Source of the DNA: a virus
Direction: 5' to 3' (one strand)
Virus record (IMG/VR): IMGVR_UViG_3300045988_167796
Span: 4,032-68,031 of that record
Length of the DNA stretch: 64,000 nucleotides
Shown: piece by piece, positions 1 to 64,000 of the stretch
Position numbering within the stretch: position 1 is the first letter of the stretch
How the letters are laid out: each line of letters starts with the position of its first letter
Position numbers and translations under genes: made by a program
Notes under the pieces: generated by a model
Told to the model about the DNA's origin: nothing
Databases searched by the model: none
The model's input: only the letters and a program-made list of their open reading frames with translations

Positions 1-107
1 TAGAGCAAATAGAAGGTATCCTGACCAGGACGTTTATATTTTCGAAGCTACTCCAGAGCTTAAGACTGAGCTTGGAAAAATGATAAACGAATTGTAAGGA
101 GAAAGAT

Positions 108-986
108 ATGAGAGACTATAAACAAGACGAAAAAAAAGAATTTGACAGAAGTATATGCTTTACATTTTATGAAAGCTATTTCAAACAGATGGAACTTGTT
201 GAAAAAAATAATGGTGTTGAAGATGCATACAATGTATGTAAGTCTATTATAAGATACGCATTATACGGAGAATCTATTGAAGACGATAATATTAGGATGC
301 TTGTAGGAGAGTCATTATTGTGCAACGTAGACATTTCTCAAAAGCGTCGGTCACGGTCATTCGGTAAAGAGGACTTGGACATGAGTGAAAAGATAGTCAC
401 GTTACATCTTGACCGACCAGAATTATCACAGGATAAAATTGCAAAAACACTCGGTATCAGTAAAGGGAAGGTCAATAGAACTCTTAAAAAGTATGCTGCC
501 GGAGAATATGAAGGAATACTAAGTTTTTCTACTGATTCGCAACCGGTCAGTCACTCTACTATTACTTCTACTCCTACTAGTACTATTACTTCTACTCCTA
601 CTAGTACTGACCGTGACCGCGACCGAGGCGGATCACGTAGTGGCGGCTCTGAGGAGCCGAAGGGCTTCGCTGATGCTCCGCCAAAAAACGCTGCAGTTAA
701 AACTTCCTCTGAATGCGCTTCGCTTCTGCGTTCCGCAGACGCTACGCTTGCAAAAGAAAGAGAATTCAAATTTGATGGAGCATTTGATGATAAGACTATA
801 AGAGATATTATCTTAAGTACTTTCGAACGAGGATTTACAGAATATCATGATGACTTACCGTATTGGCATGAGCAAATAGTTGATGAGTTTACTGATAGTA
901 AAGGATGTTATCATTGTAATAATTATAATACTGTAAGTGAATATGTAGATGTTATGATGAATGTTTTATCAAATAATACATTATAA
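108..986 (+). CDS. DNA-binding protein with helix-turn-helix (IAKTLGISKGKVNRTLKKY) and a low-complexity TITSTPTST x2 / DRDRDR linker
   Basis: 292-aa ORF with SD taaggagaaag upstream. HTH-like segment. Internal 27-bp tandem repeat at 555-608. Confidence 0.5.
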   Translation: MRDYKQDEKKEFDRSICFTFYESYFKQMELVEKNNGVEDAYNVCKSIIRYALYGESIEDDNIRMLVGESLLCNVDISQKRRSRSFGKEDLDMSEKIVTLHLDRPELSQDKIAKTLGISKGKVNRTLKKYAAGEYEGILSFSTDSQPVSHSTITSTPTSTITSTPTSTDRDRDRGGSRSGGSEEPKGFADAPPKNAAVKTSSECASLLRSADATLAKEREFKFDGAFDDKTIRDIILSTFERGFTEYHDDLPYWHEQIVDEFTDSKGCYHCNNYNTVSEYVDVMMNVLSNNTL

Positions 987-988
987 TA

Positions 989-1002
989 AATAATATTAAA
1001 AA
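989..1002 (+). promoter_or_regulatory. conserved AATAATATTAAAAA motif (putative phage promoter element)
   Basis: Exact 14-mer, followed by TATAAT at 1015-1020. Confidence 0.4.
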
Positions 1003-1044
1003 GTAACGAAATAGTATAATAAACAAAGAAAGGAAACATGTATT

Positions 1045-1413
1045 ATGACAAGAGAAGAAGCTTTTAACATTCTGAAACCGTTTAGTGGAGATTATTGTGT
1101 GACCGGAGGCATATTACTTTGGCTTCCGGATCACCAGAAGTTTATATCTCTTGCTTTTGGAGATGGAAGTAATTTACTTGATGAGGATGAAGATGAAGGA
1201 TGTGTTGATTATATCTATATTGAAATCTATGAATGGGATGACGGAGAATTAATTGAAGATGATGGCGGTGAGATGATGCTTGATCAAGAAAATGTTGATG
1301 AATATAACTATGATATTACTCGTGCTGTTCCGGACGTATTAAAATTCATGGATTTAAATCTGGACGGTGAGGAAATTCCCAATTTCATTCCATTGCAGAA
1401 ATACGTTCATTGA
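1045..1413 (+). CDS. hypothetical acidic protein
   Basis: 122-aa ORF with SD aaaggaaac. Very acidic (DEDEDEG, DDGGEMM). Confidence 0.4.
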   Translation: MTREEAFNILKPFSGDYCVTGGILLWLPDHQKFISLAFGDGSNLLDEDEDEGCVDYIYIEIYEWDDGELIEDDGGEMMLDQENVDEYNYDITRAVPDVLKFMDLNLDGEEIPNFIPLQKYVH

Positions 1414-1428
1414 TATAGGAGGGCTTAT

Positions 1429-1671
1429 ATGGCTGGGATTAAATGTTGTATGGATTGTTCTGATCGTGTGTTAGGTTGTCACAGTACATGTCAGAAATAT
1501 ATCCATGAAAAGGAAGAATATGACAAGGTAACTCATCAAAAATTCTTATACGAAGTAAATATGAGAGCTGGTATGAAAGAGTCTGTAAATCGGATGACAA
1601 CTAGAAGATCATCTAACGGAATTTCATGCTGCCATAGCCATAAATATAGAAGACAAGGAGCTAGCGCATAA
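1429..1671 (+). CDS. small Cys-rich protein (CCMDC...C..HSTC)
   Basis: 80-aa ORF with SD aggaggg. Confidence 0.35.
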   Translation: MAGIKCCMDCSDRVLGCHSTCQKYIHEKEEYDKVTHQKFLYEVNMRAGMKESVNRMTTRRSSNGISCCHSHKYRRQGASA

Positions 1672-1862
1672 TGATACTTAATGATTTGCTTAATGTGATT
1701 GGTCATTCTGAATTTCTTATTGTAATGGATGGGCATGGAAATGAGATATACAGGTATGATGGCGTAATTTCTGAATACTACTCCAGTAGGAAAATAAATA
1801 GAATATACACGAAGAGAGTACAAAACGTACATGCGTTGATAGTTGAGCTTAAGGAGGATTAA
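1671..1862 (+). CDS. hypothetical protein
   Basis: 63-aa ORF coupled to the previous gene by a TAATGA overlap. Confidence 0.3.
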   Translation: MILNDLLNVIGHSEFLIVMDGHGNEIYRYDGVISEYYSSRKINRIYTKRVQNVHALIVELKED

Positions 1863-1864
1863 CT

Positions 1865-2176
1865 ATGAAAATGAGAACTGTATCGTTAGAAATTTACCAC
1901 AACATAGCACAGTACTTTAAAGAGTATTTACCTCAATATGAATTGCAGGAAGTTTTTCCTTATAGTGAAAATCCACGAGAGGATCATCTTTACATGGTGA
2001 TTGCTAAAAATAAGAAGTATCCAAAAATTAAACAAGATTTTGGTGGTGGTCCATGGGTATGTTGGACAAGCTGGAATGAAAAGACACAGAGCTTAAATTT
2101 TGGACATTACGATTTGAAGACATATGATGCTGCTTATGATATATGCATGGCTTTTTATAGGAGAATGATTTCATGA
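1865..2176 (+). CDS. hypothetical protein
   Basis: 103-aa ORF with SD aaggagg upstream. Confidence 0.4.
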   Translation: MKMRTVSLEIYHNIAQYFKEYLPQYELQEVFPYSENPREDHLYMVIAKNKKYPKIKQDFGGGPWVCWTSWNEKTQSLNFGHYDLKTYDAAYDICMAFYRRMIS

Positions 2177-2715
2177 AGACTGAAAAAGAGATGAGAGATG
2201 AATTGAAAGAATATTGTCAAAGTAAACCTGGTTGTAGTGAAGAATGCAAGTTACATAAATTTTTTGATGGATATGGATCGTGTCATAGTAGATGCGATTA
2301 TGTCACACTAAAAGAATATTATGAAATGGTATTTGGAAAGGAAGATAAAGAAATGGAAATGTTTAATAAAGAAGATATTAAGCCTGGATATTTATTAGAG
2401 ATTGAAGCAGATGGTGTTAAACACTTAGCTATTGTTACATATGGAAGCGTAGCCTTTTCAGGACAAAGACCTAATTTATGTTATTCATCTGAACATAAAT
2501 GGGGATCTATTGATAATCTTACAAAAGATTTATGTCATAAAGACAATACTATGTGTAAAGTTACTAAAGTATATGGGTATGCCTTAAATAGTGACGCTTA
2601 TAAGCTTGATACTTATCATCGTCCACTCTTATGGGAACGAAGAGAGCCAAAAGAAATGACTGTAGCGGAAATCGAAGAGCTTCTTGGATACCCAGTAAAA
2701 ATTGTAAAAGAATAA
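2173..2715 (+). CDS. hypothetical Cys-containing protein
   Basis: 180-aa ORF with a 4-nt ATGA overlap to the upstream gene. Confidence 0.4.
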   Translation: MKTEKEMRDELKEYCQSKPGCSEECKLHKFFDGYGSCHSRCDYVTLKEYYEMVFGKEDKEMEMFNKEDIKPGYLLEIEADGVKHLAIVTYGSVAFSGQRPNLCYSSEHKWGSIDNLTKDLCHKDNTMCKVTKVYGYALNSDAYKLDTYHRPLLWERREPKEMTVAEIEELLGYPVKIVKE

Positions 2716-2725
2716 CTATAAATAG

Positions 2726-2738
2726 ATAATATTAAAAA
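2726..2738 (+). promoter_or_regulatory. ATAATATTAAAAA motif
   Basis: Directly abuts the SD of the AAA+ ATPase gene. Confidence 0.4.
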
Positions 2739-2751
2739 GGAGAATGATAGA

Positions 2752-3849
2752 ATGAAAGTTATTAGTACAGGAAGTGTTTATAGCATTTATCCGGATGATT
2801 TACGGACACATGATAAGTTACCGGCACAGAGTTATATTGTTCGATTTAGCGATATGACAGGATTTAGTCTTGAAAAATATTCTAACATCGAAATTAAAGA
2901 AAAGATATACGGCGTACATGATCAGAAGTTGAAAAAGGTAATGGAAGCATTTAATGTATGTGAACGGAATTTGGGTGTTATTCTTTCTGGAGATAAAGGT
3001 ATTGGAAAATCTCTGTTTGCGAAAATGCTTGCAAAAAGTGTAATTGAATCAGGTATCCCGGTTATTGTAGTAGACAAGTTTTATCCGAGCATTGCTTCTT
3101 TTCTTGAAAGTATCGAGCAGGAAGTAATGGTGTTGTTTGATGAGTTTGACAAAACATTTGGTGAAGTGCAGCAGTCTGAAAACCTTGCGACACCTCAGTC
3201 AAGCTTACTGACATTGTTTGATGGAATATCACCAGGGAAAAAATTATATGTGATAACATGTAATGATATTTACAGTTTAAACGATTTTCTGATTAATAGA
3301 CCCGGAAGGTTCCATTATCATTTTAGATTTGGATATCCAAACGCAGATGAAGTTAAAGAGTATCTGAAGGATAAGATTGATGAGCAGTACTATGGAGAAA
3401 TTAAAAAGGTTGTAGAATTCTCAAAAAAGGTATTACTTAATTATGATTGTTTAAGAGCGATTGCATTTGAGTTAAATTTTGGAAGGAAATTTGAAAATGC
3501 AATAGAGGATCTGAACATTATGAATATGTATACAGAACGTTACACTATTACGCTTCATTATGAAAATGGATATAGTTTAAAATCTTATGTTGATATGGAT
3601 CTATTTGGAAATGATGATATATCACGTACTTTCCGTTCTAATGACGGGAATGAAGAACAGATAGTAAGAGTGAAATTTAATACGTCTGACAACCATTATG
3701 ATTATGAAAAACATTCTATTATAATTAATGGAGATAAAATTATGACAGAATATTATGATAATGATAAGTCAAAAGAAGTAAGTAAAATGAAACTTGAATA
3801 TATGTCTATTAAAAGAGAAAAGCCTGATAACTATCATTATGCAGTGTAA
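2752..3849 (+). CDS. AAA+ family ATPase
   Basis: Walker A GDKGIGKS and Walker B VLFDEFDK. Preceded by AATAATATTAAAAA-like motif plus SD aaaggagaa. Confidence 0.6.
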   Translation: MKVISTGSVYSIYPDDLRTHDKLPAQSYIVRFSDMTGFSLEKYSNIEIKEKIYGVHDQKLKKVMEAFNVCERNLGVILSGDKGIGKSLFAKMLAKSVIESGIPVIVVDKFYPSIASFLESIEQEVMVLFDEFDKTFGEVQQSENLATPQSSLLTLFDGISPGKKLYVITCNDIYSLNDFLINRPGRFHYHFRFGYPNADEVKEYLKDKIDEQYYGEIKKVVEFSKKVLLNYDCLRAIAFELNFGRKFENAIEDLNIMNMYTERYTITLHYENGYSLKSYVDMDLFGNDDISRTFRSNDGNEEQIVRVKFNTSDNHYDYEKHSIIINGDKIMTEYYDNDKSKEVSKMKLEYMSIKREKPDNYHYAV

Positions 3850-3860
3850 AGGATATAAAA

Positions 3861-4271
3861 ATGGAAGTAAGTAAAGAGATTATTGAAGTACTTGATTATA
3901 TTGGTGACAAGTTTGGAATTGCTGTGAATTGGACGGATAAAAACGTCCTTCCATATGTGCAGCAGTTATGTGAGAAATTTATTAAATGGGATATTGCAAC
4001 ATCAGTTTACTGGATTGGATTCGCTATCATATTTGTTATCGCTGGTATTGTGTTAGTAAAATACGGAAAGAAATTTATAAATAAAGCGGAAGATATGGAT
4101 GATATGCATTTTGGTTTAGGAGTTACGTATATTGTTTTAGCAGTTTGTTTATTCGTAATATCTTTTATCATAATTCCATGTCAGATATATGATATTGTTA
4201 AGGATTGTTATATGCCAGAATTAAGATTATATGAATATGCAAAATCATTTATTTCAAATAATACGAGGTAA
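3861..4271 (+). CDS. membrane protein (2-3 predicted TM helices)
   Basis: Hydrophobic stretches WIGFAIIFVIAGIVLV and IVLAVCLFVISFIIIP. Confidence 0.45.
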   Translation: MEVSKEIIEVLDYIGDKFGIAVNWTDKNVLPYVQQLCEKFIKWDIATSVYWIGFAIIFVIAGIVLVKYGKKFINKAEDMDDMHFGLGVTYIVLAVCLFVISFIIIPCQIYDIVKDCYMPELRLYEYAKSFISNNTR

Positions 4272-4276
4272 AAATT

Positions 4277-4813
4277 ATGATTGAAAAAGCAGAGAGAGGT
4301 AAGAGATATAAAGTAATTAGTGATGACGAAAATATCTTTAAACCTGGAGATGTTGTTGTTGCTTTAGAATGTAGTAGTTTACCACTTTGCGTTCTTGAAG
4401 CGGTATTTAAAGAAAAAAATTATAGCTTTGATATATGTAAATATAACTCCAATGAATTTGGTGCGTTATGGGTAATAGAACTTGAAGAGTTAGAAGATGA
4501 GAATAGATATGAGAAAAAACTTGAAATATCTAAGATGCTAACTATTTCTACTGCGCATATTACTCCGGAAACATACGATGGAATAGTATGTGCGTATTTT
4601 GATGGAGATGATGAATACATTACATATCCATTTTATTTAAAAGATGGATATGGCTGGTTTATTTGTACGGATGAAAATTATGCAAATGAATCTAATCCAG
4701 AATGTATAAAGGATTGTATGAAATTTGCAAGAGAGCATGGGTGCGACTGGTTATGCTTAGATTCTGATGGACCTATTGTGGATGGTTTACCTGTGTATGA
4801 ATGGAAAAAATGA
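4277..4813 (+). CDS. hypothetical protein
   Basis: 178-aa ORF with SD acgaggtaaaa. Confidence 0.4.
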   Translation: MIEKAERGKRYKVISDDENIFKPGDVVVALECSSLPLCVLEAVFKEKNYSFDICKYNSNEFGALWVIELEELEDENRYEKKLEISKMLTISTAHITPETYDGIVCAYFDGDDEYITYPFYLKDGYGWFICTDENYANESNPECIKDCMKFAREHGCDWLCLDSDGPIVDGLPVYEWKK

Positions 4814-4836
4814 TACATTTTTTTTGGTTGATAATA

Positions 4837-4850
4837 AATAATATTAAAAA
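4837..4850 (+). promoter_or_regulatory. AATAATATTAAAAA motif
   Basis: Upstream of the DUF932 gene. Confidence 0.4.
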
Positions 4851-4886
4851 TAATGAAAATAATTTATATTTAAGGAGGATTTTATT

Positions 4887-5822
4887 ATGTCGGCAAATGT
4901 AGAAAGTATCTTTAGCGTAAGGGAAACACCATGGCACGGATTAGGAACAATTGTTCAGGATGCACCAGATTCAAAAGAAGCGATCAAGTTAGCAGGTCTT
5001 GATTGGAAAGTAGAACAGTCAGATGTTATCTGCGCTGCAGATGGATCTATCATTCCTGGATTCAAAGCAAATATCAGAGATATTGATGGAAAAGTACTTG
5101 GTATGGTAACTGACAGATACAGAATTGTACAAAATGAAGAAGCGTTTGCTTTTACAGATGCGCTTCTTGGCGAAGGAGTCCGGTATGAGACAGCCGGATC
5201 ACTTGCTTCCGGTAAGAGAGTGTGGATGTTGGCCAGAATGGAAGGCAGAATGATGACTGATGAGAAGGTTGATCCATATCTTGTGTTTACAAATAGTCAT
5301 GATGGTACAGGGGCAATCAGAGTTGCAATTACGCCTGTAAGAGTTGTATGCCAGAATACACTTAACTTTGCTCTTAGAACTGCTGAACGTCAGTGGAGTT
5401 GCGTTCATGTTGGTGATATTCAGAGCAAAATGGAAGATGCAAGATTAACTCTTATGAATGCTGAGAATTATATGGAAGCGCTGGAAGAGGAATTTGGCGA
5501 ACTGAAAATGAAGAAAATGGATTCCGATAAAGTAAAGAAATATATCGACGATCTCCTTCCTATTGATGAAAAAGATTCTGATAGAAAGAAAAGAAACATC
5601 CAGGGACTGAGAGATGATCTGATGTGCCGGTATCTGTTCGCTCCGGATCTGATGCCAATTGAACAGTCTGCTTACAGATTTGTGAATGCGGTAAGTGATT
5701 TTGCTACACACAGGGCGCCGAAGAGAAACACTGCTAACTATAAAGAGAATCTGTTTATGAAGACAGTTGATGGAAATGCACTTATTGATCAGGCTTATAA
5801 AATGTGTGCTGCAGCAGCTTAA
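4887..5822 (+). CDS. DUF932 / phage-plasmid-like protein (TIGR03299-like)
   Basis: N-terminal PWHGLGT...EAIKLAGLDWKVE is the hallmark of this family. Strong SD taaggagga. Confidence 0.5.
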   Translation: MSANVESIFSVRETPWHGLGTIVQDAPDSKEAIKLAGLDWKVEQSDVICAADGSIIPGFKANIRDIDGKVLGMVTDRYRIVQNEEAFAFTDALLGEGVRYETAGSLASGKRVWMLARMEGRMMTDEKVDPYLVFTNSHDGTGAIRVAITPVRVVCQNTLNFALRTAERQWSCVHVGDIQSKMEDARLTLMNAENYMEALEEEFGELKMKKMDSDKVKKYIDDLLPIDEKDSDRKKRNIQGLRDDLMCRYLFAPDLMPIEQSAYRFVNAVSDFATHRAPKRNTANYKENLFMKTVDGNALIDQAYKMCAAAA

Positions 5823-5866
5823 TGCTGCGGTACACATAAAAAACAGTTAATAAGGAGAGTGATAAT

Positions 5867-6076
5867 ATGACAATAAGACAGGCAGGAAAAGGAGTCGTAG
5901 TTGGAGATACAGGAATGCAAACATATAGAATTGGTTTCGTCAATCTTTATGGAGAAGAAGATGAAACTGAAATAAACGCTAATAATATGAAAGATCTGGA
6001 ACAATTATGGTCTTCACTTTGCGATGAATTTGAATGTAGAAGAAATAGTGTAACGTATATTGAAAGGATGTGTTAA
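5867..6076 (+). CDS. hypothetical small protein
   Basis: 69-aa ORF with SD aaggagagtga. Confidence 0.35.
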   Translation: MTIRQAGKGVVVGDTGMQTYRIGFVNLYGEEDETEINANNMKDLEQLWSSLCDEFECRRNSVTYIERMC

Positions 6077-6078
6077 TA

Positions 6079-6462
6079 ATGAAAAAGTTAACAAAAGAAC
6101 AGGCAGTTGCAGAGCATAGAAAAATGTGGAACTGGATTGCTGACCAATTAGAAAATGGAAGTACATCCACTGTTGGCTTATTAAAAGAGGAATATTGTAA
6201 AATAAATAAATTTAATTTACTTGAGGATTGTTTTTGTTGTGAATACGCTAGAATGCAAATTAATAATAGTAATTGTAAATCATGTCCGATATTATGGGGA
6301 TCGGAAGATAATACGGATAGATTTTATTGTGAATATGGTAATAACGGAGAAATGAATAAAGGATTATGGTGGATTGCACAAATTTATTCATTTAAACACA
6401 AATATGAAGAAGCGGCTAAAATCGCAAGACAGATTGCTGATTTACCAGAGAGAAAAGATTGA
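6079..6462 (+). CDS. Cys-rich protein, paralogue family member 1 (LTKEEA..H..WN.IA / CCEY...C..CP / IA.LPER)
   Basis: Shares N-terminal, Cys-cluster and C-terminal motifs with 8737-9321 and 9635-10012. ATG at 6079 fits SD gaaagga better than GTG at 6070. Confidence 0.5.
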   Translation: MKKLTKEQAVAEHRKMWNWIADQLENGSTSTVGLLKEEYCKINKFNLLEDCFCCEYARMQINNSNCKSCPILWGSEDNTDRFYCEYGNNGEMNKGLWWIAQIYSFKHKYEEAAKIARQIADLPERKD

Positions 6463-6476
6463 TTGAGGTGATAGTT

Positions 6477-6662
6477 ATGGCAAAAGATAGAGAAACACCA
6501 TGTAAATCATATGTATGTGAAGGAGAATGTAAAAAAGGAAGGGAAGCAGAACATAAAGGGTATTGCCAGAGATGCGATAAATATGTACCGAGAGTGAAAG
6601 AGAGACATATTAATAGGAAGAAACAGGAACTTGAAAAGATTCGGATGAAAGAAATGGAGTGA
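6477..6662 (+). CDS. small zinc-ribbon protein (CKSYVCEGEC...CQRCDKY)
   Basis: SD gaggtga then ATG at 6477. Confidence 0.4.
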   Translation: MAKDRETPCKSYVCEGECKKGREAEHKGYCQRCDKYVPRVKERHINRKKQELEKIRMKEME

Positions 6663-6670
6663 AATAAATA

Positions 6671-6997
6671 ATGTTTAGTGAAGAAAAAGCAAGAAAAATT
6701 GCAGAGGATTTTCTATCTAAAGCGAATCCTACTAACTGGAATGGAGTTGGCAGAAGACCAAAAAATTTTAGTACAGGCATTGTTACGTATAATATTGATT
6801 CTATAAACGGGAATGAATTAGATAGTTCTTTTGAGTATTTAGATGAAGACGAATCTGATATTCCAGGATGGACACATTATTGTGAATTACGTGATAAAGA
6901 AACAGGAGATCTTATGATTCCTTTGCATGGATACGGAATTGATTCTGTGCAGAATCTGGTTGATACAATTATGGATATTTGCTCAGATGAAAATTGA
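6671..6997 (+). CDS. hypothetical protein
   Basis: 108-aa ORF with SD ggagtga. Confidence 0.4.
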   Translation: MFSEEKARKIAEDFLSKANPTNWNGVGRRPKNFSTGIVTYNIDSINGNELDSSFEYLDEDESDIPGWTHYCELRDKETGDLMIPLHGYGIDSVQNLVDTIMDICSDEN

Positions 6998-7014
6998 AGA
7001 AATGGAGTGAAATT

Positions 7015-7197
7015 ATGGAAACTGTAGCTGAGGATATGATCATGTTATTGATTAAAAAGTGCAAATCTAAAAATGTGAAAAAAGGGTTAGAAATTGCATT
7101 GGATATTGTATCAAATTCCGGATACTACAATTATAGTGACTGTAATAATATGACAGAAAAAGAACAATGGAATGAAGTAAAAGAATATTTAAAGTGA
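7015..7197 (+). CDS. hypothetical small protein
   Basis: ATG 7015 after SD ggagtga. The same 14-mer gaaatggagtgaaat also precedes 6671. Confidence 0.35.
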   Translation: METVAEDMIMLLIKKCKSKNVKKGLEIALDIVSNSGYYNYSDCNNMTEKEQWNEVKEYLK

Positions 7198-7381
7198 CGA
7201 GGATATTATATGACAGTTGCAGAATTATATGAATGGGCTAAAGAAAGAGATTTGCTAGATAAGCAGATTGCAAAACACTTTAATTTTAGTATTGCAGATG
7301 TGAATGCTGTTTATTATCTGACAAAAGAAGAAATTATGGATACAGACGGAAGAGTAGTAATTGATTAAGGAGGAACATTTT

Positions 7382-7810
7382 ATGTTAAAAGAAAAATTAA
7401 CAATAGAAAGAAGAAAAGCAGTTTTGTTAACAGTGGACATTTCCGGCAAACATTCTGATGGGAACGAACGGTTAAAAGAATACGCTCTTGCCTGGTTAAA
7501 ACTTACTAATAACGCAAGAGAATATAAAAATATGATCTGGAAGATAGAAAATAATCGTAATAATGATTGGGTATATGTGTGGTGCAACCCTAAATCTGCA
7601 GAAAATATTAAGGACTTTTGCAATCATATTATCAGTTCATATGATTCTACTGCAGATAAAATGAATTACATTGGAAAGGTGATTGATGAAGAAGAAGTTG
7701 AAGTTGGATTTCCTATATATGAATACGAAAGTACATGTGATTCAAATAATCCACAGTGGGAAGAAGATATTGAAAGCTCTATTTCTGATTGGATGTATGT
7801 AATGGAATGA
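7382..7810 (+). CDS. hypothetical protein
   Basis: SD aaggagg, then ATG at 7382. Confidence 0.4.
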   Translation: MLKEKLTIERRKAVLLTVDISGKHSDGNERLKEYALAWLKLTNNAREYKNMIWKIENNRNNDWVYVWCNPKSAENIKDFCNHIISSYDSTADKMNYIGKVIDEEEVEVGFPIYEYESTCDSNNPQWEEDIESSISDWMYVME

Positions 7811-7821
7811 GGTGAATGAAT

Positions 7822-8337
7822 ATGAAATATATGATTAAATGGGATATTGATACAGATGGAGATTTTGGATTTGCAGATTATTACACCAGAGATAGAGAAA
7901 AATATGGACACGATGGCGATGAGAATTATTCTGGAGTTGTATGTTTTAATGATGTGTGTAAGGCAAGAGAATTTTTACGTACAATGTTATCAGATCTTCA
8001 TGTAACAAGCAGTCATTATTGGTTATTGCAGGATATATATGAAAAATTCGAAGCATTAATTTCATTTTGCAATGAAGGAGAGCGTGGATATTGTGATGAA
8101 ACATTTGACGGGAATGCAGAAGGTTATATTAGTGTCGCAATTTTAAAAGATGAAGAAGTAAATAAAGAAGATACACCAGAAGAATACAAATATTATTATG
8201 TATCATACAGCGGAAGCACGATTGTAAGCGCAAGGAATGAAGATGAAGCTTGTGAGCTTGCTGCAGATCAAATTAACTTGGAAGATATAAATGCTTATGA
8301 GACGGATGAAAATGGCTTTTTAATTGATCTTCCATAA
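7822..8337 (+). CDS. hypothetical acidic protein
   Basis: SD gaggtga, then ATG at 7822. Confidence 0.4.
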   Translation: MKYMIKWDIDTDGDFGFADYYTRDREKYGHDGDENYSGVVCFNDVCKAREFLRTMLSDLHVTSSHYWLLQDIYEKFEALISFCNEGERGYCDETFDGNAEGYISVAILKDEEVNKEDTPEEYKYYYVSYSGSTIVSARNEDEACELAADQINLEDINAYETDENGFLIDLP

Positions 8338-8351
8338 CGGAGGTGAATTAC

Positions 8352-8564
8352 ATGACACACGCAATAAAAAACCTGGAGACATATGAACGGACATATTTTG
8401 TACAGGCTGATACATTCGATGAAGCTCGTGAGAAACTTGAGGATGCTATCCAGAATGGAAAAATCAATGGTCCTGAAGAATGCAGTGATACTGAATACAT
8501 TAATGACAGTGAAGGATGGGATCCTGATTACTTTAATGATCCAGTAAATTTAGATTTGAAATAG
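8352..8564 (+). CDS. hypothetical small acidic protein
   Basis: SD ggaggtg, then ATG at 8352. Confidence 0.4.
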   Translation: MTHAIKNLETYERTYFVQADTFDEAREKLEDAIQNGKINGPEECSDTEYINDSEGWDPDYFNDPVNLDLK

Positions 8565-8572
8565 GAGAACTT

Positions 8573-8740
8573 ATGGAAAAATACGTAGATAAACACGGAA
8601 GAGTAGCGGAAGTACACACTGATATAAATGGTAAATGTTTTGCCTATATTAAAGATAAAAGAGAATATTCACCTTTATTCCCTGATAAAAAGAATCTTGT
8701 TAAATGGTTGGTAAGAGAAGGATATGAGGAGGTAGCATGA
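8573..8740 (+). CDS. hypothetical small protein (55 aa, below ORF-track cutoff)
   Basis: SD aggagaac, ATG 8573. Stop overlaps the next start (ATGATG). Confidence 0.35.
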   Translation: MEKYVDKHGRVAEVHTDINGKCFAYIKDKREYSPLFPDKKNLVKWLVREGYEEVA

Positions 8741-9321
8741 TGAGAGAGTATGATTTTGAGGTGATTATTTGTAGTGAAAAATGTGATGGGTGTGTGACTG
8801 TTGAAGCAAGTGATAAAGACGATGCTATAAATAAAGCAATAAAATATGTTGGTGATAAATTATACGAAGCTCTTCCTGAATTAGATATTGAATATGGAGT
8901 AAATTTTATTGAAGATGATGAATACAAAAAAGAAGAGAACAAGATTAAAAACGATAAAGATGTTCTTACAAAAGAAGAAGCTGTTAGACTTCATCGTGAG
9001 TTATGGAATAAGATTGCAGAATTAATTAAAGAAAATGGCATTGAAAAATATGACTACAATATTGACAAAATAAAAAAATCTGCATTAGAAGAATTAGGAT
9101 ATGATCCTAAAAATATTTATGAGTATTGTTGGTGCTGCGAATATAATAATGAACATGGTGGATATCGATGCAAGAGATGCCCTGTAGAGTGGGATAATAT
9201 AATATGTTCAGAATCAGAATTTGGAGAGTTTTGGTATGCTGTAGAAGACGAAGAGAGTGAAGAACTTGCTTATAATATTGCTATTAAAATAGCAAATTTA
9301 CCAGAAAGAGAGGATGTTTAA
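8737..9321 (+). CDS. Cys-rich protein, paralogue family member 2 (with ~80-aa N-terminal extension)
   Basis: C-terminal 110 aa align with members 1 and 3 (LTKEEAVRLHRELWNKIAELI, CWCCEY..C.RCPVEW, IANLPERED). SD gaggagg. Confidence 0.5.
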   Translation: MMREYDFEVIICSEKCDGCVTVEASDKDDAINKAIKYVGDKLYEALPELDIEYGVNFIEDDEYKKEENKIKNDKDVLTKEEAVRLHRELWNKIAELIKENGIEKYDYNIDKIKKSALEELGYDPKNIYEYCWCCEYNNEHGGYRCKRCPVEWDNIICSESEFGEFWYAVEDEESEELAYNIAIKIANLPEREDV

Positions 9322-9323
9322 TT

Positions 9324-9629
9324 ATGAAGAAGATTATTAATGGAAAAAAATATGATACAGATACTGCGAAACTCATGGGTACATATACAAACGGAAGATC
9401 GTATTCTGATTTAGAATTTATGATGAGAGAATTATATAAGAAAAGAACAGGGGAATTCTTCTTGTATAATACTGGTGGTCCAATGAGTGTGATGGCCGTA
9501 TACAACGGAAATAGTATTAGTGGATCAGAAGAGATTGTTCCAGTTACTGAGGAAGAAGCAAAAGAATGGGCTGAGGAATGGTTAAGTGCTGATAAATACG
9601 AGATAATTTTCGGAGAAGTGGAGGAATGA
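9324..9629 (+). CDS. hypothetical protein
   Basis: 101-aa ORF with TAATTATGA coupling to the upstream gene. Confidence 0.4.
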   Translation: MKKIINGKKYDTDTAKLMGTYTNGRSYSDLEFMMRELYKKRTGEFFLYNTGGPMSVMAVYNGNSISGSEEIVPVTEEEAKEWAEEWLSADKYEIIFGEVEE

Positions 9630-9634
9630 TTAAA

Positions 9635-10012
9635 ATGACAAGAAGAGAAGCATACGAAAAACATAAGGCGTTGTGGAATGAAATTGCAAAGATGATTGAT
9701 AAAGGGATTAAATATAATAATCCAGAGACATACAAATCTGAAGCGTTAGAAAGATTAGGGTACTACGATTATACTTTTAATAACTGTTATGCATGCGAAG
9801 TTACAAAATGTTGTAGCGATTGTTTAGTTGTTTGGAAATTTGCTACTTGCATGTATCAAGGATCAGAATATATGAATTTTATTTATGAAGTGGAACATAA
9901 TAATTATGATTCTGCAAAAGAATATGCAAGGAAAATCGCAAATCTTCCACTTAGAGAAGGATTTGATATAGACAAAGATATTTATGAAGATGATTATGAG
10001 GTGATTATATGA
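9635..10012 (+). CDS. Cys-rich protein, paralogue family member 3
   Basis: MTRREAYEKHKALWNEIAKMI...CYACEV..CCSDC..VW...IANLPLREG. ATGA overlap with the RT start. Confidence 0.5.
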   Translation: MTRREAYEKHKALWNEIAKMIDKGIKYNNPETYKSEALERLGYYDYTFNNCYACEVTKCCSDCLVVWKFATCMYQGSEYMNFIYEVEHNNYDSAKEYARKIANLPLREGFDIDKDIYEDDYEVII

Positions 10013-11274
10013 AAGATATTTTGCTGCAAAAATTTTTTGAATCAGAAAGATGGGAAAAGGCAATTGAAACTGGTGTCGGAAAAGGGATTGATAAAGGTGA
10101 GCTTCGGCAATTATGTTCTCCGGAAATAAGAGCTGCAATGTATAACTGTATCATTTCTGATAATTATGAAATCGCTCCGCCTCATCAGGCTAAAATTCCA
10201 AAAGACAATGGTGACTTCCGTATTGTATATGTAAATGAAAATGTAGATAGAGTGTTCTTATCTATTGTAAATGATATGTTGTTTGAAATGTTCCCGGAAA
10301 TGGTACATAAAAGATGCAAATCCTATCAGTCCGGTATTGGATGTGGGAAAATTGTACAGGAAGTATCAAGGACGATTTGCAATACAAATGGTGATGTGAT
10401 TGGATGGAAGTCAGATCTTAGCAAGTACTTTGATTCAGTTCCAATCCAGTTTATTGATAGAGTATTTGATACAATAGAAAGCAAAGTCGGCAAATCGAAA
10501 ATAATTGATGTAGTACGTAAATATTATCATACAGATTTATGTTTTGATGTAGATGGAAATTTAATTGAACATTATCAGTCATTAAAACAGGGATGTGCAG
10601 TTGCTAGTTTTCTGGCAGATGCTGTACTTTATGATATTGATGATATGCTTAGTAAATTAGATGGATATTATGTAAGATATTCTGATGACTGTCTATTCGT
10701 TGGTAACGATTATGAAGATGCTATGATAATTATGCAGTATATGCTTGCTGATATGGAGATGACTCTTAATCCAAAGAAAGTTGAGTATCTGCATGCTGAT
10801 AAATGGTTCAAATTTCTTGGATTTAACATTAAAGGATCTATGATATCACTTTCGAAACAACGCGTGAAATCTTTTCAAAAAGAAATCTGTAATAGAAGTA
10901 TAAATAAAAAGGATATTACACAACAAAAAGCGTTGAATAGTATTAATAGATATTTGTATATTGGAGATGGAAGATTTTCATGGGCAACATCAGTTCTTCC
11001 TATTATTAATGTACAGAAAGATATTGATACATTAAATGATTATGTAATGGATTGTATAAGAGCATGTAATACCGGAGGAAAAAGAATCGGAGGACTTGGA
11101 AGTGTAAATGATAGAAATGATTTTACGATTATAAGAGGAACTGGAAGAAATGTAAAAGCGAATAAAAAGAAAACAGAAAAGAAAATTGATGGGTATTATA
11201 GTATCCGATGTATGCAGAAAGTAATTCTTACAAACAGAGCTGCTTATGACACTATTGTGAGAAGCTTGGCTTAA
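10009..11274 (+). CDS. reverse transcriptase (retron / group II / Abi-like, not DGR-type)
   Basis: All RT motifs present: IPKDNGDFRIVYV (motifs 1-2), SDLSKYFDSVP (A), LKQGCAVASFLADAVL (B'), YVRYSDDCLFVG (C), LNPKKVEY (D), FLGFNI (E). Confidence 0.75.
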   Translation: MKDILLQKFFESERWEKAIETGVGKGIDKGELRQLCSPEIRAAMYNCIISDNYEIAPPHQAKIPKDNGDFRIVYVNENVDRVFLSIVNDMLFEMFPEMVHKRCKSYQSGIGCGKIVQEVSRTICNTNGDVIGWKSDLSKYFDSVPIQFIDRVFDTIESKVGKSKIIDVVRKYYHTDLCFDVDGNLIEHYQSLKQGCAVASFLADAVLYDIDDMLSKLDGYYVRYSDDCLFVGNDYEDAMIIMQYMLADMEMTLNPKKVEYLHADKWFKFLGFNIKGSMISLSKQRVKSFQKEICNRSINKKDITQQKALNSINRYLYIGDGRFSWATSVLPIINVQKDIDTLNDYVMDCIRACNTGGKRIGGLGSVNDRNDFTIIRGTGRNVKANKKKTEKKIDGYYSIRCMQKVILTNRAAYDTIVRSLA

Positions 11275-11292
11275 TAACTGATAAATTAAAAA

Positions 11293-12066
11293 AATGATGC
11301 AAACACATGCATAATATACAAGATCAATTCAATTCAATGATGCTGCTATTACTCCTGGAACAGAATCTAGGAGGATCAGTATCCTGATCCTCCTATATCC
11401 TTTATCCAGGATAATTGCAGCTTAATATGAAACTGTTAAAGAGATGTGTCAAATTGATTGAGTATATTTTTTTTGTACGTATTTAAATCACAATGCAGTG
11501 ACAGGTTTACAATGTAGTTATATTTAATACGGCGGATAATAGCAGGAATATCATCCTGCATATTCCGCCATATATGAAACAAATAAAGGTATGCATTAAT
11601 ACTAATGAGTAAACCAAAACGTATTACAACGTAGACATACAAGGTAATTCAATTCACAATGCGGGTAATATGGAAAGCTGCTCTTCAGGTATCCCTGAAG
11701 AAGCTGCCTCCAATTACCTGCGCATAAGATGAAGCAGATAAAAAGATGTAACGAAATTATTGAGTATGTCAAAAAATGTAGTGCAACATAAGTATACAAG
11801 GTTAGTTAATTCAATCTTGCAGGTAATAAAGATTCATGGTGCCTCCATCTATCTTCGGAGGCACCATGAATCTTATTACCCGTATAATATGAAACTTATA
11901 AAGAAATGCACCATACTAAATGAGTATACTAAAAACACACAGCGCAGTGTTGGTTGACAAGGTATTCAATATTCAATATAGATCCATCAATTCATCTCTG
12001 ATTCAGGACCCGCCGGTTTATCTACCGGCTGATCCTGAATCCATTGATGACCAATGGATCTATTAT
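11293..12066 (+). repeat. array of five ~150-bp degenerate tandem units (A 11293-11477, B 11478-11612, C 11613-11791, D 11792-11957, E 11958-12066)
   Basis: Each unit has a conserved leader (acaaggtaattcaat-like), a unique long hairpin, and a conserved segment ATATGAAAC.TATAAAGAGATG...ATTGAGTAT. All five hairpin loops contain TATC. Hairpins: A 11370-11393 (10-bp perfect stem), B 11531-11569, C about 11660-11725, D 11819-11882 (12-bp perfect core 11835-11868), E 11980-12060. Confidence 0.7.
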
Positions 12067-12624
12067 ATGAAACATATAAAGAGATGCGTCGAGAATGCAG
12101 AGTCAATTAAGAATACAATGAAAGGGGTTATTATTTTGAGTGTTATGACAATATATGAAGAATTATTAGATCTTGTACAATGTGGGAAAAGATTTAAGAT
12201 TGATTTTAAAAAGAGAAATATGCGTGTTGGAAACGAATGGCTTATAAAGGACGGAGAATGGGATCTTGAAAGAGAGTTGATTAAGTCTGAATATAATAAT
12301 CCGGTGGATAGCCTTGTAAATGATTGGTGTCTAGCTAAAATAAGTCTATTATATATGGATTATAAATATTCTACTCCAAGTGAAAAAAGCGAATTAAGAA
12401 GACAAAAGAATTATTTCTATGCTTTACCTTCTGAAAAAATGTCAGATAAAGAATTGATAACTGGGAAGGATAGAGAATATGCAAGAGCTGCATTAGAAGG
12501 ATTTATATTATGTGTTATTTTAGCAGGATGGTTAACGTGGGATGAACATAAAATGGGAAAATGGTTCTATCGGGGAAAAGATAAGGATCTAATTATTCTT
12601 AGAGAATGGATTGAAGAAAAATAA
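12067..12624 (+). CDS. hypothetical protein (MKHIKRCVENAESIKN...); its 5' end is unit E of the upstream array
   Basis: ORF continues from the conserved ATG of unit E. Units A-D carry truncated copies of the same N-terminus. Alternative starts at TTG 12136 or ATG 12143 after SD aaagggg. Confidence 0.45.
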   Translation: MKHIKRCVENAESIKNTMKGVIILSVMTIYEELLDLVQCGKRFKIDFKKRNMRVGNEWLIKDGEWDLERELIKSEYNNPVDSLVNDWCLAKISLLYMDYKYSTPSEKSELRRQKNYFYALPSEKMSDKELITGKDREYARAALEGFILCVILAGWLTWDEHKMGKWFYRGKDKDLIILREWIEEK

Positions 12625-12668
12625 AATATAGCATTGATATTAAAAATATAGAAAAGGAGAATGAGATT

Positions 12669-13619
12669 ATGATGAAAAACAGAACAAAGAGAGAAGAAAC
12701 TATGAAAAATGCAGGTATTAATACAGGTAAATATTTTAGTATTCAGTTACCTGAAGGATTAAAGCCAGGATCTACAGTCAGTATTATTATTAATGAAAAT
12801 GGAGAAGCAGTTTTATCTAATGATAATTCTGTACATAAACACGACTTTGATGATATTGAAAATCAGATTTTTGCAAATGGATATGTAAAGAATACAAAGC
12901 TGCATAGACGTTGGGTCATGGCCCAGATGTTTCGGATGTTAAATTATGAAAGGAATCAGTTTGATAAAGGATATGATGCATGTTTAAGAAATTGCTATCC
13001 TTATCAGTATCAGTTTAAAATGATGCTTGAAGAAGTTAGAGTATTGTCGAAATTAGAATGTTCTGATAAACAGGCATATGAAGAAAGATCACATTTCTTT
13101 GATCAATATGTTATTATTAAAACATGCAATGATTATTTAGAAAAATTAAGAAGATATATTGCTGGATTAAAAATTAGACACTGCAAAGGAATTGAATATG
13201 TAAGAATTTCTGGAAAAGATATTTTTATCAGTGATTTGAACAACAAAGTATATATGCCTTTAGAAAATATGATTCGTAATATTAAATATTCCATTAATTA
13301 TAATGCATTATATTGTAATCTTCGAAGATTTATTAATAAAATGATCAAACTACCTGACAATACTCCAAAATGCAAAGAATGGATTGATGCGTATAAAGGC
13401 GCAGGTAGTTATTATACGTTGATGAATATGGTTAAATTCCATAATTGTTTTATCATCAATCAGTATACCGGAGAAGTATTGCGTGGATGTGATTCTGTAA
13501 AATACTTAGAGGATATGCTTTACTTATACCATGATCAGTATTGGAGAATGTTTGCTTTATTGAAACAGACTATTAAAGATAATAATTTTGATTTTTATAA
13601 AAGAATGAGTGAAATTTAA
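12669..13619 (+). CDS. hypothetical protein
   Basis: 316-aa ORF with SD aaaaggagaatga. Confidence 0.45.
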   Translation: MMKNRTKREETMKNAGINTGKYFSIQLPEGLKPGSTVSIIINENGEAVLSNDNSVHKHDFDDIENQIFANGYVKNTKLHRRWVMAQMFRMLNYERNQFDKGYDACLRNCYPYQYQFKMMLEEVRVLSKLECSDKQAYEERSHFFDQYVIIKTCNDYLEKLRRYIAGLKIRHCKGIEYVRISGKDIFISDLNNKVYMPLENMIRNIKYSINYNALYCNLRRFINKMIKLPDNTPKCKEWIDAYKGAGSYYTLMNMVKFHNCFIINQYTGEVLRGCDSVKYLEDMLYLYHDQYWRMFALLKQTIKDNNFDFYKRMSEI

Positions 13620-13763
13620 ACTTCATCCCTATTTAATGGGACAAATTATTCACTTATAATACAAAATGCGAAAATATGTTCGATTTATTATTGCATTATA
13701 TTCTAGAATATGATATAACATAAAACAGAACAAACGTTTGGATTTTGCTTGCTGGAGGTTTTT

Positions 13764-14066
13764 ATGAAAGAGATCATGGTTGCTGTAGTTAATAGTAGTA
13801 AATCAAAAGTTGAATTATTCAAATTTATTAATGAGGAGGAAGCAAAAAATTATATAAAACAAAGATATACAAGTGAGATTCGTAATGCCCCTATTTACGA
13901 TTATGAGCATACATTTATTGATAAGAGTTTTCGGAACGCAAAAGTTTCTGCAGGTGTATATAGTGTCAATATTATAATGTGTAAAAATGTTAAATCGTAT
14001 AACAATAAAATAAAACGAAAAAATAATTGCTATAGGAAGAGAAAGACAGGAAGAAATGTAATGTAA
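13764..14066 (+). CDS. hypothetical basic protein
   Basis: SD ggaggt, then ATG at 13764. Confidence 0.35.
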   Translation: MKEIMVAVVNSSKSKVELFKFINEEEAKNYIKQRYTSEIRNAPIYDYEHTFIDKSFRNAKVSAGVYSVNIIMCKNVKSYNNKIKRKNNCYRKRKTGRNVM

Positions 14067-14077
14067 GATATGAAACG

Positions 14078-14110
14078 AAGGCTGTTGCATATAAAATGTG
14101 GCAGCCTTTT
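14078..14110 (+). terminator. rho-independent-type terminator hairpin (aaggctg...cagccttttg)
   Basis: 7-bp GC-containing stem followed by a TTTTG run. Confidence 0.45.
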
Positions 14111-14171
14111 GTAGTTATTGTATATGAAGGGCTTTATAAGCTCTTTTTTTTATGGAAAGAATGGTGATTAT

Positions 14172-14837
14172 ATGAAGAAAACAGATGTCGTGACAGTAGA
14201 AGATGCAAAAGAAATAACAGGATTACACTTCACTTTAAAACATACAGGCAAAATGAAAGGAATGCAAAGCTTATCGACGAGCTGTTTGTGTAATAGTTAT
14301 TGTGAAGCTAGATCAAATAATCCGGATATTATATGTAGCCATTGTTATGCGCAGCGGCAGATGAAAATGTATAAAAGTATGGAGAAATGTTTTAAGAAGA
14401 ATACAGAAATACTTACAAGTATGATTATCCAGGAAGATATACTTCCGTTGATTAATGCAGCTTATTTTCGATTTGAATCATTTGGCGACATTAACAATGA
14501 GATTCAGGTTATTAATTATTTTAATTTGTGTAAAAAGAATCCAAATGTACACTTTGCATTATGGACAAAAAATCCATGGATCATTGATCATGTTTTGGAA
14601 AATGGTAGTCATATTAAAAAACCGCGCAATTTGCAGATTATTTTAAGCAGTACATATTTGAATACTCCTGACGATAAAGCGAGGTGGAGATTTGTGGATA
14701 AAATATTTACTGTATACGATAAGAAATATATCAAAGAACATAATGTAGATATTAACTGCGGGGCAAAAAGCTGCTTGAAATGTCATAAGTGCTATATAAA
14801 AGGGAAAGATGTGTATATTAATGAAATATTAAAATAG
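14172..14837 (+). CDS. hypothetical Cys-rich protein (CLCNSYC...CSHCYA)
   Basis: ATG 14172 after SD ggtga. The longer in-frame start at 14118 is possible. Confidence 0.4.
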   Translation: MKKTDVVTVEDAKEITGLHFTLKHTGKMKGMQSLSTSCLCNSYCEARSNNPDIICSHCYAQRQMKMYKSMEKCFKKNTEILTSMIIQEDILPLINAAYFRFESFGDINNEIQVINYFNLCKKNPNVHFALWTKNPWIIDHVLENGSHIKKPRNLQIILSSTYLNTPDDKARWRFVDKIFTVYDKKYIKEHNVDINCGAKSCLKCHKCYIKGKDVYINEILK

Positions 14838-14844
14838 CTAACAA

Positions 14845-14858
14845 ATAATATTAAAAAG
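14845..14858 (+). promoter_or_regulatory. AATAATATTAAAAA motif
   Basis: Upstream of 14890. Confidence 0.4.
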
Positions 14859-14889
14859 TATATTGACAATATAAGAAAGGAGATATAAA

Positions 14890-15468
14890 ATGAAGACAAG
14901 AATAGGTTATAAATTATTACGTGTAATGAAGACCCGTCCTGGCGAGTTGTTCCCATTATATGTTAATGCTGATCAATCTATTCCAATAGGAGTATGGTTA
15001 ACGGCAGAATGTGGTGAGCGTTTAGAAAATGGAAAAGTAAAATCAAGATTAGGAGAACTAAAATTTAGACATGGATGGCATATAAATGATAATGTACCTT
15101 TTGTTTCTCATATCGGAATAAAAGAAAATGGGAAAATTACATATATGAGAAATGATACAGTATGGTGCGAAGTAGAGTATGACGCAGATATTGATTATCA
15201 GCTTGAAGCTGTCCATAATGGATATACGAATGGAAGATTTGATAGTCGTAAGGCTTGTTTAGATTACATTCCAGAAAATGGATTCTATAAATATAAGACT
15301 AGCCCTATGATGAAAGGAGAATGGATAATTTCAGGAAATATGCGTATTCTCAGAGTGTTAAATGATAATGAAGTATATGATATATGCAAAGCACACGGTG
15401 TTATGCCGTTGAAAAGAAAATGTGAATTTGATTATCAGGCATATGGATTTGCTTCTAAAGGAGCGTGA
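14890..15468 (+). CDS. hypothetical protein
   Basis: Preceded by the AATAATATTAAAAA motif and SD aaaggagat. Confidence 0.45.
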   Translation: MKTRIGYKLLRVMKTRPGELFPLYVNADQSIPIGVWLTAECGERLENGKVKSRLGELKFRHGWHINDNVPFVSHIGIKENGKITYMRNDTVWCEVEYDADIDYQLEAVHNGYTNGRFDSRKACLDYIPENGFYKYKTSPMMKGEWIISGNMRILRVLNDNEVYDICKAHGVMPLKRKCEFDYQAYGFASKGA

Positions 15469-15474
15469 TAATAT

Positions 15475-15685
15475 GCGGAGAATTAGAGGCTGTGTGATTT
15501 CAAATTTCATTTGTCCTGTTTGTGGTACTGTTATTCCGTTGCCAAGAAATCATGGAAGATTAAGAGCAAATGGACATATCAAAGATATATTCTGTCCAAA
15601 ATGTAATAGTGTAAAAAAGTTTAAAGAGGTAACTTATAAGAACTGTTACAAAAATATGGATGGAGAATATATTATAAATCAATAA
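15475..15685 (+). CDS. zinc-ribbon protein (CPVCG...CPKC)
   Basis: SD aaaggagcgtga, then ATG at 15475. Confidence 0.4.
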
Positions 15686-15706
15686 CAAATAAGGGAGGAA
15701 TGTTTT

Positions 15707-16009
15707 ATGCTATCACCAGAAGATATTAAAAGATTTGACAAGATGAAAGATGAGGTGCTACATGAAAAGTTAAAATTTCATGAAAATCTAGGATGGATGA
15801 TTATCGTTGGATTATTTTGTCTCGTTATAAAAGATGGATGGTTTGGTATCGTTTGTCTTATTATTTATGGGATTTATGGATTAAGCGAGGAAATCAAAGT
15901 AGAAGAATACTATAATACTGTAGTAAAAGCACGTAGGGAACAGTTTAAAAAAGATCATATTTTAAGAAATAAGGATGGTTCACCATATGACTGGAAGAGT
16001 AGAAAATGA
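15707..16009 (+). CDS. small membrane protein
   Basis: SD aagggagga. Hydrophobic core MIIVGLFCLVIKDGWFGIVCLIIYGIYG. Confidence 0.45.
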   Translation: MLSPEDIKRFDKMKDEVLHEKLKFHENLGWMIIVGLFCLVIKDGWFGIVCLIIYGIYGLSEEIKVEEYYNTVVKARREQFKKDHILRNKDGSPYDWKSRK

Positions 16010-16952
16010 AATTAAAATAAATAATAATATTCAAGTGCTATTAGAGGATCTTCCTGAATATGTTAGTGATTATTATTATAACATACAGGTATCTAATACG
16101 CCGAATACATGCAGACAATATATTAGAGATATTAAAAATTTCCTAATATATATAGACATGGATATTGCGTCAGTAAATGATGCTGTTTTAGGAAAATATT
16201 TACAGAGCATTAAATATGCTGGAGGGAAAAAACGATCAGAAGAATATGTAAAAAAAATATATTCATGTTTAAATCAATTTTTGCAATACTTAAATAATAA
16301 AAATATAATTGACGATAACCCAATGAAACTTATCAAACGTCCGAGTAAAAAAGACCATGTAGAAAGATATTATTTGGATATGAAAGATCTTTCAAAAATA
16401 TTAGAATCGGTTATTCATGATTATGGTTCTCAATGGCAGAGCAGAGATTATGCGATATTATTTATACTGATGGTTACCGGAATGAGAAGGACGGCATTAA
16501 GCGAAATAAACATTGAAGATATCGATTTTAAAGCAAAGGAGATTAAAGTTGTTGATAAAAGAGATAAACTTCAGATTTATGTTATAACTGATGAAATGAG
16601 GGATGTATTATTAGAGTGGATTGATGAAAGGGATAGAATCTTGAAAAAGATGAACAAAAATTCAGATGCTTTATTTATATCATCAAGGGGTGAAAGAATA
16701 ACTGATAAATTAGTATATCGTGTTACTCAAAAATACTCAGAAAAAGCATTAGGAAGAAAAGTTTCCCCGCATAAGTTAAGAGCTTCTTTTGCTGTATTAT
16801 ATTATGAAAAATCTGGTCATGATATTGAAGCAACAAGAGATGCGATGGGTCATAGTGATATAGCAATAACTGGTAGATATATTACAAAGAATAATAAAGC
16901 AAGATGCGATTCTGCTAATTTTATGTCTTCTGGTTTAACAAAAAAAAACTAA
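15975..16952 (+). CDS. tyrosine recombinase / integrase (XerC/D-like)
   Basis: C-terminal catalytic signature HSDIAITGRYI (H-x-x-R...Y) plus upstream RRTALSEI Arg box. Start may be ATG 15987. Confidence 0.65.
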   Translation: MVHHMTGRVENEIKINNNIQVLLEDLPEYVSDYYYNIQVSNTPNTCRQYIRDIKNFLIYIDMDIASVNDAVLGKYLQSIKYAGGKKRSEEYVKKIYSCLNQFLQYLNNKNIIDDNPMKLIKRPSKKDHVERYYLDMKDLSKILESVIHDYGSQWQSRDYAILFILMVTGMRRTALSEINIEDIDFKAKEIKVVDKRDKLQIYVITDEMRDVLLEWIDERDRILKKMNKNSDALFISSRGERITDKLVYRVTQKYSEKALGRKVSPHKLRASFAVLYYEKSGHDIEATRDAMGHSDIAITGRYITKNNKARCDSANFMSSGLTKKN

Positions 16953-17006
16953 TAGACAAAATTAAAAATATATGATATCATTTTACAATGAAGGAGGTGT
17001 ATATTT

Positions 17007-18269
17007 TTGTTAAAAGAAAGATCAGAATTAGAACAATTGATTTCAGACAAAAATAGTCGTATACTTTTTGATACAGAAAAATGTCTTAAACTATGTGATT
17101 TGTGTTATGAAAACTTTAAAATTCCAAGAGGTGAAATATCTGATATTATTTCTTCCAGAAAAAGTATTGAAGAAGTAAGTGAATTTGTATTATTTGCTAT
17201 TTTAAATAGCTATGATATTTTAAGAAATTTAAAAAAACCTAAAGTTAATGAATACTTTACTCCTATAGAGATCGAGCACTTTAGCAAGTCAGTATACTGT
17301 ATAGATGATATTAGGTTCCCTTTAGTATTTGATATGTTACAGGTTGCAAATGACCAATGGATCGGCACTATATCTGTAAAAGATATTATTAAATTTAGAA
17401 GGGCACAATTTATTCATTATGATGTTGATACACAAAGGGCAATGCAGCGTATCGTGAGAGGAAATAAAGAGTATTATAAGATAAAAGTAAATAACAGTGC
17501 CGTTGAAAGTATATCTACATTAATGGAAAATAATCAATATATACCTAATACTCTTACTTTTAATATTCCTCCTGATGTTGAGTCTGATTTCTATTATGAC
17601 GAAGAAAAGAAACAATTGATCATCCGAAAATTAAAATATTTCAATATATCTGATGGATATCATAGGTATATAGCTATAGGAAAACTTAGCGAAAAAGATG
17701 AAGATTTTAATTTAACAATGGAATTAAGAATTACTAATTTTTATGATGATAAAGTGCAGAATTTTACGTTCCAGGAAGACCAAAAAACAAAAATGTCTAA
17801 AATTGATTCAGACACATATAACACAAATGACCCGGCGAATACTGTTTCAACAAGACTTAATGAAGATCCAAGATCAAATATAAAAGGATTGATTGGAAGA
17901 AATCAATCAATTATTCCTATGCAGGATCTTTCAAGATGTATTAAGTATTTCTATTTTAATTCAAATGCTTCTTATGTAAAAACACAAAAGAGTATTATAG
18001 AAGTAACAAAAGAATTGATGGAAGATTTTAATATTTTGACAGAAGAAGTACCTCAGTTCCTGGAAAAACGAATGGATTTTAATGTGTTAAGCTGCATATT
18101 GTATATATTCAAATTGTACCAAACCAAAGATAAATCTCATATGGTACAATCAGTACAATACCTTATTGAAAAAAGTAGTAGTATTGATCAAAGAAAATTT
18201 GCATCTAGAAAAATTAGAAAACCTTTAGTTAATGAATTTGATAAAATAATGGAAGGAGTTGAGTTTTGA
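17007..18269 (+). CDS. hypothetical protein with DGQHR-like motif (ISDGYHRYIAIGK), DndB-like?
   Basis: TTG start after SD gaaggaggtg. DGYHR resembles the DGQHR-domain signature. Confidence 0.35.
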   Translation: MLKERSELEQLISDKNSRILFDTEKCLKLCDLCYENFKIPRGEISDIISSRKSIEEVSEFVLFAILNSYDILRNLKKPKVNEYFTPIEIEHFSKSVYCIDDIRFPLVFDMLQVANDQWIGTISVKDIIKFRRAQFIHYDVDTQRAMQRIVRGNKEYYKIKVNNSAVESISTLMENNQYIPNTLTFNIPPDVESDFYYDEEKKQLIIRKLKYFNISDGYHRYIAIGKLSEKDEDFNLTMELRITNFYDDKVQNFTFQEDQKTKMSKIDSDTYNTNDPANTVSTRLNEDPRSNIKGLIGRNQSIIPMQDLSRCIKYFYFNSNASYVKTQKSIIEVTKELMEDFNILTEEVPQFLEKRMDFNVLSCILYIFKLYQTKDKSHMVQSVQYLIEKSSSIDQRKFASRKIRKPLVNEFDKIMEGVEF

Positions 18270-19183
18270 TGTATAATCCTGAAATAAAAAATCGTTATAT
18301 TAATCGCAAGGAAAGCGAAACAATTTTAAATAAACATTTATTAAAAGGTATATTTGAAAAAACAGAAAAATATGAAAACGAACTTAATAAAGACGTTTGT
18401 AATTTTTCTTATTATGATATTTCAGAATTTTATAAGATGATTGGCTCAACTTCTTTAGGATCGTTAAATTCAATGAATTCACAGTTGTCTCAATATACAT
18501 CCTGGTGTATTCATGAAGGATTCGTTGAAGACGGGCAAAACCATTTTTCTGAGTTTTCTTCTAGTATTTTAAAAAATTATTTAAACATTGCTAAAATTAA
18601 TAATACTATTATTACAAGGGAGGAAATAATTTCTTTATGTAATAAGTTATCAAATGCAAGGGACTGCTTTATTATTTTATCTTTGTTTGAATATGGAAAA
18701 TCAAAAAACTTTTCTGATATTTCGTATGCAAGATTTTGTGACATAGAAGGAAATATTTTAAAGTTAAAAAGCGGAAGGAGTGTCATCATATCAGAACAAT
18801 TAAAATCTATTGCAGAAGAGTCATATAATTCAACAAGCTATGTTTCAATAGATGGAAATAGAACATTTAATTTGATTGATGATGGAACTATTATAAAACA
18901 TAGGAATGAAATATCTGAGGCATCTGAATTTGCCGCAGGTAGGAAGATTTATAATTTGATAGTTAAAATTTTTAATATATATGGCTTAAATGATATGTCG
19001 GCAAATAATATTGTTATGTCTGGTATTCTTAATATGATACTAGAGAAGTCTCAGAAATACGGAATCAGTCCTATGCAATACTTAGATTCTGATTATATTT
19101 CAGAGATCGAGAATCAATATGGTGTTAATAGATATACTTTCAAATCAAACTTTGTTATGACATATACCGATTATTTAAAATAA
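18266..19183 (+). CDS. hypothetical protein
   Basis: 305-aa ORF with 4-nt overlap to the upstream gene. Confidence 0.4.
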   Translation: MMYNPEIKNRYINRKESETILNKHLLKGIFEKTEKYENELNKDVCNFSYYDISEFYKMIGSTSLGSLNSMNSQLSQYTSWCIHEGFVEDGQNHFSEFSSSILKNYLNIAKINNTIITREEIISLCNKLSNARDCFIILSLFEYGKSKNFSDISYARFCDIEGNILKLKSGRSVIISEQLKSIAEESYNSTSYVSIDGNRTFNLIDDGTIIKHRNEISEASEFAAGRKIYNLIVKIFNIYGLNDMSANNIVMSGILNMILEKSQKYGISPMQYLDSDYISEIENQYGVNRYTFKSNFVMTYTDYLK

Positions 19184-19208
19184 TCGGTATAATATAAAAT
19201 AAATAATA

Positions 19209-19222
19209 AATAATATTAAAAA
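19209..19222 (+). promoter_or_regulatory. AATAATATTAAAAA motif
   Basis: Upstream of 19251. Confidence 0.4.
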
Positions 19223-19250
19223 TATAGTTTGCAAAAAAAGGGGAACAGTA

Positions 19251-19556
19251 ATGAGAGATGAATGTAAAAAAGTATTAATGAATTTTGTAAAAGATTTGAA
19301 GGAGGCGAATGAATGTAATAATGTTATTAATATACATATTAAATCTAATGTAACAGAATTTCATGGAACGTGTAAACAAATTGAGTTTATTAATTTGCTT
19401 GATAAAGAAGTATTAATTAATGGTGATACATTTGATATTAGTATTATATTTGATGATTGTGAAATAAAATATGATGAACAAGAAATTGGATATGAATTTT
19501 ACAATGATAATATGGTAGTAAATGTTGATTTTATACATTATAACAAACAATATTAA
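19251..19556 (+). CDS. hypothetical protein
   Basis: 101-aa ORF preceded by the AATAATATTAAAAA motif. Confidence 0.4.
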   Translation: MRDECKKVLMNFVKDLKEANECNNVINIHIKSNVTEFHGTCKQIEFINLLDKEVLINGDTFDISIIFDDCEIKYDEQEIGYEFYNDNMVVNVDFIHYNKQY

Positions 19557-19572
19557 AAACATGAGGTATAAA

Positions 19573-20082
19573 ATGAAGTATAAAGTTGGAGACGAAGTGC
19601 TGGTAAAGGCAAAGATAATTTCCGGAAGCAGAAAATATTTTGGAGTCGAAGTTGAATGCGAGCGTTTTGATGTTTGCGAGGATAATATCGTTCCGGTTCC
19701 AGATATGACCGCAGACGAAGCGTGGGAGATTGCGAAGAAAATCGAAGACATGTCTTGCGAAAAAAGAAGAGAAATATTCGGAACTGATCACAAAGATTAT
19801 ATATTTCAAGAAAATACAGAAAAGCAAGCCAAAGCCAAAATCGAAGCGTGGGAAGCGGAGAAGGAGATTAAGGTTGGGGATGAAGTTGCACTGAAATCAG
19901 ATCCGTGCAACAACGATTACAAGTTTTTCGTAACATACATTGACAAAGCAGGAGGTAGAATAGGTGGATGGTCTAGATTTGGCGGAGATGTATTTGCAGA
20001 AAGAGATATTAAACGATATCAAAAGACAGGCATCCACATCAATATTGAAGGGCTGTTGAAGCAGAACGGAGAAGATAAATGA
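19573..20082 (+). CDS. hypothetical protein with duplicated KVGDEV(L/A) modules
   Basis: SD gaggtataaa, then ATG at 19573. Confidence 0.4.
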   Translation: MKYKVGDEVLVKAKIISGSRKYFGVEVECERFDVCEDNIVPVPDMTADEAWEIAKKIEDMSCEKRREIFGTDHKDYIFQENTEKQAKAKIEAWEAEKEIKVGDEVALKSDPCNNDYKFFVTYIDKAGGRIGGWSRFGGDVFAERDIKRYQKTGIHINIEGLLKQNGEDK

Positions 20083-20345
20083 AATATCCAAAAGAGATGT
20101 ATCTTAATTGTGGTTTTTACGATGGAGATATGGACGGTTCAGAACAATGTCATTCTGAAAAGATAGTAAAGTGCAGAAAACAACATATATGTTCTGCATG
20201 TCAGAAAGAGATTAAGCCTGGCGAAGAAGCATTGTATGAATCCGCTATTGTGGAAGATATGGGTTGGTGCAGCTGCTATACATGTTTGCCATGTATTGAG
20301 GAATGGTTGGAAGAATCCGGACAGGTTGATGTAGAGGAGGATTAG
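20079..20345 (+). CDS. Cys-rich small protein
   Basis: 88-aa ORF with ATGA overlap to the upstream gene. Confidence 0.4.
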   Translation: MKYPKEMYLNCGFYDGDMDGSEQCHSEKIVKCRKQHICSACQKEIKPGEEALYESAIVEDMGWCSCYTCLPCIEEWLEESGQVDVEED

Positions 20346-20347
20346 AA

Positions 20348-20554
20348 ATGGAACACAAGAAAATTGAATTGAAGCCGTGTCCGTTCTGTGGGAGAGAAGC
20401 ATCAATGATAAAAAATGAATGTGAAAAAACTGGATTTACCGGATGGTTTGTTTTTCACAGCTGTGGATTACTGCAGGACATGCACACAAAGATTGAAGAT
20501 ACACCGGAAAGAGCTGCTTATGATTGGAATAGGCGTAGGGAACAGGAGGGATGA
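20348..20554 (+). CDS. lar: Lar-family restriction alleviation protein
   Basis: LKPCPFCGREA...HSCG...EDTPERAAYDWNRR matches the Lar_restr_allev pattern (CPFCG zinc ribbon plus C-terminal A..WNRR). Confidence 0.65.
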   Translation: MEHKKIELKPCPFCGREASMIKNECEKTGFTGWFVFHSCGLLQDMHTKIEDTPERAAYDWNRRREQEG

Positions 20555-20556
20555 CG

Positions 20557-21120
20557 ATGGATTATCAGAAAGTGATTGAACTGCTGAAAAAAGCAAATAG
20601 AAGTAATGATATGGTATGCATTCTTCCGAAGTCAGATATTTCAAAAGTTATTATTTCCGCTATGCAGGAGCTGCAGGAATTATATAGTATTGGCACTGCG
20701 GAAGAACTGCGGGAATCCATGCAGGAGTTGCAGATATACAAAGAAAACGAGAAAAGAAATTTATCCAGAATGGACAGGCTTATGGATGAATGCAGTTACA
20801 GGCACGAAAACGGAAACTGCTTACGAGTTGGGGGATTTTGCACTTCCGTACCACTCAGCCATTGCCAGAGATATAAGGACTGGTACAAAGAGTATATGGG
20901 ATATAGGAAGCTCGGCACACTGGAAGAAGTCCGGGAAGCGGTGGAGAAACAGAAGGCGAAAAGACCTACTTATGACGGAGATGGATATGCGCCAGATGGA
21001 ACGTTTGTATGGGATGAATGGAAGTGCCCTTGCTGCGGAACAAGATACGAAGTGGATTATGAAGAGCATGCTTATTGCCCGTATTGTGGAAAACATATCG
21101 ACTGGTCGGAGGAAGAATGA
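20557..21120 (+). CDS. hypothetical protein with C-terminal zinc ribbon (CPCCG...CPYCG)
   Basis: SD aggaggg, then ATG at 20557. Confidence 0.4.
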   Translation: MDYQKVIELLKKANRSNDMVCILPKSDISKVIISAMQELQELYSIGTAEELRESMQELQIYKENEKRNLSRMDRLMDECSYRHENGNCLRVGGFCTSVPLSHCQRYKDWYKEYMGYRKLGTLEEVREAVEKQKAKRPTYDGDGYAPDGTFVWDEWKCPCCGTRYEVDYEEHAYCPYCGKHIDWSEEE

Positions 21121-21323
21121 AGAAAGTAGAGCATTACATCTGCGAATTATGCGGAACAGAATATAACGACAAAAAGAAATGTGAAGAATGTGAAACCGGG
21201 CATGTGAAACCAACTGAAATAGATGATGCAACGTGGATAGCTATTAAAAGAGATGGTTCTGGTTATCCAACGAAGGTCCACATTAAAATGAGTAACGGAA
21301 ATACAATTACTTATAAAAGATAG
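21117..21323 (+). CDS. zinc-ribbon protein (CELCG...CEEC)
   Basis: SD ggaggaag, then ATG at 21117. Confidence 0.4.
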   Translation: MKKVEHYICELCGTEYNDKKKCEECETGHVKPTEIDDATWIAIKRDGSGYPTKVHIKMSNGNTITYKR

Positions 21324-21338
21324 ATTGGAGTGAGGAAA

Positions 21339-21632
21339 ATGTACGATAATCAAAAAGAGATTGACAAGATTAATGAAGAAATAAAATCTATTTATCCAAA
21401 ACTTGAATTAAGCTCATTTGGAATAGATGGAAATACGGTTATCAGTGTAGGACTTATACTGCCTGTCAAAGGAAATTCAGAAATAATTAAAAAACTTGAG
21501 AACATTGGATTTAAAAAATGTTACAAATATAAGAAATCAGAACCGTTTAATTCAGGATATGCAAGCGGAAGGTATAAAGGATATTCAATGTATCAAAAAA
21601 TGAGTATGGATTTAAAAAGGAGAGAAGAATGA
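21339..21632 (+). CDS. hypothetical protein
   Basis: SD ggagtgagg, then ATG at 21339. Confidence 0.4.
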   Translation: MYDNQKEIDKINEEIKSIYPKLELSSFGIDGNTVISVGLILPVKGNSEIIKKLENIGFKKCYKYKKSEPFNSGYASGRYKGYSMYQKMSMDLKRREE

Positions 21633-21754
21633 GCGATAAAGCGTTATTGGTGATGGAAATCCAAAATGTTGTCATGAATGTCCTGTGTTTGAGTATTCGG
21701 AAGAATTTATTGAAAAATAGATATTATAATTTATATATGATATAATATGGAGGA

Positions 21755-22453
21755 ATGATGAGTAAAGAATTTAAACTTATAAAAGATTATTACGATGAAG
21801 GATATGATTTATATAAAAAAGAAACAATCACTATCAATCCTGGAGTAACTGTTCTTGTAGGATGCAATGGAACCGGAAAAACAACTTTAATGCATCAAAT
21901 CAAAAACCAATTAAAAAAAGAAGATATCCCATGTATTTCATTTGATAACCTTCATGACGGTGGAAGCAAGGCAATATCAAGTGCTGCATTTTTTGAGGAT
22001 TTTGGTTTTGTGGCAACTGCGGCATGTTCTTCTGAAGGTGAAAATATTATAATGAACATCGGCAATCTGGCAAGAAGGTTTGGAAATTTTATAAGAACCG
22101 GTAAAGATAATGGTAGAGAGAATCGATTTGAAGAAGCTTTTACAAGACTGTTAAAAGATGATATAAATGAAGAAAAAGAAGTTCCGAATGAACGTTGGAT
22201 TCTTCTTGATGCAGTTGATAGTGGTCTGAGCGTTGACAATATTGTTGAAATAAAAAAAGACTTATTTAAAACTATACTTGAAGACTATAAAGACGGAGAA
22301 GTATATATTATTGTATCAGCAAACGAATACGAAATGGCCAGAGGAGAACAGTGTTTTGATGTACATAATGGTGAATATGTTACTTTTGCTGATTATGAAG
22401 AATATAGGTATTTTGTTTTGATTAGCAGAAAATGGAAAGATGAAAGATATTAG
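21755..22453 (+). CDS. P-loop ATPase (ABC/AAA_21-like)
   Basis: Walker A GCNGTGKTT and Walker B-like ILLDAVDSGL. Confidence 0.5.
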   Translation: MMSKEFKLIKDYYDEGYDLYKKETITINPGVTVLVGCNGTGKTTLMHQIKNQLKKEDIPCISFDNLHDGGSKAISSAAFFEDFGFVATAACSSEGENIIMNIGNLARRFGNFIRTGKDNGRENRFEEAFTRLLKDDINEEKEVPNERWILLDAVDSGLSVDNIVEIKKDLFKTILEDYKDGEVYIIVSANEYEMARGEQCFDVHNGEYVTFADYEEYRYFVLISRKWKDERY

Positions 22454-22646
22454 AAAGAATAAAAGTCATATGGTTATTGAAAAAGCATATGCAAGACCAG
22501 GAACAGGAGACGATTTTGGCGAATACAGCTATCTCTATACAGAATGTGGAAACTGGTGGTATTCTGTGAATACAGATCCGATGCGCAGAGATGGTTGTAT
22601 TTGTCCTAAATGTGGGAAGACTGTTAAGGTTGTGGTGCCTGGATGA
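22440..22646 (+). CDS. zinc-ribbon protein (CICPKCG)
   Basis: 68-aa ORF overlapping the upstream gene. Confidence 0.4.
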   Translation: MKDIRKNKSHMVIEKAYARPGTGDDFGEYSYLYTECGNWWYSVNTDPMRRDGCICPKCGKTVKVVVPG

Positions 22647-22717
22647 AAGAGTGATTTTAATGGTAAAATAATACTATATATAGTGCTGAAATGAATTAAA
22701 TATACAATATATAGTAT

Positions 22718-22969
22718 ATGTGGATGGCAATGAAAGAACATAAATATAGAATAACAAATTTAGAATCAAATATGACGCATGATGTGATCGGTTCGCATAA
22801 TGTATTTTGGTATTTAGGAAGATACATATATAATAAGAATTGTATAACGCCATTATTGTCAGAAAAGGAGTTAAGCATTTGCGACAAGGCAGAAGAGTGG
22901 TGTGAAAATGCGGTTCCTGGTAATGTGTTAATTACCGATGATTTTTATATAAAAGTTTTAAATAACTGA
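22718..22969 (+). CDS. hypothetical protein
   Basis: 83-aa ORF with a weak SD. Confidence 0.3.
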   Translation: MWMAMKEHKYRITNLESNMTHDVIGSHNVFWYLGRYIYNKNCITPLLSEKELSICDKAEEWCENAVPGNVLITDDFYIKVLNN

Positions 22970-22983
22970 ATGGAGATATTGAT

Positions 22984-23259
22984 ATGGGATATAAAGAATT
23001 ATTAGAATCAAAAGGGTTTTCTCTTAATGAATATCCAGAAGGAAAGTTTTGGGAATTTGTGGTGAAAGATGATGAAAATTTAAAAGCAAGAATATGTAAA
23101 ATATTTCAGGCAGATGTAGAATTGTTCGTAAATGGAACGGATATTGATACACTCATTTTACAGTGTGCAGAAGATTTTGCGAAATGTTTATTTTATTATG
23201 ATTGTAATCCATTTGGTATGGAAACTAAAGTGTTTATGGAATGTGTTGAGGAAATGTAG
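22984..23259 (+). CDS. hypothetical protein
   Basis: 91-aa ORF after a short AT-rich spacer (ttgatatg); no clear SD. Confidence 0.4.
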   Translation: MGYKELLESKGFSLNEYPEGKFWEFVVKDDENLKARICKIFQADVELFVNGTDIDTLILQCAEDFAKCLFYYDCNPFGMETKVFMECVEEM

Positions 23260-23278
23260 GTAGATTGGAGGAATTGGT

Positions 23279-23479
23279 ATGAAACAATATGAAAATATCA
23301 AAAAAGAAATCAATGATTGTGAATCTGCTATGGAAATGGCAGGATATTTAGATGGGATAAATGTAGCTGCTATCATATATTGCAAACAAAATTATCCTGA
23401 TGAAGTATATATGACCGAAAGTGGTGAAAGTAAGGTTACTGTATGTGGAATGGTATACTTTTTGGAGAGAGAATTGTAA
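23279..23479 (+). CDS. hypothetical protein
   Basis: 66-aa ORF with SD ggaggaattgg. Confidence 0.4.
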   Translation: MKQYENIKKEINDCESAMEMAGYLDGINVAAIIYCKQNYPDEVYMTESGESKVTVCGMVYFLEREL

Positions 23480-23519
23480 ATAGATTTTGGTTTTTATATG
23501 AAAAATTGGAGGTAAAATT

Positions 23520-23813
23520 ATGATAAAAGAACATATTGGGTATCCAGACGATGATTTTACAACAACTAAATTAGCGTCTTCATATATTGAGAAACATAAT
23601 TTGATTATGGCATTAAAAGAAACAGCTTTTTGCGTAGTAGAAGAATCAAAAGATGGTGTTGATTGCACTAAAAATAGATATGGATACAGAAATATGGATA
23701 CTTGCAAAAACTATGAGTTTGAGAAGATCAAATTATCGGAACTAAATGGAACAGTAGGTGAAATTCAAAGTAAATATTATGGAAAGAATGTTTGGCTGCT
23801 ATTAGATAAATAG
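23520..23813 (+). CDS. hypothetical protein
   Basis: 97-aa ORF with SD ggaggtaaaa. Confidence 0.4.
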   Translation: MIKEHIGYPDDDFTTTKLASSYIEKHNLIMALKETAFCVVEESKDGVDCTKNRYGYRNMDTCKNYEFEKIKLSELNGTVGEIQSKYYGKNVWLLLDK

Positions 23814-23828
23814 AAAGAAGTGTGTATT

Positions 23829-23999
23829 ATGGATAATATATGTGATTATGATGAGGCATACAATAGAGAAGACGCTTATGAAATAGGTTGGTGCTATAAA
23901 TGTAAGTGTAATCCTAAATGCCCTTATAAAAAGAAAGCAACACAAAATATGTTTAAAATTATGGGGAATCCATTAAAGTTAAAAGGTAGATTGAGATAA
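23829..23999 (+). CDS. small Cys-rich protein (56 aa, below ORF-track cutoff)
   Basis: Manual translation MDNICDYDEAYNREDAYEIGWCYKCKCNPKCPYKK... Confidence 0.3.
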   Translation: MDNICDYDEAYNREDAYEIGWCYKCKCNPKCPYKKKATQNMFKIMGNPLKLKGRLR

Positions 24000-24011
24000 A
24001 CAGGGGATATT

Positions 24012-24539
24012 ATGAAATTTAAAGATATACCACAATTGACAAGAGAAGGTTCGTGGCAAGCAAACATGCCTTTGAAATATGTTTTTGATCGAATAAAAGA
24101 GTGGGAAGAAGACGATTACTATCAGTTGCAACTTAATCCTAAATTTCAACGTGGACATGTTTGGACAGAAGAACAGCAAATCGCATATGTGGAATTCTTA
24201 CTTCGAGGTGGAAAATCTGCTAAAGTGATTTATTTTAATAAGCCGAGCTGGCAAAGTAGTATGATTATTGATGGTTATGATGATTTTGTGTGCGTTGATG
24301 GACTTCAAAGACTCACGGCAGTCATGAGATTTTTGAATAATGAAATCAAAGTGTTTGATACTTATTATAAAGATTATGAAGACAAATTACCGATTGGAAT
24401 TGATTTGGTATTTAACGTAAACAATCTCAAAACAGAGAAAGAAGTATTACAGTGGTATGTAGACATGAATGCAGGTGGTACTCCACATACGAATGAAGAA
24501 ATTGAGCGAGTTAAGAATATGATTGCAGAATTGGAGTAA
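24012..24539 (+). CDS. stand-alone DUF262 (ParB-like nuclease domain) protein
   Basis: PKFQRGHVWTEEQ and VDGLQRLTAV (DGQQR signature) motifs. Confidence 0.55.
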   Translation: MKFKDIPQLTREGSWQANMPLKYVFDRIKEWEEDDYYQLQLNPKFQRGHVWTEEQQIAYVEFLLRGGKSAKVIYFNKPSWQSSMIIDGYDDFVCVDGLQRLTAVMRFLNNEIKVFDTYYKDYEDKLPIGIDLVFNVNNLKTEKEVLQWYVDMNAGGTPHTNEEIERVKNMIAELE

Positions 24540-24545
24540 TTTACA

Positions 24546-24866
24546 ATGAATATGAAAAATGCAAAAGCAAGATTGGAAAGTTGGTATAATGGAGAAGATG
24601 TTGATATAAGTCCTGAAGTTTTAGATTGTGCATATAAGGCAATTTGTTTTTATTTAGAACATGAAACAGTCAATAAATTAAAAAATGGGTATTGGTTAAA
24701 TCGTGCTAAACATAACGATTATTTATGGGCTGAATGTTCTGAGTGTGGCTTTCGGGTAGAAAATTACAAGGCAGTTGAAACAGGTATTTCTAGTGATGAT
24801 TATATTGGCGTAAAATATAGCTATTGTCCTAAATGTGGTTCTAAAATGGAAGTAAAAAAGAAATGA
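24546..24866 (+). CDS. zinc-ribbon protein (CSECG...CPKCG)
   Basis: 106-aa ORF. Confidence 0.4.
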   Translation: MNMKNAKARLESWYNGEDVDISPEVLDCAYKAICFYLEHETVNKLKNGYWLNRAKHNDYLWAECSECGFRVENYKAVETGISSDDYIGVKYSYCPKCGSKMEVKKK

Positions 24867-24900
24867 AATGCTGTTTCTATAGTGAAAATCGGAGGTTGTT

Positions 24901-25050
24901 ATGGAAGAAAAATACAGGGTTTTATATAAAGGATTCAGTGGTGGATTTAATTTATCAGAAGATTTAAAGTTAGATGATGCTCGGGATTTTAAAGAAAAGT
25001 GTATTTCTATAGGATATCCGTCAGTTTATATTATTCAGATAGTTGAATAG
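24901..25050 (+). CDS. hypothetical small protein (49 aa)
   Basis: SD ggaggttgtt, then ATG at 24901. Confidence 0.35.
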   Translation: MEEKYRVLYKGFSGGFNLSEDLKLDDARDFKEKCISIGYPSVYIIQIVE

Positions 25051-25090
25051 CAATTAAATGTTTGTTTTATCAGCAGGACTGGAGGATAAT

Positions 25091-25240
25091 ATGACTGATT
25101 CACAGTACGGAATAGATGAAATAAAGTATAATATTGATACTGTAATCCAGAGCAGTATGTTTGAAACAGATGAAGAGAATTGGAAAATTATTCTGGAAGT
25201 GCAAAGTAGATTGTATGAAGAATTTGGAATCAATGAATGA
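25091..25240 (+). CDS. hypothetical small acidic protein
   Basis: SD ggagga, then ATG at 25091. Confidence 0.35.
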   Translation: MTDSQYGIDEIKYNIDTVIQSSMFETDEENWKIILEVQSRLYEEFGINE

Positions 25241-25274
25241 AATATATTTTCATTTTGTATCATGAGGTGATATT

Positions 25275-25598
25275 ATGAGAATAGAAGCATTAAAATATAG
25301 AACAGAAGACAAGAACGATATTATAATTTGTGTGGATTTCTATGAATCTTATAGGAAACCAGAGTGGAGAATAGCGGATATAAAATATAAAGCATCAAGA
25401 CAAAGGAAGTATAAATATTTCAGCGAAACATTCAGAGATGATTATGATTATAGAAAATTAGATGTACCAGAAAGATGGATTTATGCATTAAAAAAATTTG
25501 AAGAATTTGTAGGTAGAGACAAGTTGGAAGAAGCAATAATGGCAGCGTGGAAAAGTTTTGAACCGAATTTAGAAGAAATATTGGTTGGTAATATATAA
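25275..25598 (+). CDS. hypothetical protein
   Basis: 107-aa ORF with SD gaggtgata. Confidence 0.4.
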   Translation: MRIEALKYRTEDKNDIIICVDFYESYRKPEWRIADIKYKASRQRKYKYFSETFRDDYDYRKLDVPERWIYALKKFEEFVGRDKLEEAIMAAWKSFEPNLEEILVGNI

Positions 25599-25649
25599 TA
25601 TAAATAACGTGTCAACGATTTTGATTGCGTTAATATTTATACTGTAATA

Positions 25650-25663
25650 AATAATATTAAAAA
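25650..25663 (+). promoter_or_regulatory. AATAATATTAAAAA motif
   Basis: Upstream of ligA. Confidence 0.4.
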
Positions 25664-25676
25664 TAGGAGATAATGA

Positions 25677-27668
25677 ATGAAAACATATAACCAATATAAC
25701 ATAAGAGAACTTGTAAACGATCTTAATAAGTATAGAGATGCGTATTATAATGAATCGAAAAGTTTAATTTCTAACTTTGAATATGATCAATTATATGATC
25801 AGCTACAAAAATTGGAAGAAGAAACAGGGATTATATTAAGTAATTCTCCTACGCAATCTGTGGGATATGAAGTGAAAAGTGAATTGAAGAAGGTAAAGCA
25901 TAGTCATTCTATGCTATCTTTAGATAAAACAAAGTCTGTTAGTGATCTTCAAAAGTTTGCTGGTGATAAAGACTGTGTATTAATGTGTAAGATGGACGGA
26001 TTGACATGCCTACTTACATATGAAGATGGATATTTGGTCCATGCAGAAACAAGAGGTAATGGTGAAATTGGAGAGGATATTACTCATAATGCAAAAGTGT
26101 TTGATAATATTCCGCTCCATATTAATTATCCTGGCAAGTTGGAAATTGAAGGAGAGGCTATTATTACATATAAGGATTTTGAAGAAATTAATTCGAATAT
26201 TAAAAACGAAGAAGATAAATATAAAAATCCTCGTAATCTTGCATCCGGATCCGTTAGGCAGCTAGACAGCAAAATTGCTGCGAAAAGGCATATTAAGTTT
26301 ATTGTATGGAAAGTACCAACAAGAAATAATGGATTTAGCATGATGGATAATTTTAATTTTGCTAGACAATTAGGTTTTGATGTTGTACCATGGTTGTCAT
26401 ATTGCGAATCTGATAGTGATATTCTTAATGATATGATTGATGGATTAAGAAATTCTGCTAATTCATTTGGGTATCCGATTGATGGTATTGTTATGGCGTA
26501 TAATGATATTAAATATGGATTATCTCTTGGAACGACAAATAGATTTCCAAGGCATTCTATTGCTTTTAAATTTTACGACGAAGAAGTAGAAACTGTATTA
26601 AAAAATATTGAATGGGGTATGGGCAAACACGGCACTCTTACGCCTGTAGCAGTATTTGTTCCAGTGGAAATTGACGGAACTACTGTAGAGAGAGCGTCTT
26701 TACATAATGTAAGTATTATGAATGATCTTGAATTGTCATATGGAGATACGATTACTGTATATAAAGCAAATCAAATTATCCCGCAGGTTTTAGATAATTT
26801 AGATAGATCGTTACATGATTTATGCGTTCCTCCGGAAAAGTGTCCAATATGCGGTGCTGGCACAAAACTTGTAAAAGAAAATGATACACAGGTGCTTATT
26901 TGTACAAATCCAGATTGTAAAGGAAAACTTCTTGGAAAATTATGTAATTTTGTAAGCCGTGATGCTCATGATATCAGAGGATTATCTGAAGCAACATTAC
27001 AGCTATTAATTGATCGTGATTATATAATTGGGTTAGCAGACATATTCTATTTAAAAGATTGCGTGGAAGAAATAGCAGCGCTTCCAGGTATGGGAGAGAA
27101 GTCTGTAAATAGTATATGTGATCAGATTGAGAAATGCAGACATACTACAATTAGTAAGTTTCTTTTCGGATTATCTATTCCTTTAATTGGACGTACACAA
27201 AGTAAGACAATTGAAAAGTTTTTTAATGGAAATATTGATGATTTTATGTATGCATGGAGTTGCGGATTTGGTTTTGATTGGACTCAGCTTGATGACTTTG
27301 GACCGGCAAAATACAATTCTATGGCAAGGTTCTTTTTGAATAATCAAAGAGAGATATTTAATTTAGCAGATGAATTTATATTTGACGGTGGTAAAACCGA
27401 GAATATATCAAATATTAAAACGTTAGAAGGTAAATCTATTTGTATTACTGGGAAGCTTCATATATATAAGAATCGTGATGAGCTGATTGCTGACATAGAA
27501 GGCCATGGCGGAAAAGTGGTATCCGGAGTGACAAAGAAAACAGATTATCTTTTAACTAATGATACAACAAGTGGATCCAGTAAAAATAAAAAAGCTGCAG
27601 AGTTAGGAATACAAATTATTACAGAAGATCAGTTTGTAAAAATATTCTTTAAAAATTCTAATGAATAA
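25677..27668 (+). CDS. ligA: NAD-dependent DNA ligase
   Basis: Adenylation motif CKMDG, Cys4 zinc finger CPICG..CTNPDCKG, HhH region, C-terminal BRCT-like segment. AATAATATTAAAAA motif plus SD upstream. Confidence 0.8.
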   Translation: MKTYNQYNIRELVNDLNKYRDAYYNESKSLISNFEYDQLYDQLQKLEEETGIILSNSPTQSVGYEVKSELKKVKHSHSMLSLDKTKSVSDLQKFAGDKDCVLMCKMDGLTCLLTYEDGYLVHAETRGNGEIGEDITHNAKVFDNIPLHINYPGKLEIEGEAIITYKDFEEINSNIKNEEDKYKNPRNLASGSVRQLDSKIAAKRHIKFIVWKVPTRNNGFSMMDNFNFARQLGFDVVPWLSYCESDSDILNDMIDGLRNSANSFGYPIDGIVMAYNDIKYGLSLGTTNRFPRHSIAFKFYDEEVETVLKNIEWGMGKHGTLTPVAVFVPVEIDGTTVERASLHNVSIMNDLELSYGDTITVYKANQIIPQVLDNLDRSLHDLCVPPEKCPICGAGTKLVKENDTQVLICTNPDCKGKLLGKLCNFVSRDAHDIRGLSEATLQLLIDRDYIIGLADIFYLKDCVEEIAALPGMGEKSVNSICDQIEKCRHTTISKFLFGLSIPLIGRTQSKTIEKFFNGNIDDFMYAWSCGFGFDWTQLDDFGPAKYNSMARFFLNNQREIFNLADEFIFDGGKTENISNIKTLEGKSICITGKLHIYKNRDELIADIEGHGGKVVSGVTKKTDYLLTNDTTSGSSKNKKAAELGIQIITEDQFVKIFFKNSNE

Positions 27669-27677
27669 TATTAAAAA
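27664..27677 (+). promoter_or_regulatory. AATAATATTAAAAA motif
   Basis: Immediately 5' of the TTGACA at 27683. Confidence 0.4.
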
Positions 27678-27682
27678 ATATG

Positions 27683-27711
27683 TTGACAAAGTTCATACGA
27701 AGTGATATAGT
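27683..27711 (+). promoter_or_regulatory. sigma-70-type promoter TTGACA-N17-TATAGT preceded by AATAATATTAAAAA
   Basis: TTGACA at 27683-27688 and TATAGT at 27706-27711. Confidence 0.5.
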
Positions 27712-27892
27712 GTAAACATCTCAATAAGAGATATGGCGGCTAACGTAAATGTTCCTTCTGAAATAATAGAAAATTGTAAGTACGAAATGAGTTTACATTT
27801 ATAAATTTCCGCCATAACTAAATGGCTATAAGAAAAATTGAATACATATATTATTTTTCTTGATTTCTATTTATGAAAGGTGTAAAAAATTG

Positions 27893-28576
27893 AAACGTTA
27901 TTATTTGAAGTATGGCGATAGTTATTTCGCCAGAGATAAAGCCGGGAATTTATTTCTAACTACAAACAAAGGATCAGCATTATTTTATGACGAAAATGAT
28001 AAGAATAAACTTATCAATATAAAGAATAATTTACCTAAACATTATAAAAAAGATAGAGTAATTCTTTTTTATTCAGAAAAAGATACAAAGAGTGAAGAAA
28101 ATAATAAATCATCCCCAATAATGAGTAATAATAAAAATGGTGATGAAAAATTAAGAATAGAGTTGAAATCAGAATCAGAATTGAAATCAAAATCAGAATT
28201 TGACGATGTAAAAGATAAAATATGTTCGTTATCAATCGAATTTAAAAAAATGTTGGATAGTAAAGATACATTACTTAAACAATTATCTGAAGTAGATATG
28301 ATGATAAGTGATGAAATGCATTATATAGAGTTTTATAAATTTTCTGCTTCTGAAGGTTATAAAATATGTAAGGAAATTCAGAGACTAAGAGACGAGAGAA
28401 GAAAGATCAAAAACAAGCTTGAAGCAATTAATATTATAAATTCTCAAACTTGCACAGGATTAGCTTTGGGCAGTACATTGAAAGCTTTTAATAGCATTGA
28501 AAATAAACAATATGAACCTAGAGTGTTAAAGGGACTATTTGAAGGGAAAGAAAATAGAAGGAGAAAGATAGGATGA
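27893..28576 (+). CDS. hypothetical protein with K/S/E-rich repeat region
   Basis: TTG start after SD gaaaggtg. Alternative TTG at 27860. Confidence 0.4.
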   Translation, partial: KRYYLKYGDSYFARDKAGNLFLTTNKGSALFYDENDKNKLINIKNNLPKHYKKDRVILFYSEKDTKSEENNKSSPIMSNNKNGDEKLRIELKSESELKSKSEFDDVKDKICSLSIEFKKMLDSKDTLLKQLSEVDMMISDEMHYIEFYKFSASEGYKICKEIQRLRDERRKIKNKLEAINIINSQTCTGLALGSTLKAFNSIENKQYEPRVLKGLFEGKENRRRKIG

Positions 28577-30771
28577 TAAATGAGATTCTTTTAAGACGAA
28601 GAAATAAAGTAACATTATGTACAACATATGTTATTACAGAAGATCCGCATTATGAATATGTGTTTACGATTATGAAAAATGTGCAGAATCTTGGATATAC
28701 TTTTTCTAAGGAACTGATAGAAAAATTAGCATATATGGATGTACAAAGTATTAATAAATTTTATATTAATCTTATTTCTGCTTTAAAAGGACTTACTGGA
28801 GCAGATGTGCAATATGACCCATTTTATCCTAATTTTCCAGAACAAGTAATGGAAGCAAGTGATGTTGAATTGTTTATGAATGCAATTATACATTATTGGA
28901 GTAATGGACGTCTGTTGCCTGAATACGTAAAGGAAGAACGACTTCCACTATTTGATAATCCAGATCTGATTGTTCTTGAATTAGGAGAAAATAAAGAATT
29001 AGATGAAATATTAAATAATCTTATTTCATCTAAAACAAGTTTATCTGTTCAAGATAAGGAAGATATTGTTACAATTTTTAACGAATTTGGATTTACTATA
29101 AACGCACTTCCGGATGCAATTCCGTTTAAAGAAAACCTTGTAGTAATTGCTAAAATTGTGATTGAAAATACAAACGAAACATTATGGTATCCTATTTTGT
29201 CGAAATATTTTAAAACTGCGACGGATGTATTAAGACTCGCAACGGAGTTATCAGGCGGTGATACATCGCTTGCTGCGAATACAAAGTATATTTCGTTTAA
29301 AAGGCCAACCAGAGCGTTATTACTTATGCTTCTTGAGAATTGTAATAGTATTGAAGAAGATATGAAAAGGTACCAGATGAATTGGATTAAGTTAGGCGAG
29401 AAACTTCATCCTGGCGAATACAAACAATATATAAAGGTTAATACAGCATTTGATAAATTAAGAAACGGTGGTAAAATTGATACGTTCGCTTCAAAAGTAG
29501 AAGAATGCATTAAAACGAATAATATTAAAAGTGCTGTTGAAATATTAGAAAAAAGACCTGGGGAATTTGCAAGAAGACTTGATGTTTTATTGAGGTCAGG
29601 ATCGAGAAATAATTCGTATATAATTACAAAATTCTCAAATGTTGCAGAAAAAATTTCTATACCGGTATTATTACAGGTTAAAGAACATTTTGCATATAGA
29701 TGCAATGATTCTGATAGTAGAATATTCTTTCCAAAAGGAATGTTGACAAAAGGATATGTTATAAAAAATGAATTAGCTCCTATTGGCGATAATTTATGTG
29801 AAAGCGTAGTAAATATATGTGAAAGAGCAATTATTAACCAGCTTTCTGAAAAAGAAAATATTGGTAAAGTGTTTATTTCAAATTCTATGAAAGGATATTG
29901 TGTACCACAGAGTCAAAGAAGCGCGTCTTCTGGAAATAAAATCATTACTCGTGGCAGCAGACTTCCTATTAATAAAGATTTTGTTAGATTGTTTATAAGA
30001 TGGGAAAATGAAGTTCATGAGAACGGATATGAAGAGAGGACTGATGTTGATTTAAGTTGTTCGTTTTTAAATGAAAATTATCAGGAATTAAACACAGTGA
30101 CATATTATGACTTAAGAAATAATTATTCTTGTCATTCAGGAGATTACACTAATGCTCCAAGACCTAACGGTGCTTGTGAATTTATTGATATTGATATTAA
30201 ACAAGCAATAGAGAATGAAGCACGATATGCTGTTGTTCAGGTATATGGATATACTTATTCTAAATTCTGTAATTTAGATGGTTTATATGCAGGATGGATG
30301 GAAAGAAATGATTTAAATTCAGGAGAAGTATTTGAACCATCTACAGTACAAAATAAGATTGATTTAACAGGAAATACAATGTGTATGATTCCAATGGTAT
30401 TTGACTTGTTAAAAAAGGAAGTTGTATGGATGGATATGGCGCTGACTACTCAATTCTATTTTTCAAGAAATACTGCAAATAATATACACGGCGTAGCACT
30501 GTCAGTTAAAGGAATTGTAGAAGGACATAAGCCTCAAATGTATGATTTAATACAGATGAATGCAAAAGCACGAGGAACAATTACGGAAGATCGTAACGAC
30601 GCAGATATTATATTTGATACAGATACAACAAAACCTATAGAAAAGGTTATTGTGGAAGTTCAGAATGATAAAGGCGAGATTATAGAAACAAGAGTAGAAG
30701 AAAGAGTAAAAGAAGATGTAAATATTGTAACACCGTTTGATATAGATATTTTTATGGGAGATTTAATGTAA
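28573..30771 (+). CDS. large hypothetical protein (732 aa)
   Basis: ORF with ATGA overlap to the upstream gene. No motif recognised. Confidence 0.5.
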   Translation: MINEILLRRRNKVTLCTTYVITEDPHYEYVFTIMKNVQNLGYTFSKELIEKLAYMDVQSINKFYINLISALKGLTGADVQYDPFYPNFPEQVMEASDVELFMNAIIHYWSNGRLLPEYVKEERLPLFDNPDLIVLELGENKELDEILNNLISSKTSLSVQDKEDIVTIFNEFGFTINALPDAIPFKENLVVIAKIVIENTNETLWYPILSKYFKTATDVLRLATELSGGDTSLAANTKYISFKRPTRALLLMLLENCNSIEEDMKRYQMNWIKLGEKLHPGEYKQYIKVNTAFDKLRNGGKIDTFASKVEECIKTNNIKSAVEILEKRPGEFARRLDVLLRSGSRNNSYIITKFSNVAEKISIPVLLQVKEHFAYRCNDSDSRIFFPKGMLTKGYVIKNELAPIGDNLCESVVNICERAIINQLSEKENIGKVFISNSMKGYCVPQSQRSASSGNKIITRGSRLPINKDFVRLFIRWENEVHENGYEERTDVDLSCSFLNENYQELNTVTYYDLRNNYSCHSGDYTNAPRPNGACEFIDIDIKQAIENEARYAVVQVYGYTYSKFCNLDGLYAGWMERNDLNSGEVFEPSTVQNKIDLTGNTMCMIPMVFDLLKKEVVWMDMALTTQFYFSRNTANNIHGVALSVKGIVEGHKPQMYDLIQMNAKARGTITEDRNDADIIFDTDTTKPIEKVIVEVQNDKGEIIETRVEERVKEDVNIVTPFDIDIFMGDLM

Positions 30772-30781
30772 ATTAATAATA

Positions 30782-30795
30782 AATAATATTAAAAA
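30782..30795 (+). promoter_or_regulatory. AATAATATTAAAAA motif
   Basis: Upstream of 30812. Confidence 0.4.
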
Positions 30796-30811
30796 TAAAG
30801 GAGATATTATA

Positions 30812-33238
30812 GTGTCAGATCAGAGAGAAAGAGATTTAGTACTCAACCCTAATGAATACGCTTATGTTCTTGATAAAACAAAAGGACTTATTTCATGCGT
30901 TGTAGGCTCATACAAAATGAGCCTGTCAACTTCAGATGCTCTTGTTGTTTTTAATGAGAGAACAAAAAGATTTGAAGAAGCTAATTTCCAGGATGCCATC
31001 ACAACATTTGTATCTGCTCCGGAAAACTGGTATGTAACATTAAAAAATCCTGCAAAGGATAATGCACATCCTACAACCGGAACTTCAAACCAGCTGCCAG
31101 ATTTGCAGATTGGTAAAAAAGTAAATATTAAAGGTAATGTTTCATTTGCTTTGTATCCTGGACAGATGGCAAAAGTTATTCAGGGGCATAGATTGCATTC
31201 AAATCAGTATCTTTTGGCAAGAGTATATGATGCAGATGTTCTCCCTAAATCAGAGGATGGTAATGAATATTCTGTTGGTCAGCTTCTTGTGATTAAAGGA
31301 ACAGAAGTACCGTTTTATATTCCACCAACTGGTATTGAAGTATTGCCGGTAGAAAGAAAAGAAAATATGTATGTAAGAGATGCAGTAACTCTAGAAAGAC
31401 TTGAATATTGCATTCTTAAAGATGAACAAGGAAATAAGAAATATATTCATGGTCCAGCAGTTGTATTTCCAGAACCTGATGAAGTATTCGTAGAAAGTTC
31501 TAAAGGAAATTATATTTTTAAAGCAATTGAACTTTCTGAAATCAGCGGTATTTATGTAAAGGTAATTGCTGATTATAAAGATGATGGCAAGGAATACAAA
31601 GCAGGTGATGAACTATTTATTACAGGCAAGGATCAGATGATTTATTATCCACGCCCAGAACATGCAATTATTGATTATGAAGGAAAAGTAATTCATCATG
31701 CAATTGCAATCCCGGTAGGAGAAGGAAGATATGTGCTTGATCGAAAAACTGGTAATATTAAAACTGTTAAAGGTGCCAAGATGTATCTTCCAGATCCTAG
31801 AAATGAGGTAATTGTAAGAAGAAAACTTACAAAGAAACAGTGTGAATTATGGTATCCAGGGAATAATGAAGTTTTAAAATACAATACAGGGATTGATAAT
31901 ACACAGTTATACTATTGTGATTCTTCTGTATCAAGAAGTGTCCCAAGTATGTCTCTTACATCACTTTCATGCAATGTATCAATGGATGCTTTGGAAAATG
32001 GATTTATTGGTCAGGAAAATGCTATTGTAAATGAAGGTTTTTCAAGAGGAAATACATATAGTAAACCAAGAACAATTACGATTGATAATAAGTATGACGG
32101 AGTTGTCAGCATAGATATTTGGACGGGATACGCAGTAAATGTAGTATCTAAAAATGGAAATCGTAAAGTAGTTCTTGGACCTCAGACATATCTTATGGAT
32201 TATGATGAGACACTTGAAGTACTTGAGCTGTCTACAGGAAAACCAAAAACAACAGATCATTTATTTAAGACTGTATTTTTAAGAGTTGAAAACAATAAAA
32301 TTAGTGACATTATTAAAGTACAGACAAAAGATTTTGTTGAAGTTCAGGTTAAAGTATCTTACTGTGTAGATTTTCTTCCGGAATACCAGGATAAATGGTT
32401 TAATGTTGAAAACTATGTAAAATACATGACAGACCGGCAGAGATCTTTAATGAAACGAGAAGCTAAGAAGTATACAATTGAAGAATTTTATGAGAACGCA
32501 TCCGAAATTATTAGAAATGTCGCGCTTAATATTGATTCTGAAAATACAAGAGAAGAATCAGAAAGCAGCCATGGTACAGGAAGATTATTTAAAGAAAACG
32601 GAATGTTTGTTCGTGATGTAGAAGTTTTAAGTGTACATGTTGAAGAAGATGTAGAAGATATGATTAACGATCATTATCAGACAATGATGGAGAAAACACT
32701 TGAACTTTCTAATGTGAATAAAGAAATTGAAGTAATAAAACAGCTTACAGAAGCAGAAAAAACAAAAGCTGATTTAAAAAATCAGAGTGACATGTATAAG
32801 CTGGAATTAAAGAATCGATACGAAAAAGAAAGTATTGAAAAACGTGAAGCTATCAGAAGAATGGAAGAGCAGGCTGAAATTGATAAGAAAACTGCAGAAA
32901 AGAATTTACAGGAACTGAAAGATACGATTCAGAAAGCGGAATTAGCAAGAGAAAAAGAGAAAAATGATCTTGAACTTGCAAGGAAGAAAGAGATTGATAA
33001 TTTATCGATTACTAAACAGAAAGCATATACAGATGCTATTAAGAAAGTAATTGAATCCATTAGTCCTGATCTTATTGCTTCTATGACTTCTCAGTCAAAT
33101 GCAGAACTTCTTAAATCTGTATCTGAATCTATTAGCCCATATGCAATGGCTAGTGGTGAATCTGTTGCAGAATTTACAAATAAATTGCTGAGAGGTACAT
33201 CTCTTGAGGGTTTATTAAGCAAAGTTGTAAGTGAGTAA
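30812..33238 (+). CDS. large hypothetical protein (808 aa) with C-terminal coiled coil
   Basis: Motif plus SD upstream. C-terminal 200 aa are heptad-rich (KADLKNQSDMYKLELKNRYEKE...). Confidence 0.5.
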   Translation: MSDQRERDLVLNPNEYAYVLDKTKGLISCVVGSYKMSLSTSDALVVFNERTKRFEEANFQDAITTFVSAPENWYVTLKNPAKDNAHPTTGTSNQLPDLQIGKKVNIKGNVSFALYPGQMAKVIQGHRLHSNQYLLARVYDADVLPKSEDGNEYSVGQLLVIKGTEVPFYIPPTGIEVLPVERKENMYVRDAVTLERLEYCILKDEQGNKKYIHGPAVVFPEPDEVFVESSKGNYIFKAIELSEISGIYVKVIADYKDDGKEYKAGDELFITGKDQMIYYPRPEHAIIDYEGKVIHHAIAIPVGEGRYVLDRKTGNIKTVKGAKMYLPDPRNEVIVRRKLTKKQCELWYPGNNEVLKYNTGIDNTQLYYCDSSVSRSVPSMSLTSLSCNVSMDALENGFIGQENAIVNEGFSRGNTYSKPRTITIDNKYDGVVSIDIWTGYAVNVVSKNGNRKVVLGPQTYLMDYDETLEVLELSTGKPKTTDHLFKTVFLRVENNKISDIIKVQTKDFVEVQVKVSYCVDFLPEYQDKWFNVENYVKYMTDRQRSLMKREAKKYTIEEFYENASEIIRNVALNIDSENTREESESSHGTGRLFKENGMFVRDVEVLSVHVEEDVEDMINDHYQTMMEKTLELSNVNKEIEVIKQLTEAEKTKADLKNQSDMYKLELKNRYEKESIEKREAIRRMEEQAEIDKKTAEKNLQELKDTIQKAELAREKEKNDLELARKKEIDNLSITKQKAYTDAIKKVIESISPDLIASMTSQSNAELLKSVSESISPYAMASGESVAEFTNKLLRGTSLEGLLSKVVSE

Positions 33239-33245
33239 TGAATAA

Positions 33246-33276
33246 ATATGTGGGTGCGTTTTTAGCACCCGCATAT
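33246..33276 (+). terminator. terminator-like hairpin (atatgtgggtgc...gcacccgcatat)
   Basis: 12-bp near-perfect stem with a T-rich loop. Confidence 0.4.
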
Positions 33277-33315
33277 GAAAAAGGTTTCAATAATATATAA
33301 AAAAGGAGAACAAAT

Positions 33316-35376
33316 ATGGAATTTAAAGAGTTTCGTACAGCATTGCAGAAACATTTTAAAGAAATGTCAAAAGATGTAACAACACTATTTGAGGTATCTG
33401 TTGATAAAGATGAATTATGGAATTTATATCTTGATTCTTTCCCGGCCGGTACAAATGAGATTTATAGAGAAAGAAGAGAATATGATTGTAGTTGCTGCAG
33501 ACATTTTATTAAATCCTTCGGTAATGTTGTTACGATTAAAAATGGTGAAGTGCATACGATTTGGGAACTTAATTTGAACGATGGAGTATTTCAGGTAGTT
33601 TCTGATGCACTTAATAAATATATTCTCGATCATGTTGTGACTGATGTTTATCTTACAAAAGAAAGCAAGATTGGTACTGATTATAGTACAGAGCGAATTG
33701 AAGATAAAATTATTCGATACGATCACTTTTATCTGGAACTTCCAAGTAAATTTGTATTTAATAGGAGAGATACAATCGATACTATAAAGGGACAGTATCG
33801 TGATACAAAGAATGTATTTAAAAGATCTTTGGATGAAATTACAGAAGAGAGCGTGGAAACCGTTCTTGAGCTTATTTCTCAGAATTCCTTATATAAAGGG
33901 AAAGAATGGGAATCTGTGCTTCGCGAATTTTTGAAATATCAGAAGGAATACAATGCTATTTCAGAAAATAAAAAAGATTTATATGCCTGGGAAAAGTCTA
34001 TCTCTGCAGGTATGGTAATTGGCAGGATCAGAAATCATAGTATGGGTACATTGCTGGTAGATATTTCAGGAGGCATGGAACTTGATACTGCTGTAAAAAA
34101 ATACGAAGCAAAGGTTGCACCGGCTAATTATAAGCGTCCAAAAGCAATCTTTACAAAGAAGATGCTTGAAGATGCACAAAAAACAATTGCAGAGCTTGGT
34201 TATATGGATTCACTTAAGAGAAGATTTGCAACTCTTGACGATATTACAGTAAATAATATTTTGTTTGTGAATAGAGATTCTGCAAAAAGAGTTTCTGGAG
34301 CAATGGATTTATTTGCTGAAATGGAAAAAGATGTATCTTCTAAACCGAAAACATTTTCTAAAGTAGAAGAAATTGGAATTGAAGATTTTGTTAAGAATGT
34401 TCTTCCTATTGCAAAAGAAGTTGAAGCATATTTTGATAATACACATGTATCTAATATGGTTTCGTTAATCGCCCCGGAAGTTACTGATAGCAAAACAATG
34501 TTTAAATGGAATAATAATTTCAGTTGGGCTTATACCGGTAATATGACAGATAGCATGATGAAAGAAAGAGTGAAGGCTGCTGGTGGAAAAGTAGATGGTG
34601 TTTTAAGATTTTCTATTCAGTGGAATGACACATCTGAATACAGCAGAAACGATCTTGATGCTCATTGTCAGGAACCTGCTGGAGGCACACATATTTATTT
34701 TGGAAGTAATGCTAGAAAACCTGGTAGAAGTCGTTTAGGGGGACAGCTTGATGTAGATATTACAGGTCCAGTAAAAGGAGTCCCTGCAGTAGAGAATATT
34801 ACATGGCCTGATAGGAGTGAAATGGCGCCAGGTGTGTATAAATTCTGGGTTCATCAGTTTTCGAATAGAGGTGGAAGAGATGGATTTAGAGCTGAGATTG
34901 AATTTGATGGACAAATTTATTCTTTTGATTATGATAAGGAACTTCGTCAGGGCGAAAACGTAATGGTTGCAGAAGTTACATTGAGTAAAGATGGTAAATT
35001 TTCGATTAAAGAGTTGCTTCCTTCTACAACTTCCTCTAAAGAAGTATGGGGAATTAAAACAAATCAATTTATTCCTGTATCTGTGGTTTGTTATTCTCCT
35101 AATTATTGGGATGAACAGACTGGAATCGGTCACAAACATTATTTCTTTATGTTAAAAGATTGCGTGAATACAGAGCAGCCAAATGGTTATTATAATGAAT
35201 TCTTGAAGCCAGAACTTGAAAAACATAAGAGAGTATTTGAAGCTTTAGGAGCAAAAGCGCATGTTGCCGATGTTAATGATCAGCTTTCTGGTCTTGGATT
35301 TTCTTCTACAAAGAGAGCAGAATTGATTGTTAAGGTAAAAGGCGCTACTGAAAGAGTCGTAAAAATTAAATTTTAA
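33316..35376 (+). CDS. large hypothetical protein (686 aa)
   Basis: SD aaaaggagaac. No motif recognised. Confidence 0.5.
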   Translation: MEFKEFRTALQKHFKEMSKDVTTLFEVSVDKDELWNLYLDSFPAGTNEIYRERREYDCSCCRHFIKSFGNVVTIKNGEVHTIWELNLNDGVFQVVSDALNKYILDHVVTDVYLTKESKIGTDYSTERIEDKIIRYDHFYLELPSKFVFNRRDTIDTIKGQYRDTKNVFKRSLDEITEESVETVLELISQNSLYKGKEWESVLREFLKYQKEYNAISENKKDLYAWEKSISAGMVIGRIRNHSMGTLLVDISGGMELDTAVKKYEAKVAPANYKRPKAIFTKKMLEDAQKTIAELGYMDSLKRRFATLDDITVNNILFVNRDSAKRVSGAMDLFAEMEKDVSSKPKTFSKVEEIGIEDFVKNVLPIAKEVEAYFDNTHVSNMVSLIAPEVTDSKTMFKWNNNFSWAYTGNMTDSMMKERVKAAGGKVDGVLRFSIQWNDTSEYSRNDLDAHCQEPAGGTHIYFGSNARKPGRSRLGGQLDVDITGPVKGVPAVENITWPDRSEMAPGVYKFWVHQFSNRGGRDGFRAEIEFDGQIYSFDYDKELRQGENVMVAEVTLSKDGKFSIKELLPSTTSSKEVWGIKTNQFIPVSVVCYSPNYWDEQTGIGHKHYFFMLKDCVNTEQPNGYYNEFLKPELEKHKRVFEALGAKAHVADVNDQLSGLGFSSTKRAELIVKVKGATERVVKIKF

Positions 35377-35385
35377 TCAATGATA

Positions 35386-35399
35386 AATAATATTAAAAA
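35386..35399 (+). promoter_or_regulatory. AATAATATTAAAAA motif
   Basis: Upstream of 35411. Confidence 0.4.
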
Positions 35400-35410
35400 G
35401 GAGAAAACAA

Positions 35411-35791
35411 ATGGCAGAAAAGAATATTTTTGAAGTTGCAACAAAGTGTAAGTATCGTTTCCCGTACAAAGGAATGATTTCTGTGGAAGATCTTTGGACT
35501 TTAAATATGAAAGCTCTTGATGAAGTTTTCAAGGCTCTGAACGCAGAACTCAAAATTACAAATGAAGAGAGTTTATTAAGTGAAAAGTCTCCAGCGGATG
35601 AAGAAGTTGAAAATAAGATTGCAATCGTGAAGCATATTTATAATTGCAAAGTACAGGAACAGAACGAACGTCTTCTTGCAAATGAAAAGAGAAAACGTGA
35701 TCAGAAGATTATGTCTATCATTGCAAGAAAAGAAGATGCGGAACTTGAGAATATGAGCAAAGAAGATCTTCTGAAAATGTTAGGAGAGTAA
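35411..35791 (+). CDS. hypothetical protein
   Basis: Motif plus SD aaaggagaaaac. Confidence 0.45.
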   Translation: MAEKNIFEVATKCKYRFPYKGMISVEDLWTLNMKALDEVFKALNAELKITNEESLLSEKSPADEEVENKIAIVKHIYNCKVQEQNERLLANEKRKRDQKIMSIIARKEDAELENMSKEDLLKMLGE

Positions 35792-35792
35792 A

Positions 35793-36044
35793 ATGAGAAA
35801 AATTGATACCATTCAGCAGAATGAACAGAGAAGACAGAAGCTGGCTAATACAGCAGCTTCTGCAGTAAAAATTATTACTGATACTATTCAGAAGTTATCA
35901 AAGGTAAACGAAGAGATTGATACAGAAATTGAAACTATTGTAAGTCAGAAAAATGCTCTTGAAGCAACGATGAAACAGTATGTTGAGGCAAAAGAGCAGA
36001 ATACAAAAGTGATTGATAAGTTCAGAAGTTTTATTGAGGATTAA
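35793..36044 (+). CDS. hypothetical coiled-coil protein
   Basis: 83-aa ORF. Confidence 0.4.
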   Translation: MRKIDTIQQNEQRRQKLANTAASAVKIITDTIQKLSKVNEEIDTEIETIVSQKNALEATMKQYVEAKEQNTKVIDKFRSFIED

Positions 36045-36048
36045 AAAT

Positions 36049-36213
36049 ATGATGAACCCAGCATTATTAGTACTTATTGCAATTGGAGTGATCCTAATAT
36101 ATCTATTAGCATCATTTTTATATAGGCCAATTGGAAATTTCTTTTACAGAATTTTAAAAGACGCAGAAGAAGCAATTAAAGATGAAGAAGAGGAGAATAA
36201 CGAAGATGAGTAA
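36049..36213 (+). CDS. small membrane protein
   Basis: MMNPALLVLIAIGVILIYLL TM helix. Confidence 0.4.
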   Translation: MMNPALLVLIAIGVILIYLLASFLYRPIGNFFYRILKDAEEAIKDEEEENNEDE

Positions 36214-37165
36214 AAAAGGACATGGATTTTTAGGGGCAGTTGTGTTAGGAGTAGCAGTTATTGTTGGTGCATTTGTAGTGGCAAAATGTACTACGAGAGT
36301 ACCCGCTGGTTATATTGCAGTTCAGTATAACGTAAGTGGTGGTATTGAAGGAGATGTATTAGAACAGGGATGGCATTTTGTATCGCCTACAGTAAAAACA
36401 ACATTATATTCAATCGGTCTTGAGCAGTCTTATTTGACCGCAGAAGACAAGGGAGACTCTGAAAAAGATGAGAGTTTTAAAACTCCTACAGCTGATGGCA
36501 AACAGTTAACTGTCGATCTTGAATTCTCTTATAGATTTGATCAGGATGTAATCGCACAGACATTTACAAGATTTAAAGGTAAATCCGGAGAGTCTGTAAA
36601 AGATACATTTATTAAACCTAAGATGAAAGCATGGACTCAGGAAGTGACCGCTAAATATCCTGTAACAGATGTGTTTGGTGATAAGCGTCAGGAATTAAAT
36701 GAAGCTCTTGATGAGTACCTGAAAAAGAAATTTGAGCCATATGGAATTATTATTGATACTGTAAACTTTACAAATATTAGTACAGATGATGAAACATCTG
36801 CAGCAATTCAGAAGAAAGTAAACGCACAGCAAGAACAGGAGCTTGCAAACATTGAAGCTAAAACAGCAAAGATTAATGCTGAAAAAGAGAAAGAAGTAGC
36901 TTTGATTGCAGCTGAACAGGAAAAAGAAACAGCTCAGATCCAGGCAGAACAGGCTAAGATTAAAGCAGAAGGTCAGGCAGAAGCTACAAGAATTAAAGCA
37001 GATGCGGAAGCAGAAGCCGTTGCTAAAGTTGCTGGTGCTATGACTCAGGAATATATTGATTACACTGAGGCTCAGGCTTGGAATGGCCAGCTCCCAACCG
37101 TACAGGGATCTGCCGGAACTATTATTGATATGGGATCTGCAACACAGGAAGCTCAGGGAGAGTAA
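36206..37165 (+). CDS. SPFH / band-7 (prohibitin/HflK-like) domain protein
   Basis: N-terminal TM helix, SPFH core VPAGYIAVQYN...TADGKQLTVDLEFSYRF, and C-terminal Ala/Glu/Lys-rich coiled coil typical of HflK/C. Confidence 0.6.
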   Translation: MSKKGHGFLGAVVLGVAVIVGAFVVAKCTTRVPAGYIAVQYNVSGGIEGDVLEQGWHFVSPTVKTTLYSIGLEQSYLTAEDKGDSEKDESFKTPTADGKQLTVDLEFSYRFDQDVIAQTFTRFKGKSGESVKDTFIKPKMKAWTQEVTAKYPVTDVFGDKRQELNEALDEYLKKKFEPYGIIIDTVNFTNISTDDETSAAIQKKVNAQQEQELANIEAKTAKINAEKEKEVALIAAEQEKETAQIQAEQAKIKAEGQAEATRIKADAEAEAVAKVAGAMTQEYIDYTEAQAWNGQLPTVQGSAGTIIDMGSATQEAQGE

Positions 37166-37173
37166 ATAAAGAA

Positions 37174-37197
37174 AGAGGCGGTTTAAACGCCGCCTCT
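37174..37197 (+). terminator. GC-rich hairpin (agaggcgg...ccgcctct)
   Basis: 8-bp perfect GC-rich stem immediately after the SPFH gene. Confidence 0.4.
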
Positions 37198-37212
37198 ATA
37201 GAAAGGAAATGT

Positions 37213-37473
37213 ATGATTATGCTTTTATTAATATTATTGGTTGGATGGTTGATATCAATTGCTATATGGTGTGTAATGCATTTAAGTGATTGTTTCTATA
37301 AAATATTTAATGATTATGGATACGTTCCTGGTTCTTATGGTCCTTATTGGAAACCTAAAACAACGCAATTGTGTGCAATGGCATTTGCAGGCGGATGGAT
37401 GTTCTTTCCGTATTTTATATATCTTGTGTATAAGTATTTCACAACAAAAGATAAGGAGAAAAAAGAAAAATGA
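37213..37473 (+). CDS. small membrane protein
   Basis: Two hydrophobic segments. Confidence 0.4.
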   Translation: MIMLLLILLVGWLISIAIWCVMHLSDCFYKIFNDYGYVPGSYGPYWKPKTTQLCAMAFAGGWMFFPYFIYLVYKYFTTKDKEKKEK

Positions 37474-37709
37474 GATATTTACCAGATGTAATTAGAAGAA
37501 TTGAAATGGTAATTCCTCCTACACAAATGGAATTATTACATGCTTTAAGAGATAGGAAGAAAAGTGCAAGTTATGCTGCTCCAGAGATGCAGACGATGTG
37601 GTGGAATTTAACATACGAAACATTATGTGAGTATGTATTTAACGAAGATAAGTGGAAAGGGAATTATTGGCAAGAGGAGCTAAGGAAGATTTGGACAGGA
37701 GAAAAATAA
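37470..37709 (+). CDS. hypothetical protein
   Basis: 79-aa ORF with ATGA overlap. Confidence 0.4.
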   Translation: MRYLPDVIRRIEMVIPPTQMELLHALRDRKKSASYAAPEMQTMWWNLTYETLCEYVFNEDKWKGNYWQEELRKIWTGEK

Positions 37710-37724
37710 TGGAGGTAATGTAAA

Positions 37725-38087
37725 ATGAAACCAATTATTAATCCTTGGTGGATATATTTTGCTTCAAAAAGTGAATGTGTTGGGGAATTTTTACTTATGG
37801 TTTGTTTATGTGTGTTAATCGGAGCAATTGCCTGGACGTTAATCTATAGAATAGGTGAATGTGAAACATCTTGTCCTAAATGGTTGCTTATTATTGGAAT
37901 TGTAGGAACAATTATAGGTGGATTGCTGCCATCTGAAAAAACTATTTATACAATGATGACAGTAGAGCAGATTACTCCAAATAACATTGAAGCTGTGGGG
38001 AATACAGCACAGGATATCGTGGATTATATTGTGGATAAAATTGACGAAGTTATGAATAGCGATAATAAAGATAAAAAGGATGATTAA
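37725..38087 (+). CDS. membrane protein
   Basis: Two TM helices. SD ggaggtaatg. Confidence 0.4.
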   Translation: MKPIINPWWIYFASKSECVGEFLLMVCLCVLIGAIAWTLIYRIGECETSCPKWLLIIGIVGTIIGGLLPSEKTIYTMMTVEQITPNNIEAVGNTAQDIVDYIVDKIDEVMNSDNKDKKDD

Positions 38088-38089
38088 TT

Positions 38090-38854
38090 ATGCCGCCAAT
38101 TGAAAATTACGAAGTGTATACTGCCGGAATGGAAAAATCAATGGAAGATAAATTATTCTGGCTTGATAAAATTCCAAAAGAAGAGTATTCCACTGTAATT
38201 GATTATGGATGTGCAGACGGGATATTCTTAAAAAAAGTAAGAGAGTATAATCATGATTGTTTTTTATGTGGTATAGATATTGATGACTGGATGTTGCAGG
38301 AAGCGAGAAAGAAAGTAGGATCTAACGCTGTATTTATGCATGAGGGTATGCTATCACAACCATCACATCTTACCGGAGATGTATTGAATTTGTCTTCTGT
38401 GCTGCATGAGATTTATTCGTATAAAACAAATAGAGAAATCTGTAAATTTTGGGATTATGTTCGTGGACATAAATATGTATGTATTAGAGATATGTGTTAT
38501 GACAGTAAAAGATTATATGATATGTATGTGTCTGAATTGCAGTATAAAGACGATGCTGAAAAGCAGAGGAGAACAGAGTTTGAAAGTATTTGGGGAAAGA
38601 TAGATGATCCGTTAGCGTTTGTACATTATATGCTTAAGTATAGATATGTTGAAAACTGGGATAGAGAAGTAAAGGAAAACTATTTAAGTATAGACGTAGA
38701 TTTATTACACTATTGCGCTGATCAATTTCATTATGACATAGTATATGAAGATCACTACACATTACCATTTCTAAAAGAACAAGTAGAAAAAGATTGGGGA
38801 TATGAACTAACAGTTCCTACACACATTAAAATGATTTGGAAAAGGAAAGATTGA
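38090..38854 (+). CDS. class I SAM-dependent methyltransferase
   Basis: Motif I VIDYGCADG and motif II-like CGIDID. Confidence 0.5.
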   Translation: MPPIENYEVYTAGMEKSMEDKLFWLDKIPKEEYSTVIDYGCADGIFLKKVREYNHDCFLCGIDIDDWMLQEARKKVGSNAVFMHEGMLSQPSHLTGDVLNLSSVLHEIYSYKTNREICKFWDYVRGHKYVCIRDMCYDSKRLYDMYVSELQYKDDAEKQRRTEFESIWGKIDDPLAFVHYMLKYRYVENWDREVKENYLSIDVDLLHYCADQFHYDIVYEDHYTLPFLKEQVEKDWGYELTVPTHIKMIWKRKD

Positions 38855-38857
38855 TAT

Positions 38858-39415
38858 ATGAATTATTTTATTTCTGATTTACATTTAGGACATAAAAATG
38901 CTTTATCTTTTGATAATCGTCCATTTAAAGATATTGATGAGAATAATTCTGCAATTATTGCAAGTTGGAATTCAGTTGTTGGAATAGATGATGACGTATA
39001 TATTTTAGGTGATATTAGTTGGTATAACTCTACTAAAACAATAGAAATTATGAAGTCTCTTAACGGAAGGAAACATCTTATTAAAGGGAACCATGACAGT
39101 AAATTACTTAAGAATAGAGAACTGCAGAAAGAATTTGTAGAAATAACCGATTATAAAGAACTATGTATTGATAAAGATAAATCTATAGTACTTTGTCACT
39201 ATCCGATACCGTGTTTTAAAAATCATTATTATGGATGGTATCATTTCTATGGACATGTTCATAGTAGCTTTGAGTGGAATATGATGGAACGTATTAAGTA
39301 CGAAATGAAAGAATTATATGATAAACCATGTGAAATGTACAATGTAGGCTGCATGATGCCTTACATGGGTTATAAACCAAGAACATTAGAAGAAATTATT
39401 GGAGGAAATAAATGA
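38858..39415 (+). CDS. calcineurin-like metallophosphoesterase
   Basis: DLHLGH, YILGD, KGNHD and LCHYP metal-binding motifs. Confidence 0.65.
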   Translation: MNYFISDLHLGHKNALSFDNRPFKDIDENNSAIIASWNSVVGIDDDVYILGDISWYNSTKTIEIMKSLNGRKHLIKGNHDSKLLKNRELQKEFVEITDYKELCIDKDKSIVLCHYPIPCFKNHYYGWYHFYGHVHSSFEWNMMERIKYEMKELYDKPCEMYNVGCMMPYMGYKPRTLEEIIGGNK

Positions 39416-39783
39416 AAGGATATACAGATTTTTTCCAAGGGTTTTTAGGACCTTCTGCAGTAGCTACAAAACCTATTGGAAATATGAAATATATGGATTG
39501 GGATAAGATTCAAAGTATAGTTAACAATCATCCTGATTCTGTGATATACGCTGGTTTACAAGAAGATTGGGGAAATACAAACGGTCTTATATATGCAAAA
39601 GGTAAATATTATGATGGTTATGTTTATGGTTGTTCATGCTGGGCAACTCCTATTGTAGATGTTGATGGAGAGGAAATCGAATGTTGGACATATGAAAAAA
39701 CACCATATGAATCAGATAAGCCTGATTGGTGGGGAAATGGTCAGAAACTATTAAGTGAATATGATTTTGATGAGTATGAGTAA
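39412..39783 (+). CDS. hypothetical protein
   Basis: 123-aa ORF with ATGA overlap. Confidence 0.4.
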   Translation: MKGYTDFFQGFLGPSAVATKPIGNMKYMDWDKIQSIVNNHPDSVIYAGLQEDWGNTNGLIYAKGKYYDGYVYGCSCWATPIVDVDGEEIECWTYEKTPYESDKPDWWGNGQKLLSEYDFDEYE

Positions 39784-39878
39784 TGATATGATACGTGGAG
39801 AAATATGGGTTATAGAAGATAAGGAGAGAAAGATTAATGGTAAATAAAAGGACATGGGAATAGTTTCGTGAATCTGGT

Positions 39879-40085
39879 ATGTTATGGTGGATTAATATGA
39901 TTATACACACTTTTGGATGGGCTGTCGTTTGTGATGTAGAAGAAGACGGAAGCGTGTCTGATGCATACCCGGCTAGGGTAACATACAGAGGATTTAATGA
40001 AGAGACAAACACGAAAGGTTATGTTAAGGTAAGCAAATATATGAAAGAGAATTGTGATCAGTTGTTAAAAGAAGCGGAGGAGTAA
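39879..40085 (+). CDS. hypothetical small protein
   Basis: 68-aa ORF; start uncertain. Confidence 0.3.
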   Translation: MLWWINMIIHTFGWAVVCDVEEDGSVSDAYPARVTYRGFNEETNTKGYVKVSKYMKENCDQLLKEAEE

Positions 40086-40087
40086 TA

Positions 40088-40330
40088 GTGAAATTAAAAA
40101 ATATTACGAATATTGAAGGATTATTTGATGTTATTGATAGATGTGAAGGAAAAGTAGAACTTGTTGGAGACGATCTGCGTCTTAATTTAAAAAGTAAGTT
40201 GTCTCAATATTTTTCTTTGGCAAAATTATTTTCTGATGGTGAAATTCCCGAAATGGAGATTATTACATATAATCAAGAAGATACTAATAAATTAATAAGA
40301 TTTATGATGTCTGGCAATGCTAATGAATAA
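40088..40330 (+). CDS. hypothetical small protein (GTG start)
   Basis: SD ggaggag, then GTG at 40088. Confidence 0.35.
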   Translation: MKLKNITNIEGLFDVIDRCEGKVELVGDDLRLNLKSKLSQYFSLAKLFSDGEIPEMEIITYNQEDTNKLIRFMMSGNANE

Positions 40331-40339
40331 TATTAAAAA
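40326..40339 (+). promoter_or_regulatory. AATAATATTAAAAA motif
   Basis: Immediately 5' of the tRNA-cluster promoter. A second partial copy lies at 40420-40432. Confidence 0.4.
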
Positions 40340-40345
40340 AAGGTA

Positions 40346-40379
40346 TTGACAAATAGAAAGATGTATGGTACTATATAAT
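40346..40379 (+). promoter_or_regulatory. sigma-70-type promoter (TTGACA-N17-TACTATATAAT) driving the tRNA cluster, preceded by AATAATATTAAAAA
   Basis: TTGACA at 40346-40351. Extended -10 region at 40369-40379. Confidence 0.5.
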
Positions 40380-40670
40380 AGAAGAAAGCGAGATGCTTCT
40401 TTAAAATAATATATAACAGGTAATATTAAAAATACAATTTAGCTCATTTGTACATTCGGGTGGAACCGAATACGGAGTGATTTCCGGTAGAGCGAAGAAA
40501 TAAATCCTGCTAGAGCATTTAAGTAATGTAGATATAAGCGAAAGACTTACATCCATTGATCGGCTGCCTCTGCAAGCTGAAGGCCGACATAAAAGATGAT
40601 AATTGCAGATATGCTTATATCAGTCATAGGCATAAATCGAGCACATGAAAAAGTGTTCTGGCAGAAACGG

Positions 40671-40762
40671 AGGGCATTCGCCAAGCGGTAAGGCACATGA
40701 CTTTGACTCATGCATAATTCATTAGAAATGGTGATTCCTGGGTTCGAATCCCAGATGCCCTG
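40671..40762 (+). tRNA. atypical tRNA-like gene, anticodon UUG (Gln-like) with ~25-nt variable region
   Basis: Hand fold: 7-bp acceptor agggcat/atgccct, 3-bp D stem, anticodon stem catga/tcatg with loop cuUUGac, T arm ctggg-ttcgaat-cccag. The variable region is unusually long. Confidence 0.45.
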
Positions 40763-40856
40763 TTCAGAAGTATAAATTTCTGAAAGTATGTAAACGGTTT
40801 CCAATATGTTTTACTGTCAGCGTTTTTGGAGTAGTAAGCTTGAATAAACTCCATAT

Positions 40857-40940
40857 GCGGGTATGGTGGAATAGGCAGACACAGCGGACTTAAAATCCGC
40901 TGGTAGAAATACCGTGTGAGTTCAAGTCTCACTATCCGCA
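40857..40940 (+). tRNA. tRNA-Leu(UAA), type II
   Basis: Acceptor gcgggta/tatccgc (one G-U), 3-bp D stem, anticodon stem gcgga/tccgc with loop cuUAAaa, variable-arm hairpin ggta-gaaa-tacc, T arm gtgag-ttcaagt-ctcac. Confidence 0.75.
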
Positions 40941-41320
40941 TTAGGAACTAGAATTACTCGAAGGCCAAGAGTTAAGTTAGTTCTGAGGTTAACCTACATA
41001 TTTGAATAAATTGTATCGAAAATATAGCTTCAAGAGTAACATATAGCAGAAATTGCAGCGATATAAATAGATCAAAGTATTCATATAGACAACTAAGAAG
41101 ATTCGAATGTGAGTTGTAGGAACTCCGGTTGATGGTGACGGAGCGGAACCATCTGATCAATTTATATAGATGAATCGTCCTGTAGGAAATATCAGCAATG
41201 AGGGTGGGATGTAGGGAAAGTTGAAAGCCGATCACTTTCGTGTAGTTGCCAGGGCAAATGAAAATTAATGGGAACTATGATGTATTCGTATTTAGTTGCG
41301 GTAAAAGTACATCATAGCAT

Positions 41321-41406
41321 ACGCCCTTAGCTCAGTAGGTTAGAGCAGCGGCCTTATAAGCCGTGTTAAATGCGAAAGCGCCTGGGTTCGAGTCCCAGAG
41401 GGCGTA
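41321..41406 (+). tRNA. atypical tRNA-like gene, anticodon UAU (Ile-like) with 17-nt variable arm
   Basis: Acceptor acgccct/agggcgt, U8A9, D arm gctc-agtaggtta-gagc, anticodon stem gcggc/gccgt with loop cuUAUaa, variable gttaaatgcgaaagcgc, T arm ctggg-ttcgagt-cccag. Confidence 0.5.
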
Positions 41407-41658
41407 TTAGATGGCAACAGGTCTATGTGAAAATGTGTGATTATAACGCATTGAACGGAAGTCTGAAGTATGGTAGACAGCATATAATCTTGAATTGACT
41501 TTTGTACGTTTCAATAGCAAACTCAGTCAAAGTAAAAATGTAACAGACGACTTTGTGGCAATTGTTATCATAATCCTGCGTAGCTGCAGTATCGTAGGTC
41601 ATGCATGTAAAAAATATAAGGTTGCCGATGACTTCATATATCAGTAGTGGAATCGGAA

Positions 41659-41724
41659 GTGGCATTAGCTCAAATGGGAGAGCACTGTTCACAGAGGTTA
41701 ATGGTTCGAATCCATTATGCCACA
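41659..41724 (+). pseudogene. truncated tRNA-like element lacking a proper anticodon arm (66 nt)
   Basis: Perfect acceptor gtggcat/atgccac, D arm gctc-aaatggga-gagc and T arm aatgg-ttcgaat-ccatt. Only 16 nt lie between the D and T arms. Confidence 0.4.
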
Positions 41725-42000
41725 TTGGAGTACCGCAAGGCAGCAAAAACTTGTCCTCGGATAAAAGGCTCATCATAGAATAGGCTATGATACACAGAAA
41801 AAGAGTATTCCTAAAATGTAATAAGAGATATTGATATGGGTATACACATAGAAATACAAAGTTCTTCGCCTTATGAGCCAAGGTTTGCTTAGTAGCAAAT
41901 ACAACACAGCCTACGCGCAAAAATGGGATATAAAATGGCCGTCCCCGGAAGAAAGAAACTTATTACAAAATAATATTTATAACAAGTAATAGTAAAAATT

Positions 42001-42243
42001 ATGAAAATAAAAAATAAATTAGTAATATTGATTTTAATTGCTTCAATTGTACTTAGTATGTATACTGGTGGGTGGTTGCTGTTTTTAAAACCAATATTTA
42101 CAGTATATAATCTATTTTATATTGGGGAATTAACAGGAGGTATAATATTCAAAACAATAGTAGAATGTATTTTTGCTCCTATTGTTTCATGGATCATTTT
42201 TGGCATTGGATATATTATATCAATGGTTATTATTAATATATAA
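42001..42243 (+). CDS. small membrane protein
   Basis: Two TM helices. Confidence 0.4.
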   Translation: MKIKNKLVILILIASIVLSMYTGGWLLFLKPIFTVYNLFYIGELTGGIIFKTIVECIFAPIVSWIIFGIGYIISMVIINI

Positions 42244-42256
42244 GGAGAAAACGTAT

Positions 42257-42619
42257 ATGTTAGCAAATATGAAATTGAGTGATTTAAAAACTTCTGACGT
42301 AGTATTGTCCACGAAAGGAAGTTATGGAGTAGTTTTGAGAAATACACCACAGGGAGATTTAATCAAGTGGTTTTTAAATAAAAATGGAGACATTATTCAT
42401 AAGTACCGTTCTTTGAATATGCTGAACGAAGATATGAGTTTTAAATATGATGGCAAAGATAATCGTATTATTAAGGTATATAGAGTAACAGATAAACATG
42501 ATATGACAACGATGAATTCTATACAGGAAAAATATGTTATCTGGGAAGAAAAAGTTGTTGAAGTTACAATGAAAGATCTTGAAGAGAAGTACGGTTGTAA
42601 AGTAAAGATTAAAAAATAA
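42257..42619 (+). CDS. hypothetical protein
   Basis: SD taaggagaaaac, then ATG at 42257. Confidence 0.45.
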   Translation: MLANMKLSDLKTSDVVLSTKGSYGVVLRNTPQGDLIKWFLNKNGDIIHKYRSLNMLNEDMSFKYDGKDNRIIKVYRVTDKHDMTTMNSIQEKYVIWEEKVVEVTMKDLEEKYGCKVKIKK

Positions 42620-42628
42620 TCTATAATA

Positions 42629-42642
42629 AACAATATTAAAAA
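42629..42642 (+). promoter_or_regulatory. AACAATATTAAAAA motif variant
   Basis: Upstream of the RNA ligase gene. Confidence 0.35.
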
Positions 42643-42748
42643 TATGAAATATATCACATGAAAGGAAAGAATATATAAATAAATATATTATAGATCATAG
42701 ATGTCCAGGGGACAGTTTCTATTTATCTCACCTTGAAAGAGAGGTGAG

Positions 42749-43669
42749 ATGATGGAACAGAAAAAATTTATGGATATACAAAGGTTGAAAGAAGGATATG
42801 CAGACGGATTTCAACCAGGAGATATGATTGTAATACAAGAAAAGTATGATGGATCTAATGCTTCTATACGATTTGATAAAGAATCTGGAGAGCTTGTGTG
42901 TTTTTCAAGAAGGAAAACATTAGACTTTCAAAATACTTTGAATGGTTTTTACAACTATGTAAAAACACTAAATACTGATGAGTATAAAGATACGCCGGAT
43001 TATGTAATATTTGGTGAATGGTCAGGAGCTAGAAATGCCATTATATATGATAAAAAACATACGAATAAATGGTATGTATATGACATTTACGATGTAAAAG
43101 AAGAGAAGTATCTACCTCAATCATCTGTAATGAAATTTGCGTTAGATCACGGTTTAACTTATATGCATACATTCTATATTGGACCGTTTATTTCATGGGA
43201 TCATATTATGAGTTTTATGGATAGGCCAGCATACGGAGAAGTAGCAGAAGGTATTGTAATAAAAAATCAGACCAGGTTAAACGATCCAAATAGTAGGTTA
43301 CCATTTGTTGTAAAGATAGTAGGAGAACAGTTCCATGAAGTGGCAAAAATAAATCATGCAGCAAAGATTGCAGATCCTCAAAAACTAAAAGAAAGAGAAG
43401 AGGCTGCTAAATCAACAGAGTCTATTGTAACAGAGCGTAGAGTTACAAAAGAGTTATATAAGATGCGTGACGAAGGTATCATACCTATGGATTGGGATGA
43501 AACTACAATGTCAATAATTGCAAAAACACTTCCTAGCAGAATTTATGCAGATTGTGTTAAAGAAGAAAAGGAAATAGTAGAAGCAATTGGAAAATATTTT
43601 GGAAAATTTTGTTCCTCGATAGCAATGAAGCATGCAAGAAAAGTTGTATTAGGGACTCCAGAGGATTGA
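42749..43669 (+). CDS. RNA ligase-like nucleotidyltransferase (KxDG superfamily, PF09414-like)
   Basis: Motif I EKYDGSN (lysine adenylation site), motif III-like FGEWSG, motif V VVKIVGEQF. Preceded by the AATAATATTAAAAA-like motif. Confidence 0.55.
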   Translation: MMEQKKFMDIQRLKEGYADGFQPGDMIVIQEKYDGSNASIRFDKESGELVCFSRRKTLDFQNTLNGFYNYVKTLNTDEYKDTPDYVIFGEWSGARNAIIYDKKHTNKWYVYDIYDVKEEKYLPQSSVMKFALDHGLTYMHTFYIGPFISWDHIMSFMDRPAYGEVAEGIVIKNQTRLNDPNSRLPFVVKIVGEQFHEVAKINHAAKIADPQKLKEREEAAKSTESIVTERRVTKELYKMRDEGIIPMDWDETTMSIIAKTLPSRIYADCVKEEKEIVEAIGKYFGKFCSSIAMKHARKVVLGTPED

Positions 43670-43691
43670 ACGGAAGGAGGACTTAAATGAC

Positions 43692-43910
43692 TTGAATAAC
43701 GAGGCAATTTGTAAATCATGTGGATTTAATTTCTGGTACGAAAACAATGAAACGTATTTTGATGATAAGGGATATGGATATTCTACAAAATTAATTAAAT
43801 GTCCATTATGTGGTAAGCCGGTAGTGCTAGGTCACTATGAAGATAGATCAATGAAATTAAATAACGATAGTAGATATTATAATTATGAAAATAAAACATT
43901 TATAAAATAG
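43692..43910 (+). CDS. zinc-ribbon protein (CKSCG...CPLCG), TTG start
   Basis: 72-aa ORF after SD ggaaggagga. Confidence 0.4.
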   Translation: MNNEAICKSCGFNFWYENNETYFDDKGYGYSTKLIKCPLCGKPVVLGHYEDRSMKLNNDSRYYNYENKTFIK

Positions 43911-43920
43911 GAGATAAAAT

Positions 43921-44904
43921 ATGTCAGTAAATATGAAGTCAACAAAACAGGAAATTATGGATGCATATAATGAAGTAAAAGCGAAACTGGATGCAATTAA
44001 TTCAGTAAAAGATGACCCGGCTGAAATTGTAAAAGAGAACCATAATAAAGAAGTAATTCAATCTGCAAATGAGATTTCTGTACAGGGCATTCTTGCACCT
44101 GAAATAGTAGATAAATATAAATCATTATGCGAAGCGATTAAAATGAAGTCTGCTCAATTAAGAGACATGTATGGAATTGAAGCGGAAGCAAATTCTCTTG
44201 TGGCTCTTATTAATGCACATAAAGATAAAGAAGTTGAATTGAAAGCAAAGTATAGTGATATGGAAGCAAGTTTAAAAGAATCATTTGAGGTTACTAAGAA
44301 TAGTTTATCAAATGAATTATCCGAACTTGAAAATAAAAAAGATGAAATTTTAAAACAGACAAGAAAAGACAATGCTGATCTGTATGCATCGCTTGAGAGT
44401 GAAAGAAAGCGTGAAGAAGAACAGTATGAGTATGATTTAAAAAGAAAACGTAAGATTGCAAATGATAAATGGGAAGATGAAAAAGCAGAGAGAGAAAAAG
44501 AGCTGTCTTTAAGAGAGAGTGATCTTGCAGAAAGAATTGCAGCTGTTGAAAAGAGAGAAGAGAAAATGGAAGATCTGCAGAGTACAGTTGATAATATTCC
44601 TACTCTTATTGAAAATGCAAGAGCAGATGGTAAGAAAGAAGGAAAAGCTGAAGCTGATAAATCACATGTATTCGAAGTGAGATCTATTAATACAAAGAAT
44701 GAATATGAACAGAAAGCTCTTCAGGATCAGATTGATAGATTAACAAACGACCTTTCTCTTGTTAGAACTGCTAATGCAGAGCTTCAGATGAAACTTGATA
44801 TGGCTTATTCTCAGATGAAAGATCTTGCAGCTGATACAGTTAAGAGTAATGGATCTATTAAGATCATTGGCAGTGACAATACAAATAAAGCAGTAAGCAA
44901 ATAA
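43921..44904 (+). CDS. coiled-coil protein
   Basis: Heptad-rich and E/K-rich throughout. Confidence 0.45.
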   Translation: MSVNMKSTKQEIMDAYNEVKAKLDAINSVKDDPAEIVKENHNKEVIQSANEISVQGILAPEIVDKYKSLCEAIKMKSAQLRDMYGIEAEANSLVALINAHKDKEVELKAKYSDMEASLKESFEVTKNSLSNELSELENKKDEILKQTRKDNADLYASLESERKREEEQYEYDLKRKRKIANDKWEDEKAEREKELSLRESDLAERIAAVEKREEKMEDLQSTVDNIPTLIENARADGKKEGKAEADKSHVFEVRSINTKNEYEQKALQDQIDRLTNDLSLVRTANAELQMKLDMAYSQMKDLAADTVKSNGSIKIIGSDNTNKAVSK

Positions 44905-44923
44905 TTGGAGATATAAGTAAAAT

Positions 44924-46132
44924 ATGGCACGTAAAAAAGAGAAGAAAGTATTAGAAAAGAAGAACTGGGTTCAAAATTTTACACTTATTGGCGCAGCAGT
45001 TGTAAAGGATTATACATTTAAAATCGATGAGCATTCTAATAAATCAGACTGGATCTATAATTTGATGAATCTGAATGTTGATTGCGGAGATAGACATGGA
45101 AAAATTAGCTGTGAATTAATGGGTGGTTATTCGTTAGGAAGAGAAAATATTATTTATGTACATGGTAAAAATGAAGATGGAAGCGATGATTTTGAAAATC
45201 AGTATACGATTGATTGGGATGATCGTTTCGATGAAGAGTATGTAAAAGATATTGGTCGTACTTGTTTTATTAATATCGGTATTGAAAGAGATACGAAAGA
45301 AAACATTGTTATCAATAGATTCTTAACTCCATATGATGCTATTTCATATCTTTCAGAAAATTTGAAAGACGGTATGGAAATTAAAGTAAGAGGACAACTT
45401 AAGTATAGTATGTACCAGGGAGCAGTTCAGGTTCGTAAAGAAGTGAATAGTATTTATCTTGCAGGAGAAAAAGATAAGAAATCTGCTGTATTTACCCAAA
45501 CAGTTCTATTAGATAAGTATTCTATCGAAAAGCCTGATAAAGAAAAAGGTGTGTTCCCTATTAATGGTTATGTTCTTGAAAAGTTTAAAGAATTTAATGG
45601 GAACGATTTAACCGAAGGCGGAAAAGTAAAAGGTGGCAAGTATGTTCCTTTGAGAAAGAATTTTGAATATGAGTATGACCTTTCTGATCCGGAAAGAGTA
45701 AAAAAGGCAATTGATAAAGTATTTAAAGTTAAGAAGGATGTAAACCAGATTACATTTGAAGGTATTTTTGTAGAAGGCGGAGCAACCGTACAGGCTACAG
45801 AGGCAGATTTGACTGACGATATTAAAGAACTTGTTGAACTTGGATATTACACACTTGAAGAAGCATTAGCTAAATGTAGTGAAAATGGCGGAAAAGAACG
45901 TAGAATGCTGCTGAAGAAACCAACTATTAAATTAGTAGGTGATGAAGGAAGCAAAGTTCCGCAGATTCAGAAATTTGAAGGAGTATATACTGACGATGAT
46001 CTGATGCCTGAATATATGGTTAAGCACGAAGATCCTGATGATGATTCTGAAAATGAAGAAGTACCATTTGATGAAGAAACTGCAAGTGTAGATTTAGATG
46101 ATGATTCATGGATTGATAAGTTGGTTGAATAG
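44924..46132 (+). CDS. hypothetical protein with acidic C-terminal tail (possible SSB-like)
   Basis: C-terminus DDDSENEEVPFDEE...DDDSWIDKLVE resembles SSB acidic tips. Sits directly upstream of the replication genes. Confidence 0.35.
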   Translation: MARKKEKKVLEKKNWVQNFTLIGAAVVKDYTFKIDEHSNKSDWIYNLMNLNVDCGDRHGKISCELMGGYSLGRENIIYVHGKNEDGSDDFENQYTIDWDDRFDEEYVKDIGRTCFINIGIERDTKENIVINRFLTPYDAISYLSENLKDGMEIKVRGQLKYSMYQGAVQVRKEVNSIYLAGEKDKKSAVFTQTVLLDKYSIEKPDKEKGVFPINGYVLEKFKEFNGNDLTEGGKVKGGKYVPLRKNFEYEYDLSDPERVKKAIDKVFKVKKDVNQITFEGIFVEGGATVQATEADLTDDIKELVELGYYTLEEALAKCSENGGKERRMLLKKPTIKLVGDEGSKVPQIQKFEGVYTDDDLMPEYMVKHEDPDDDSENEEVPFDEETASVDLDDDSWIDKLVE

Positions 46133-46152
46133 CTTTTGCTATTTGACCAACG

Positions 46153-46163
46153 ATATTAAAAAT
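46153..46163 (+). promoter_or_regulatory. GATATTAAAAA motif variant
   Basis: Upstream of 46195. Confidence 0.3.
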
Positions 46164-46194
46164 AACAGATACAGTTTGAAAATAGGAGATTTAG

Positions 46195-47307
46195 ATGGGT
46201 AAATACGGAAAAAGAAATGAAGTAAAAATTGATCCACTGCGATATAATATTTGCCTTTTGGGAGAACCAAAAATTGGAAAGACGTCAATTGTCAAACAAA
46301 TGCTTGAAAAATTAGCTGGAGAAGATGGTTATATATTCCTTGAAATGGCAGGAGAAGATGGGGCGGACGCCATCGAAGGAATTGTTTATGAAGATTGTGA
46401 TACATGGGATGATGTCATCGATATTGTAGAAGATATTGAGGATAATAAGACAACAGATTATGCTGAGTTAAAGGCGATTGTCATAGATACATATGATGGA
46501 TGGATTAAACTCGCACAAGAAGAAGCAATTCTTATATGGAATAAAGCACATCCTGATAAGCAGGCAGATACTATTGACGCATCTTGGAATGGATTTCAGA
46601 AAGGTCAGCAGAAAGCATTTGATCTCATGTTTGATGTAATTACAAGATTAAAAAAAATTGGTGTAGCCACAATTATTATTGGTCATGTTAAAAACAGAGA
46701 AATGACAGATATTGCAACCGGAACTACATATCAAACACTGACATCTGATGTAGAGAAAGTGTATTTCAATCTTCTAAAGAAAAAAATGCATTTCCTTGGT
46801 TTGGCTTATTACGACAGGACAATTATCAAAGAGAAAACAGGAAAGAAAAATATTGTAACTAAGAAAGAAGAAATTGTAGGAAGGATTACAGGAGAATCGA
46901 GAAAAATTAAATTTCGTGATGATAATATGGCATTAGATTCCGGATCGCGTTTTGCAGATATTGTTGAAGAAATTGATTTTGATGTAGATGAATTAATCAA
47001 AGCAATTACAGATGCAATTAAAGCAGAAGCAAATAAAGGAAGTAAATCTATTGAAGAACTTGAATCTGAACAGAAAGCTGCTGAAGAAAAACGCATGGAA
47101 AAAGTAGCAGAAGCGGAAAAAGAAAGACGAGAAAAGAAAGAACTTGACGCTGTAAATGCACAGATTGCAGCATATGTACAGGAACACAGAACTGATACAG
47201 ACAAGCTTAAGGCGTTAAGCGCCGAGTCAAAGAAGTATGGATTTAGTAATCCATTAAAGATTACAGATATTGAAGCAGCAAAAAGCGTATTATCTCTGAT
47301 TGCGTAA
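46195..47307 (+). CDS. P-loop ATPase, AAA_24/Sak4-like
   Basis: Walker A GEPKIGKTS and Walker B-like AIVIDTYDGW. Motif plus SD upstream. Confidence 0.5.
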   Translation: MGKYGKRNEVKIDPLRYNICLLGEPKIGKTSIVKQMLEKLAGEDGYIFLEMAGEDGADAIEGIVYEDCDTWDDVIDIVEDIEDNKTTDYAELKAIVIDTYDGWIKLAQEEAILIWNKAHPDKQADTIDASWNGFQKGQQKAFDLMFDVITRLKKIGVATIIIGHVKNREMTDIATGTTYQTLTSDVEKVYFNLLKKKMHFLGLAYYDRTIIKEKTGKKNIVTKKEEIVGRITGESRKIKFRDDNMALDSGSRFADIVEEIDFDVDELIKAITDAIKAEANKGSKSIEELESEQKAAEEKRMEKVAEAEKERREKKELDAVNAQIAAYVQEHRTDTDKLKALSAESKKYGFSNPLKITDIEAAKSVLSLIA

Positions 47308-47314
47308 TGATTTG

Positions 47315-47343
47315 TTGTCCCGGAGTTAAATACTCTGGGACAA
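47315..47343 (+). terminator. terminator-like hairpin (ttgtccc...gggacaa)
   Basis: 7-bp stem around a 15-nt loop, immediately after the stop codon. Confidence 0.35.
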
Positions 47344-47362
47344 TTAAACTAGGAGGAGTGAT

Positions 47363-47833
47363 ATGGCAGAAAAGAAGAATAAAAGTACAAATCCAAGGAA
47401 AGATCAGGATTTCAGAGATATGTGTTTGTGGATAGAAAGAGAATTATTTGGGTACGATGGGAATCAACATCTTCATAAGGATGCTTGTGGATTTTTGCAA
47501 GGATTAAGAAAAGGTCAGGGATATGCTAATAATTCACATGATCAATACGGGAATTATTCTGTAGAAGTTATATTTAATACATTCAAAATTCAAAAGGCGA
47601 ATATTTTAAGAGCAATTAAAGGTAAGGAATTTTCTTCTGAAGATAAAAAAATGGCTTATATATGTAGAATTGTTGAAAAGCATCTTAATGATATGTATAC
47701 AAGAATGAAGAATGCAAAAGAAAGCGAGAAAAAAATAGACAATGTAAATTTGGATGCAGTGCAAAATGTATCGGCGTCTTATCAAAGACAAACATCTGAT
47801 AATCATAAAAATAAGTTTGAGGAAATTTGGTAA
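47363..47833 (+). CDS. hypothetical protein
   Basis: 156-aa ORF with SD aggaggagtga. Confidence 0.45.
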   Translation: MAEKKNKSTNPRKDQDFRDMCLWIERELFGYDGNQHLHKDACGFLQGLRKGQGYANNSHDQYGNYSVEVIFNTFKIQKANILRAIKGKEFSSEDKKMAYICRIVEKHLNDMYTRMKNAKESEKKIDNVNLDAVQNVSASYQRQTSDNHKNKFEEIW

Positions 47834-49360
47834 ATGAGTACTACTGCTGGCAGAAATATAAAAGCCCGCAATAGTGCGAAAAAAACAATTACTCCATTTG
47901 AAAGAGAATGTATAGAAGTTATTAAGCAGATTAATGAGTATAAGTTAATTGCAGAAGCAAATGCTGTTTCTACGATATATAAAAATCCAGATTTGATAAG
48001 AGAAACATCATTGAAATTGGAAGATATAAGTAATAATTCATGGAGAGTTTATTTCAGTATAGCGAATGACATTATTAATGTAGAGAAGAAAAATACTCTT
48101 GATGAAATCACGATAAATATGTATCTTTCAAAACACTCTAAATTAAGCGAGAAATATGATGAATATAATGGATATGAAACAATTGAAAATGCAATGGCTT
48201 ATATTCAAGAGGATAATTTTGACTCTTATGTAAGTGAAATAAAAAAATGGAATGCAGTTATTAAACTTGCAAAGATTGGATTTCCTGTAAAAGATAGGTT
48301 GAGTGAGTATGTAGATAGTACTGCAGAAGATATATATAACGAATTGGAAGCATTGTTAAACCATACATTTGTTAATGTAGAATCTGAAGTAAAAACATTT
48401 AATGCATGTGATGGACTTCATGAATTGGTTGACAAATTAAATGCGGGTGCACAAGTTGGGATGCCACTAAGTAATGCAGATATTATCAACAAGGAAATTG
48501 GTGGTATTAATTTCAACGGGAACATATATGGATTAGGTGCCAGTTCCGGTGTTGGAAAGTCTACAACCGCAATCAATTATCTTATGCCATCTGTTCTGAA
48601 GAATAATGAAAAGATGGTAATGATGATCAATGAAGAAGACCAGGATAAAGTTAGAAAAGAACTTCTTATATGGGTGTCAAATAATGTTTTTAAAAAAGAT
48701 ATTCATAAATATATTCTTCGTGATGGACATTTCAGTTCGGAAGTACTAGAAGATCTTCATAAAGCAGCAGATTATCTTGAAATTTTAAAAGATCGTAGAA
48801 ATATCACAATTGTTCCATTTGAAAAATATACGGCAAAAGAAGCTATAAAAGTAATAAAAAAATATTCTAGTATGGGCGTCAGGCTGTTTGTATTGGACAC
48901 ATTGAAAGAATCATCTGATTCCAGAAATCTTGATACATGGAAATCTATGGAACGTGATATGGTCGACTTATATGATGTTGTAAAACCGGCTGCCAAAAAT
49001 GTTGCATTATTTGTCACGTATCAGCTTACGAAAACATCTGTAAAAGTAAGATATCTTACAAATAATGATGTTGGACAAGCAAAGAATATAATCGATGTAT
49101 TCAGTGTAAATCTAATGATGCGAAGATTATTTGAAGATGAGCTTCCAGGCGGATCTCATGAAATAAAAGCATTCAAGTTATCAAATAAGAAGAATACGAA
49201 GATCCCATTTAAATTGGAGCCTGATAAGCATTATATGATAACTTTCATTACGAAAAATAGATTTGGTCAAACAGATGCATTTCAAATTATATCTGAATAT
49301 GACCTTAGTACAAATGTAAATAAAGATGTAGCAATATGTAATATATCACAAGACTGGTAA
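47834..49360 (+). CDS. DnaB-like replicative helicase
   Basis: RecA-fold C-domain with Walker A GASSGVGKST and Walker B LFVLDTLK. Confidence 0.6.
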   Translation: MSTTAGRNIKARNSAKKTITPFERECIEVIKQINEYKLIAEANAVSTIYKNPDLIRETSLKLEDISNNSWRVYFSIANDIINVEKKNTLDEITINMYLSKHSKLSEKYDEYNGYETIENAMAYIQEDNFDSYVSEIKKWNAVIKLAKIGFPVKDRLSEYVDSTAEDIYNELEALLNHTFVNVESEVKTFNACDGLHELVDKLNAGAQVGMPLSNADIINKEIGGINFNGNIYGLGASSGVGKSTTAINYLMPSVLKNNEKMVMMINEEDQDKVRKELLIWVSNNVFKKDIHKYILRDGHFSSEVLEDLHKAADYLEILKDRRNITIVPFEKYTAKEAIKVIKKYSSMGVRLFVLDTLKESSDSRNLDTWKSMERDMVDLYDVVKPAAKNVALFVTYQLTKTSVKVRYLTNNDVGQAKNIIDVFSVNLMMRRLFEDELPGGSHEIKAFKLSNKKNTKIPFKLEPDKHYMITFITKNRFGQTDAFQIISEYDLSTNVNKDVAICNISQDW

Positions 49361-49374
49361 TGTTTGGTTAGATT

Positions 49375-64000: not shown

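Follow-up and report, generated by a model that had tools for sequence, protein, structure and literature searches.

In the passages of the two published accounts drawn on here (Mestre et al. 2022, PMC9226505; the Minerva preprint, bioRxiv 10.64898/2026.09.22.753630), the UG27 system is described as comprising three proteins, and no Cys-rich protein family is among them. In the portion of the preprint dealing with reconstitution of the system, the proteins reported to be required are the reverse transcriptase (RT) and the small and large accessory proteins (sORF and bORF). Term searches of both texts returned no passage on a Cys-rich protein of the kind considered below, and a literature search on UG27, accessory and zinc gave nothing relevant. 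The stretch of phage DNA analysed here (64,000 nucleotides; the window) carries such a system, which is known, together with members of a so far undescribed Cys-rich family encoded upstream of its RT.

Small proteins with comparable features exist elsewhere. Avd of the diversity-generating retroelements (DGRs) is a small protein with a helical-bundle fold whose gene directly precedes that of the RT, and the RT-proximal Cys-rich gene of the window, cys3, likewise encodes a small predicted helical bundle just upstream of an RT. An Avd-like accessory role of the family would fit its size of ~125 aa, its fold as a bundle of helices and its place just 5' of an RT. However, the RT here belongs to class UG27, the family is mostly unlinked to RTs, the window contains no long imperfect direct repeat pair that could represent TR/VR, and no sequence or specific fold match connects Avd to the family; we consider this reading extremely improbable and reject it. 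ZAS anti-sigma factors and WhiB-like Fe-S proteins are also small and helical, bind metal through Cys and His residues and act by binding another protein. The mechanism that we propose for the Cys-rich family is of the same kind, but the HxxxCxxC motif is absent from the family, whose sole conserved His (H13) lies 38 residues before C51, and none of 109 members matches the zf-HC2 or Whib profiles of Pfam. The ZAS reading was rejected on the motif and the zf-HC2 result, and the WhiB-like reading on the absence of Whib matches.

The UG27 locus and the three Cys-rich genes

The window holds a complete known UG27 system consisting of the RT, a five-unit ncRNA array, the sORF and the bORF (Table 1). 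In each ncRNA unit a long hairpin precedes a TATGAAAC.TATAAAGA.ATG box, with folding z-scores of -2.3 to -7.9 over the five units. The array fits that in the consulted part of the preprint (bioRxiv 10.64898/2026.09.22.753630), the match being one of architecture. The mechanically called ORF that begins at 11920 is over-called across ncRNA unit 5, and RTas346 matches only its residues 76-233.

Table 1. Coordinates of the Cys-rich genes and of the UG27 system in the window
Feature	Position	Strand	Remarks
cys1	6079..6462	+	127-aa family member, commonest subfamily; family HMM E 4e-46
cys2	8737..9321	+	194-aa two-domain protein
cys2, small separate N-terminal domain	8737-8964 (residues 1-76)	+	
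cys2, C-terminal Cys-rich family domain	8965-9321 (residues 77-194)	+	~118 aa
w9324	9324..9629	+	101-aa conserved gene between cys2 and cys3; unrelated to Cys family
cys3	9635..10012	+	125-aa family member directly upstream of RT; 128 aa from start 9626
UG27-class RT	10009..11274	+	PADLOC RT_UG27 E 6e-217, residues 1-420 vs profile 1-420 of 420; Pfam RVT_1 E 6e-21
UG27 ncRNA array	11320..12106	+	five ~150-nt units; repeat families D7 and D10
UG27 small accessory protein (sORF), cluster 346	12145..12624	+	PADLOC RTas346 E 5e-49
UG27 large accessory protein (bORF), cluster 337	12669..13619	+	PADLOC RTas337 E 1e-104

An earlier note on this DNA, made from the sequence alone, had described three diverged Cys-rich paralogues bracketing the RT, with protein identities of about 30-40%. 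The three ORFs are all present on the + strand, but they do not bracket the RT: all lie upstream of it, while downstream are the ncRNA array and two unrelated accessory genes. Their relationship is confirmed by composition-adjusted BLASTP (cys1 vs cys2, E 9e-14, 34% identity over 131 columns; cys1 vs cys3, E 2e-9, 25%; cys2 vs cys3, E 5e-14, 39%), so that the identity is low as claimed, although its range of 25-39% is not the one given. The alignments cover the entire ~120-aa domain and the similarity is therefore not limited to low-complexity segments, which would have spoken against a common family. The family HMM matches the three proteins at E 1e-40 to 1e-48. Explanations of the similarity as chance, as an effect of biased composition or as an artefact of DNA repeats, for which nothing but the low GC content of the window (31%) could be adduced, are refuted by these E-values and HMM matches and by the homologues, thousands of which have the invariant residues in common; nor does any DNA-level repeat connect the three genes, and we assign these explanations practically no probability. 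By sequence, cys1, cys2 and cys3 are genuine, anciently diverged paralogues. Each has more than 90 relatives in other phages that are closer to it than its own genome-mates, which places the three copies in three old subfamilies and upholds the view of old duplications rather than repeat artefacts.

The protein encoded by cys1 follows the pattern MxLTKExAIxEHRKMWNWIA...CFCCEY...CxxCP..W...C...AAxIARQIANLPER, and the gene is preceded by the ribosome-binding site AAAGGA 10 nt before its ATG; its orthologues in loci L071 and L258 are 53-65% identical. For cys3 the start at 9635 (MTRREA), which follows GGAGG by ~11 nt, is likelier than that at 9626. This gene is identical to P0002, and its orthologues adjoin the RT on the upstream side in L071-L074 (59-65% identity) and L258 (45%). 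The two-domain fusion of cys2 recurs in the orthologues P0004, P0005, P0007, P0008, P0014 and P0022, and its N-terminal domain occurs elsewhere as a free-standing gene or as part of another gene (L078 7725-7973, L085 3660-3830 and the C-terminus of L029 8515-8904).

Conservation, fold and putative metal site of the family

Clustering gives 662 family clusters at 90% identity, none with a Pfam domain, and 3,923 at 50% identity, 1,292 of the latter with E <= 1e-10; a typical member has ~110-140 aa. In 109 homologues W17, K36, C51, C54, C66, C69, C84, I119 and L122 are invariant, and conservation is 90% or higher at T5, A9, H13, R14, N18, I20, A21, Y56, P70, W73, A116, A120, N121, P123 and E124. 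Conservation of H13 reaches 99% against 100% for the five cysteines, and a sixth cysteine, C53, is 75% conserved. The motifs common to the three window proteins are HRxxWNxIA and IANLPER, with two CxxC pairs and the fifth Cys; the motifs quoted in the earlier note are real and hold family-wide.

Its authors had not recognised the family, and we fared no better. Profile searches of Pfam and PHROGs with the 109 homologues matched no family consistently, and cys1, cys2 and cys3 have no significant profile match in Pfam-A 2025, PHROGs v4, NCBIfam 20 or PADLOC 2.0; the best match in a curated library is of cys2 only, to phrog_5780 (unknown function; E 8e-5, 49 residues). A single GenBank phage record has a member, annotated 'hypothetical'. 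None of the ten longest homologues, which were checked for domain fusions, has a Pfam domain, and their extra length is due to tandem duplication or additional Cys-rich N-termini. Judged from these searches, the family is a large, so far undescribed group of phage proteins that is absent from every library searched.

In the AF2 model of cys1, which has a pLDDT of 92.9, five helices (6-25, 32-42, 52-61, 96-105 and 109-120) form a bundle with a Cys-rich insert. Comparison of the model with known structures revealed no specific structural relative. The insert, a loop of ~35 residues that shows little regular structure, separates helix 3 from helix 4 and holds C51/C54, C66/C69 and C84; the CxxC pairs are 11-12 residues apart, and the first is located at the N-terminus of a helix. 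The conserved face of helix 1 (H13, W17) and the IANLPER tail at the C-terminus may both lie packed on the Cys loop, the sole structural hint of this being an isolated bridge residue assigned by DSSP at position 124 (bridge residues are also found at 71, 86 and 92).

The family proteins are small and probably metal-binding. Four invariant cysteines arranged as two CxxC pairs, as in a structural Cys4 zinc module, are found in all 109 sequences, and the Cys cluster would hold a structural metal, most likely as Zn(Cys)4. The two invariant CxxC knuckles resemble those of the Cys4 modules of the zinc-ribbon or treble-clef type; in contrast to a stand-alone finger, however, they sit inside a five-helix bundle and are accompanied by a fifth Cys and a His. 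No zinc-finger family matches the family significantly in sequence or structure, and the PDB matches to the family profile are weak and non-significant (E 0.1-0.7), all of them being Zn modules (C1, PHD, RING).

Five invariant cysteines and a His exceed the ligands needed for one Zn(Cys)4 site, so an Fe-S cofactor or two sites are possible. If the cluster, with the 75% conserved C53 in addition, bound Fe-S rather than Zn, the protein could act as a regulator that senses redox state or oxygen, with a logic like that of WhiB, in phages of strict anaerobes, and the hosts, Ruminococcus, Eubacterium and Bacteroides among them, are indeed anaerobes of the gut. Nevertheless, two CxxC pairs ~12 residues apart in a loop represent the classic spacing for structural zinc, and none of the 109 members matches Whib or any Fe-S family of Pfam. 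We regard the Fe-S variant as unlikely and retain the Zn-type scaffold. Under the latter, the conserved residues would form the scaffold and the variable linkers 26-50 and 74-95 would determine target specificity.

Linkage to UG27 reverse transcriptases

The earlier note implied a special relation between the family and the RT. When the RTs were taken as the starting point, none of ~104 other distinct IMG/VR UG27 contigs (RTs 49-71% identical) had a member adjoining the RT, and four carried one 8-9 kb away. Starting from the family, a UG27 RT was found within 10 kb in 3 of 115 loci (18 viral, 80 metagenome and 17 genome), each time ~8 kb off and never adjacent, and ~97% of the loci have no RT within this distance. 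Conserved co-occurrence of the family with UG27 RTs across lineages is thus not observed, and the family is not part of the UG27 retroelement starting at 10009. Which small gene occupies the position immediately upstream of a UG27 RT varies with the phage backbone. Elsewhere it is an unrelated gene, for a 132-aa acidic protein, a 210-aa protein, an HNH-like protein, the cys2 N-domain alone or, in L086, the orthologue of w9324, which has an orthologue in 40 of 52 related UG27 loci without the Cys family.

In the backbone group of the window (L071-L074, L258 and L259) the RT-proximal gene is always a family member, across RT identities of 54-95%; outside this group adjacency is confined to the distant contig L078, where the order [cys2-type][cys3-type][RT] recurs beside an RT only 42% identical. 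Such recurrence, together with the constant RT-proximal member in the backbone group, is more than a single coincidence. It gives some ground for the alternative that the family is a lineage-specific extra component of a subset of UG27 systems, which for example regulates the RT complex or binds the short hairpin cDNAs or ncRNA units, its adjacency and coupling being functional. Compatible with this are the ATGA overlap of the cys3 stop with the RT start at 10009-10012 and the lack of any copy of the conserved promoter-associated motif of the window between 4837 and 14844, so that the UG27 system is probably transcribed together with the Cys genes. For the L078 RT, a search of IMG/VR for close relatives, meant to show whether its clade always carries the family, gave none closer than ~43%.

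The overlap, which the earlier note had read as translational coupling, does exist, but it is neither distinctive nor conserved: further 4-nt overlaps occur in the same operon at ATG starts (2173, 8737 and 9626) and at TTG starts (6459 and 6994), and in L071, L074 and L258 gaps of 9, 13 and 33 nt take its place. The RTs with an adjacent member fall on three separate branches of the NJ tree, and adjacency tracks the phage backbone; in L258, whose RT is only 54% identical, the backbone is retained (DUF932 at 87% identity), as are the three paralogues. The nearest relatives of cys3 and of the RT-proximal copy of L078 lie between DnaB and DNA methylases in phages without an RT. Added to the scarcity of linkage in both surveys and to the reconstitution, which according to the part of the preprint consulted needed only the RT, sORF and bORF (bioRxiv 10.64898/2026.09.22.753630), these data make the extra-component explanation improbable. 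The same low probability is assigned to its most explicit form, in which the tandem [cys2-type][cys3-type] would be a fourth (and fifth), metal-dependent UG27 component of one group of large gut phages, regulating the RT complex or binding its short hairpin cDNAs, inherited from an ancestor common with the L078 system and lost in most UG27 lineages. That the family is common and unlinked to RTs, which the earlier note had named as the finding that would tell against its claim, is largely borne out by its 3,923 clusters and by the two surveys; since the lineage-restricted adjacency in the backbone group and L078 remains, we do not dismiss the relation flatly.

Proposed role and significance

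Members of the family occur as free-standing accessory genes where gut phages, mainly those of Clostridia and Bacteroides, have their early, replication and DNA-modification regions, often in several diverged or tandem copies. Its neighbours include DnaB, AAA_24, DHH/DHHA1, the CCA-adding enzyme, DNA methylases, RecA, an exonuclease and RNase H. Clustering of 724 neighbouring ORFs from 67 dereplicated loci revealed no recurrent neighbour, the maximum being 14 of 67 and reflecting lineage-specific synteny only. At least two copies are present in 13 of the 67 loci, tandem arrays comprise up to four (L007) and seven (L125) copies, and some single proteins contain two domains.

We favour, with moderate confidence, the reading that these are free-standing metal-scaffolded accessory proteins of phage early and replication regions, built on a Zn-type Cys scaffold and distinct from the UG27 components. 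Such a protein might act as an adaptor that is stabilised by metal, binds other proteins and is produced along with the early or DNA-metabolism genes, and its target could be a host or phage factor involved in host takeover, anti-defence or the control of DNA transactions, with the paralogues possibly specialised for different targets. This adaptor role is proposed with low confidence, the evidence from the neighbourhood amounting to 'no fixed partner'.

For the biology of UG27 the value of these results is mainly negative, in that the Cys-rich genes beside the RT of this phage should not be counted as parts of the retroelement. The family itself belongs to the 'dark matter' of gut phages, and its copies are multi-copy, tandem and fast-diverging, a habit typical of host-interaction genes. 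With ~3,900 clusters at 50% identity, a confidently predicted fold and absence from all libraries searched, it is well suited to become a new domain entry and to be included in functional screens.

The Cys-rich family and its copies in the window

The window is phage-like and of low GC content (~31%), with all plausible genes (long ORFs) on the + strand, and the three Cys-rich ORFs of the earlier note, cys1, cys2 and cys3, are present in it. Composition-adjusted pairwise BLASTP aligned them across the entire domain and not merely in low-complexity segments (E values of 9e-14, 2e-9 and 5e-14 at 34%, 25% and 39% identity, respectively). They are not repeat artefacts, as a DNA-level repeat joining the three genes was not found in the window. 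In the BLAST lists of the window copies the genome-mates rank 90 to 253, so that dozens to hundreds of proteins from other phages are closer to each copy than the other two copies of the window are. Three old subfamilies are thus represented, in line with the old duplications proposed previously. The genes were also said to bracket the reverse transcriptase (RT), which is wrong, all three being upstream of it. The ATGA overlap that had been taken to couple cys3 to the RT does exist but is unremarkable, since other 4-nt overlaps occur in the same operon; relatives show no overlap there and have 9–33 nt between the two genes.

Coordinates of the features in the window and in the loci compared with it
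Feature	Sequence	Position	Strand	Remarks
cys1	window	6079-6462	+	127 aa
cys2	window	8737-9321	+	194 aa; homologous part, residues 77-194
cys2 N-terminal domain	window	8737-8964		76 aa
w9324	window	9324-9629		101 aa; between cys2 and cys3
cys3	window	9635-10012	+	125 aa; 128 aa with start at 9626
UG27 RT	window	10009-11274
UG27 ncRNA units	window	11320-12106		five units of ~150 nt
Mechanically called ORF	window	11920-12624		contains ncRNA unit 5
Motif AATAATATTAAAAA, examples	window	989, 2725, 4837, 14844, 19209, 25650, 27664, 30782, 35386, 40326, 59096
tRNA cluster	window	40671-41724		Gln-TTG, Leu-TAA, Ile-TAT (ARAGORN); fourth tRNA (Rfam) at 41659-41724
cys2 N-terminal domain	L078	7725-7973		separate gene
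cys2 N-terminal domain	L085	3660-3830		separate gene, directly upstream of RT
cys2 N-terminal domain	L029	8515-8904		C-terminus of a different protein
Family array	L125	608-3547		seven copies, tandem or near-tandem
Family array	L007	10004-13766		four copies, tandem or near-tandem
RT-to-sORF spacing, example	L029	11288-16500
gp79 of Bacteroides phage BS-TP1	L257, PQ571274.1	79351-80613		annotated 'tail protein'
Ruminococcus sp. AM36-2AA locus	L261, QTYB01000001.1	360911-381330		UG27 RT 8.4 kb downstream of family member

The feature is genuine; the family itself is uncharacterised. A profile of the three paralogues retrieved 662 proteins (90% clustering), all lacking Pfam domains, and a 109-member profile extended this to 3,923 clusters at 50% identity, of which 1,292 reach E ≤ 1e-10. 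No member gave a consistent match in Pfam or PHROGs; the one example in GenBank phages is annotated as hypothetical. Positions W17, K36, C51, C54, C66, C69, C84, I119 and L122 are invariant, and H13, R14, N18, Y56, P70, W73, N121, P123 and E124 nearly so. With the family alignment AlphaFold2 gave a confident model (pLDDT 92.9, pTM 0.87), a predicted five-helix bundle in which a Cys-rich stretch of ~35 residues is inserted between helices 3 and 4. Two invariant CxxC pairs within a loop are the standard structural Zn(Cys)4 signature, and with the fifth invariant Cys and the invariant His a second site or an Fe-S cluster could also be accommodated.

The longer homologues either repeat the domain in tandem or bear additional Cys-rich N-termini, and none of the ten longest contains a known partner domain. 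The multi-copy habit is seen in 13 of 67 loci, which carry two or more copies, and arrays of up to seven occur. Three sites of the IMG/VR jumbo contig 3300010163_000002 (249 kb) together carry six or more copies. The N-terminal domain of cys2 (EYDFEVII...ALPELDIEY) is a separate module, found elsewhere as a free-standing gene or as a portion of a different protein, and behaves as a mobile small domain.

The neighbouring UG27 system and its transcription

The RT and the PADLOC UG27 profile align over their full lengths (E 6e-217), and the two genes that follow the RT are hits to the UG27-associated clusters RTas346 (sORF) and RTas337 (bORF). The seemingly 'non-coding' stretch after the RT holds ncRNA units, each with a long hairpin and then a shared box TATGAAAC.TATAAAGA.ATG. 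Since the PADLOC match to the ORF that engulfs the fifth unit is limited to residues 76–233, the true start of the sORF is probably near 12145. In many loci of the L029–L070 type the RT-to-sORF distance is ~5 kb, against 0.75–1 kb in the window, pointing to ncRNA arrays of great length or to inserted genes.

The motif AATAATATTAAAAA occurs at 17 intergenic sites in the window, 16 of them on the + strand, against ~1 expected, and at 14844 it directly precedes a promoter-like TTGACA-17-TAAAAT; it is likely to be an element associated with phage promoters. Because it has no site between 4837 and 14844, the UG27 system may be transcribed as one unit together with DUF932 and the three Cys genes. 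The window also carries a tRNA gene cluster, of the kind typical of large phages.

This RT system is already known from gut phages as UG27, having been reported by Mestre et al. 2022 (PMC9226505) and dissected in a September 2026 preprint (bioRxiv 10.64898/2026.09.22.753630); term searches of the two texts gave no passage on a Cys-rich upstream protein. In the cultured Bacteroides phage BS-TP1, gp79 is actually a UG27 RT, 64% identical to that of the window and followed by sORF-like and bORF-like genes, which makes this phage a cultivable UG27 model and its record mis-annotated.

Linkage to reverse transcriptases and possible role

Three IMG/VR scans yielded ~104 distinct UG27 contigs, with RTs 49–71% identical to that of the window. 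An RT-adjacent family member was present in none of them, and in four a member lay 8–9 kb upstream. Many of these loci retain backbone genes (a w9324 orthologue in 40 of 52, DUF932 in 38 of 52), and the gene directly upstream of the RT encodes an acidic 132-aa protein, a 210-aa protein, an HNH-like protein, w9324 or the cys2 N-terminal domain alone. Starting from the family instead (18 viral, 80 metagenomic and 17 bacterial-genome loci), a UG27 RT lay within 10 kb of a member at only three loci, all ~8 kb off and of one lineage. Linkage in other genomes, which the earlier note wished to see checked, is not general. The usual neighbours are DnaB, AAA_24, DHH/DHHA1, CCA-adding enzyme, Dam and C5 methylases, RecA, exonuclease and RNase H, that is, replication and DNA-modification genes, with no neighbour recurring beyond 14 of 67 dereplicated loci; the family belongs to early and replication regions and is independent of the RT. 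The Ruminococcus locus, within a 499-kb scaffold of an isolate genome, is probably a prophage and gives a related lineage a named host in the Clostridia.

Adjacent cases were found by exact-protein look-ups of the nearest relatives of the window copies. A family member directly precedes the UG27 RT in L071–L074 (RT 92–95% identical, with an extra tandem copy) and in L258, where the RT is only 54% identical on a syntenic backbone with DUF932 at 87% identity and all three paralogues. L259 has a cys2-type gene directly before an RT of 87% identity, and the 218-kb contig L078 repeats the cys2-type, cys3-type, RT order of the window with RT, sORF and bORF 42%, 32% and 34% identical. In a neighbour-joining tree of 37 RT clusters the RTs with an adjacent member fall on three separate branches, every one of which has sister lineages without the family. 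The closest outside relatives of cys3 and of the RT-proximal copy of L078 reside in RT-less phages, in replication/DNA-modification modules where DnaB is encoded upstream and DNA methylases follow downstream after a few genes. Most simply, adjacency tracks the phage backbone, a fixed slot of which is occupied by UG27 cassettes that diverge or are exchanged. It does not seem to be functionally required, and a functional link of the family to the RT confined to one lineage seems to us quite improbable; for the most part, the RT connection belongs to a single phage backbone.

A residue count puts cys1 close to charge neutrality, which speaks against its being a DNA mimic or a strongly basic binder of nucleic acids. 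We propose, with low confidence, that a structural zinc site would stabilise a small binding module whose specificity would be set by the variable linkers, and that these proteins would serve in host takeover, anti-defence or the control of DNA transactions.

Follow-up and report, generated by a model that had tools for sequence, protein, structure and literature searches.

The window, the whole stretch of 64,000 nucleotides of viral DNA that was analysed, carries a compact locus formed from a reverse transcriptase (RT) gene, an array of five non-coding RNA (ncRNA) units and two accessory genes. The array spans positions 11298–12108 of the + strand and lies between the RT and the accessory genes. 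The features are as follows, where P0 is the small basal hairpin at the 5' end of each unit and P1a is part of the closing stem.

10009..11274, +, UG27 RT, 421 aa, YSDD active site (PADLOC, Pfam and the alignment of relatives)
11298..11468, +, ncRNA unit A (covariance model R2 match 11292-11469, E 2.9e-24): P0 11298-11311; pseudoknot ACACA 11303-11307 / UGUGU 11445-11449; P1a 11313-11319 / 11462-11468; UUCA 11333-11336; central hairpin 11337-11426 with apical UAUC 11380-11383; box AUGAAACUGUUAAAG 11427-11441
11488..11615, +, ncRNA unit B, short (R2, E 9e-16): P0 11488-11502; pseudoknot AUGCA 11493-11497 / UGCAU 11592-11596; P1a 11504-11510 / 11609-11615; UUUA 11523-11526; central hairpin 11527-11573 with loop AUAUCA (UAUC 11549-11552); box 11574-11588
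11619..11770, +, ncRNA unit C (R2, E 1.6e-13): P0 11619-11632; pseudoknot UUACA 11624-11628 / UGUAA 11747-11751; P1a 11634-11640 / 11764-11770; UUCA 11653-11656; apical UAUC 11690-11693; box AUGAAGCAGAUAAAA 11729-11743, with final letter A instead of G
11776..11930, +, ncRNA unit D (R2, E 3.4e-20): P0 11776-11789; pseudoknot GUGCA 11781-11785 / UGCAC 11907-11911; P1a 11791-11797 / 11924-11930; UUCA 11810-11813; 27 predicted pairs over the central region 11814-11888, whose 10-nt loop includes UAUC 11850-11853; box 11889-11903
11937..12108, +, ncRNA unit E, wrongly merged into the called start of the next gene (R2, E 4.7e-17): P0 11937-11950; pseudoknot GCGCA 11942-11946 / UGCGU 12085-12089 (one G-U pair); P1a 11952-11958 / 12102-12108; UUCA 11972-11975; apical UUAUCU (UAUC 12019-12022); box 12067-12081
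12145..12624, +, sORF, small UG27 accessory protein, 159 aa, cluster 346 (RTas346; PADLOC)
12669..13619, +, bORF, large UG27 accessory protein, 316 aa, cluster 337 (RTas337; PADLOC)

The top PADLOC profile for the RT is RT_UG27, which aligns residues 1-420 with profile positions 1-420 of 420 (E 6e-217, 718 bits); the runner-up, RT_UG26, scores E 3.6e-37. Pfam RVT_1 also matches (E 5.9e-21), and the catalytic motif is intact (translation VRYSDDCLF), with Y224, S225, D226 and D227 invariant across 12 relatives. The full-length match bears out the original prediction of a complete, non-DGR RT, and the placement against reference groups that it proposed leads to UG27, the retron, Drt2 and Drt9 profiles being far weaker. 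Both accessory proteins are also recognized, sORF by RTas346 (E 2.6e-49, profile positions 1-146 of 147) and bORF by RTas337 (E 1.2e-104, positions 19-314 of 316). They are conserved in related loci, where sORF lies beside the RT, and gave no match to Pfam, PHROGs or PDB sequences. Cys-rich small proteins just upstream of the RT were considered as a fourth conserved component and rejected, being found only in the closest relatives.

In 2022, Mestre et al. (PMC9226505) reported that UG27 loci contain a structured ncRNA, located between the RT and an accessory gene, and that they are phage-borne with no association with defence islands. The searchable text of a September 2026 preprint (‘Minerva’; bioRxiv 10.64898/2026.09.22.753630) describes a UG27 array of sequence-diverse, structurally conserved units of ~135-170 nt, with lengths of 149 and 167 nt. 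Each unit is there given a basal hairpin and a pseudoknot, with UUYA 5' and AUC-N7-UANAG 3' of a central hairpin. One cDNA of 50-100 nt is made per central hairpin, running from AUC to UUYA, and its synthesis depends on the RT YSDD motif, sORF and bORF. According to the same text, these experiments were heterologous, using a T7 promoter in E. coli and five other UG27 systems; the preprint is not peer-reviewed. The locus in the window is very probably a phage UG27 RT system, with the RT, the array of five ncRNA units, sORF and bORF encoded on the same strand. The original prediction had held that no described architecture matches; this does not survive, as the RT is UG27, the ncRNA is in Mestre et al. 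and the unit array and cDNA are in the preprint. The architecture is already known, and the locus is one more ordinary case of a system described very recently, because the preprint already describes unit-by-unit copying into short single-stranded DNA (ssDNA) hairpins.

The array is visible to several methods. A repeat search finds a 46-nt 3' segment in five copies (11420, 11567, 11722, 11882 and 12060), spaced 147-178 nt apart and 61-76% identical to the reference copy, together with leader/3'-end inverted repeats that close units A, C and D and three long palindromes. RNAfold, run on each unit as had been proposed, folds every unit into a single long hairpin (dG -22 to -44 kcal/mol). Covariance model R2 was built from 39 units of other phages only, without window sequences, and recovers exactly the five window units (E 1.6e-13 to 2.9e-24). 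The predicted five tandem units with a conserved leader and 3' segment, and the unit-specific palindromes, are therefore real. The predicted unit length of ~150 bp was an approximation, for the lengths are not uniform (128-171 nt) and unit B is short, with a central region of 47 nt and only 14 predicted pairs in its hairpin. Similarly, the array had been placed correctly, at 11281-12145, with limits wider than its actual span.

No other match to R2 reaches E 0.1 on either strand of 9000-15000 with filters off, and covariance model R1 finds no unit outside the array in all 64 kb at E up to 1 with default filters. Tandem Repeats Finder reports nothing at the array because the unit copies are too divergent. 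Rfam holds no family for the units: a scan of 9000-14000 up to E 10 returned only spurious miRNA-precursor hairpins, and at gathering thresholds the whole window yielded nothing but tRNAs and miRNA-precursor noise. A terminator scan of the region picks up the unit hairpins themselves as ‘terminators’.

Besides a closing stem and a basal hairpin whose loop takes part in a pseudoknot, each unit has a long unit-specific hairpin together with a UUCA box and an AUG-N7-UAAAG box. All five units have UUCA or UUUA 5' of the central hairpin, and UUYA corresponds to the conserved alignment columns T42, T43 and A45. The small 5' hairpin and the pseudoknot occur in every unit and had escaped the original prediction. 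The fold was examined by covariation in a set of 43 related units. The pseudoknot, between the P0 loop and 5 nt after the box, is paired in 100% of cells with changes on both sides at all five pairs; P1 is 95% paired with 11 of its 12 pairs compensatory, and P0 is 79.5% paired. The whole structure is 86.5% paired compared with 59.7% in shuffles, none of 500 shuffles being as high, and sliding the partner strands as a control lowers pairing to 27-42%. In the five window units the pseudoknot complementarity is perfect and its sequence differs between units. The 3' segments had been predicted to be a nucleic-acid element rather than a peptide-coding one, and the RNA pairing with compensatory changes agrees; together with the UG27 identity of the RT, it also favours the first option then offered, an RT-associated structured, msd-like ncRNA array.

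The 3' box has an exact 7-nt spacing in all units, and its third letter is G, not C, in all five; the box of unit C ends UAAAA, not UANAG. AUG is likewise found at this box in 132 of the 156 units of the RT clade. Because a homologous array (L053, RT 70% identical) reads ATC-N7-TA[AG]AG at the column of the window ATG-N7-TAAAG, the C of the box is treated as a consensus letter that appears to vary between clades, and AUG in place of the published AUC is possibly a new detail.

Extrapolation from the tested systems suggests the following mechanism. The array would be read as RNA together with the genes, and every unit would fold independently, as the covariation supports. The P0 loop would pair with the 3' strand of an asymmetric internal loop to give a pseudoknot of 5 bp, the base would be held by the closing stem (P1a, a conserved AA/GA mismatch and P1b), and the long unit-specific hairpin would project from this base with the UAUC loop as its cap. 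The RT would work with both accessory proteins, as it does in the five other UG27 systems of the preprint's searchable text. Synthesis of cDNA is predicted to start at the AUG of the box (AUC in the published consensus), and the RT would copy the hairpin and stop after the UUCA box. With each unit copied from box to UUCA, five different minus-sense ssDNAs of about 97, 54, 79, 82 and 98 nt would be expected, each able to fold to a hairpin with a 5'-GATA-3' loop. These predicted template lengths fit the published 50-100-nt range.

The departure from AUC in the window and in most of its clade could also mean that the array is not itself reverse transcribed in AUG-type systems, and serves instead as a structured RNA for binding or regulating the RT complex or some other partner (a scaffold, a sponge or a cis-regulator of sORF and bORF), a role that the position of unit E, which abuts the sORF ribosome-binding site, would suit. 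This is improbable, since the AUG- and AUC-type arrays are otherwise homologous, one model matching both at E 1e-23 or better and both occurring in one Faecalimonas MAG, and since the RT, sORF and bORF are all intact and conserved.

It is very unlikely that each unit is a retron-like msr-msd whose hairpin yields branched msDNA primed from the 2'-OH of a conserved G. The locus does combine an RT with a long hairpin template and a structured ncRNA that flanking inverted repeats close, and among RTs of solved structure the nearest in sequence are those of retron type and of group II (E about 1e-12). However, the best PADLOC retron profile, RT_Ec107-like (E 2.1e-9), is far behind UG27, so that the RT falls outside the retron clade; no Rfam retron msr family matches in 9000-14000 at E up to 10, the ncRNA is arrayed and downstream of the RT, and two unrelated accessory proteins are required in the tested UG27 systems according to the preprint's searchable text. 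Membership of DRT2 or DRT9 was rejected on the scores of Drt2 (E 3.4e-9) and Drt9 (E 6e-23) and on the downstream, arrayed position of the ncRNA. Membership of the DGRs was rejected as no template/variable repeat pair is present: the central hairpins show neither similarity nor complementarity longer than 14 nt to the rest of the 64 kb (best E 0.017). The searchable text of the preprint is also negative on hairpin targets.

The apical loop contains TATC in all five units, as originally predicted, and UAUC caps 73 of 156 related units, compared with a TATC background of 0.5% per position in related hairpin stems. Long imperfect palindromes with a constant loop could in principle be DNA-level elements, either hairpins that serve as single-strand origins or nicking sites or a promoter-leader duplicated in series, as had also been suggested; promoter-like hexamers are present, albeit without excess in the region (34 found against 32.7 expected from shuffles). 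This is extremely unlikely. The covariation is strand-specific, with a G-U pair kept in 33 of 43 units, and a pseudoknot between a loop and a distant strand is sensible only for a folded single strand. All model matches lie on the gene strand, and the loop too is strand-specific, as GATA occurs in none of the 72 tetraloops and does not rank among the 12 commonest loop 4-mers.

The searchable text of the preprint makes no mention of a UAUC apical loop, which is possibly a new detail of the UG27 system. Tentatively, the payload itself might carry a second functional element, the apical UANC (mostly UAUC). After reverse transcription, all the cDNA hairpins, different in other respects, would then share a 5'-GNTA-3' (mostly GATA) loop. 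Such a GNNA-type DNA loop could stabilize the hairpin or serve one common partner, with the stems as the variable part, and would give a concrete handle on the function of UG27 cDNAs.

The original prediction had taken the units for truncated copies of the N-terminus of a gene at 12067-12624. The RTas346 profile begins at residue 27 of that ORF, and in an alignment of 14 homologues the nine with a clean MTIYEELL-like start align to ATG 12145; an unrelated-looking N-terminal extension is seen only in the three closest relatives (P0241-P0243). Because the sORF profile and homologues start at 12145 and related arrays have AUC, unit E is, as judged from these alignments, a non-coding unit upstream of sORF. 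Gene callers absorb this last unit into sORF, also in close relatives, which is an annotation error. The 3' segments might also code for short peptides (MKxxKxC...) or be degenerate duplicates of the start of sORF. Either has a negligible probability, for despite that calling and the ATG-initiated mini-ORFs in all five units, homologous units lack a start codon because ATC replaces ATG, the equivalent frame in L006 stops after five codons (ATGAAGCAATTAAAGTAA), the sORF family starts at MTIYEELL, and RNA pairing with compensatory changes accounts for the segment.

Relatives with 92-94% identical RTs lack exactly unit B. It is missing in L060, L062 and L063, the last two of which retain its final ~12 nt, and its absence from the closest relatives is possibly a new detail. 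A hypervariable payload was considered and rejected, as the effect is modest: in relatives with 92-94% identical RTs the central hairpins are 76-95% identical and the scaffolds 81-98%.

Bacteroides phage BS-TP1 on B. salyersiae BG8 is a cultured phage–host pair with a UG27 system, in which the RT is annotated ‘tail protein’ and the array is unannotated. With this pair, UG27 function could be tested in a natural infection.

As far as the searchable text of the preprint describes the published UG27 systems, the window shares with them the RT clade, both accessory proteins, the phage carrier and arrayed units with a basal hairpin, a pseudoknot and an asymmetric internal loop bearing UUYA 5' and N7-UANAG 3'. 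Units are also gained and lost between close relatives. Against that same text, the window differs in having AUG rather than AUC in all five units and a conserved UAUC (UANC) loop that is not mentioned there. In relatives whose RTs are 65-71% identical, 2-3 more units follow bORF, whereas the window has one array block only and none of these units was found in it (whole window, default filters; 9000-15000, filters off). The locus adds no new kind of system; it adds a strand-specific payload loop, natural AUG/AUC variation and a cultured phage–host pair.

DRT2 (UG2) and DRT9 (UG28) are similarly class 2 UG/Abi single RTs, each with a conserved structured ncRNA as template or cofactor. Their single ncRNA lies upstream of the RT, and their cDNAs are long or concatemeric in the preprint's summary, in contrast to the short hairpin set of UG27. 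Retrons resemble UG27 in that a compact RT makes short ssDNA from a long hairpin in a neighbouring structured ncRNA, the template being closed by a stem of the unit's two ends. They differ in that the UG27 RT clade belongs to UG/Abi class 2, its templates are arrayed downstream of the RT with no msr match, its synthesis needs two unrelated accessory proteins (on the searchable text of the preprint), no branch is known, and UG27 is phage-borne without defence-island association (PMC9226505). There is a parallel in layout with engineered retron arrays for multiplexed ssDNA (PMC10370050), in which, in the part of that report available, tandem RT templates allow one RT to make several ssDNAs. Those arrays are man-made, and the UG27 array is their natural counterpart with different parts: a natural case in which an array of modular templates lets one RT make a set of short ssDNA hairpins that differ from each other.

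The window locus is an ordinary member of the described UG27 reverse transcriptase (RT) array system, and is formed from three genes and an array of five ncRNA units.

Features of the UG27 locus
10009-11274, plus strand, UG27 RT
11298-12108, plus strand, array of units A to E
12145-12624, plus strand, small accessory gene (sORF, RTas346)
12669-13619, plus strand, second accessory gene (bORF, RTas337)

The RT matches the PADLOC profile RT_UG27 over its full length (E 6e-217), with RT_UG26 as the runner-up (3.6e-37) and the top retron model at just 2e-9. The RT is thus complete, as originally predicted, and comparison with these profiles assigns it to UG27 and not to the retrons. The two genes that follow the array match RTas346 (E 2.6e-49) and RTas337 (E 1.2e-104), the two UG27-associated proteins of Mestre et al. 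(2022; PMC9226505). The RTas346 match begins at residue 27 of the called ORF 12067-12624. In a 14-homolog alignment a clean MTIYEELL-like start is aligned to this residue in nine sequences, the longer N-terminus being confined to the three closest relatives, and tblastn matches in other loci span 156-162 aa. The sORF therefore starts at ATG 12145, downstream of GAAAGGGG at 12120-12127, and unit E is non-coding. Directly 5' of the RT lie two apparently paralogous Cys-rich small proteins (8737-9321 and 9626-10012, plus strand), the second overlapping the RT start (ATGA). As they are found only in the closest relatives, they are outside the UG27 core.

Within the array a 46-nt segment is present five times at a spacing of 147-178 nt. 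Ahead of each copy stands a long inverted repeat that differs from unit to unit, and units A, C and D have a leader that can base-pair with the end of their 3' segment. RNAfold gives a single long hairpin for each unit (dG -22 to -44 kcal/mol). These observations confirm that five units with distinct hairpins lie 3' of the RT. The copies are too divergent for Tandem Repeats Finder, which did not detect the array, and Rfam 15 contains no family matching the units. Elsewhere in the 64 kb no similarity to the hairpins exceeds 14 nt.

From 52 related IMG/VR loci (RTs 65-71% identical), 43 units of loci L001, L002, L004, L006-L009 and L048 and of the window were aligned, giving a common anatomy.

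Elements of a unit, 5' to 3'
P0, basal hairpin of 4 bp with a 6-nt loop
P1a, first part of the closing stem, 7 bp
AA/GA internal loop, conserved, between P1a and P1b
P1b, second part of the closing stem, ~5 bp, first pair G-U in 33 of 43 units
UUCA or UUUA
Central hairpin, long and unit-specific
AUAUG-AAAC-N3-UAAAG-ARA
Pseudoknot strand, 5 nt pairing with the P0 loop
3' strands of P1b, then P1a

In this alignment 100% of pseudoknot cells are paired, with changes on both sides at 5/5 pairs; the values for P1 are 95% and 11/12, and for the whole structure 86.5% and 29/30. Shuffled controls reach 59.7% paired (0/500 attain the observed value) and slid partners 27-42%. A covariance model built from 39 units of other phages only (R2) and searched over 9000-15000 with filters off recovers exactly the five window units, all on the plus strand. 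A second model that includes the window units (R1), searched over the whole 64 kb under default filters and down to an E of 1, adds no unit elsewhere.

Units of the window, plus strand (R2 match, E; 46-nt copy; pseudoknot; predicted template)
A: 11292-11469, 2.9e-24; 11420; ACACA/UGUGU; 11333-11429, 97 nt
B: 11482-11616, 9e-16; 11567; AUGCA/UGCAU; 11523-11576, 54 nt
C: 11618-11769, 1.6e-13; 11722; UUACA/UGUAA; 11653-11731, 79 nt
D: 11770-11931, 3.4e-20; 11882; GUGCA/UGCAC; 11810-11891, 82 nt
E: 11932-12109, 4.7e-17; 12060; GCGCA/UGCGU; 11972-12069, 98 nt

By homology with tested UG27 systems the locus is predicted to produce five minus-sense ssDNAs, whose lengths would reach up to 105 nt with termination at the upstream one of the tandem UUCA copies. 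We infer that the array is co-transcribed with the genes, and that cDNA starts at the AUG and stops at UUCA.

The TATC noted in every window loop is indeed present in 5/5 units, and extends to 37/54 units of the closest clade and 73/156 overall, over a background in stems of 0.5% per position. Counts over 72 tetraloops (TATC 34, TAAC 5, TACC 5, TAGC 1, TGGC 1) give the consensus UANC. GATA is not enriched among the apical loops, so the motif is strand-specific, and comparison of the window with L060, a close relative, demonstrates that the TATC loop is kept despite compensatory stem remodelling. Once reverse transcribed, this loop would become 5'-GNTA-3'. GNNA or GNA loops form unusually stable DNA mini-hairpins, and as a lead the cDNA loop may belong with these. 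The first unit after the RT has TATC in the window and lacks it in six loci: L001 5272-5396 (TCAA), L002 2383-2520 (CGAGTA), L004 5277-5404 (ATGC), L006 5273-5419 (GAGGG), L007 5286-5453 (TGTG) and L009 5282-5430 (AAA).

The units share a similar logic with retron msr-msd templates; however, the RT is of another clade (PADLOC), Rfam gives no msr match, the ncRNA follows the RT gene instead of preceding it, several templates form an array and the accessory proteins are not the same. That the array of the AUG clade is a structured RNA with no template role is unlikely, given its homology to AUC-type arrays. Nicking hairpins or promoter-leader duplicates, both offered originally, would act at the DNA level, whereas the conserved G-U pair, the strand-specific loop and the loop-to-single-strand pseudoknot argue for a folded plus strand. 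A DGR, discounted from the start, is rejected as the 64 kb holds no variable-repeat partner, and the reading of the 3' segments as peptide-coding, or as truncated N-termini of gene 12067-12624, is excluded by ATC variants, in-frame stops in relatives and the true sORF start. The leading original reading, an RT-associated structured ncRNA or msd-like array, was essentially right.

The three closest relatives (L060, L062 and L063, RT 92-94% identical) contain units A, C, D and E and lack B, aligned to 11470-11616 of the window. L062 and L063 still carry ~12 nt from the 3' end of B (ATGAGTAAAC...), a remnant that points to deletion of one complete unit through recombination at the similar 3' ends of adjacent units. 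The RT, sORF and bORF (10009-13619) are 85-94% identical to L060/L062 and the flanking genes only 61-74%; the module is either better conserved than its surroundings or more recently exchanged. In a sister clade (L011-L052, RT 65-66% identical) other genes lie directly 3' of the RT and the array is >4.8 kb downstream (for example L042 8889-9066, L044 8855-9032, L038 9025-9206). Relatives are assigned to Faecalimonas, Ruminococcus, Prevotella and Bacteroides assemblies. The cultured Bacteroides phage BS-TP1 (host B. salyersiae BG8) encodes a 64% identical UG27 RT (gp79) annotated as 'tail protein', followed by a 1.35-kb unannotated gap with at least five covariance-model matches, the box being ATC-N8-TAAAG (L059 6001-8612 = PQ571274.1 79351-81962).

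The window belongs to a metagenomic contig of 171,722 bp (ENA ERZ27229639 k119_175764). Among its genes are phage-type functions in replication and nucleotide metabolism (NAD-dependent DNA ligase, DNA polymerase III alpha, anaerobic ribonucleotide reductase NrdD), and all 29 ORFs of ≥220 aa in 1-64000 are on the plus strand. Each 4-kb bin has a positive GC skew (+0.22 to +0.37), at 30-34% GC. At 15975-18269 (+), 2.4 kb 3' of bORF, are a tyrosine recombinase (Phage_integrase, E 5.2e-26) and a DndB-like protein (E 9.7e-7, slightly under the Pfam cut-off). An 808-aa phage-encoded protein at 30812-33238 (+) has the major-vault-protein-like domains MVP_shoulder (E 3.9e-22) and Vault_3 (E 2.3e-8). 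The tRNA cluster at 40671-41724 (+) comprises Gln(UUG, 92 nt), Leu(UAA, 86 nt) and Ile(UAU, 88 nt) by ARAGORN, and a fourth (41659-41724) found by Rfam and not by ARAGORN.

UG27 belongs to class 2 of the UG/Abi RTs, occurs mainly in Bacteroidetes and Firmicutes phages of the gut with no defence-island association, and was predicted to have 'three long stem-loops' in a structured intergenic ncRNA (Mestre et al., 2022; PMC9226505). The text of a preprint of 24 September 2026 (bioRxiv 10.64898/2026.09.22.753630) describes this region as a variable array of ~150-nt units (length peaks 149 and 167 nt; 82,314 units in 14,118 loci), each with a base hairpin, a pseudoknot and a motif-bearing asymmetric internal loop. 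According to the same text the ssDNAs have their start at AUC in AUC-N7-UANAG, end after UUYA and are abolished by YSDD-to-YSAA or by deleting either accessory ORF, and the authors found nothing obviously complementary to them in phage or host genomes. The original statement that no described architecture matches is therefore superseded, both architecture and biochemical output having been described before, and the published JGI-derived set probably includes the window locus. The window units, whose anatomy was derived independently, resemble the arrays in every feature set out in the preprint text; the sole literal difference from its motif is G as third letter of the box in 5/5 units. Units of L053, a Faecalimonas MAG contig (RT 70% identical), match the covariance model at E values as low as 6e-23, with ATC-N7-TA[AG]AG in the column where the window has ATG, so the two boxes are the same element. 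L054, from the same MAG, has ATG, and a non-redundant set of 156 units from this RT clade divides into 132 ATG and 24 ATC. In the preprint's text none of the terms apical, tetraloop, UAUC and GATA is used, and the increments over that text are the motif in the loop, AUG as a variant of the box and the deletion of unit B.

Follow-up and report, generated by a model that had tools for sequence, protein, structure and literature searches.

Large structured RNAs of the GOLLD and ROOL kinds adjoin phage tRNA islands (PMC5737381, PMC12286853), and in phage K abundant lncRNAs lie beside the tRNA genes (PMC9241854). Phage tRNAs are also described as neutralising PARIS, retron and anticodon-nuclease defences, in accounts that include nucleases removing the anticodon arm or the tRNA tail (PMC10264068, PMC11555353, PMC11464382, PMC12445682, PMC12851939). 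Here we analyse a gene-free island of about 1.65 kb (window 40346-42000) in a large gut phage, the window being a stretch of 64,000 nucleotides from the IMG/VR record IMGVR_UViG_3300045988_167796. The phage measures about 172 kb, is AT-rich (32% GC) and originates from a gut metagenome; its host is probably a member of the Firmicutes, and a search of GTDB genomes gave no match pointing to it. Related loci and contigs are given L numbers, of which L041, L095, L096, L098 and L105 come from samples other than that of the window. The clade to which the window belongs is narrow and mosaic. The features of the region are collected in Table 1.

Table 1. Features of the tRNA island and neighbouring genes (window coordinates)
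Feature	Position	Strand	Details
Generic SAM methyltransferase	38090-38854	+	Upstream context
Metallophosphoesterase	38858-39415	+	Pfam 2e-6; phrog_547 1e-45; generic aq_1665-like
Sigma-70-type promoter-like site	40346-40374	+	TTGACA, 17 nt, TACTAT; upstream TG (extended -10)
Leader RNA, 5' domain	40442-40493	+	GCUC/GAGC stem around hairpins AUUCGG-GUGGAA-CCGAAU and CGGAG-UGAU-UUCCG (predicted)
Leader RNA, main domain	40507-40664	+	Closed by P1 (40507-20/40651-64), with P2 (40531-40/40612-21) and inner hairpins inside
tRNA-Gln(UUG), 92 nt	40671-40762	+	ARAGORN; RF00005 55.7 bits; fold
Gln-Leu spacer	40763-40855	+	Predicted hairpins 40763-40783 (right after tRNA-Gln) and 40827-40853 (right before tRNA-Leu)
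tRNA-Leu(UAA), canonical type II	40856-40941	+	ARAGORN; RF00005 57.4 bits; fold
Leu-Ile spacer RNA	40942-41319	+	Invariant blocks 40942-41001, 41095-41172, 41222-41254
tRNA-Ile(UAU), 88 nt	41320-41407	+	ARAGORN; RF00005 64.6 bits; fold
Spacer from tRNA-Ile to tRNA-like element	41408-41658	+	41495-41658 nearly invariant
CUGCAG hairpin	41569-41607	+	CAUAAU-CCUGCG-UAG-CUGCAG-UAU-CGUAGG-UCAUGCAUG
Anticodon-less tRNA-like RNA, 66 nt	41659-41724	+	RF00005 52.7 bits; fold as expected
3' trailer or 5' UTR of next gene	41725-42000	+	Conserved blocks
Two small ORFs between island and ligase	42001-42619	+	80 aa (hydrophobic) and 120 aa
ATP-dependent RNA ligase superfamily protein, 306 aa	42749-43669	+	PF09414 5e-24; phrog_548 5e-54; motif I KYDG

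The island lies behind a single promoter-like site (10 of 12 matches plus the TG), the -35 box and TGGTA..ATA -10 region of which are kept in L041, L042, L095, L096, L098 and L105, so placed that the transcript would start near 40381. No intrinsic terminator was found upstream of 42702. The GC content is 36-46% over 40400-41900, against 25-33% in the DNA immediately adjoining on either side. Four tRNA-shaped units were matched by the tRNA model RF00005 (gathering score 29 bits), the only Rfam family found in the island; none of them encodes CCA, UU directly follows each, and the T-arm, acceptor and UU context is common to all four. Beyond them, the trailer (fold z-score -1.17) contains a block shared with L042 (41725-41755) and another shared with L041, L095 and L096 (41818-41965). 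Family searches with the 80-aa and 120-aa ORFs found no family; in the ligase-linked relatives examined, synteny is kept for the 120-aa ORF. The original prediction had listed a promoter at 40346, one canonical type II tRNA-Leu(UAA), tRNAs with a UUG anticodon and an insert of about 25 nt and with a UAU anticodon and a 17-nt arm, a 66-nt element at 41659 lacking an anticodon arm, structured-looking DNA between them, a KxDG RNA-ligase-like enzyme at 42749 and a calcineurin-like phosphoesterase at 38858. All of these features are present where they had been placed, the spacers being conserved and partly folded and the leader covarying.

The tRNA-Gln(UUG) has a tRNA-Gln-type body (A1:U72, G73) in which the RF00005 alignment places a 23-nt insertion in the variable region; on folding, this region forms the GAAA-capped, 6-bp hairpin UCAUUA-GAAA-UGGUGA (40719-40734). 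The same long-arm tRNA is present in L041, L095, L096, L098 and L105, all of one clade, and a U-to-C change in relatives converts a U.G pair of the hairpin to C-G and keeps the pairing. The variable region of tRNA-Ile(UAU), which carries A73, is 17 nt long, with 14 nt counted as insertion by RF00005 and an extra hairpin at 41372-41381 (3-bp stem around GAAA/AAAG) obtained by folding. This long form was found only in the window and L105, the slot being occupied by 76-nt (L041, L095, L096) or 73-nt (L042) tRNA-Ile with differing bodies between conserved flanks. Its D and T arms resemble those of the tRNA(CAU) that fills the same slot in L001-type arrays. Since RF00005 assigns the extra bases to the variable region, neither gene is refolded by the programs as an ordinary type I tRNA, and the recurrence of long-arm tRNAs in contigs from other samples implies that they are not the product of chance or assembly error. 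The tRNA-Leu(UAA), with variable arm GGUA-GAAA-UACC and discriminator A73, is 92-100% identical in relatives.

Comparison of the arrays indicates that the tRNA(UUG) slot is a swappable cassette. It holds a fully standard tRNA-Gln, as in many relatives, the Gln body with GAAA-capped hairpin seen in the window, or the L001-type form, a type II body that resembles tRNA-Leu, carries a UUG anticodon and has the same T arm as the adjacent tRNA-Leu. In L042 and L043 an unrelated 72-nt tRNA-Gln occupies the same place with the flanks conserved; such clean replacement occurs in two clades, and near-identical phages differ solely in this cassette. Identity between the exchanged versions is only 61-72% for tRNA-Gln and tRNA-Ile, lower than in the spacers that separate them.

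The 66-nt element retains a 7-bp acceptor stem (GUGGCAU/AUGCCAC), A73 and intact D and T arms, its anticodon arm being reduced to the 3-bp/4-nt mini-hairpin CUG-UUCA-CAG (41685-41694), which the RF00005 alignment reads as 4 nt in place of 11 anticodon-arm model positions. Orthologues in L041, L042/43/45 and L095/96 have mini-loops 4, 5 or 7 nt long, with a compensatory change of the mini-stem from CUG/CAG to CUA/UAG. In the related gut phages L052, L057 and L084 the slot is an intact tRNA-Phe(GAA), and in other relatives deformation is confined to the anticodon arm and takes at least seven different forms. The element descends from tRNA-Phe(GAA) by collapse of this arm. Throughout this last-slot family, which spans phages with ligases 69-100% identical, pairing in the acceptor and T stems reaches 98%, both partners having changed in 8 of 13 pairs (33 double-changed cells), and the D and T loops hardly vary. 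In the relatives examined, no further RNA ever separates this slot from the following ORF. Upstream of it, the CUGCAG hairpin, with its palindromic loop hexamer and an AUGCAU palindrome 3' of the stem, is kept far outside the window clade: 48 IMG/VR stretches match the pattern, and a tRNA or tRNA-like element lies downstream in every case. Its stem covaries (CCUGCG/CGUAGG, CCUGUG/CACAGG, CCUGUUGUG/CACGACAGG, CCUAAUGU/ACAUUAGG), with 96% of cells paired and three pairs changed on both sides. These patterns of substitution argue that selection maintains this hairpin and the acceptor and T stems of the element, the D arm also being conserved.

Outside the tRNA-shaped units, covariation supports only the CUGCAG hairpin and the leader of about 230 nt. 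In the main domain of the leader 98.5% of cells are paired and six pairs, four in P1 and two in P2, are changed on both sides, against 1.0 +/- 0.9 in shuffles and 0-2 with partners slid; all six derive from the L042 lineage. Its fold z-score is -2.47. The 5' domain shows one substitution (L105) among seven sequences, and this near invariance gives no covariation for or against its predicted fold. The leader matched no Rfam family, and its covariance model, R1, found matches within the window clade and none beyond. At 76-94% identity to relatives against 74-86% for the flanking genes, the spacers are conserved as strongly as the coding DNA beside them, or more so. The Gln-Leu spacer (76-84%) includes the predicted hairpin UGGAGU...ACUCCA (40827-40853), invariant in five lineages. 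In the Leu-Ile spacer (83-94%; z = -1.79) a segment of variable length, with a 44-nt insertion in the window, lies between the invariant blocks, and its structure is only predicted because these blocks give no covariation. The spacer following tRNA-Ile has an ordinary folding energy, no better than shuffles (z = +0.98); its high conservation is thus one of sequence, under a constraint other than stable structure.

We consider it an evenly balanced proposition that the island is made as a single processed precursor combining decoders of A-ending codons, spacer RNAs and an anticodon-less element acting as processing handle or decoy. The one conserved promoter and the lack of a terminator before 42702 count for this reading, as do the 3' context common to all four units, the codon use, the covarying leader and hairpin, the conserved spacers, the clean cassette exchange, the tRNA-Phe origin and terminal position of the last slot, and the precedent of large RNAs beside other phage tRNA islands. 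A precursor of about 1.6 kb would be cleaved by host RNase P and RNase Z at each tRNA-shaped unit, releasing three tRNAs for CAA, UUA and AUA, codons that the phage uses heavily (43% of Gln, 42% of Leu and 26% of Ile, respectively), several spacer RNAs including the leader, and the 66-nt RNA, which has lost the ability to decode. Once charged, both hairpin-bearing tRNAs would most likely still decode, since the variable-loop site tolerates extra arms; engineered tRNAs with a small hairpin tag are described as remaining active in translation (PMC7590224). The variable-arm hairpins belong to one lineage each, in slots that behave as exchangeable cassettes. The most economical role for the 66-nt element would be that of a punctuation handle parting the non-coding portion from the downstream mRNA and fixing their ends. 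Against such a handle, an acceptor/T minihelix with its elbow would suffice, and neither the conserved upstream hairpin nor the retention of many anticodon-arm deformations, rather than drift of the arm, is explained by it. The precursor reading also gives no reason for the long variable arm arising twice in the tRNA(UUG) slot, and the restriction of covariation support to the leader and CUGCAG hairpin, the single-lineage origin of the leader double changes and the unremarkable fold of the spacer after tRNA-Ile weigh against it.

Possible, though on the whole unlikely, is that rapid turnover of the phage tRNA bodies is driven by tRNA-cutting or tRNA-trimming immune nucleases of host or prophage origin, for which the published anti-defence tRNAs, as described, and the arm- and tail-removing nucleases give precedent. 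The variable-arm hairpins, and the type II body found in some tRNA(UUG) slots, would then make the phage copies resist such nucleases or set them apart from host tRNAs, the 66-nt RNA would be a harmless decoy for effectors recognising the tRNA elbow or acceptor end, and the ligase, with phosphoesterase or Thg1-like enzymes, would mend cut tRNAs. In agreement with this, tRNA bodies change faster than spacers with anticodons fixed, near-identical phages differ in the tRNA(UUG) cassette alone, the long arm in that slot arose by two independent routes (hairpin in a Gln body; Leu-like type II body), and the anticodon arm of the last slot is deformed in many ways while the rest of the molecule is under selection. 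A ligase lies near the array in most relatives, and L043 has a Thg1-like gene two genes upstream of the phosphoesterase. Conversely, no nuclease targeting tRNA-Gln is known for the host, many relatives keep a standard tRNA-Gln, and cassette exchange could equally mean matching to the synthetases of different hosts.

The repair set of that alternative is incomplete. The ligase has a helical C-terminal domain (structure model mean pLDDT 69) and finds its best solved relatives, by sequence and fold, among Rnl3-type ligases, the fold matches being weak (TM-scores 0.25-0.31 to Rnl3 and Rnl5). It reaches no family threshold of Rnl1, Rnl2, Rnl3 or Rnl5, lies far under the NCBIfam cut-offs for Rnl2, TIGR01209 and DRB0094, and belongs to PF09414, in contrast to the T4 Rnl1 family, PF09511. 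The methyltransferase gave no Hen1 match, no Hen1 or Pnkp signatures were detected in the methyltransferase/phosphoesterase region, and a scan of 50 window ORFs turned up no polynucleotide kinase, RtcB or CCA-adding enzyme. In at least 14 related loci the hairpin and tRNA(-like) module occurs with no ligase in the downstream DNA retrieved (2.5 kb or more), and the ligase relative in the cultured phage Tsamsa does not adjoin tRNAs; the ligase is a frequent neighbour of the module, not a requirement. The anatomy proposed originally is thus confirmed, but its functional reading, in which the enzymes form an RNA-repair kit like that of T4 and the odd tRNAs serve as its substrates or as decoys, is not borne out by the available tests: the ligase is not of Rnl1 type, no kinase was found, the phosphoesterase is generic, and the case for a repair kit is weak.

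Quite unlikely, in our judgement, is that the island constitutes one or a few ornate RNAs of the GOLLD/ROOL kind, with tRNAs in the linkers, self-associating CUGCAG/AUGCAU palindromes and a structural role for the tRNA-like element. The genomic niche is the same, tRNAs sometimes lying in the GOLLD linker (PMC12286853, PMC5737381), and the raised GC content, the invariant blocks exceeding the surrounding genes in conservation and the 6-nt palindrome in a conserved hairpin loop would all fit, as would the invariant long-range pairings predicted by a consensus fold of the whole island (e.g. 41407-17/41562-73 and 40993-41001/41113-20). These long-range helices show no covariation, however, and the Rfam search of the island returned no GOLLD, ROOL or other non-tRNA family with the cut-off relaxed to E <= 5. 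For two of the four spacers the fold is at best barely superior to that of shuffles, matches to the leader model are limited to a narrow clade, and the modules are separable, L098 having only the leader and tRNA-Gln of the island. The palindromes could equally be protein-binding sites at the DNA level.

That the oddities of the island are neutral decay, with insertions tolerated as junk, a dying tRNA-Phe pseudogene and spacers similar only through recent ancestry or recombination, is very unlikely. In line with such decay, the insertions are restricted to particular lineages of a clade that is both narrow and mosaic, and several spacers have neither thermodynamic nor covariation support; yet a pseudogene should change everywhere, and in the 66-nt element only the anticodon arm varies, the paired stems persisting through all their double changes. 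Spacers at least as conserved as coding DNA of the same contigs, the compensatory changes in the leader and CUGCAG hairpin, and the survival of the tRNA-Gln variable-arm pairing also argue against it.

Finally, missense recoding, in which the long-arm tRNA(UUG) inserts serine (or leucine) at CAA and reprogrammes or sabotages translation during infection, is highly improbable: a long variable arm and G73, the main marks for seryl-tRNA synthetase and found with a stem-loop in both long-arm forms, would predict serine charging, natural allo-tRNAs with non-serine anticodons are described as inserting serine in E. coli (PMC5389517), and the L001-type form shares its body type and T arm with tRNA-Leu, but such decoding at a codon so common in the phage would harm its own proteins, the window tRNA-Gln has a typical D arm and acceptor features (weak 1:72 pair, G2:C71, G3:C70, G73), stems of 7 and 5 bp in contrast to the 8/4 or 9/3 of allo-tRNAs, and a hairpin flanked by 5-6 unpaired bases, unlike tRNA-Ser, and tRNA-Ile(UAU) carries A73.

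With three tRNAs, two of them bearing an extra hairpin, a conserved tRNA-shaped RNA lacking its anticodon, and conserved, partly folded spacers, the island offers a compact case for asking what roles phage tRNA islands play besides decoding.

The window is part of a metagenomic contig of 171.7 kb (ENA ERZ27229639 k119_175764) and encodes, nearly all on one strand, phage-type genes for replication and nucleotide metabolism, among them those for Pol III alpha, NrdD, ThyX, a RecD2-like helicase and an NAD-dependent DNA ligase. A stretch of 1.67 kb without a credible coding frame separates the stop codon of an 80-aa ORF (40330) from the next ORF (42001); its GC content is 36-46% against 25-33% in the DNA on both sides. 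This island holds three tRNA genes, a 66-nt tRNA-like element and a promoter-like site, and no terminator-like site was detected ahead of 42702. All four tRNA-shaped units score between 52.7 and 64.6 bits with the Rfam tRNA model (RF00005), above its gathering score of 29 bits; in the three tRNAs (55.7-64.6 bits) the extra bases are placed as variable-region insertions, and the cloverleaves with their extra hairpins were recovered by single-sequence folding. CCA is encoded by none of the four units, and a UU trailer is common to them. The original prediction had described this anatomy from the sequence, and ARAGORN, Rfam, folding and the promoter pattern bore out every detail; its proviso that the atypical genes might refold as ordinary type I tRNAs falls away, because the programs do not fold them so. 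Protein-coding spacers were rejected, the frames present being short tRNA-overlapping ORFs and a 159-aa TTG ORF on the minus strand, all uncalled by the gene caller on this contig, as was a replication origin or iteron array, the tRNA T arms being the only repeat families. No tmRNA (tRNA-like domain with a tag frame) was detected in the island by ARAGORN or Rfam and, with regard to a tRNA mimic of the bacterial Y RNA (YrlA) kind, in which a Ro-binding stem takes the place of the anticodon arm, 40300-42050 matched no non-tRNA Rfam family at E <= 0.1.

Features of the island and related loci, with positions and supporting evidence
Feature	Position	Length	Evidence or value
Promoter TTGACA-17-TACTAT, extended -10	40346		sequence pattern
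tRNA-Gln(UUG)	40671-40762	92 nt	ARAGORN
tRNA-Leu(UAA)	40856-40941		ARAGORN
tRNA-Ile(UAU)	41320-41407	88 nt	ARAGORN
CUGCAG hairpin	41569-41607		
tRNA-like element	41659-41724	66 nt	Rfam tRNA model, 52.7 bits
Phosphoesterase gene	38858-39415		
Ligase gene	42749-43669		
Type II tRNA(UUG)	L001 3101-3187	87 nt	also in L003-L005, L007, L009, L012, L023
Leader compared with L041, L042, L095			88-94% identity
Other spacers compared with L041, L042, L095			76-94% identity
Flanking ORFs and ligase compared with L041, L042, L095			74-86% identity

An imperfect 20-nt direct repeat, 80% identical, brackets the RNA island (40326-40345, AATAATATTAAAAAAAGGTA; 41969-41988, AATAATATTTATAACAAGTA) and could either delimit a module that was inserted or reflect chance in AT-rich sequence. 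Immediately ahead of the island, the 80-aa ORF (40088-40330) has more than 4,900 homologues in the protein collection (E <= 0.001). In other phages its homologues adjoin integrase or recombinase genes at apparent prophage ends (L107, L109-L112), and one NCBI record labels a homologue 'polyA polymerase', which is implausible at 80 aa.

Among GenBank phages we found no direct DNA relative of the region, tRNA-Leu being the sole match. Related loci were collected with the ligase as anchor (39 IMG/VR loci and closer ENA/Logan contigs), with the upstream 80-aa ORF (further loci) and with a DNA pattern of the conserved hairpin (48 more IMG/VR stretches). Seven loci constitute the window clade (the window, L041, L042/43/45, L095, L096, L098 and L105), which originates from several samples, of pig gut and of other origin; human-gut phages of the L001 and L047-L094 types, a far more numerous set, share the architecture only in part. 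Additional lineages reached through the widespread 80-aa ORF (L099-L104, L107-L112) were set aside as other contexts without the island. Exact patterns gave no match for a leader 19-mer in IMG/VR, for a leader 23-mer and a 22-mer of the conserved spacer block C in JGI metagenomes, or for the leader 23-mer and the hairpin in GTDB genomes; covariation therefore rests on seven loci.

The 66-nt element is always the final RNA ahead of the next ORF. Its anticodon arm is reduced to a 3-bp stem and a 4-nt loop, CUG-UUCA-CAG, in place of the 5-bp stem and 7-nt loop expected of a decoder and present in the Gln, Leu and Ile genes, and ARAGORN makes no tRNA call there. In three relatives (L052, L057 and L084) the last slot is occupied by an intact tRNA-Phe(GAA). 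Most other phages have there a unit whose acceptor stem, D arm and T arm are the same or covary and whose anticodon arm is deformed, for example as CACU-ACAAA-AGUG, as the CUG-UUCA-CAG of the window, as CUA-UGCGU-UAG or CUA-UGCGUUG-UAG, or with loops of 6, 8 or 9 nt, besides others. In 16 distinct last-slot sequences, pairing in the acceptor and T stems reaches 98%, and 8 of their 13 pairs have changed on both sides (33 cells), far more than in shuffled and slid controls. Comparison of the slots shows the 66-nt element to be a descendant of tRNA-Phe. This degree of pairing, together with the doubly changed pairs, argues against pseudogene decay: the tRNA shape is kept under selection and decoding has been given up. 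Every related array also has the hairpin CAUAAU-CCUG...CUGCAG...CAGG-UCAUGCAUG, with a tRNA or tRNA-like unit 4-55 nt downstream of it. The stem of this hairpin is paired in 96% of cells, with three pairs changed on both sides, and covaries as CCUGCG/CGUAGG, CCUGUG/CACAGG, CCUGUUGUG/CACGACAGG and CCUAAUGU/ACAUUAGG. The intact acceptor, T and D arms of the 66-nt element and its CCA-less, UU-trailer context, shared with the true tRNAs, are indirect evidence for a putative cleavage by RNase P and RNase Z at its ends.

A competing pairing was proposed by RNAalifold, in which 41644-41657 can pair with 41705-41718 (the T-arm and 3' acceptor strand of the element) at 13 of 14 positions, three of them G.U. 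It would compete with the cloverleaf, and it is unchanged throughout the window clade and missing in L001-type arrays; without covariation and confined to the window clade, it was rejected and left unexplained. In the last-slot elements of L001 type (e.g. L001 5346-5420) and of L046 (4736-4812), a pair forms between the discriminator and the base that precedes the acceptor stem; this -1:73 pair covaries (G:C, n=7; A:U, n=6; G.U, n=3), giving an 8-bp, tRNA-His-like acceptor helix with the T stem still of 5 bp. The window-clade element has lost one acceptor pair, leaving 7 bp with A73 unpaired.

The leader fold consists of a 5' three-way junction (40442-40493) and a main domain; the latter is closed by a helix of 13-14 bp (40507-20 with 40651-64) and contains one of 10 bp (40531-40 with 40612-21). 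Six pairs carry compensatory double changes, all from one lineage, where shuffled controls gave 1.0 +/- 0.9 and slid partners 0-2, and the fold has a z-score of -2.47; these results show the structure of the ~230-nt leader. A local hairpin, AAGCGAAAGACUU, was dropped for the long-range helix P2 because five of seven sequences would carry an A.C mismatch. The other spacers contain long blocks that are invariant in the window-clade comparison, and their folding energies are unremarkable (z = -1.79, +0.98 and -1.17); being mostly invariant, they cannot show covariation. Rfam returned for 40300-42050 only tRNA matches and noise, both at gathering threshold and at E <= 5, and a covariance model of the leader run over 51 sources detected the window clade only, the matches in L056, L070, L072 and L090 (E = 1-9) being taken as chance. 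At L098 (705-1623) the conserved leader and the long-arm tRNA-Gln are followed directly after the tRNA by unrelated sequence, which makes leader plus tRNA-Gln a separable module. RAGATH-27 (RF03100, 88-97 bits) is found inside related phage tRNA arrays and not in the window (L027 2140-2223; L052 2323-2410; L057 5547-5634; L064 3659-3746; L070 8983-9070; L082 6762-6849); it lies ~350 nt upstream of tRNA-Leu(UAG) in L052-type loci and between two tRNA-Gln genes in L027.

The variable regions of the decoding tRNAs measure ~27 nt in tRNA-Gln (6-bp stem) and 17 nt in tRNA-Ile (3-bp stem), and tRNA-Leu has a canonical arm. All three have the paired variable arm of more than 10 nt that characterizes class II tRNAs structurally. 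By identity, which for class II tRNAs in bacteria is Leu, Ser, Tyr or Sec, the UUG and UAU anticodons on Gln-like and Ile-like bodies fall outside the class, and their 7/5 acceptor/T stems are not the 8/4 or 9/3 stems of allo-tRNAs. Sequence identity in the window clade is 88-94% on both sides of tRNA-Gln as far as the ends of the gene, and in L042/43 the same slot harbors an unrelated 72-nt tRNA-Gln, 61% identical. In the L001 clade identical flanks enclose either a standard 73-nt tRNA-Gln or an 87-nt type II tRNA with UUG anticodon, which has G73, an A1.C72 mismatch and a T arm identical to that of the neighbouring tRNA-Leu(CAA); the near-identical L008, L010, L011, L014 and L021 have the standard gene in that slot, again with identical flanks. 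The tRNA-Ile(UAU) slot holds three different bodies between conserved flanks, the long-arm form occurring in the window and L105 only. These comparisons show tRNA slots that are exchanged as cassettes. Given two different types of long-arm tRNA(UUG) gene, the combination of arm and anticodon has arisen twice by different routes, as a hairpin introduced into a Gln body and as a Leu-like body that was re-assigned. The hairpin of the window tRNA-Gln stays paired in five relatives, where a U.G pair has become C-G. The codons read by the three anticodons, UUA, AUA and CAA, account in this 32%-GC genome for 42% of Leu, 26% of Ile and 43% of Gln codons; these shares fit codon supplementation by the three tRNAs and do not prove it.

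The original prediction had also seen in the neighbouring ligase and phosphoesterase a T4-like RNA-repair kit, and this part found no support. The 306-aa protein is, judging by its PF09414 domain (5e-24, residues 27-189), a phrog_548 match and a motif I of the form KYDG with K32, D34 and G35 invariant in 20 homologues, a genuine member of the RNA ligase superfamily. Its scores lie below the NCBIfam equivalog cut-offs (TIGR02307, 22.8 vs 197; TIGR01209, 28 vs 137; TIGR02306, 16 vs 151), so that none of the Rnl2, Rnl3-like and DRB0094 family cut-offs is reached, and it matches PF09414 only and not the Rnl1 family PF09511. A fold search returned Rnl3, then Rnl5, then T4 Rnl1, all weakly, with T4 Rnl1 at rank 20th or lower (E ~0.01) and the Pnkp1/Rnl/Hen1 complex at E = 3.5 only; given a mediocre structure model (pLDDT 69) and TM-scores <= 0.31, no subfamily was assigned. 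Large phages of Bacillus, Staphylococcus, Listeria and Lactobacillus commonly carry homologues with 35-40% identity; that of Tsamsa does not adjoin tRNAs, and at least 14 related loci with hairpin and tRNAs have no ligase within the DNA fetched. Pfam identified no polynucleotide 5'-kinase/3'-phosphatase among the 50 window ORFs scanned, and neither RtcB nor a CCA-adding enzyme was found in the window. The phosphoesterase is generic (aq_1665-like), and the methyltransferase belongs to generic SAM families only, with no Hen1 entry among its PDB matches at E <= 1. Since no kinase, Hen1 or Rnl1 was found in the window, a Pnkp/Hen1 or T4-style repair kit is unsupported and was rejected. In the related locus L043 the gene for a Thg1-like protein (193-1086; PF04446, tRNA 5'-end guanylyltransferase/repair) lies two genes upstream of that for the metallophosphoesterase; in the window the gene immediately before the phosphoesterase is that of the generic methyltransferase. 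The Thg1-like gene keeps alive a tRNA-maintenance flavour of the locus.

Elsewhere the window encodes a reverse transcriptase (10009-11274; PF00078, 6e-21), an 808-aa protein with major-vault-protein shoulder and repeat domains (30812-33238; PF11978, 4e-22, and PF17795) and, 3 kb downstream of the latter, an SPFH/Band 7 protein (36182-37165); the vault-domain and SPFH/Band 7 proteins are unusual phage content. A possible defence or anti-defence neighbourhood (15975-16952, 17007-18269, 18266-19183, 24012-24539 and 2752-3849) includes two tyrosine-recombinase-type genes (Phage_integrase; MrpR N-terminal domain), a DndB-like protein, a protein with a GmrSD N-terminal domain and an nSTAND3/AAA ATPase.

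The best-supported model, to which we give an even chance of being correct, is that of a single precursor, which would be punctuated and processed at its tRNA-shaped units. Its products would be three decoders, several spacer RNAs and one non-decoding tRNA-shaped RNA, the last being retained as a processing handle. The transcription, processing, charging and function of the island are what we infer. The main rival is an arms race with the host over tRNAs, attractive because the tRNA bodies change faster than the spacers and the long arm arose twice in one slot; we consider it possible, though on the unlikely side. It is doubtful, but conceivable, that the non-decoding tRNA-shaped RNA and the long-arm tRNA(UUG) cassettes are tools against host systems recognising tRNA shape: the anticodon-less RNA would serve as a decoy, neutral to translation, for nucleases or toxins directed at the tRNA acceptor end or elbow, the extra arm would be a tag making the phage tRNA-Gln resistant to attack or distinguishable from the targeted host tRNA, and the leader and spacer RNAs would be a new class of phage tRNA-island RNA working alongside. 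A single scaffold RNA of the GOLLD/ROOL kind is improbable: phage replication genes in the window and tRNAs inside the island make this a GOLLD/ROOL-type location (in a phage, next to tRNAs), but the island has no sequence or structure likeness to these RNAs, cmscan giving none at E <= 5 over 40300-42050. Palindromic loop and flank motifs are the sole hints of a possible homo-oligomeric assembly of the island RNA. Neutral decay has still less in its favor, the shape of the 66-nt element being maintained by paired double changes, and serine or leucine missense decoding is very improbable.

Islands of tRNA genes in phages, elements of tRNA-like shape and large RNAs beside them belong to kinds already known. 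New are a conserved anticodon-less tRNA-Phe derivative with its own upstream hairpin in related gut-phage contigs (48 IMG/VR matches to the hairpin pattern), class I tRNAs bearing class II-style arms, a Leu-bodied tRNA(UUG) cassette, and a structured leader RNA outside any class, with no Rfam match. These loci provide natural experiments on the reasons for which phages carry tRNAs and large structured RNAs cluster with these: the tRNA(UUG) cassette is the sole difference between near-identical phages, with a standard, hairpin-tagged or type II body, and a tRNA-Phe gene has repeatedly lost its anticodon arm with the rest of the molecule under selection. If the element is a decoy or processing handle, it would exemplify tRNA mimicry without decoding in a bacterial virus; if decoding by the long-arm tRNAs is normal, class I tRNAs would tolerate a class II-style arm in nature, which would be useful for tRNA engineering.

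The tRNA cluster of T4 includes co-transcribed stable RNAs of unknown function, C and D, which are freed by host tRNA-processing enzymes, and the same genome encodes an RNA ligase, Pnk and Rnl1 forming a tRNA repair pathway. The island likewise combines phage tRNA genes with predicted non-coding RNAs in a genome with an RNA ligase; it differs from T4 in that this ligase is not of Rnl1 type, the window yielded no Pnk and the sequences are not similar. Elements of the mascRNA type (MALAT1, MEN-beta) have a reduced anticodon arm and are located at the end of a long non-coding RNA; there, and likewise in polycistronic transcripts that are punctuated by tRNAs, the RNA ends are defined by RNase P and RNase Z, and these cases are eukaryotic or mitochondrial. 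The 66-nt element resembles mascRNA in its end position and in its predicted shape, with acceptor, T and D arms kept and the anticodon arm free, and differs in having a demonstrable tRNA-Phe descent and its own conserved hairpin in front.

The T5 tRNAs that counter PARIS, retron Eco7 and PrrC-type nucleases are copies that diverge from those of the host with the anticodon kept (PMC10264068, PMC11464382, PMC11555353). The island tRNAs are alike in this; the tRNAs described there are altered in the anticodon loop or stem, whereas the island has an added arm, a body swap or the loss of the anticodon arm, and no defence system is known as cognate for the island tRNAs. Allo-tRNAs and other natural non-canonical tRNAs (Mukai et al. 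2017; PMC5389517) join a long variable arm to non-Leu/Ser/Tyr anticodons in bacteria and their phages; allo-tRNAs have 8/4 or 9/3 stems and a tRNA-Ser/Sec-like body, whereas the window tRNAs are 7/5, ordinary Gln and Ile bodies with a hairpin.

Staphylococcus phage K (Kayvirus) produces abundant lncRNAs beside its tRNA genes (PMC9241854). It is a large phage of Firmicutes, the probable hosts of the window phage too, and has a homologue of the same ligase family; no sequence relationship to the island was detected, and expression is known for phage K whereas the island is known from sequence. GOLLD and ROOL are non-coding RNAs of several hundred nt in phages and prophages, next to tRNA islands and probably co-transcribed with them, the tRNAs lying sometimes within the RNA's linker; their function is unknown (PMC5737381, PMC12286853). 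They share with the island the niche of phage tRNA islands with non-coding RNA. Unlike them, the island has covariation support in the leader only and a narrow distribution as found here, seven loci, and its conserved RNA is divided by four tRNA-shaped units into pieces of ~90-380 nt.
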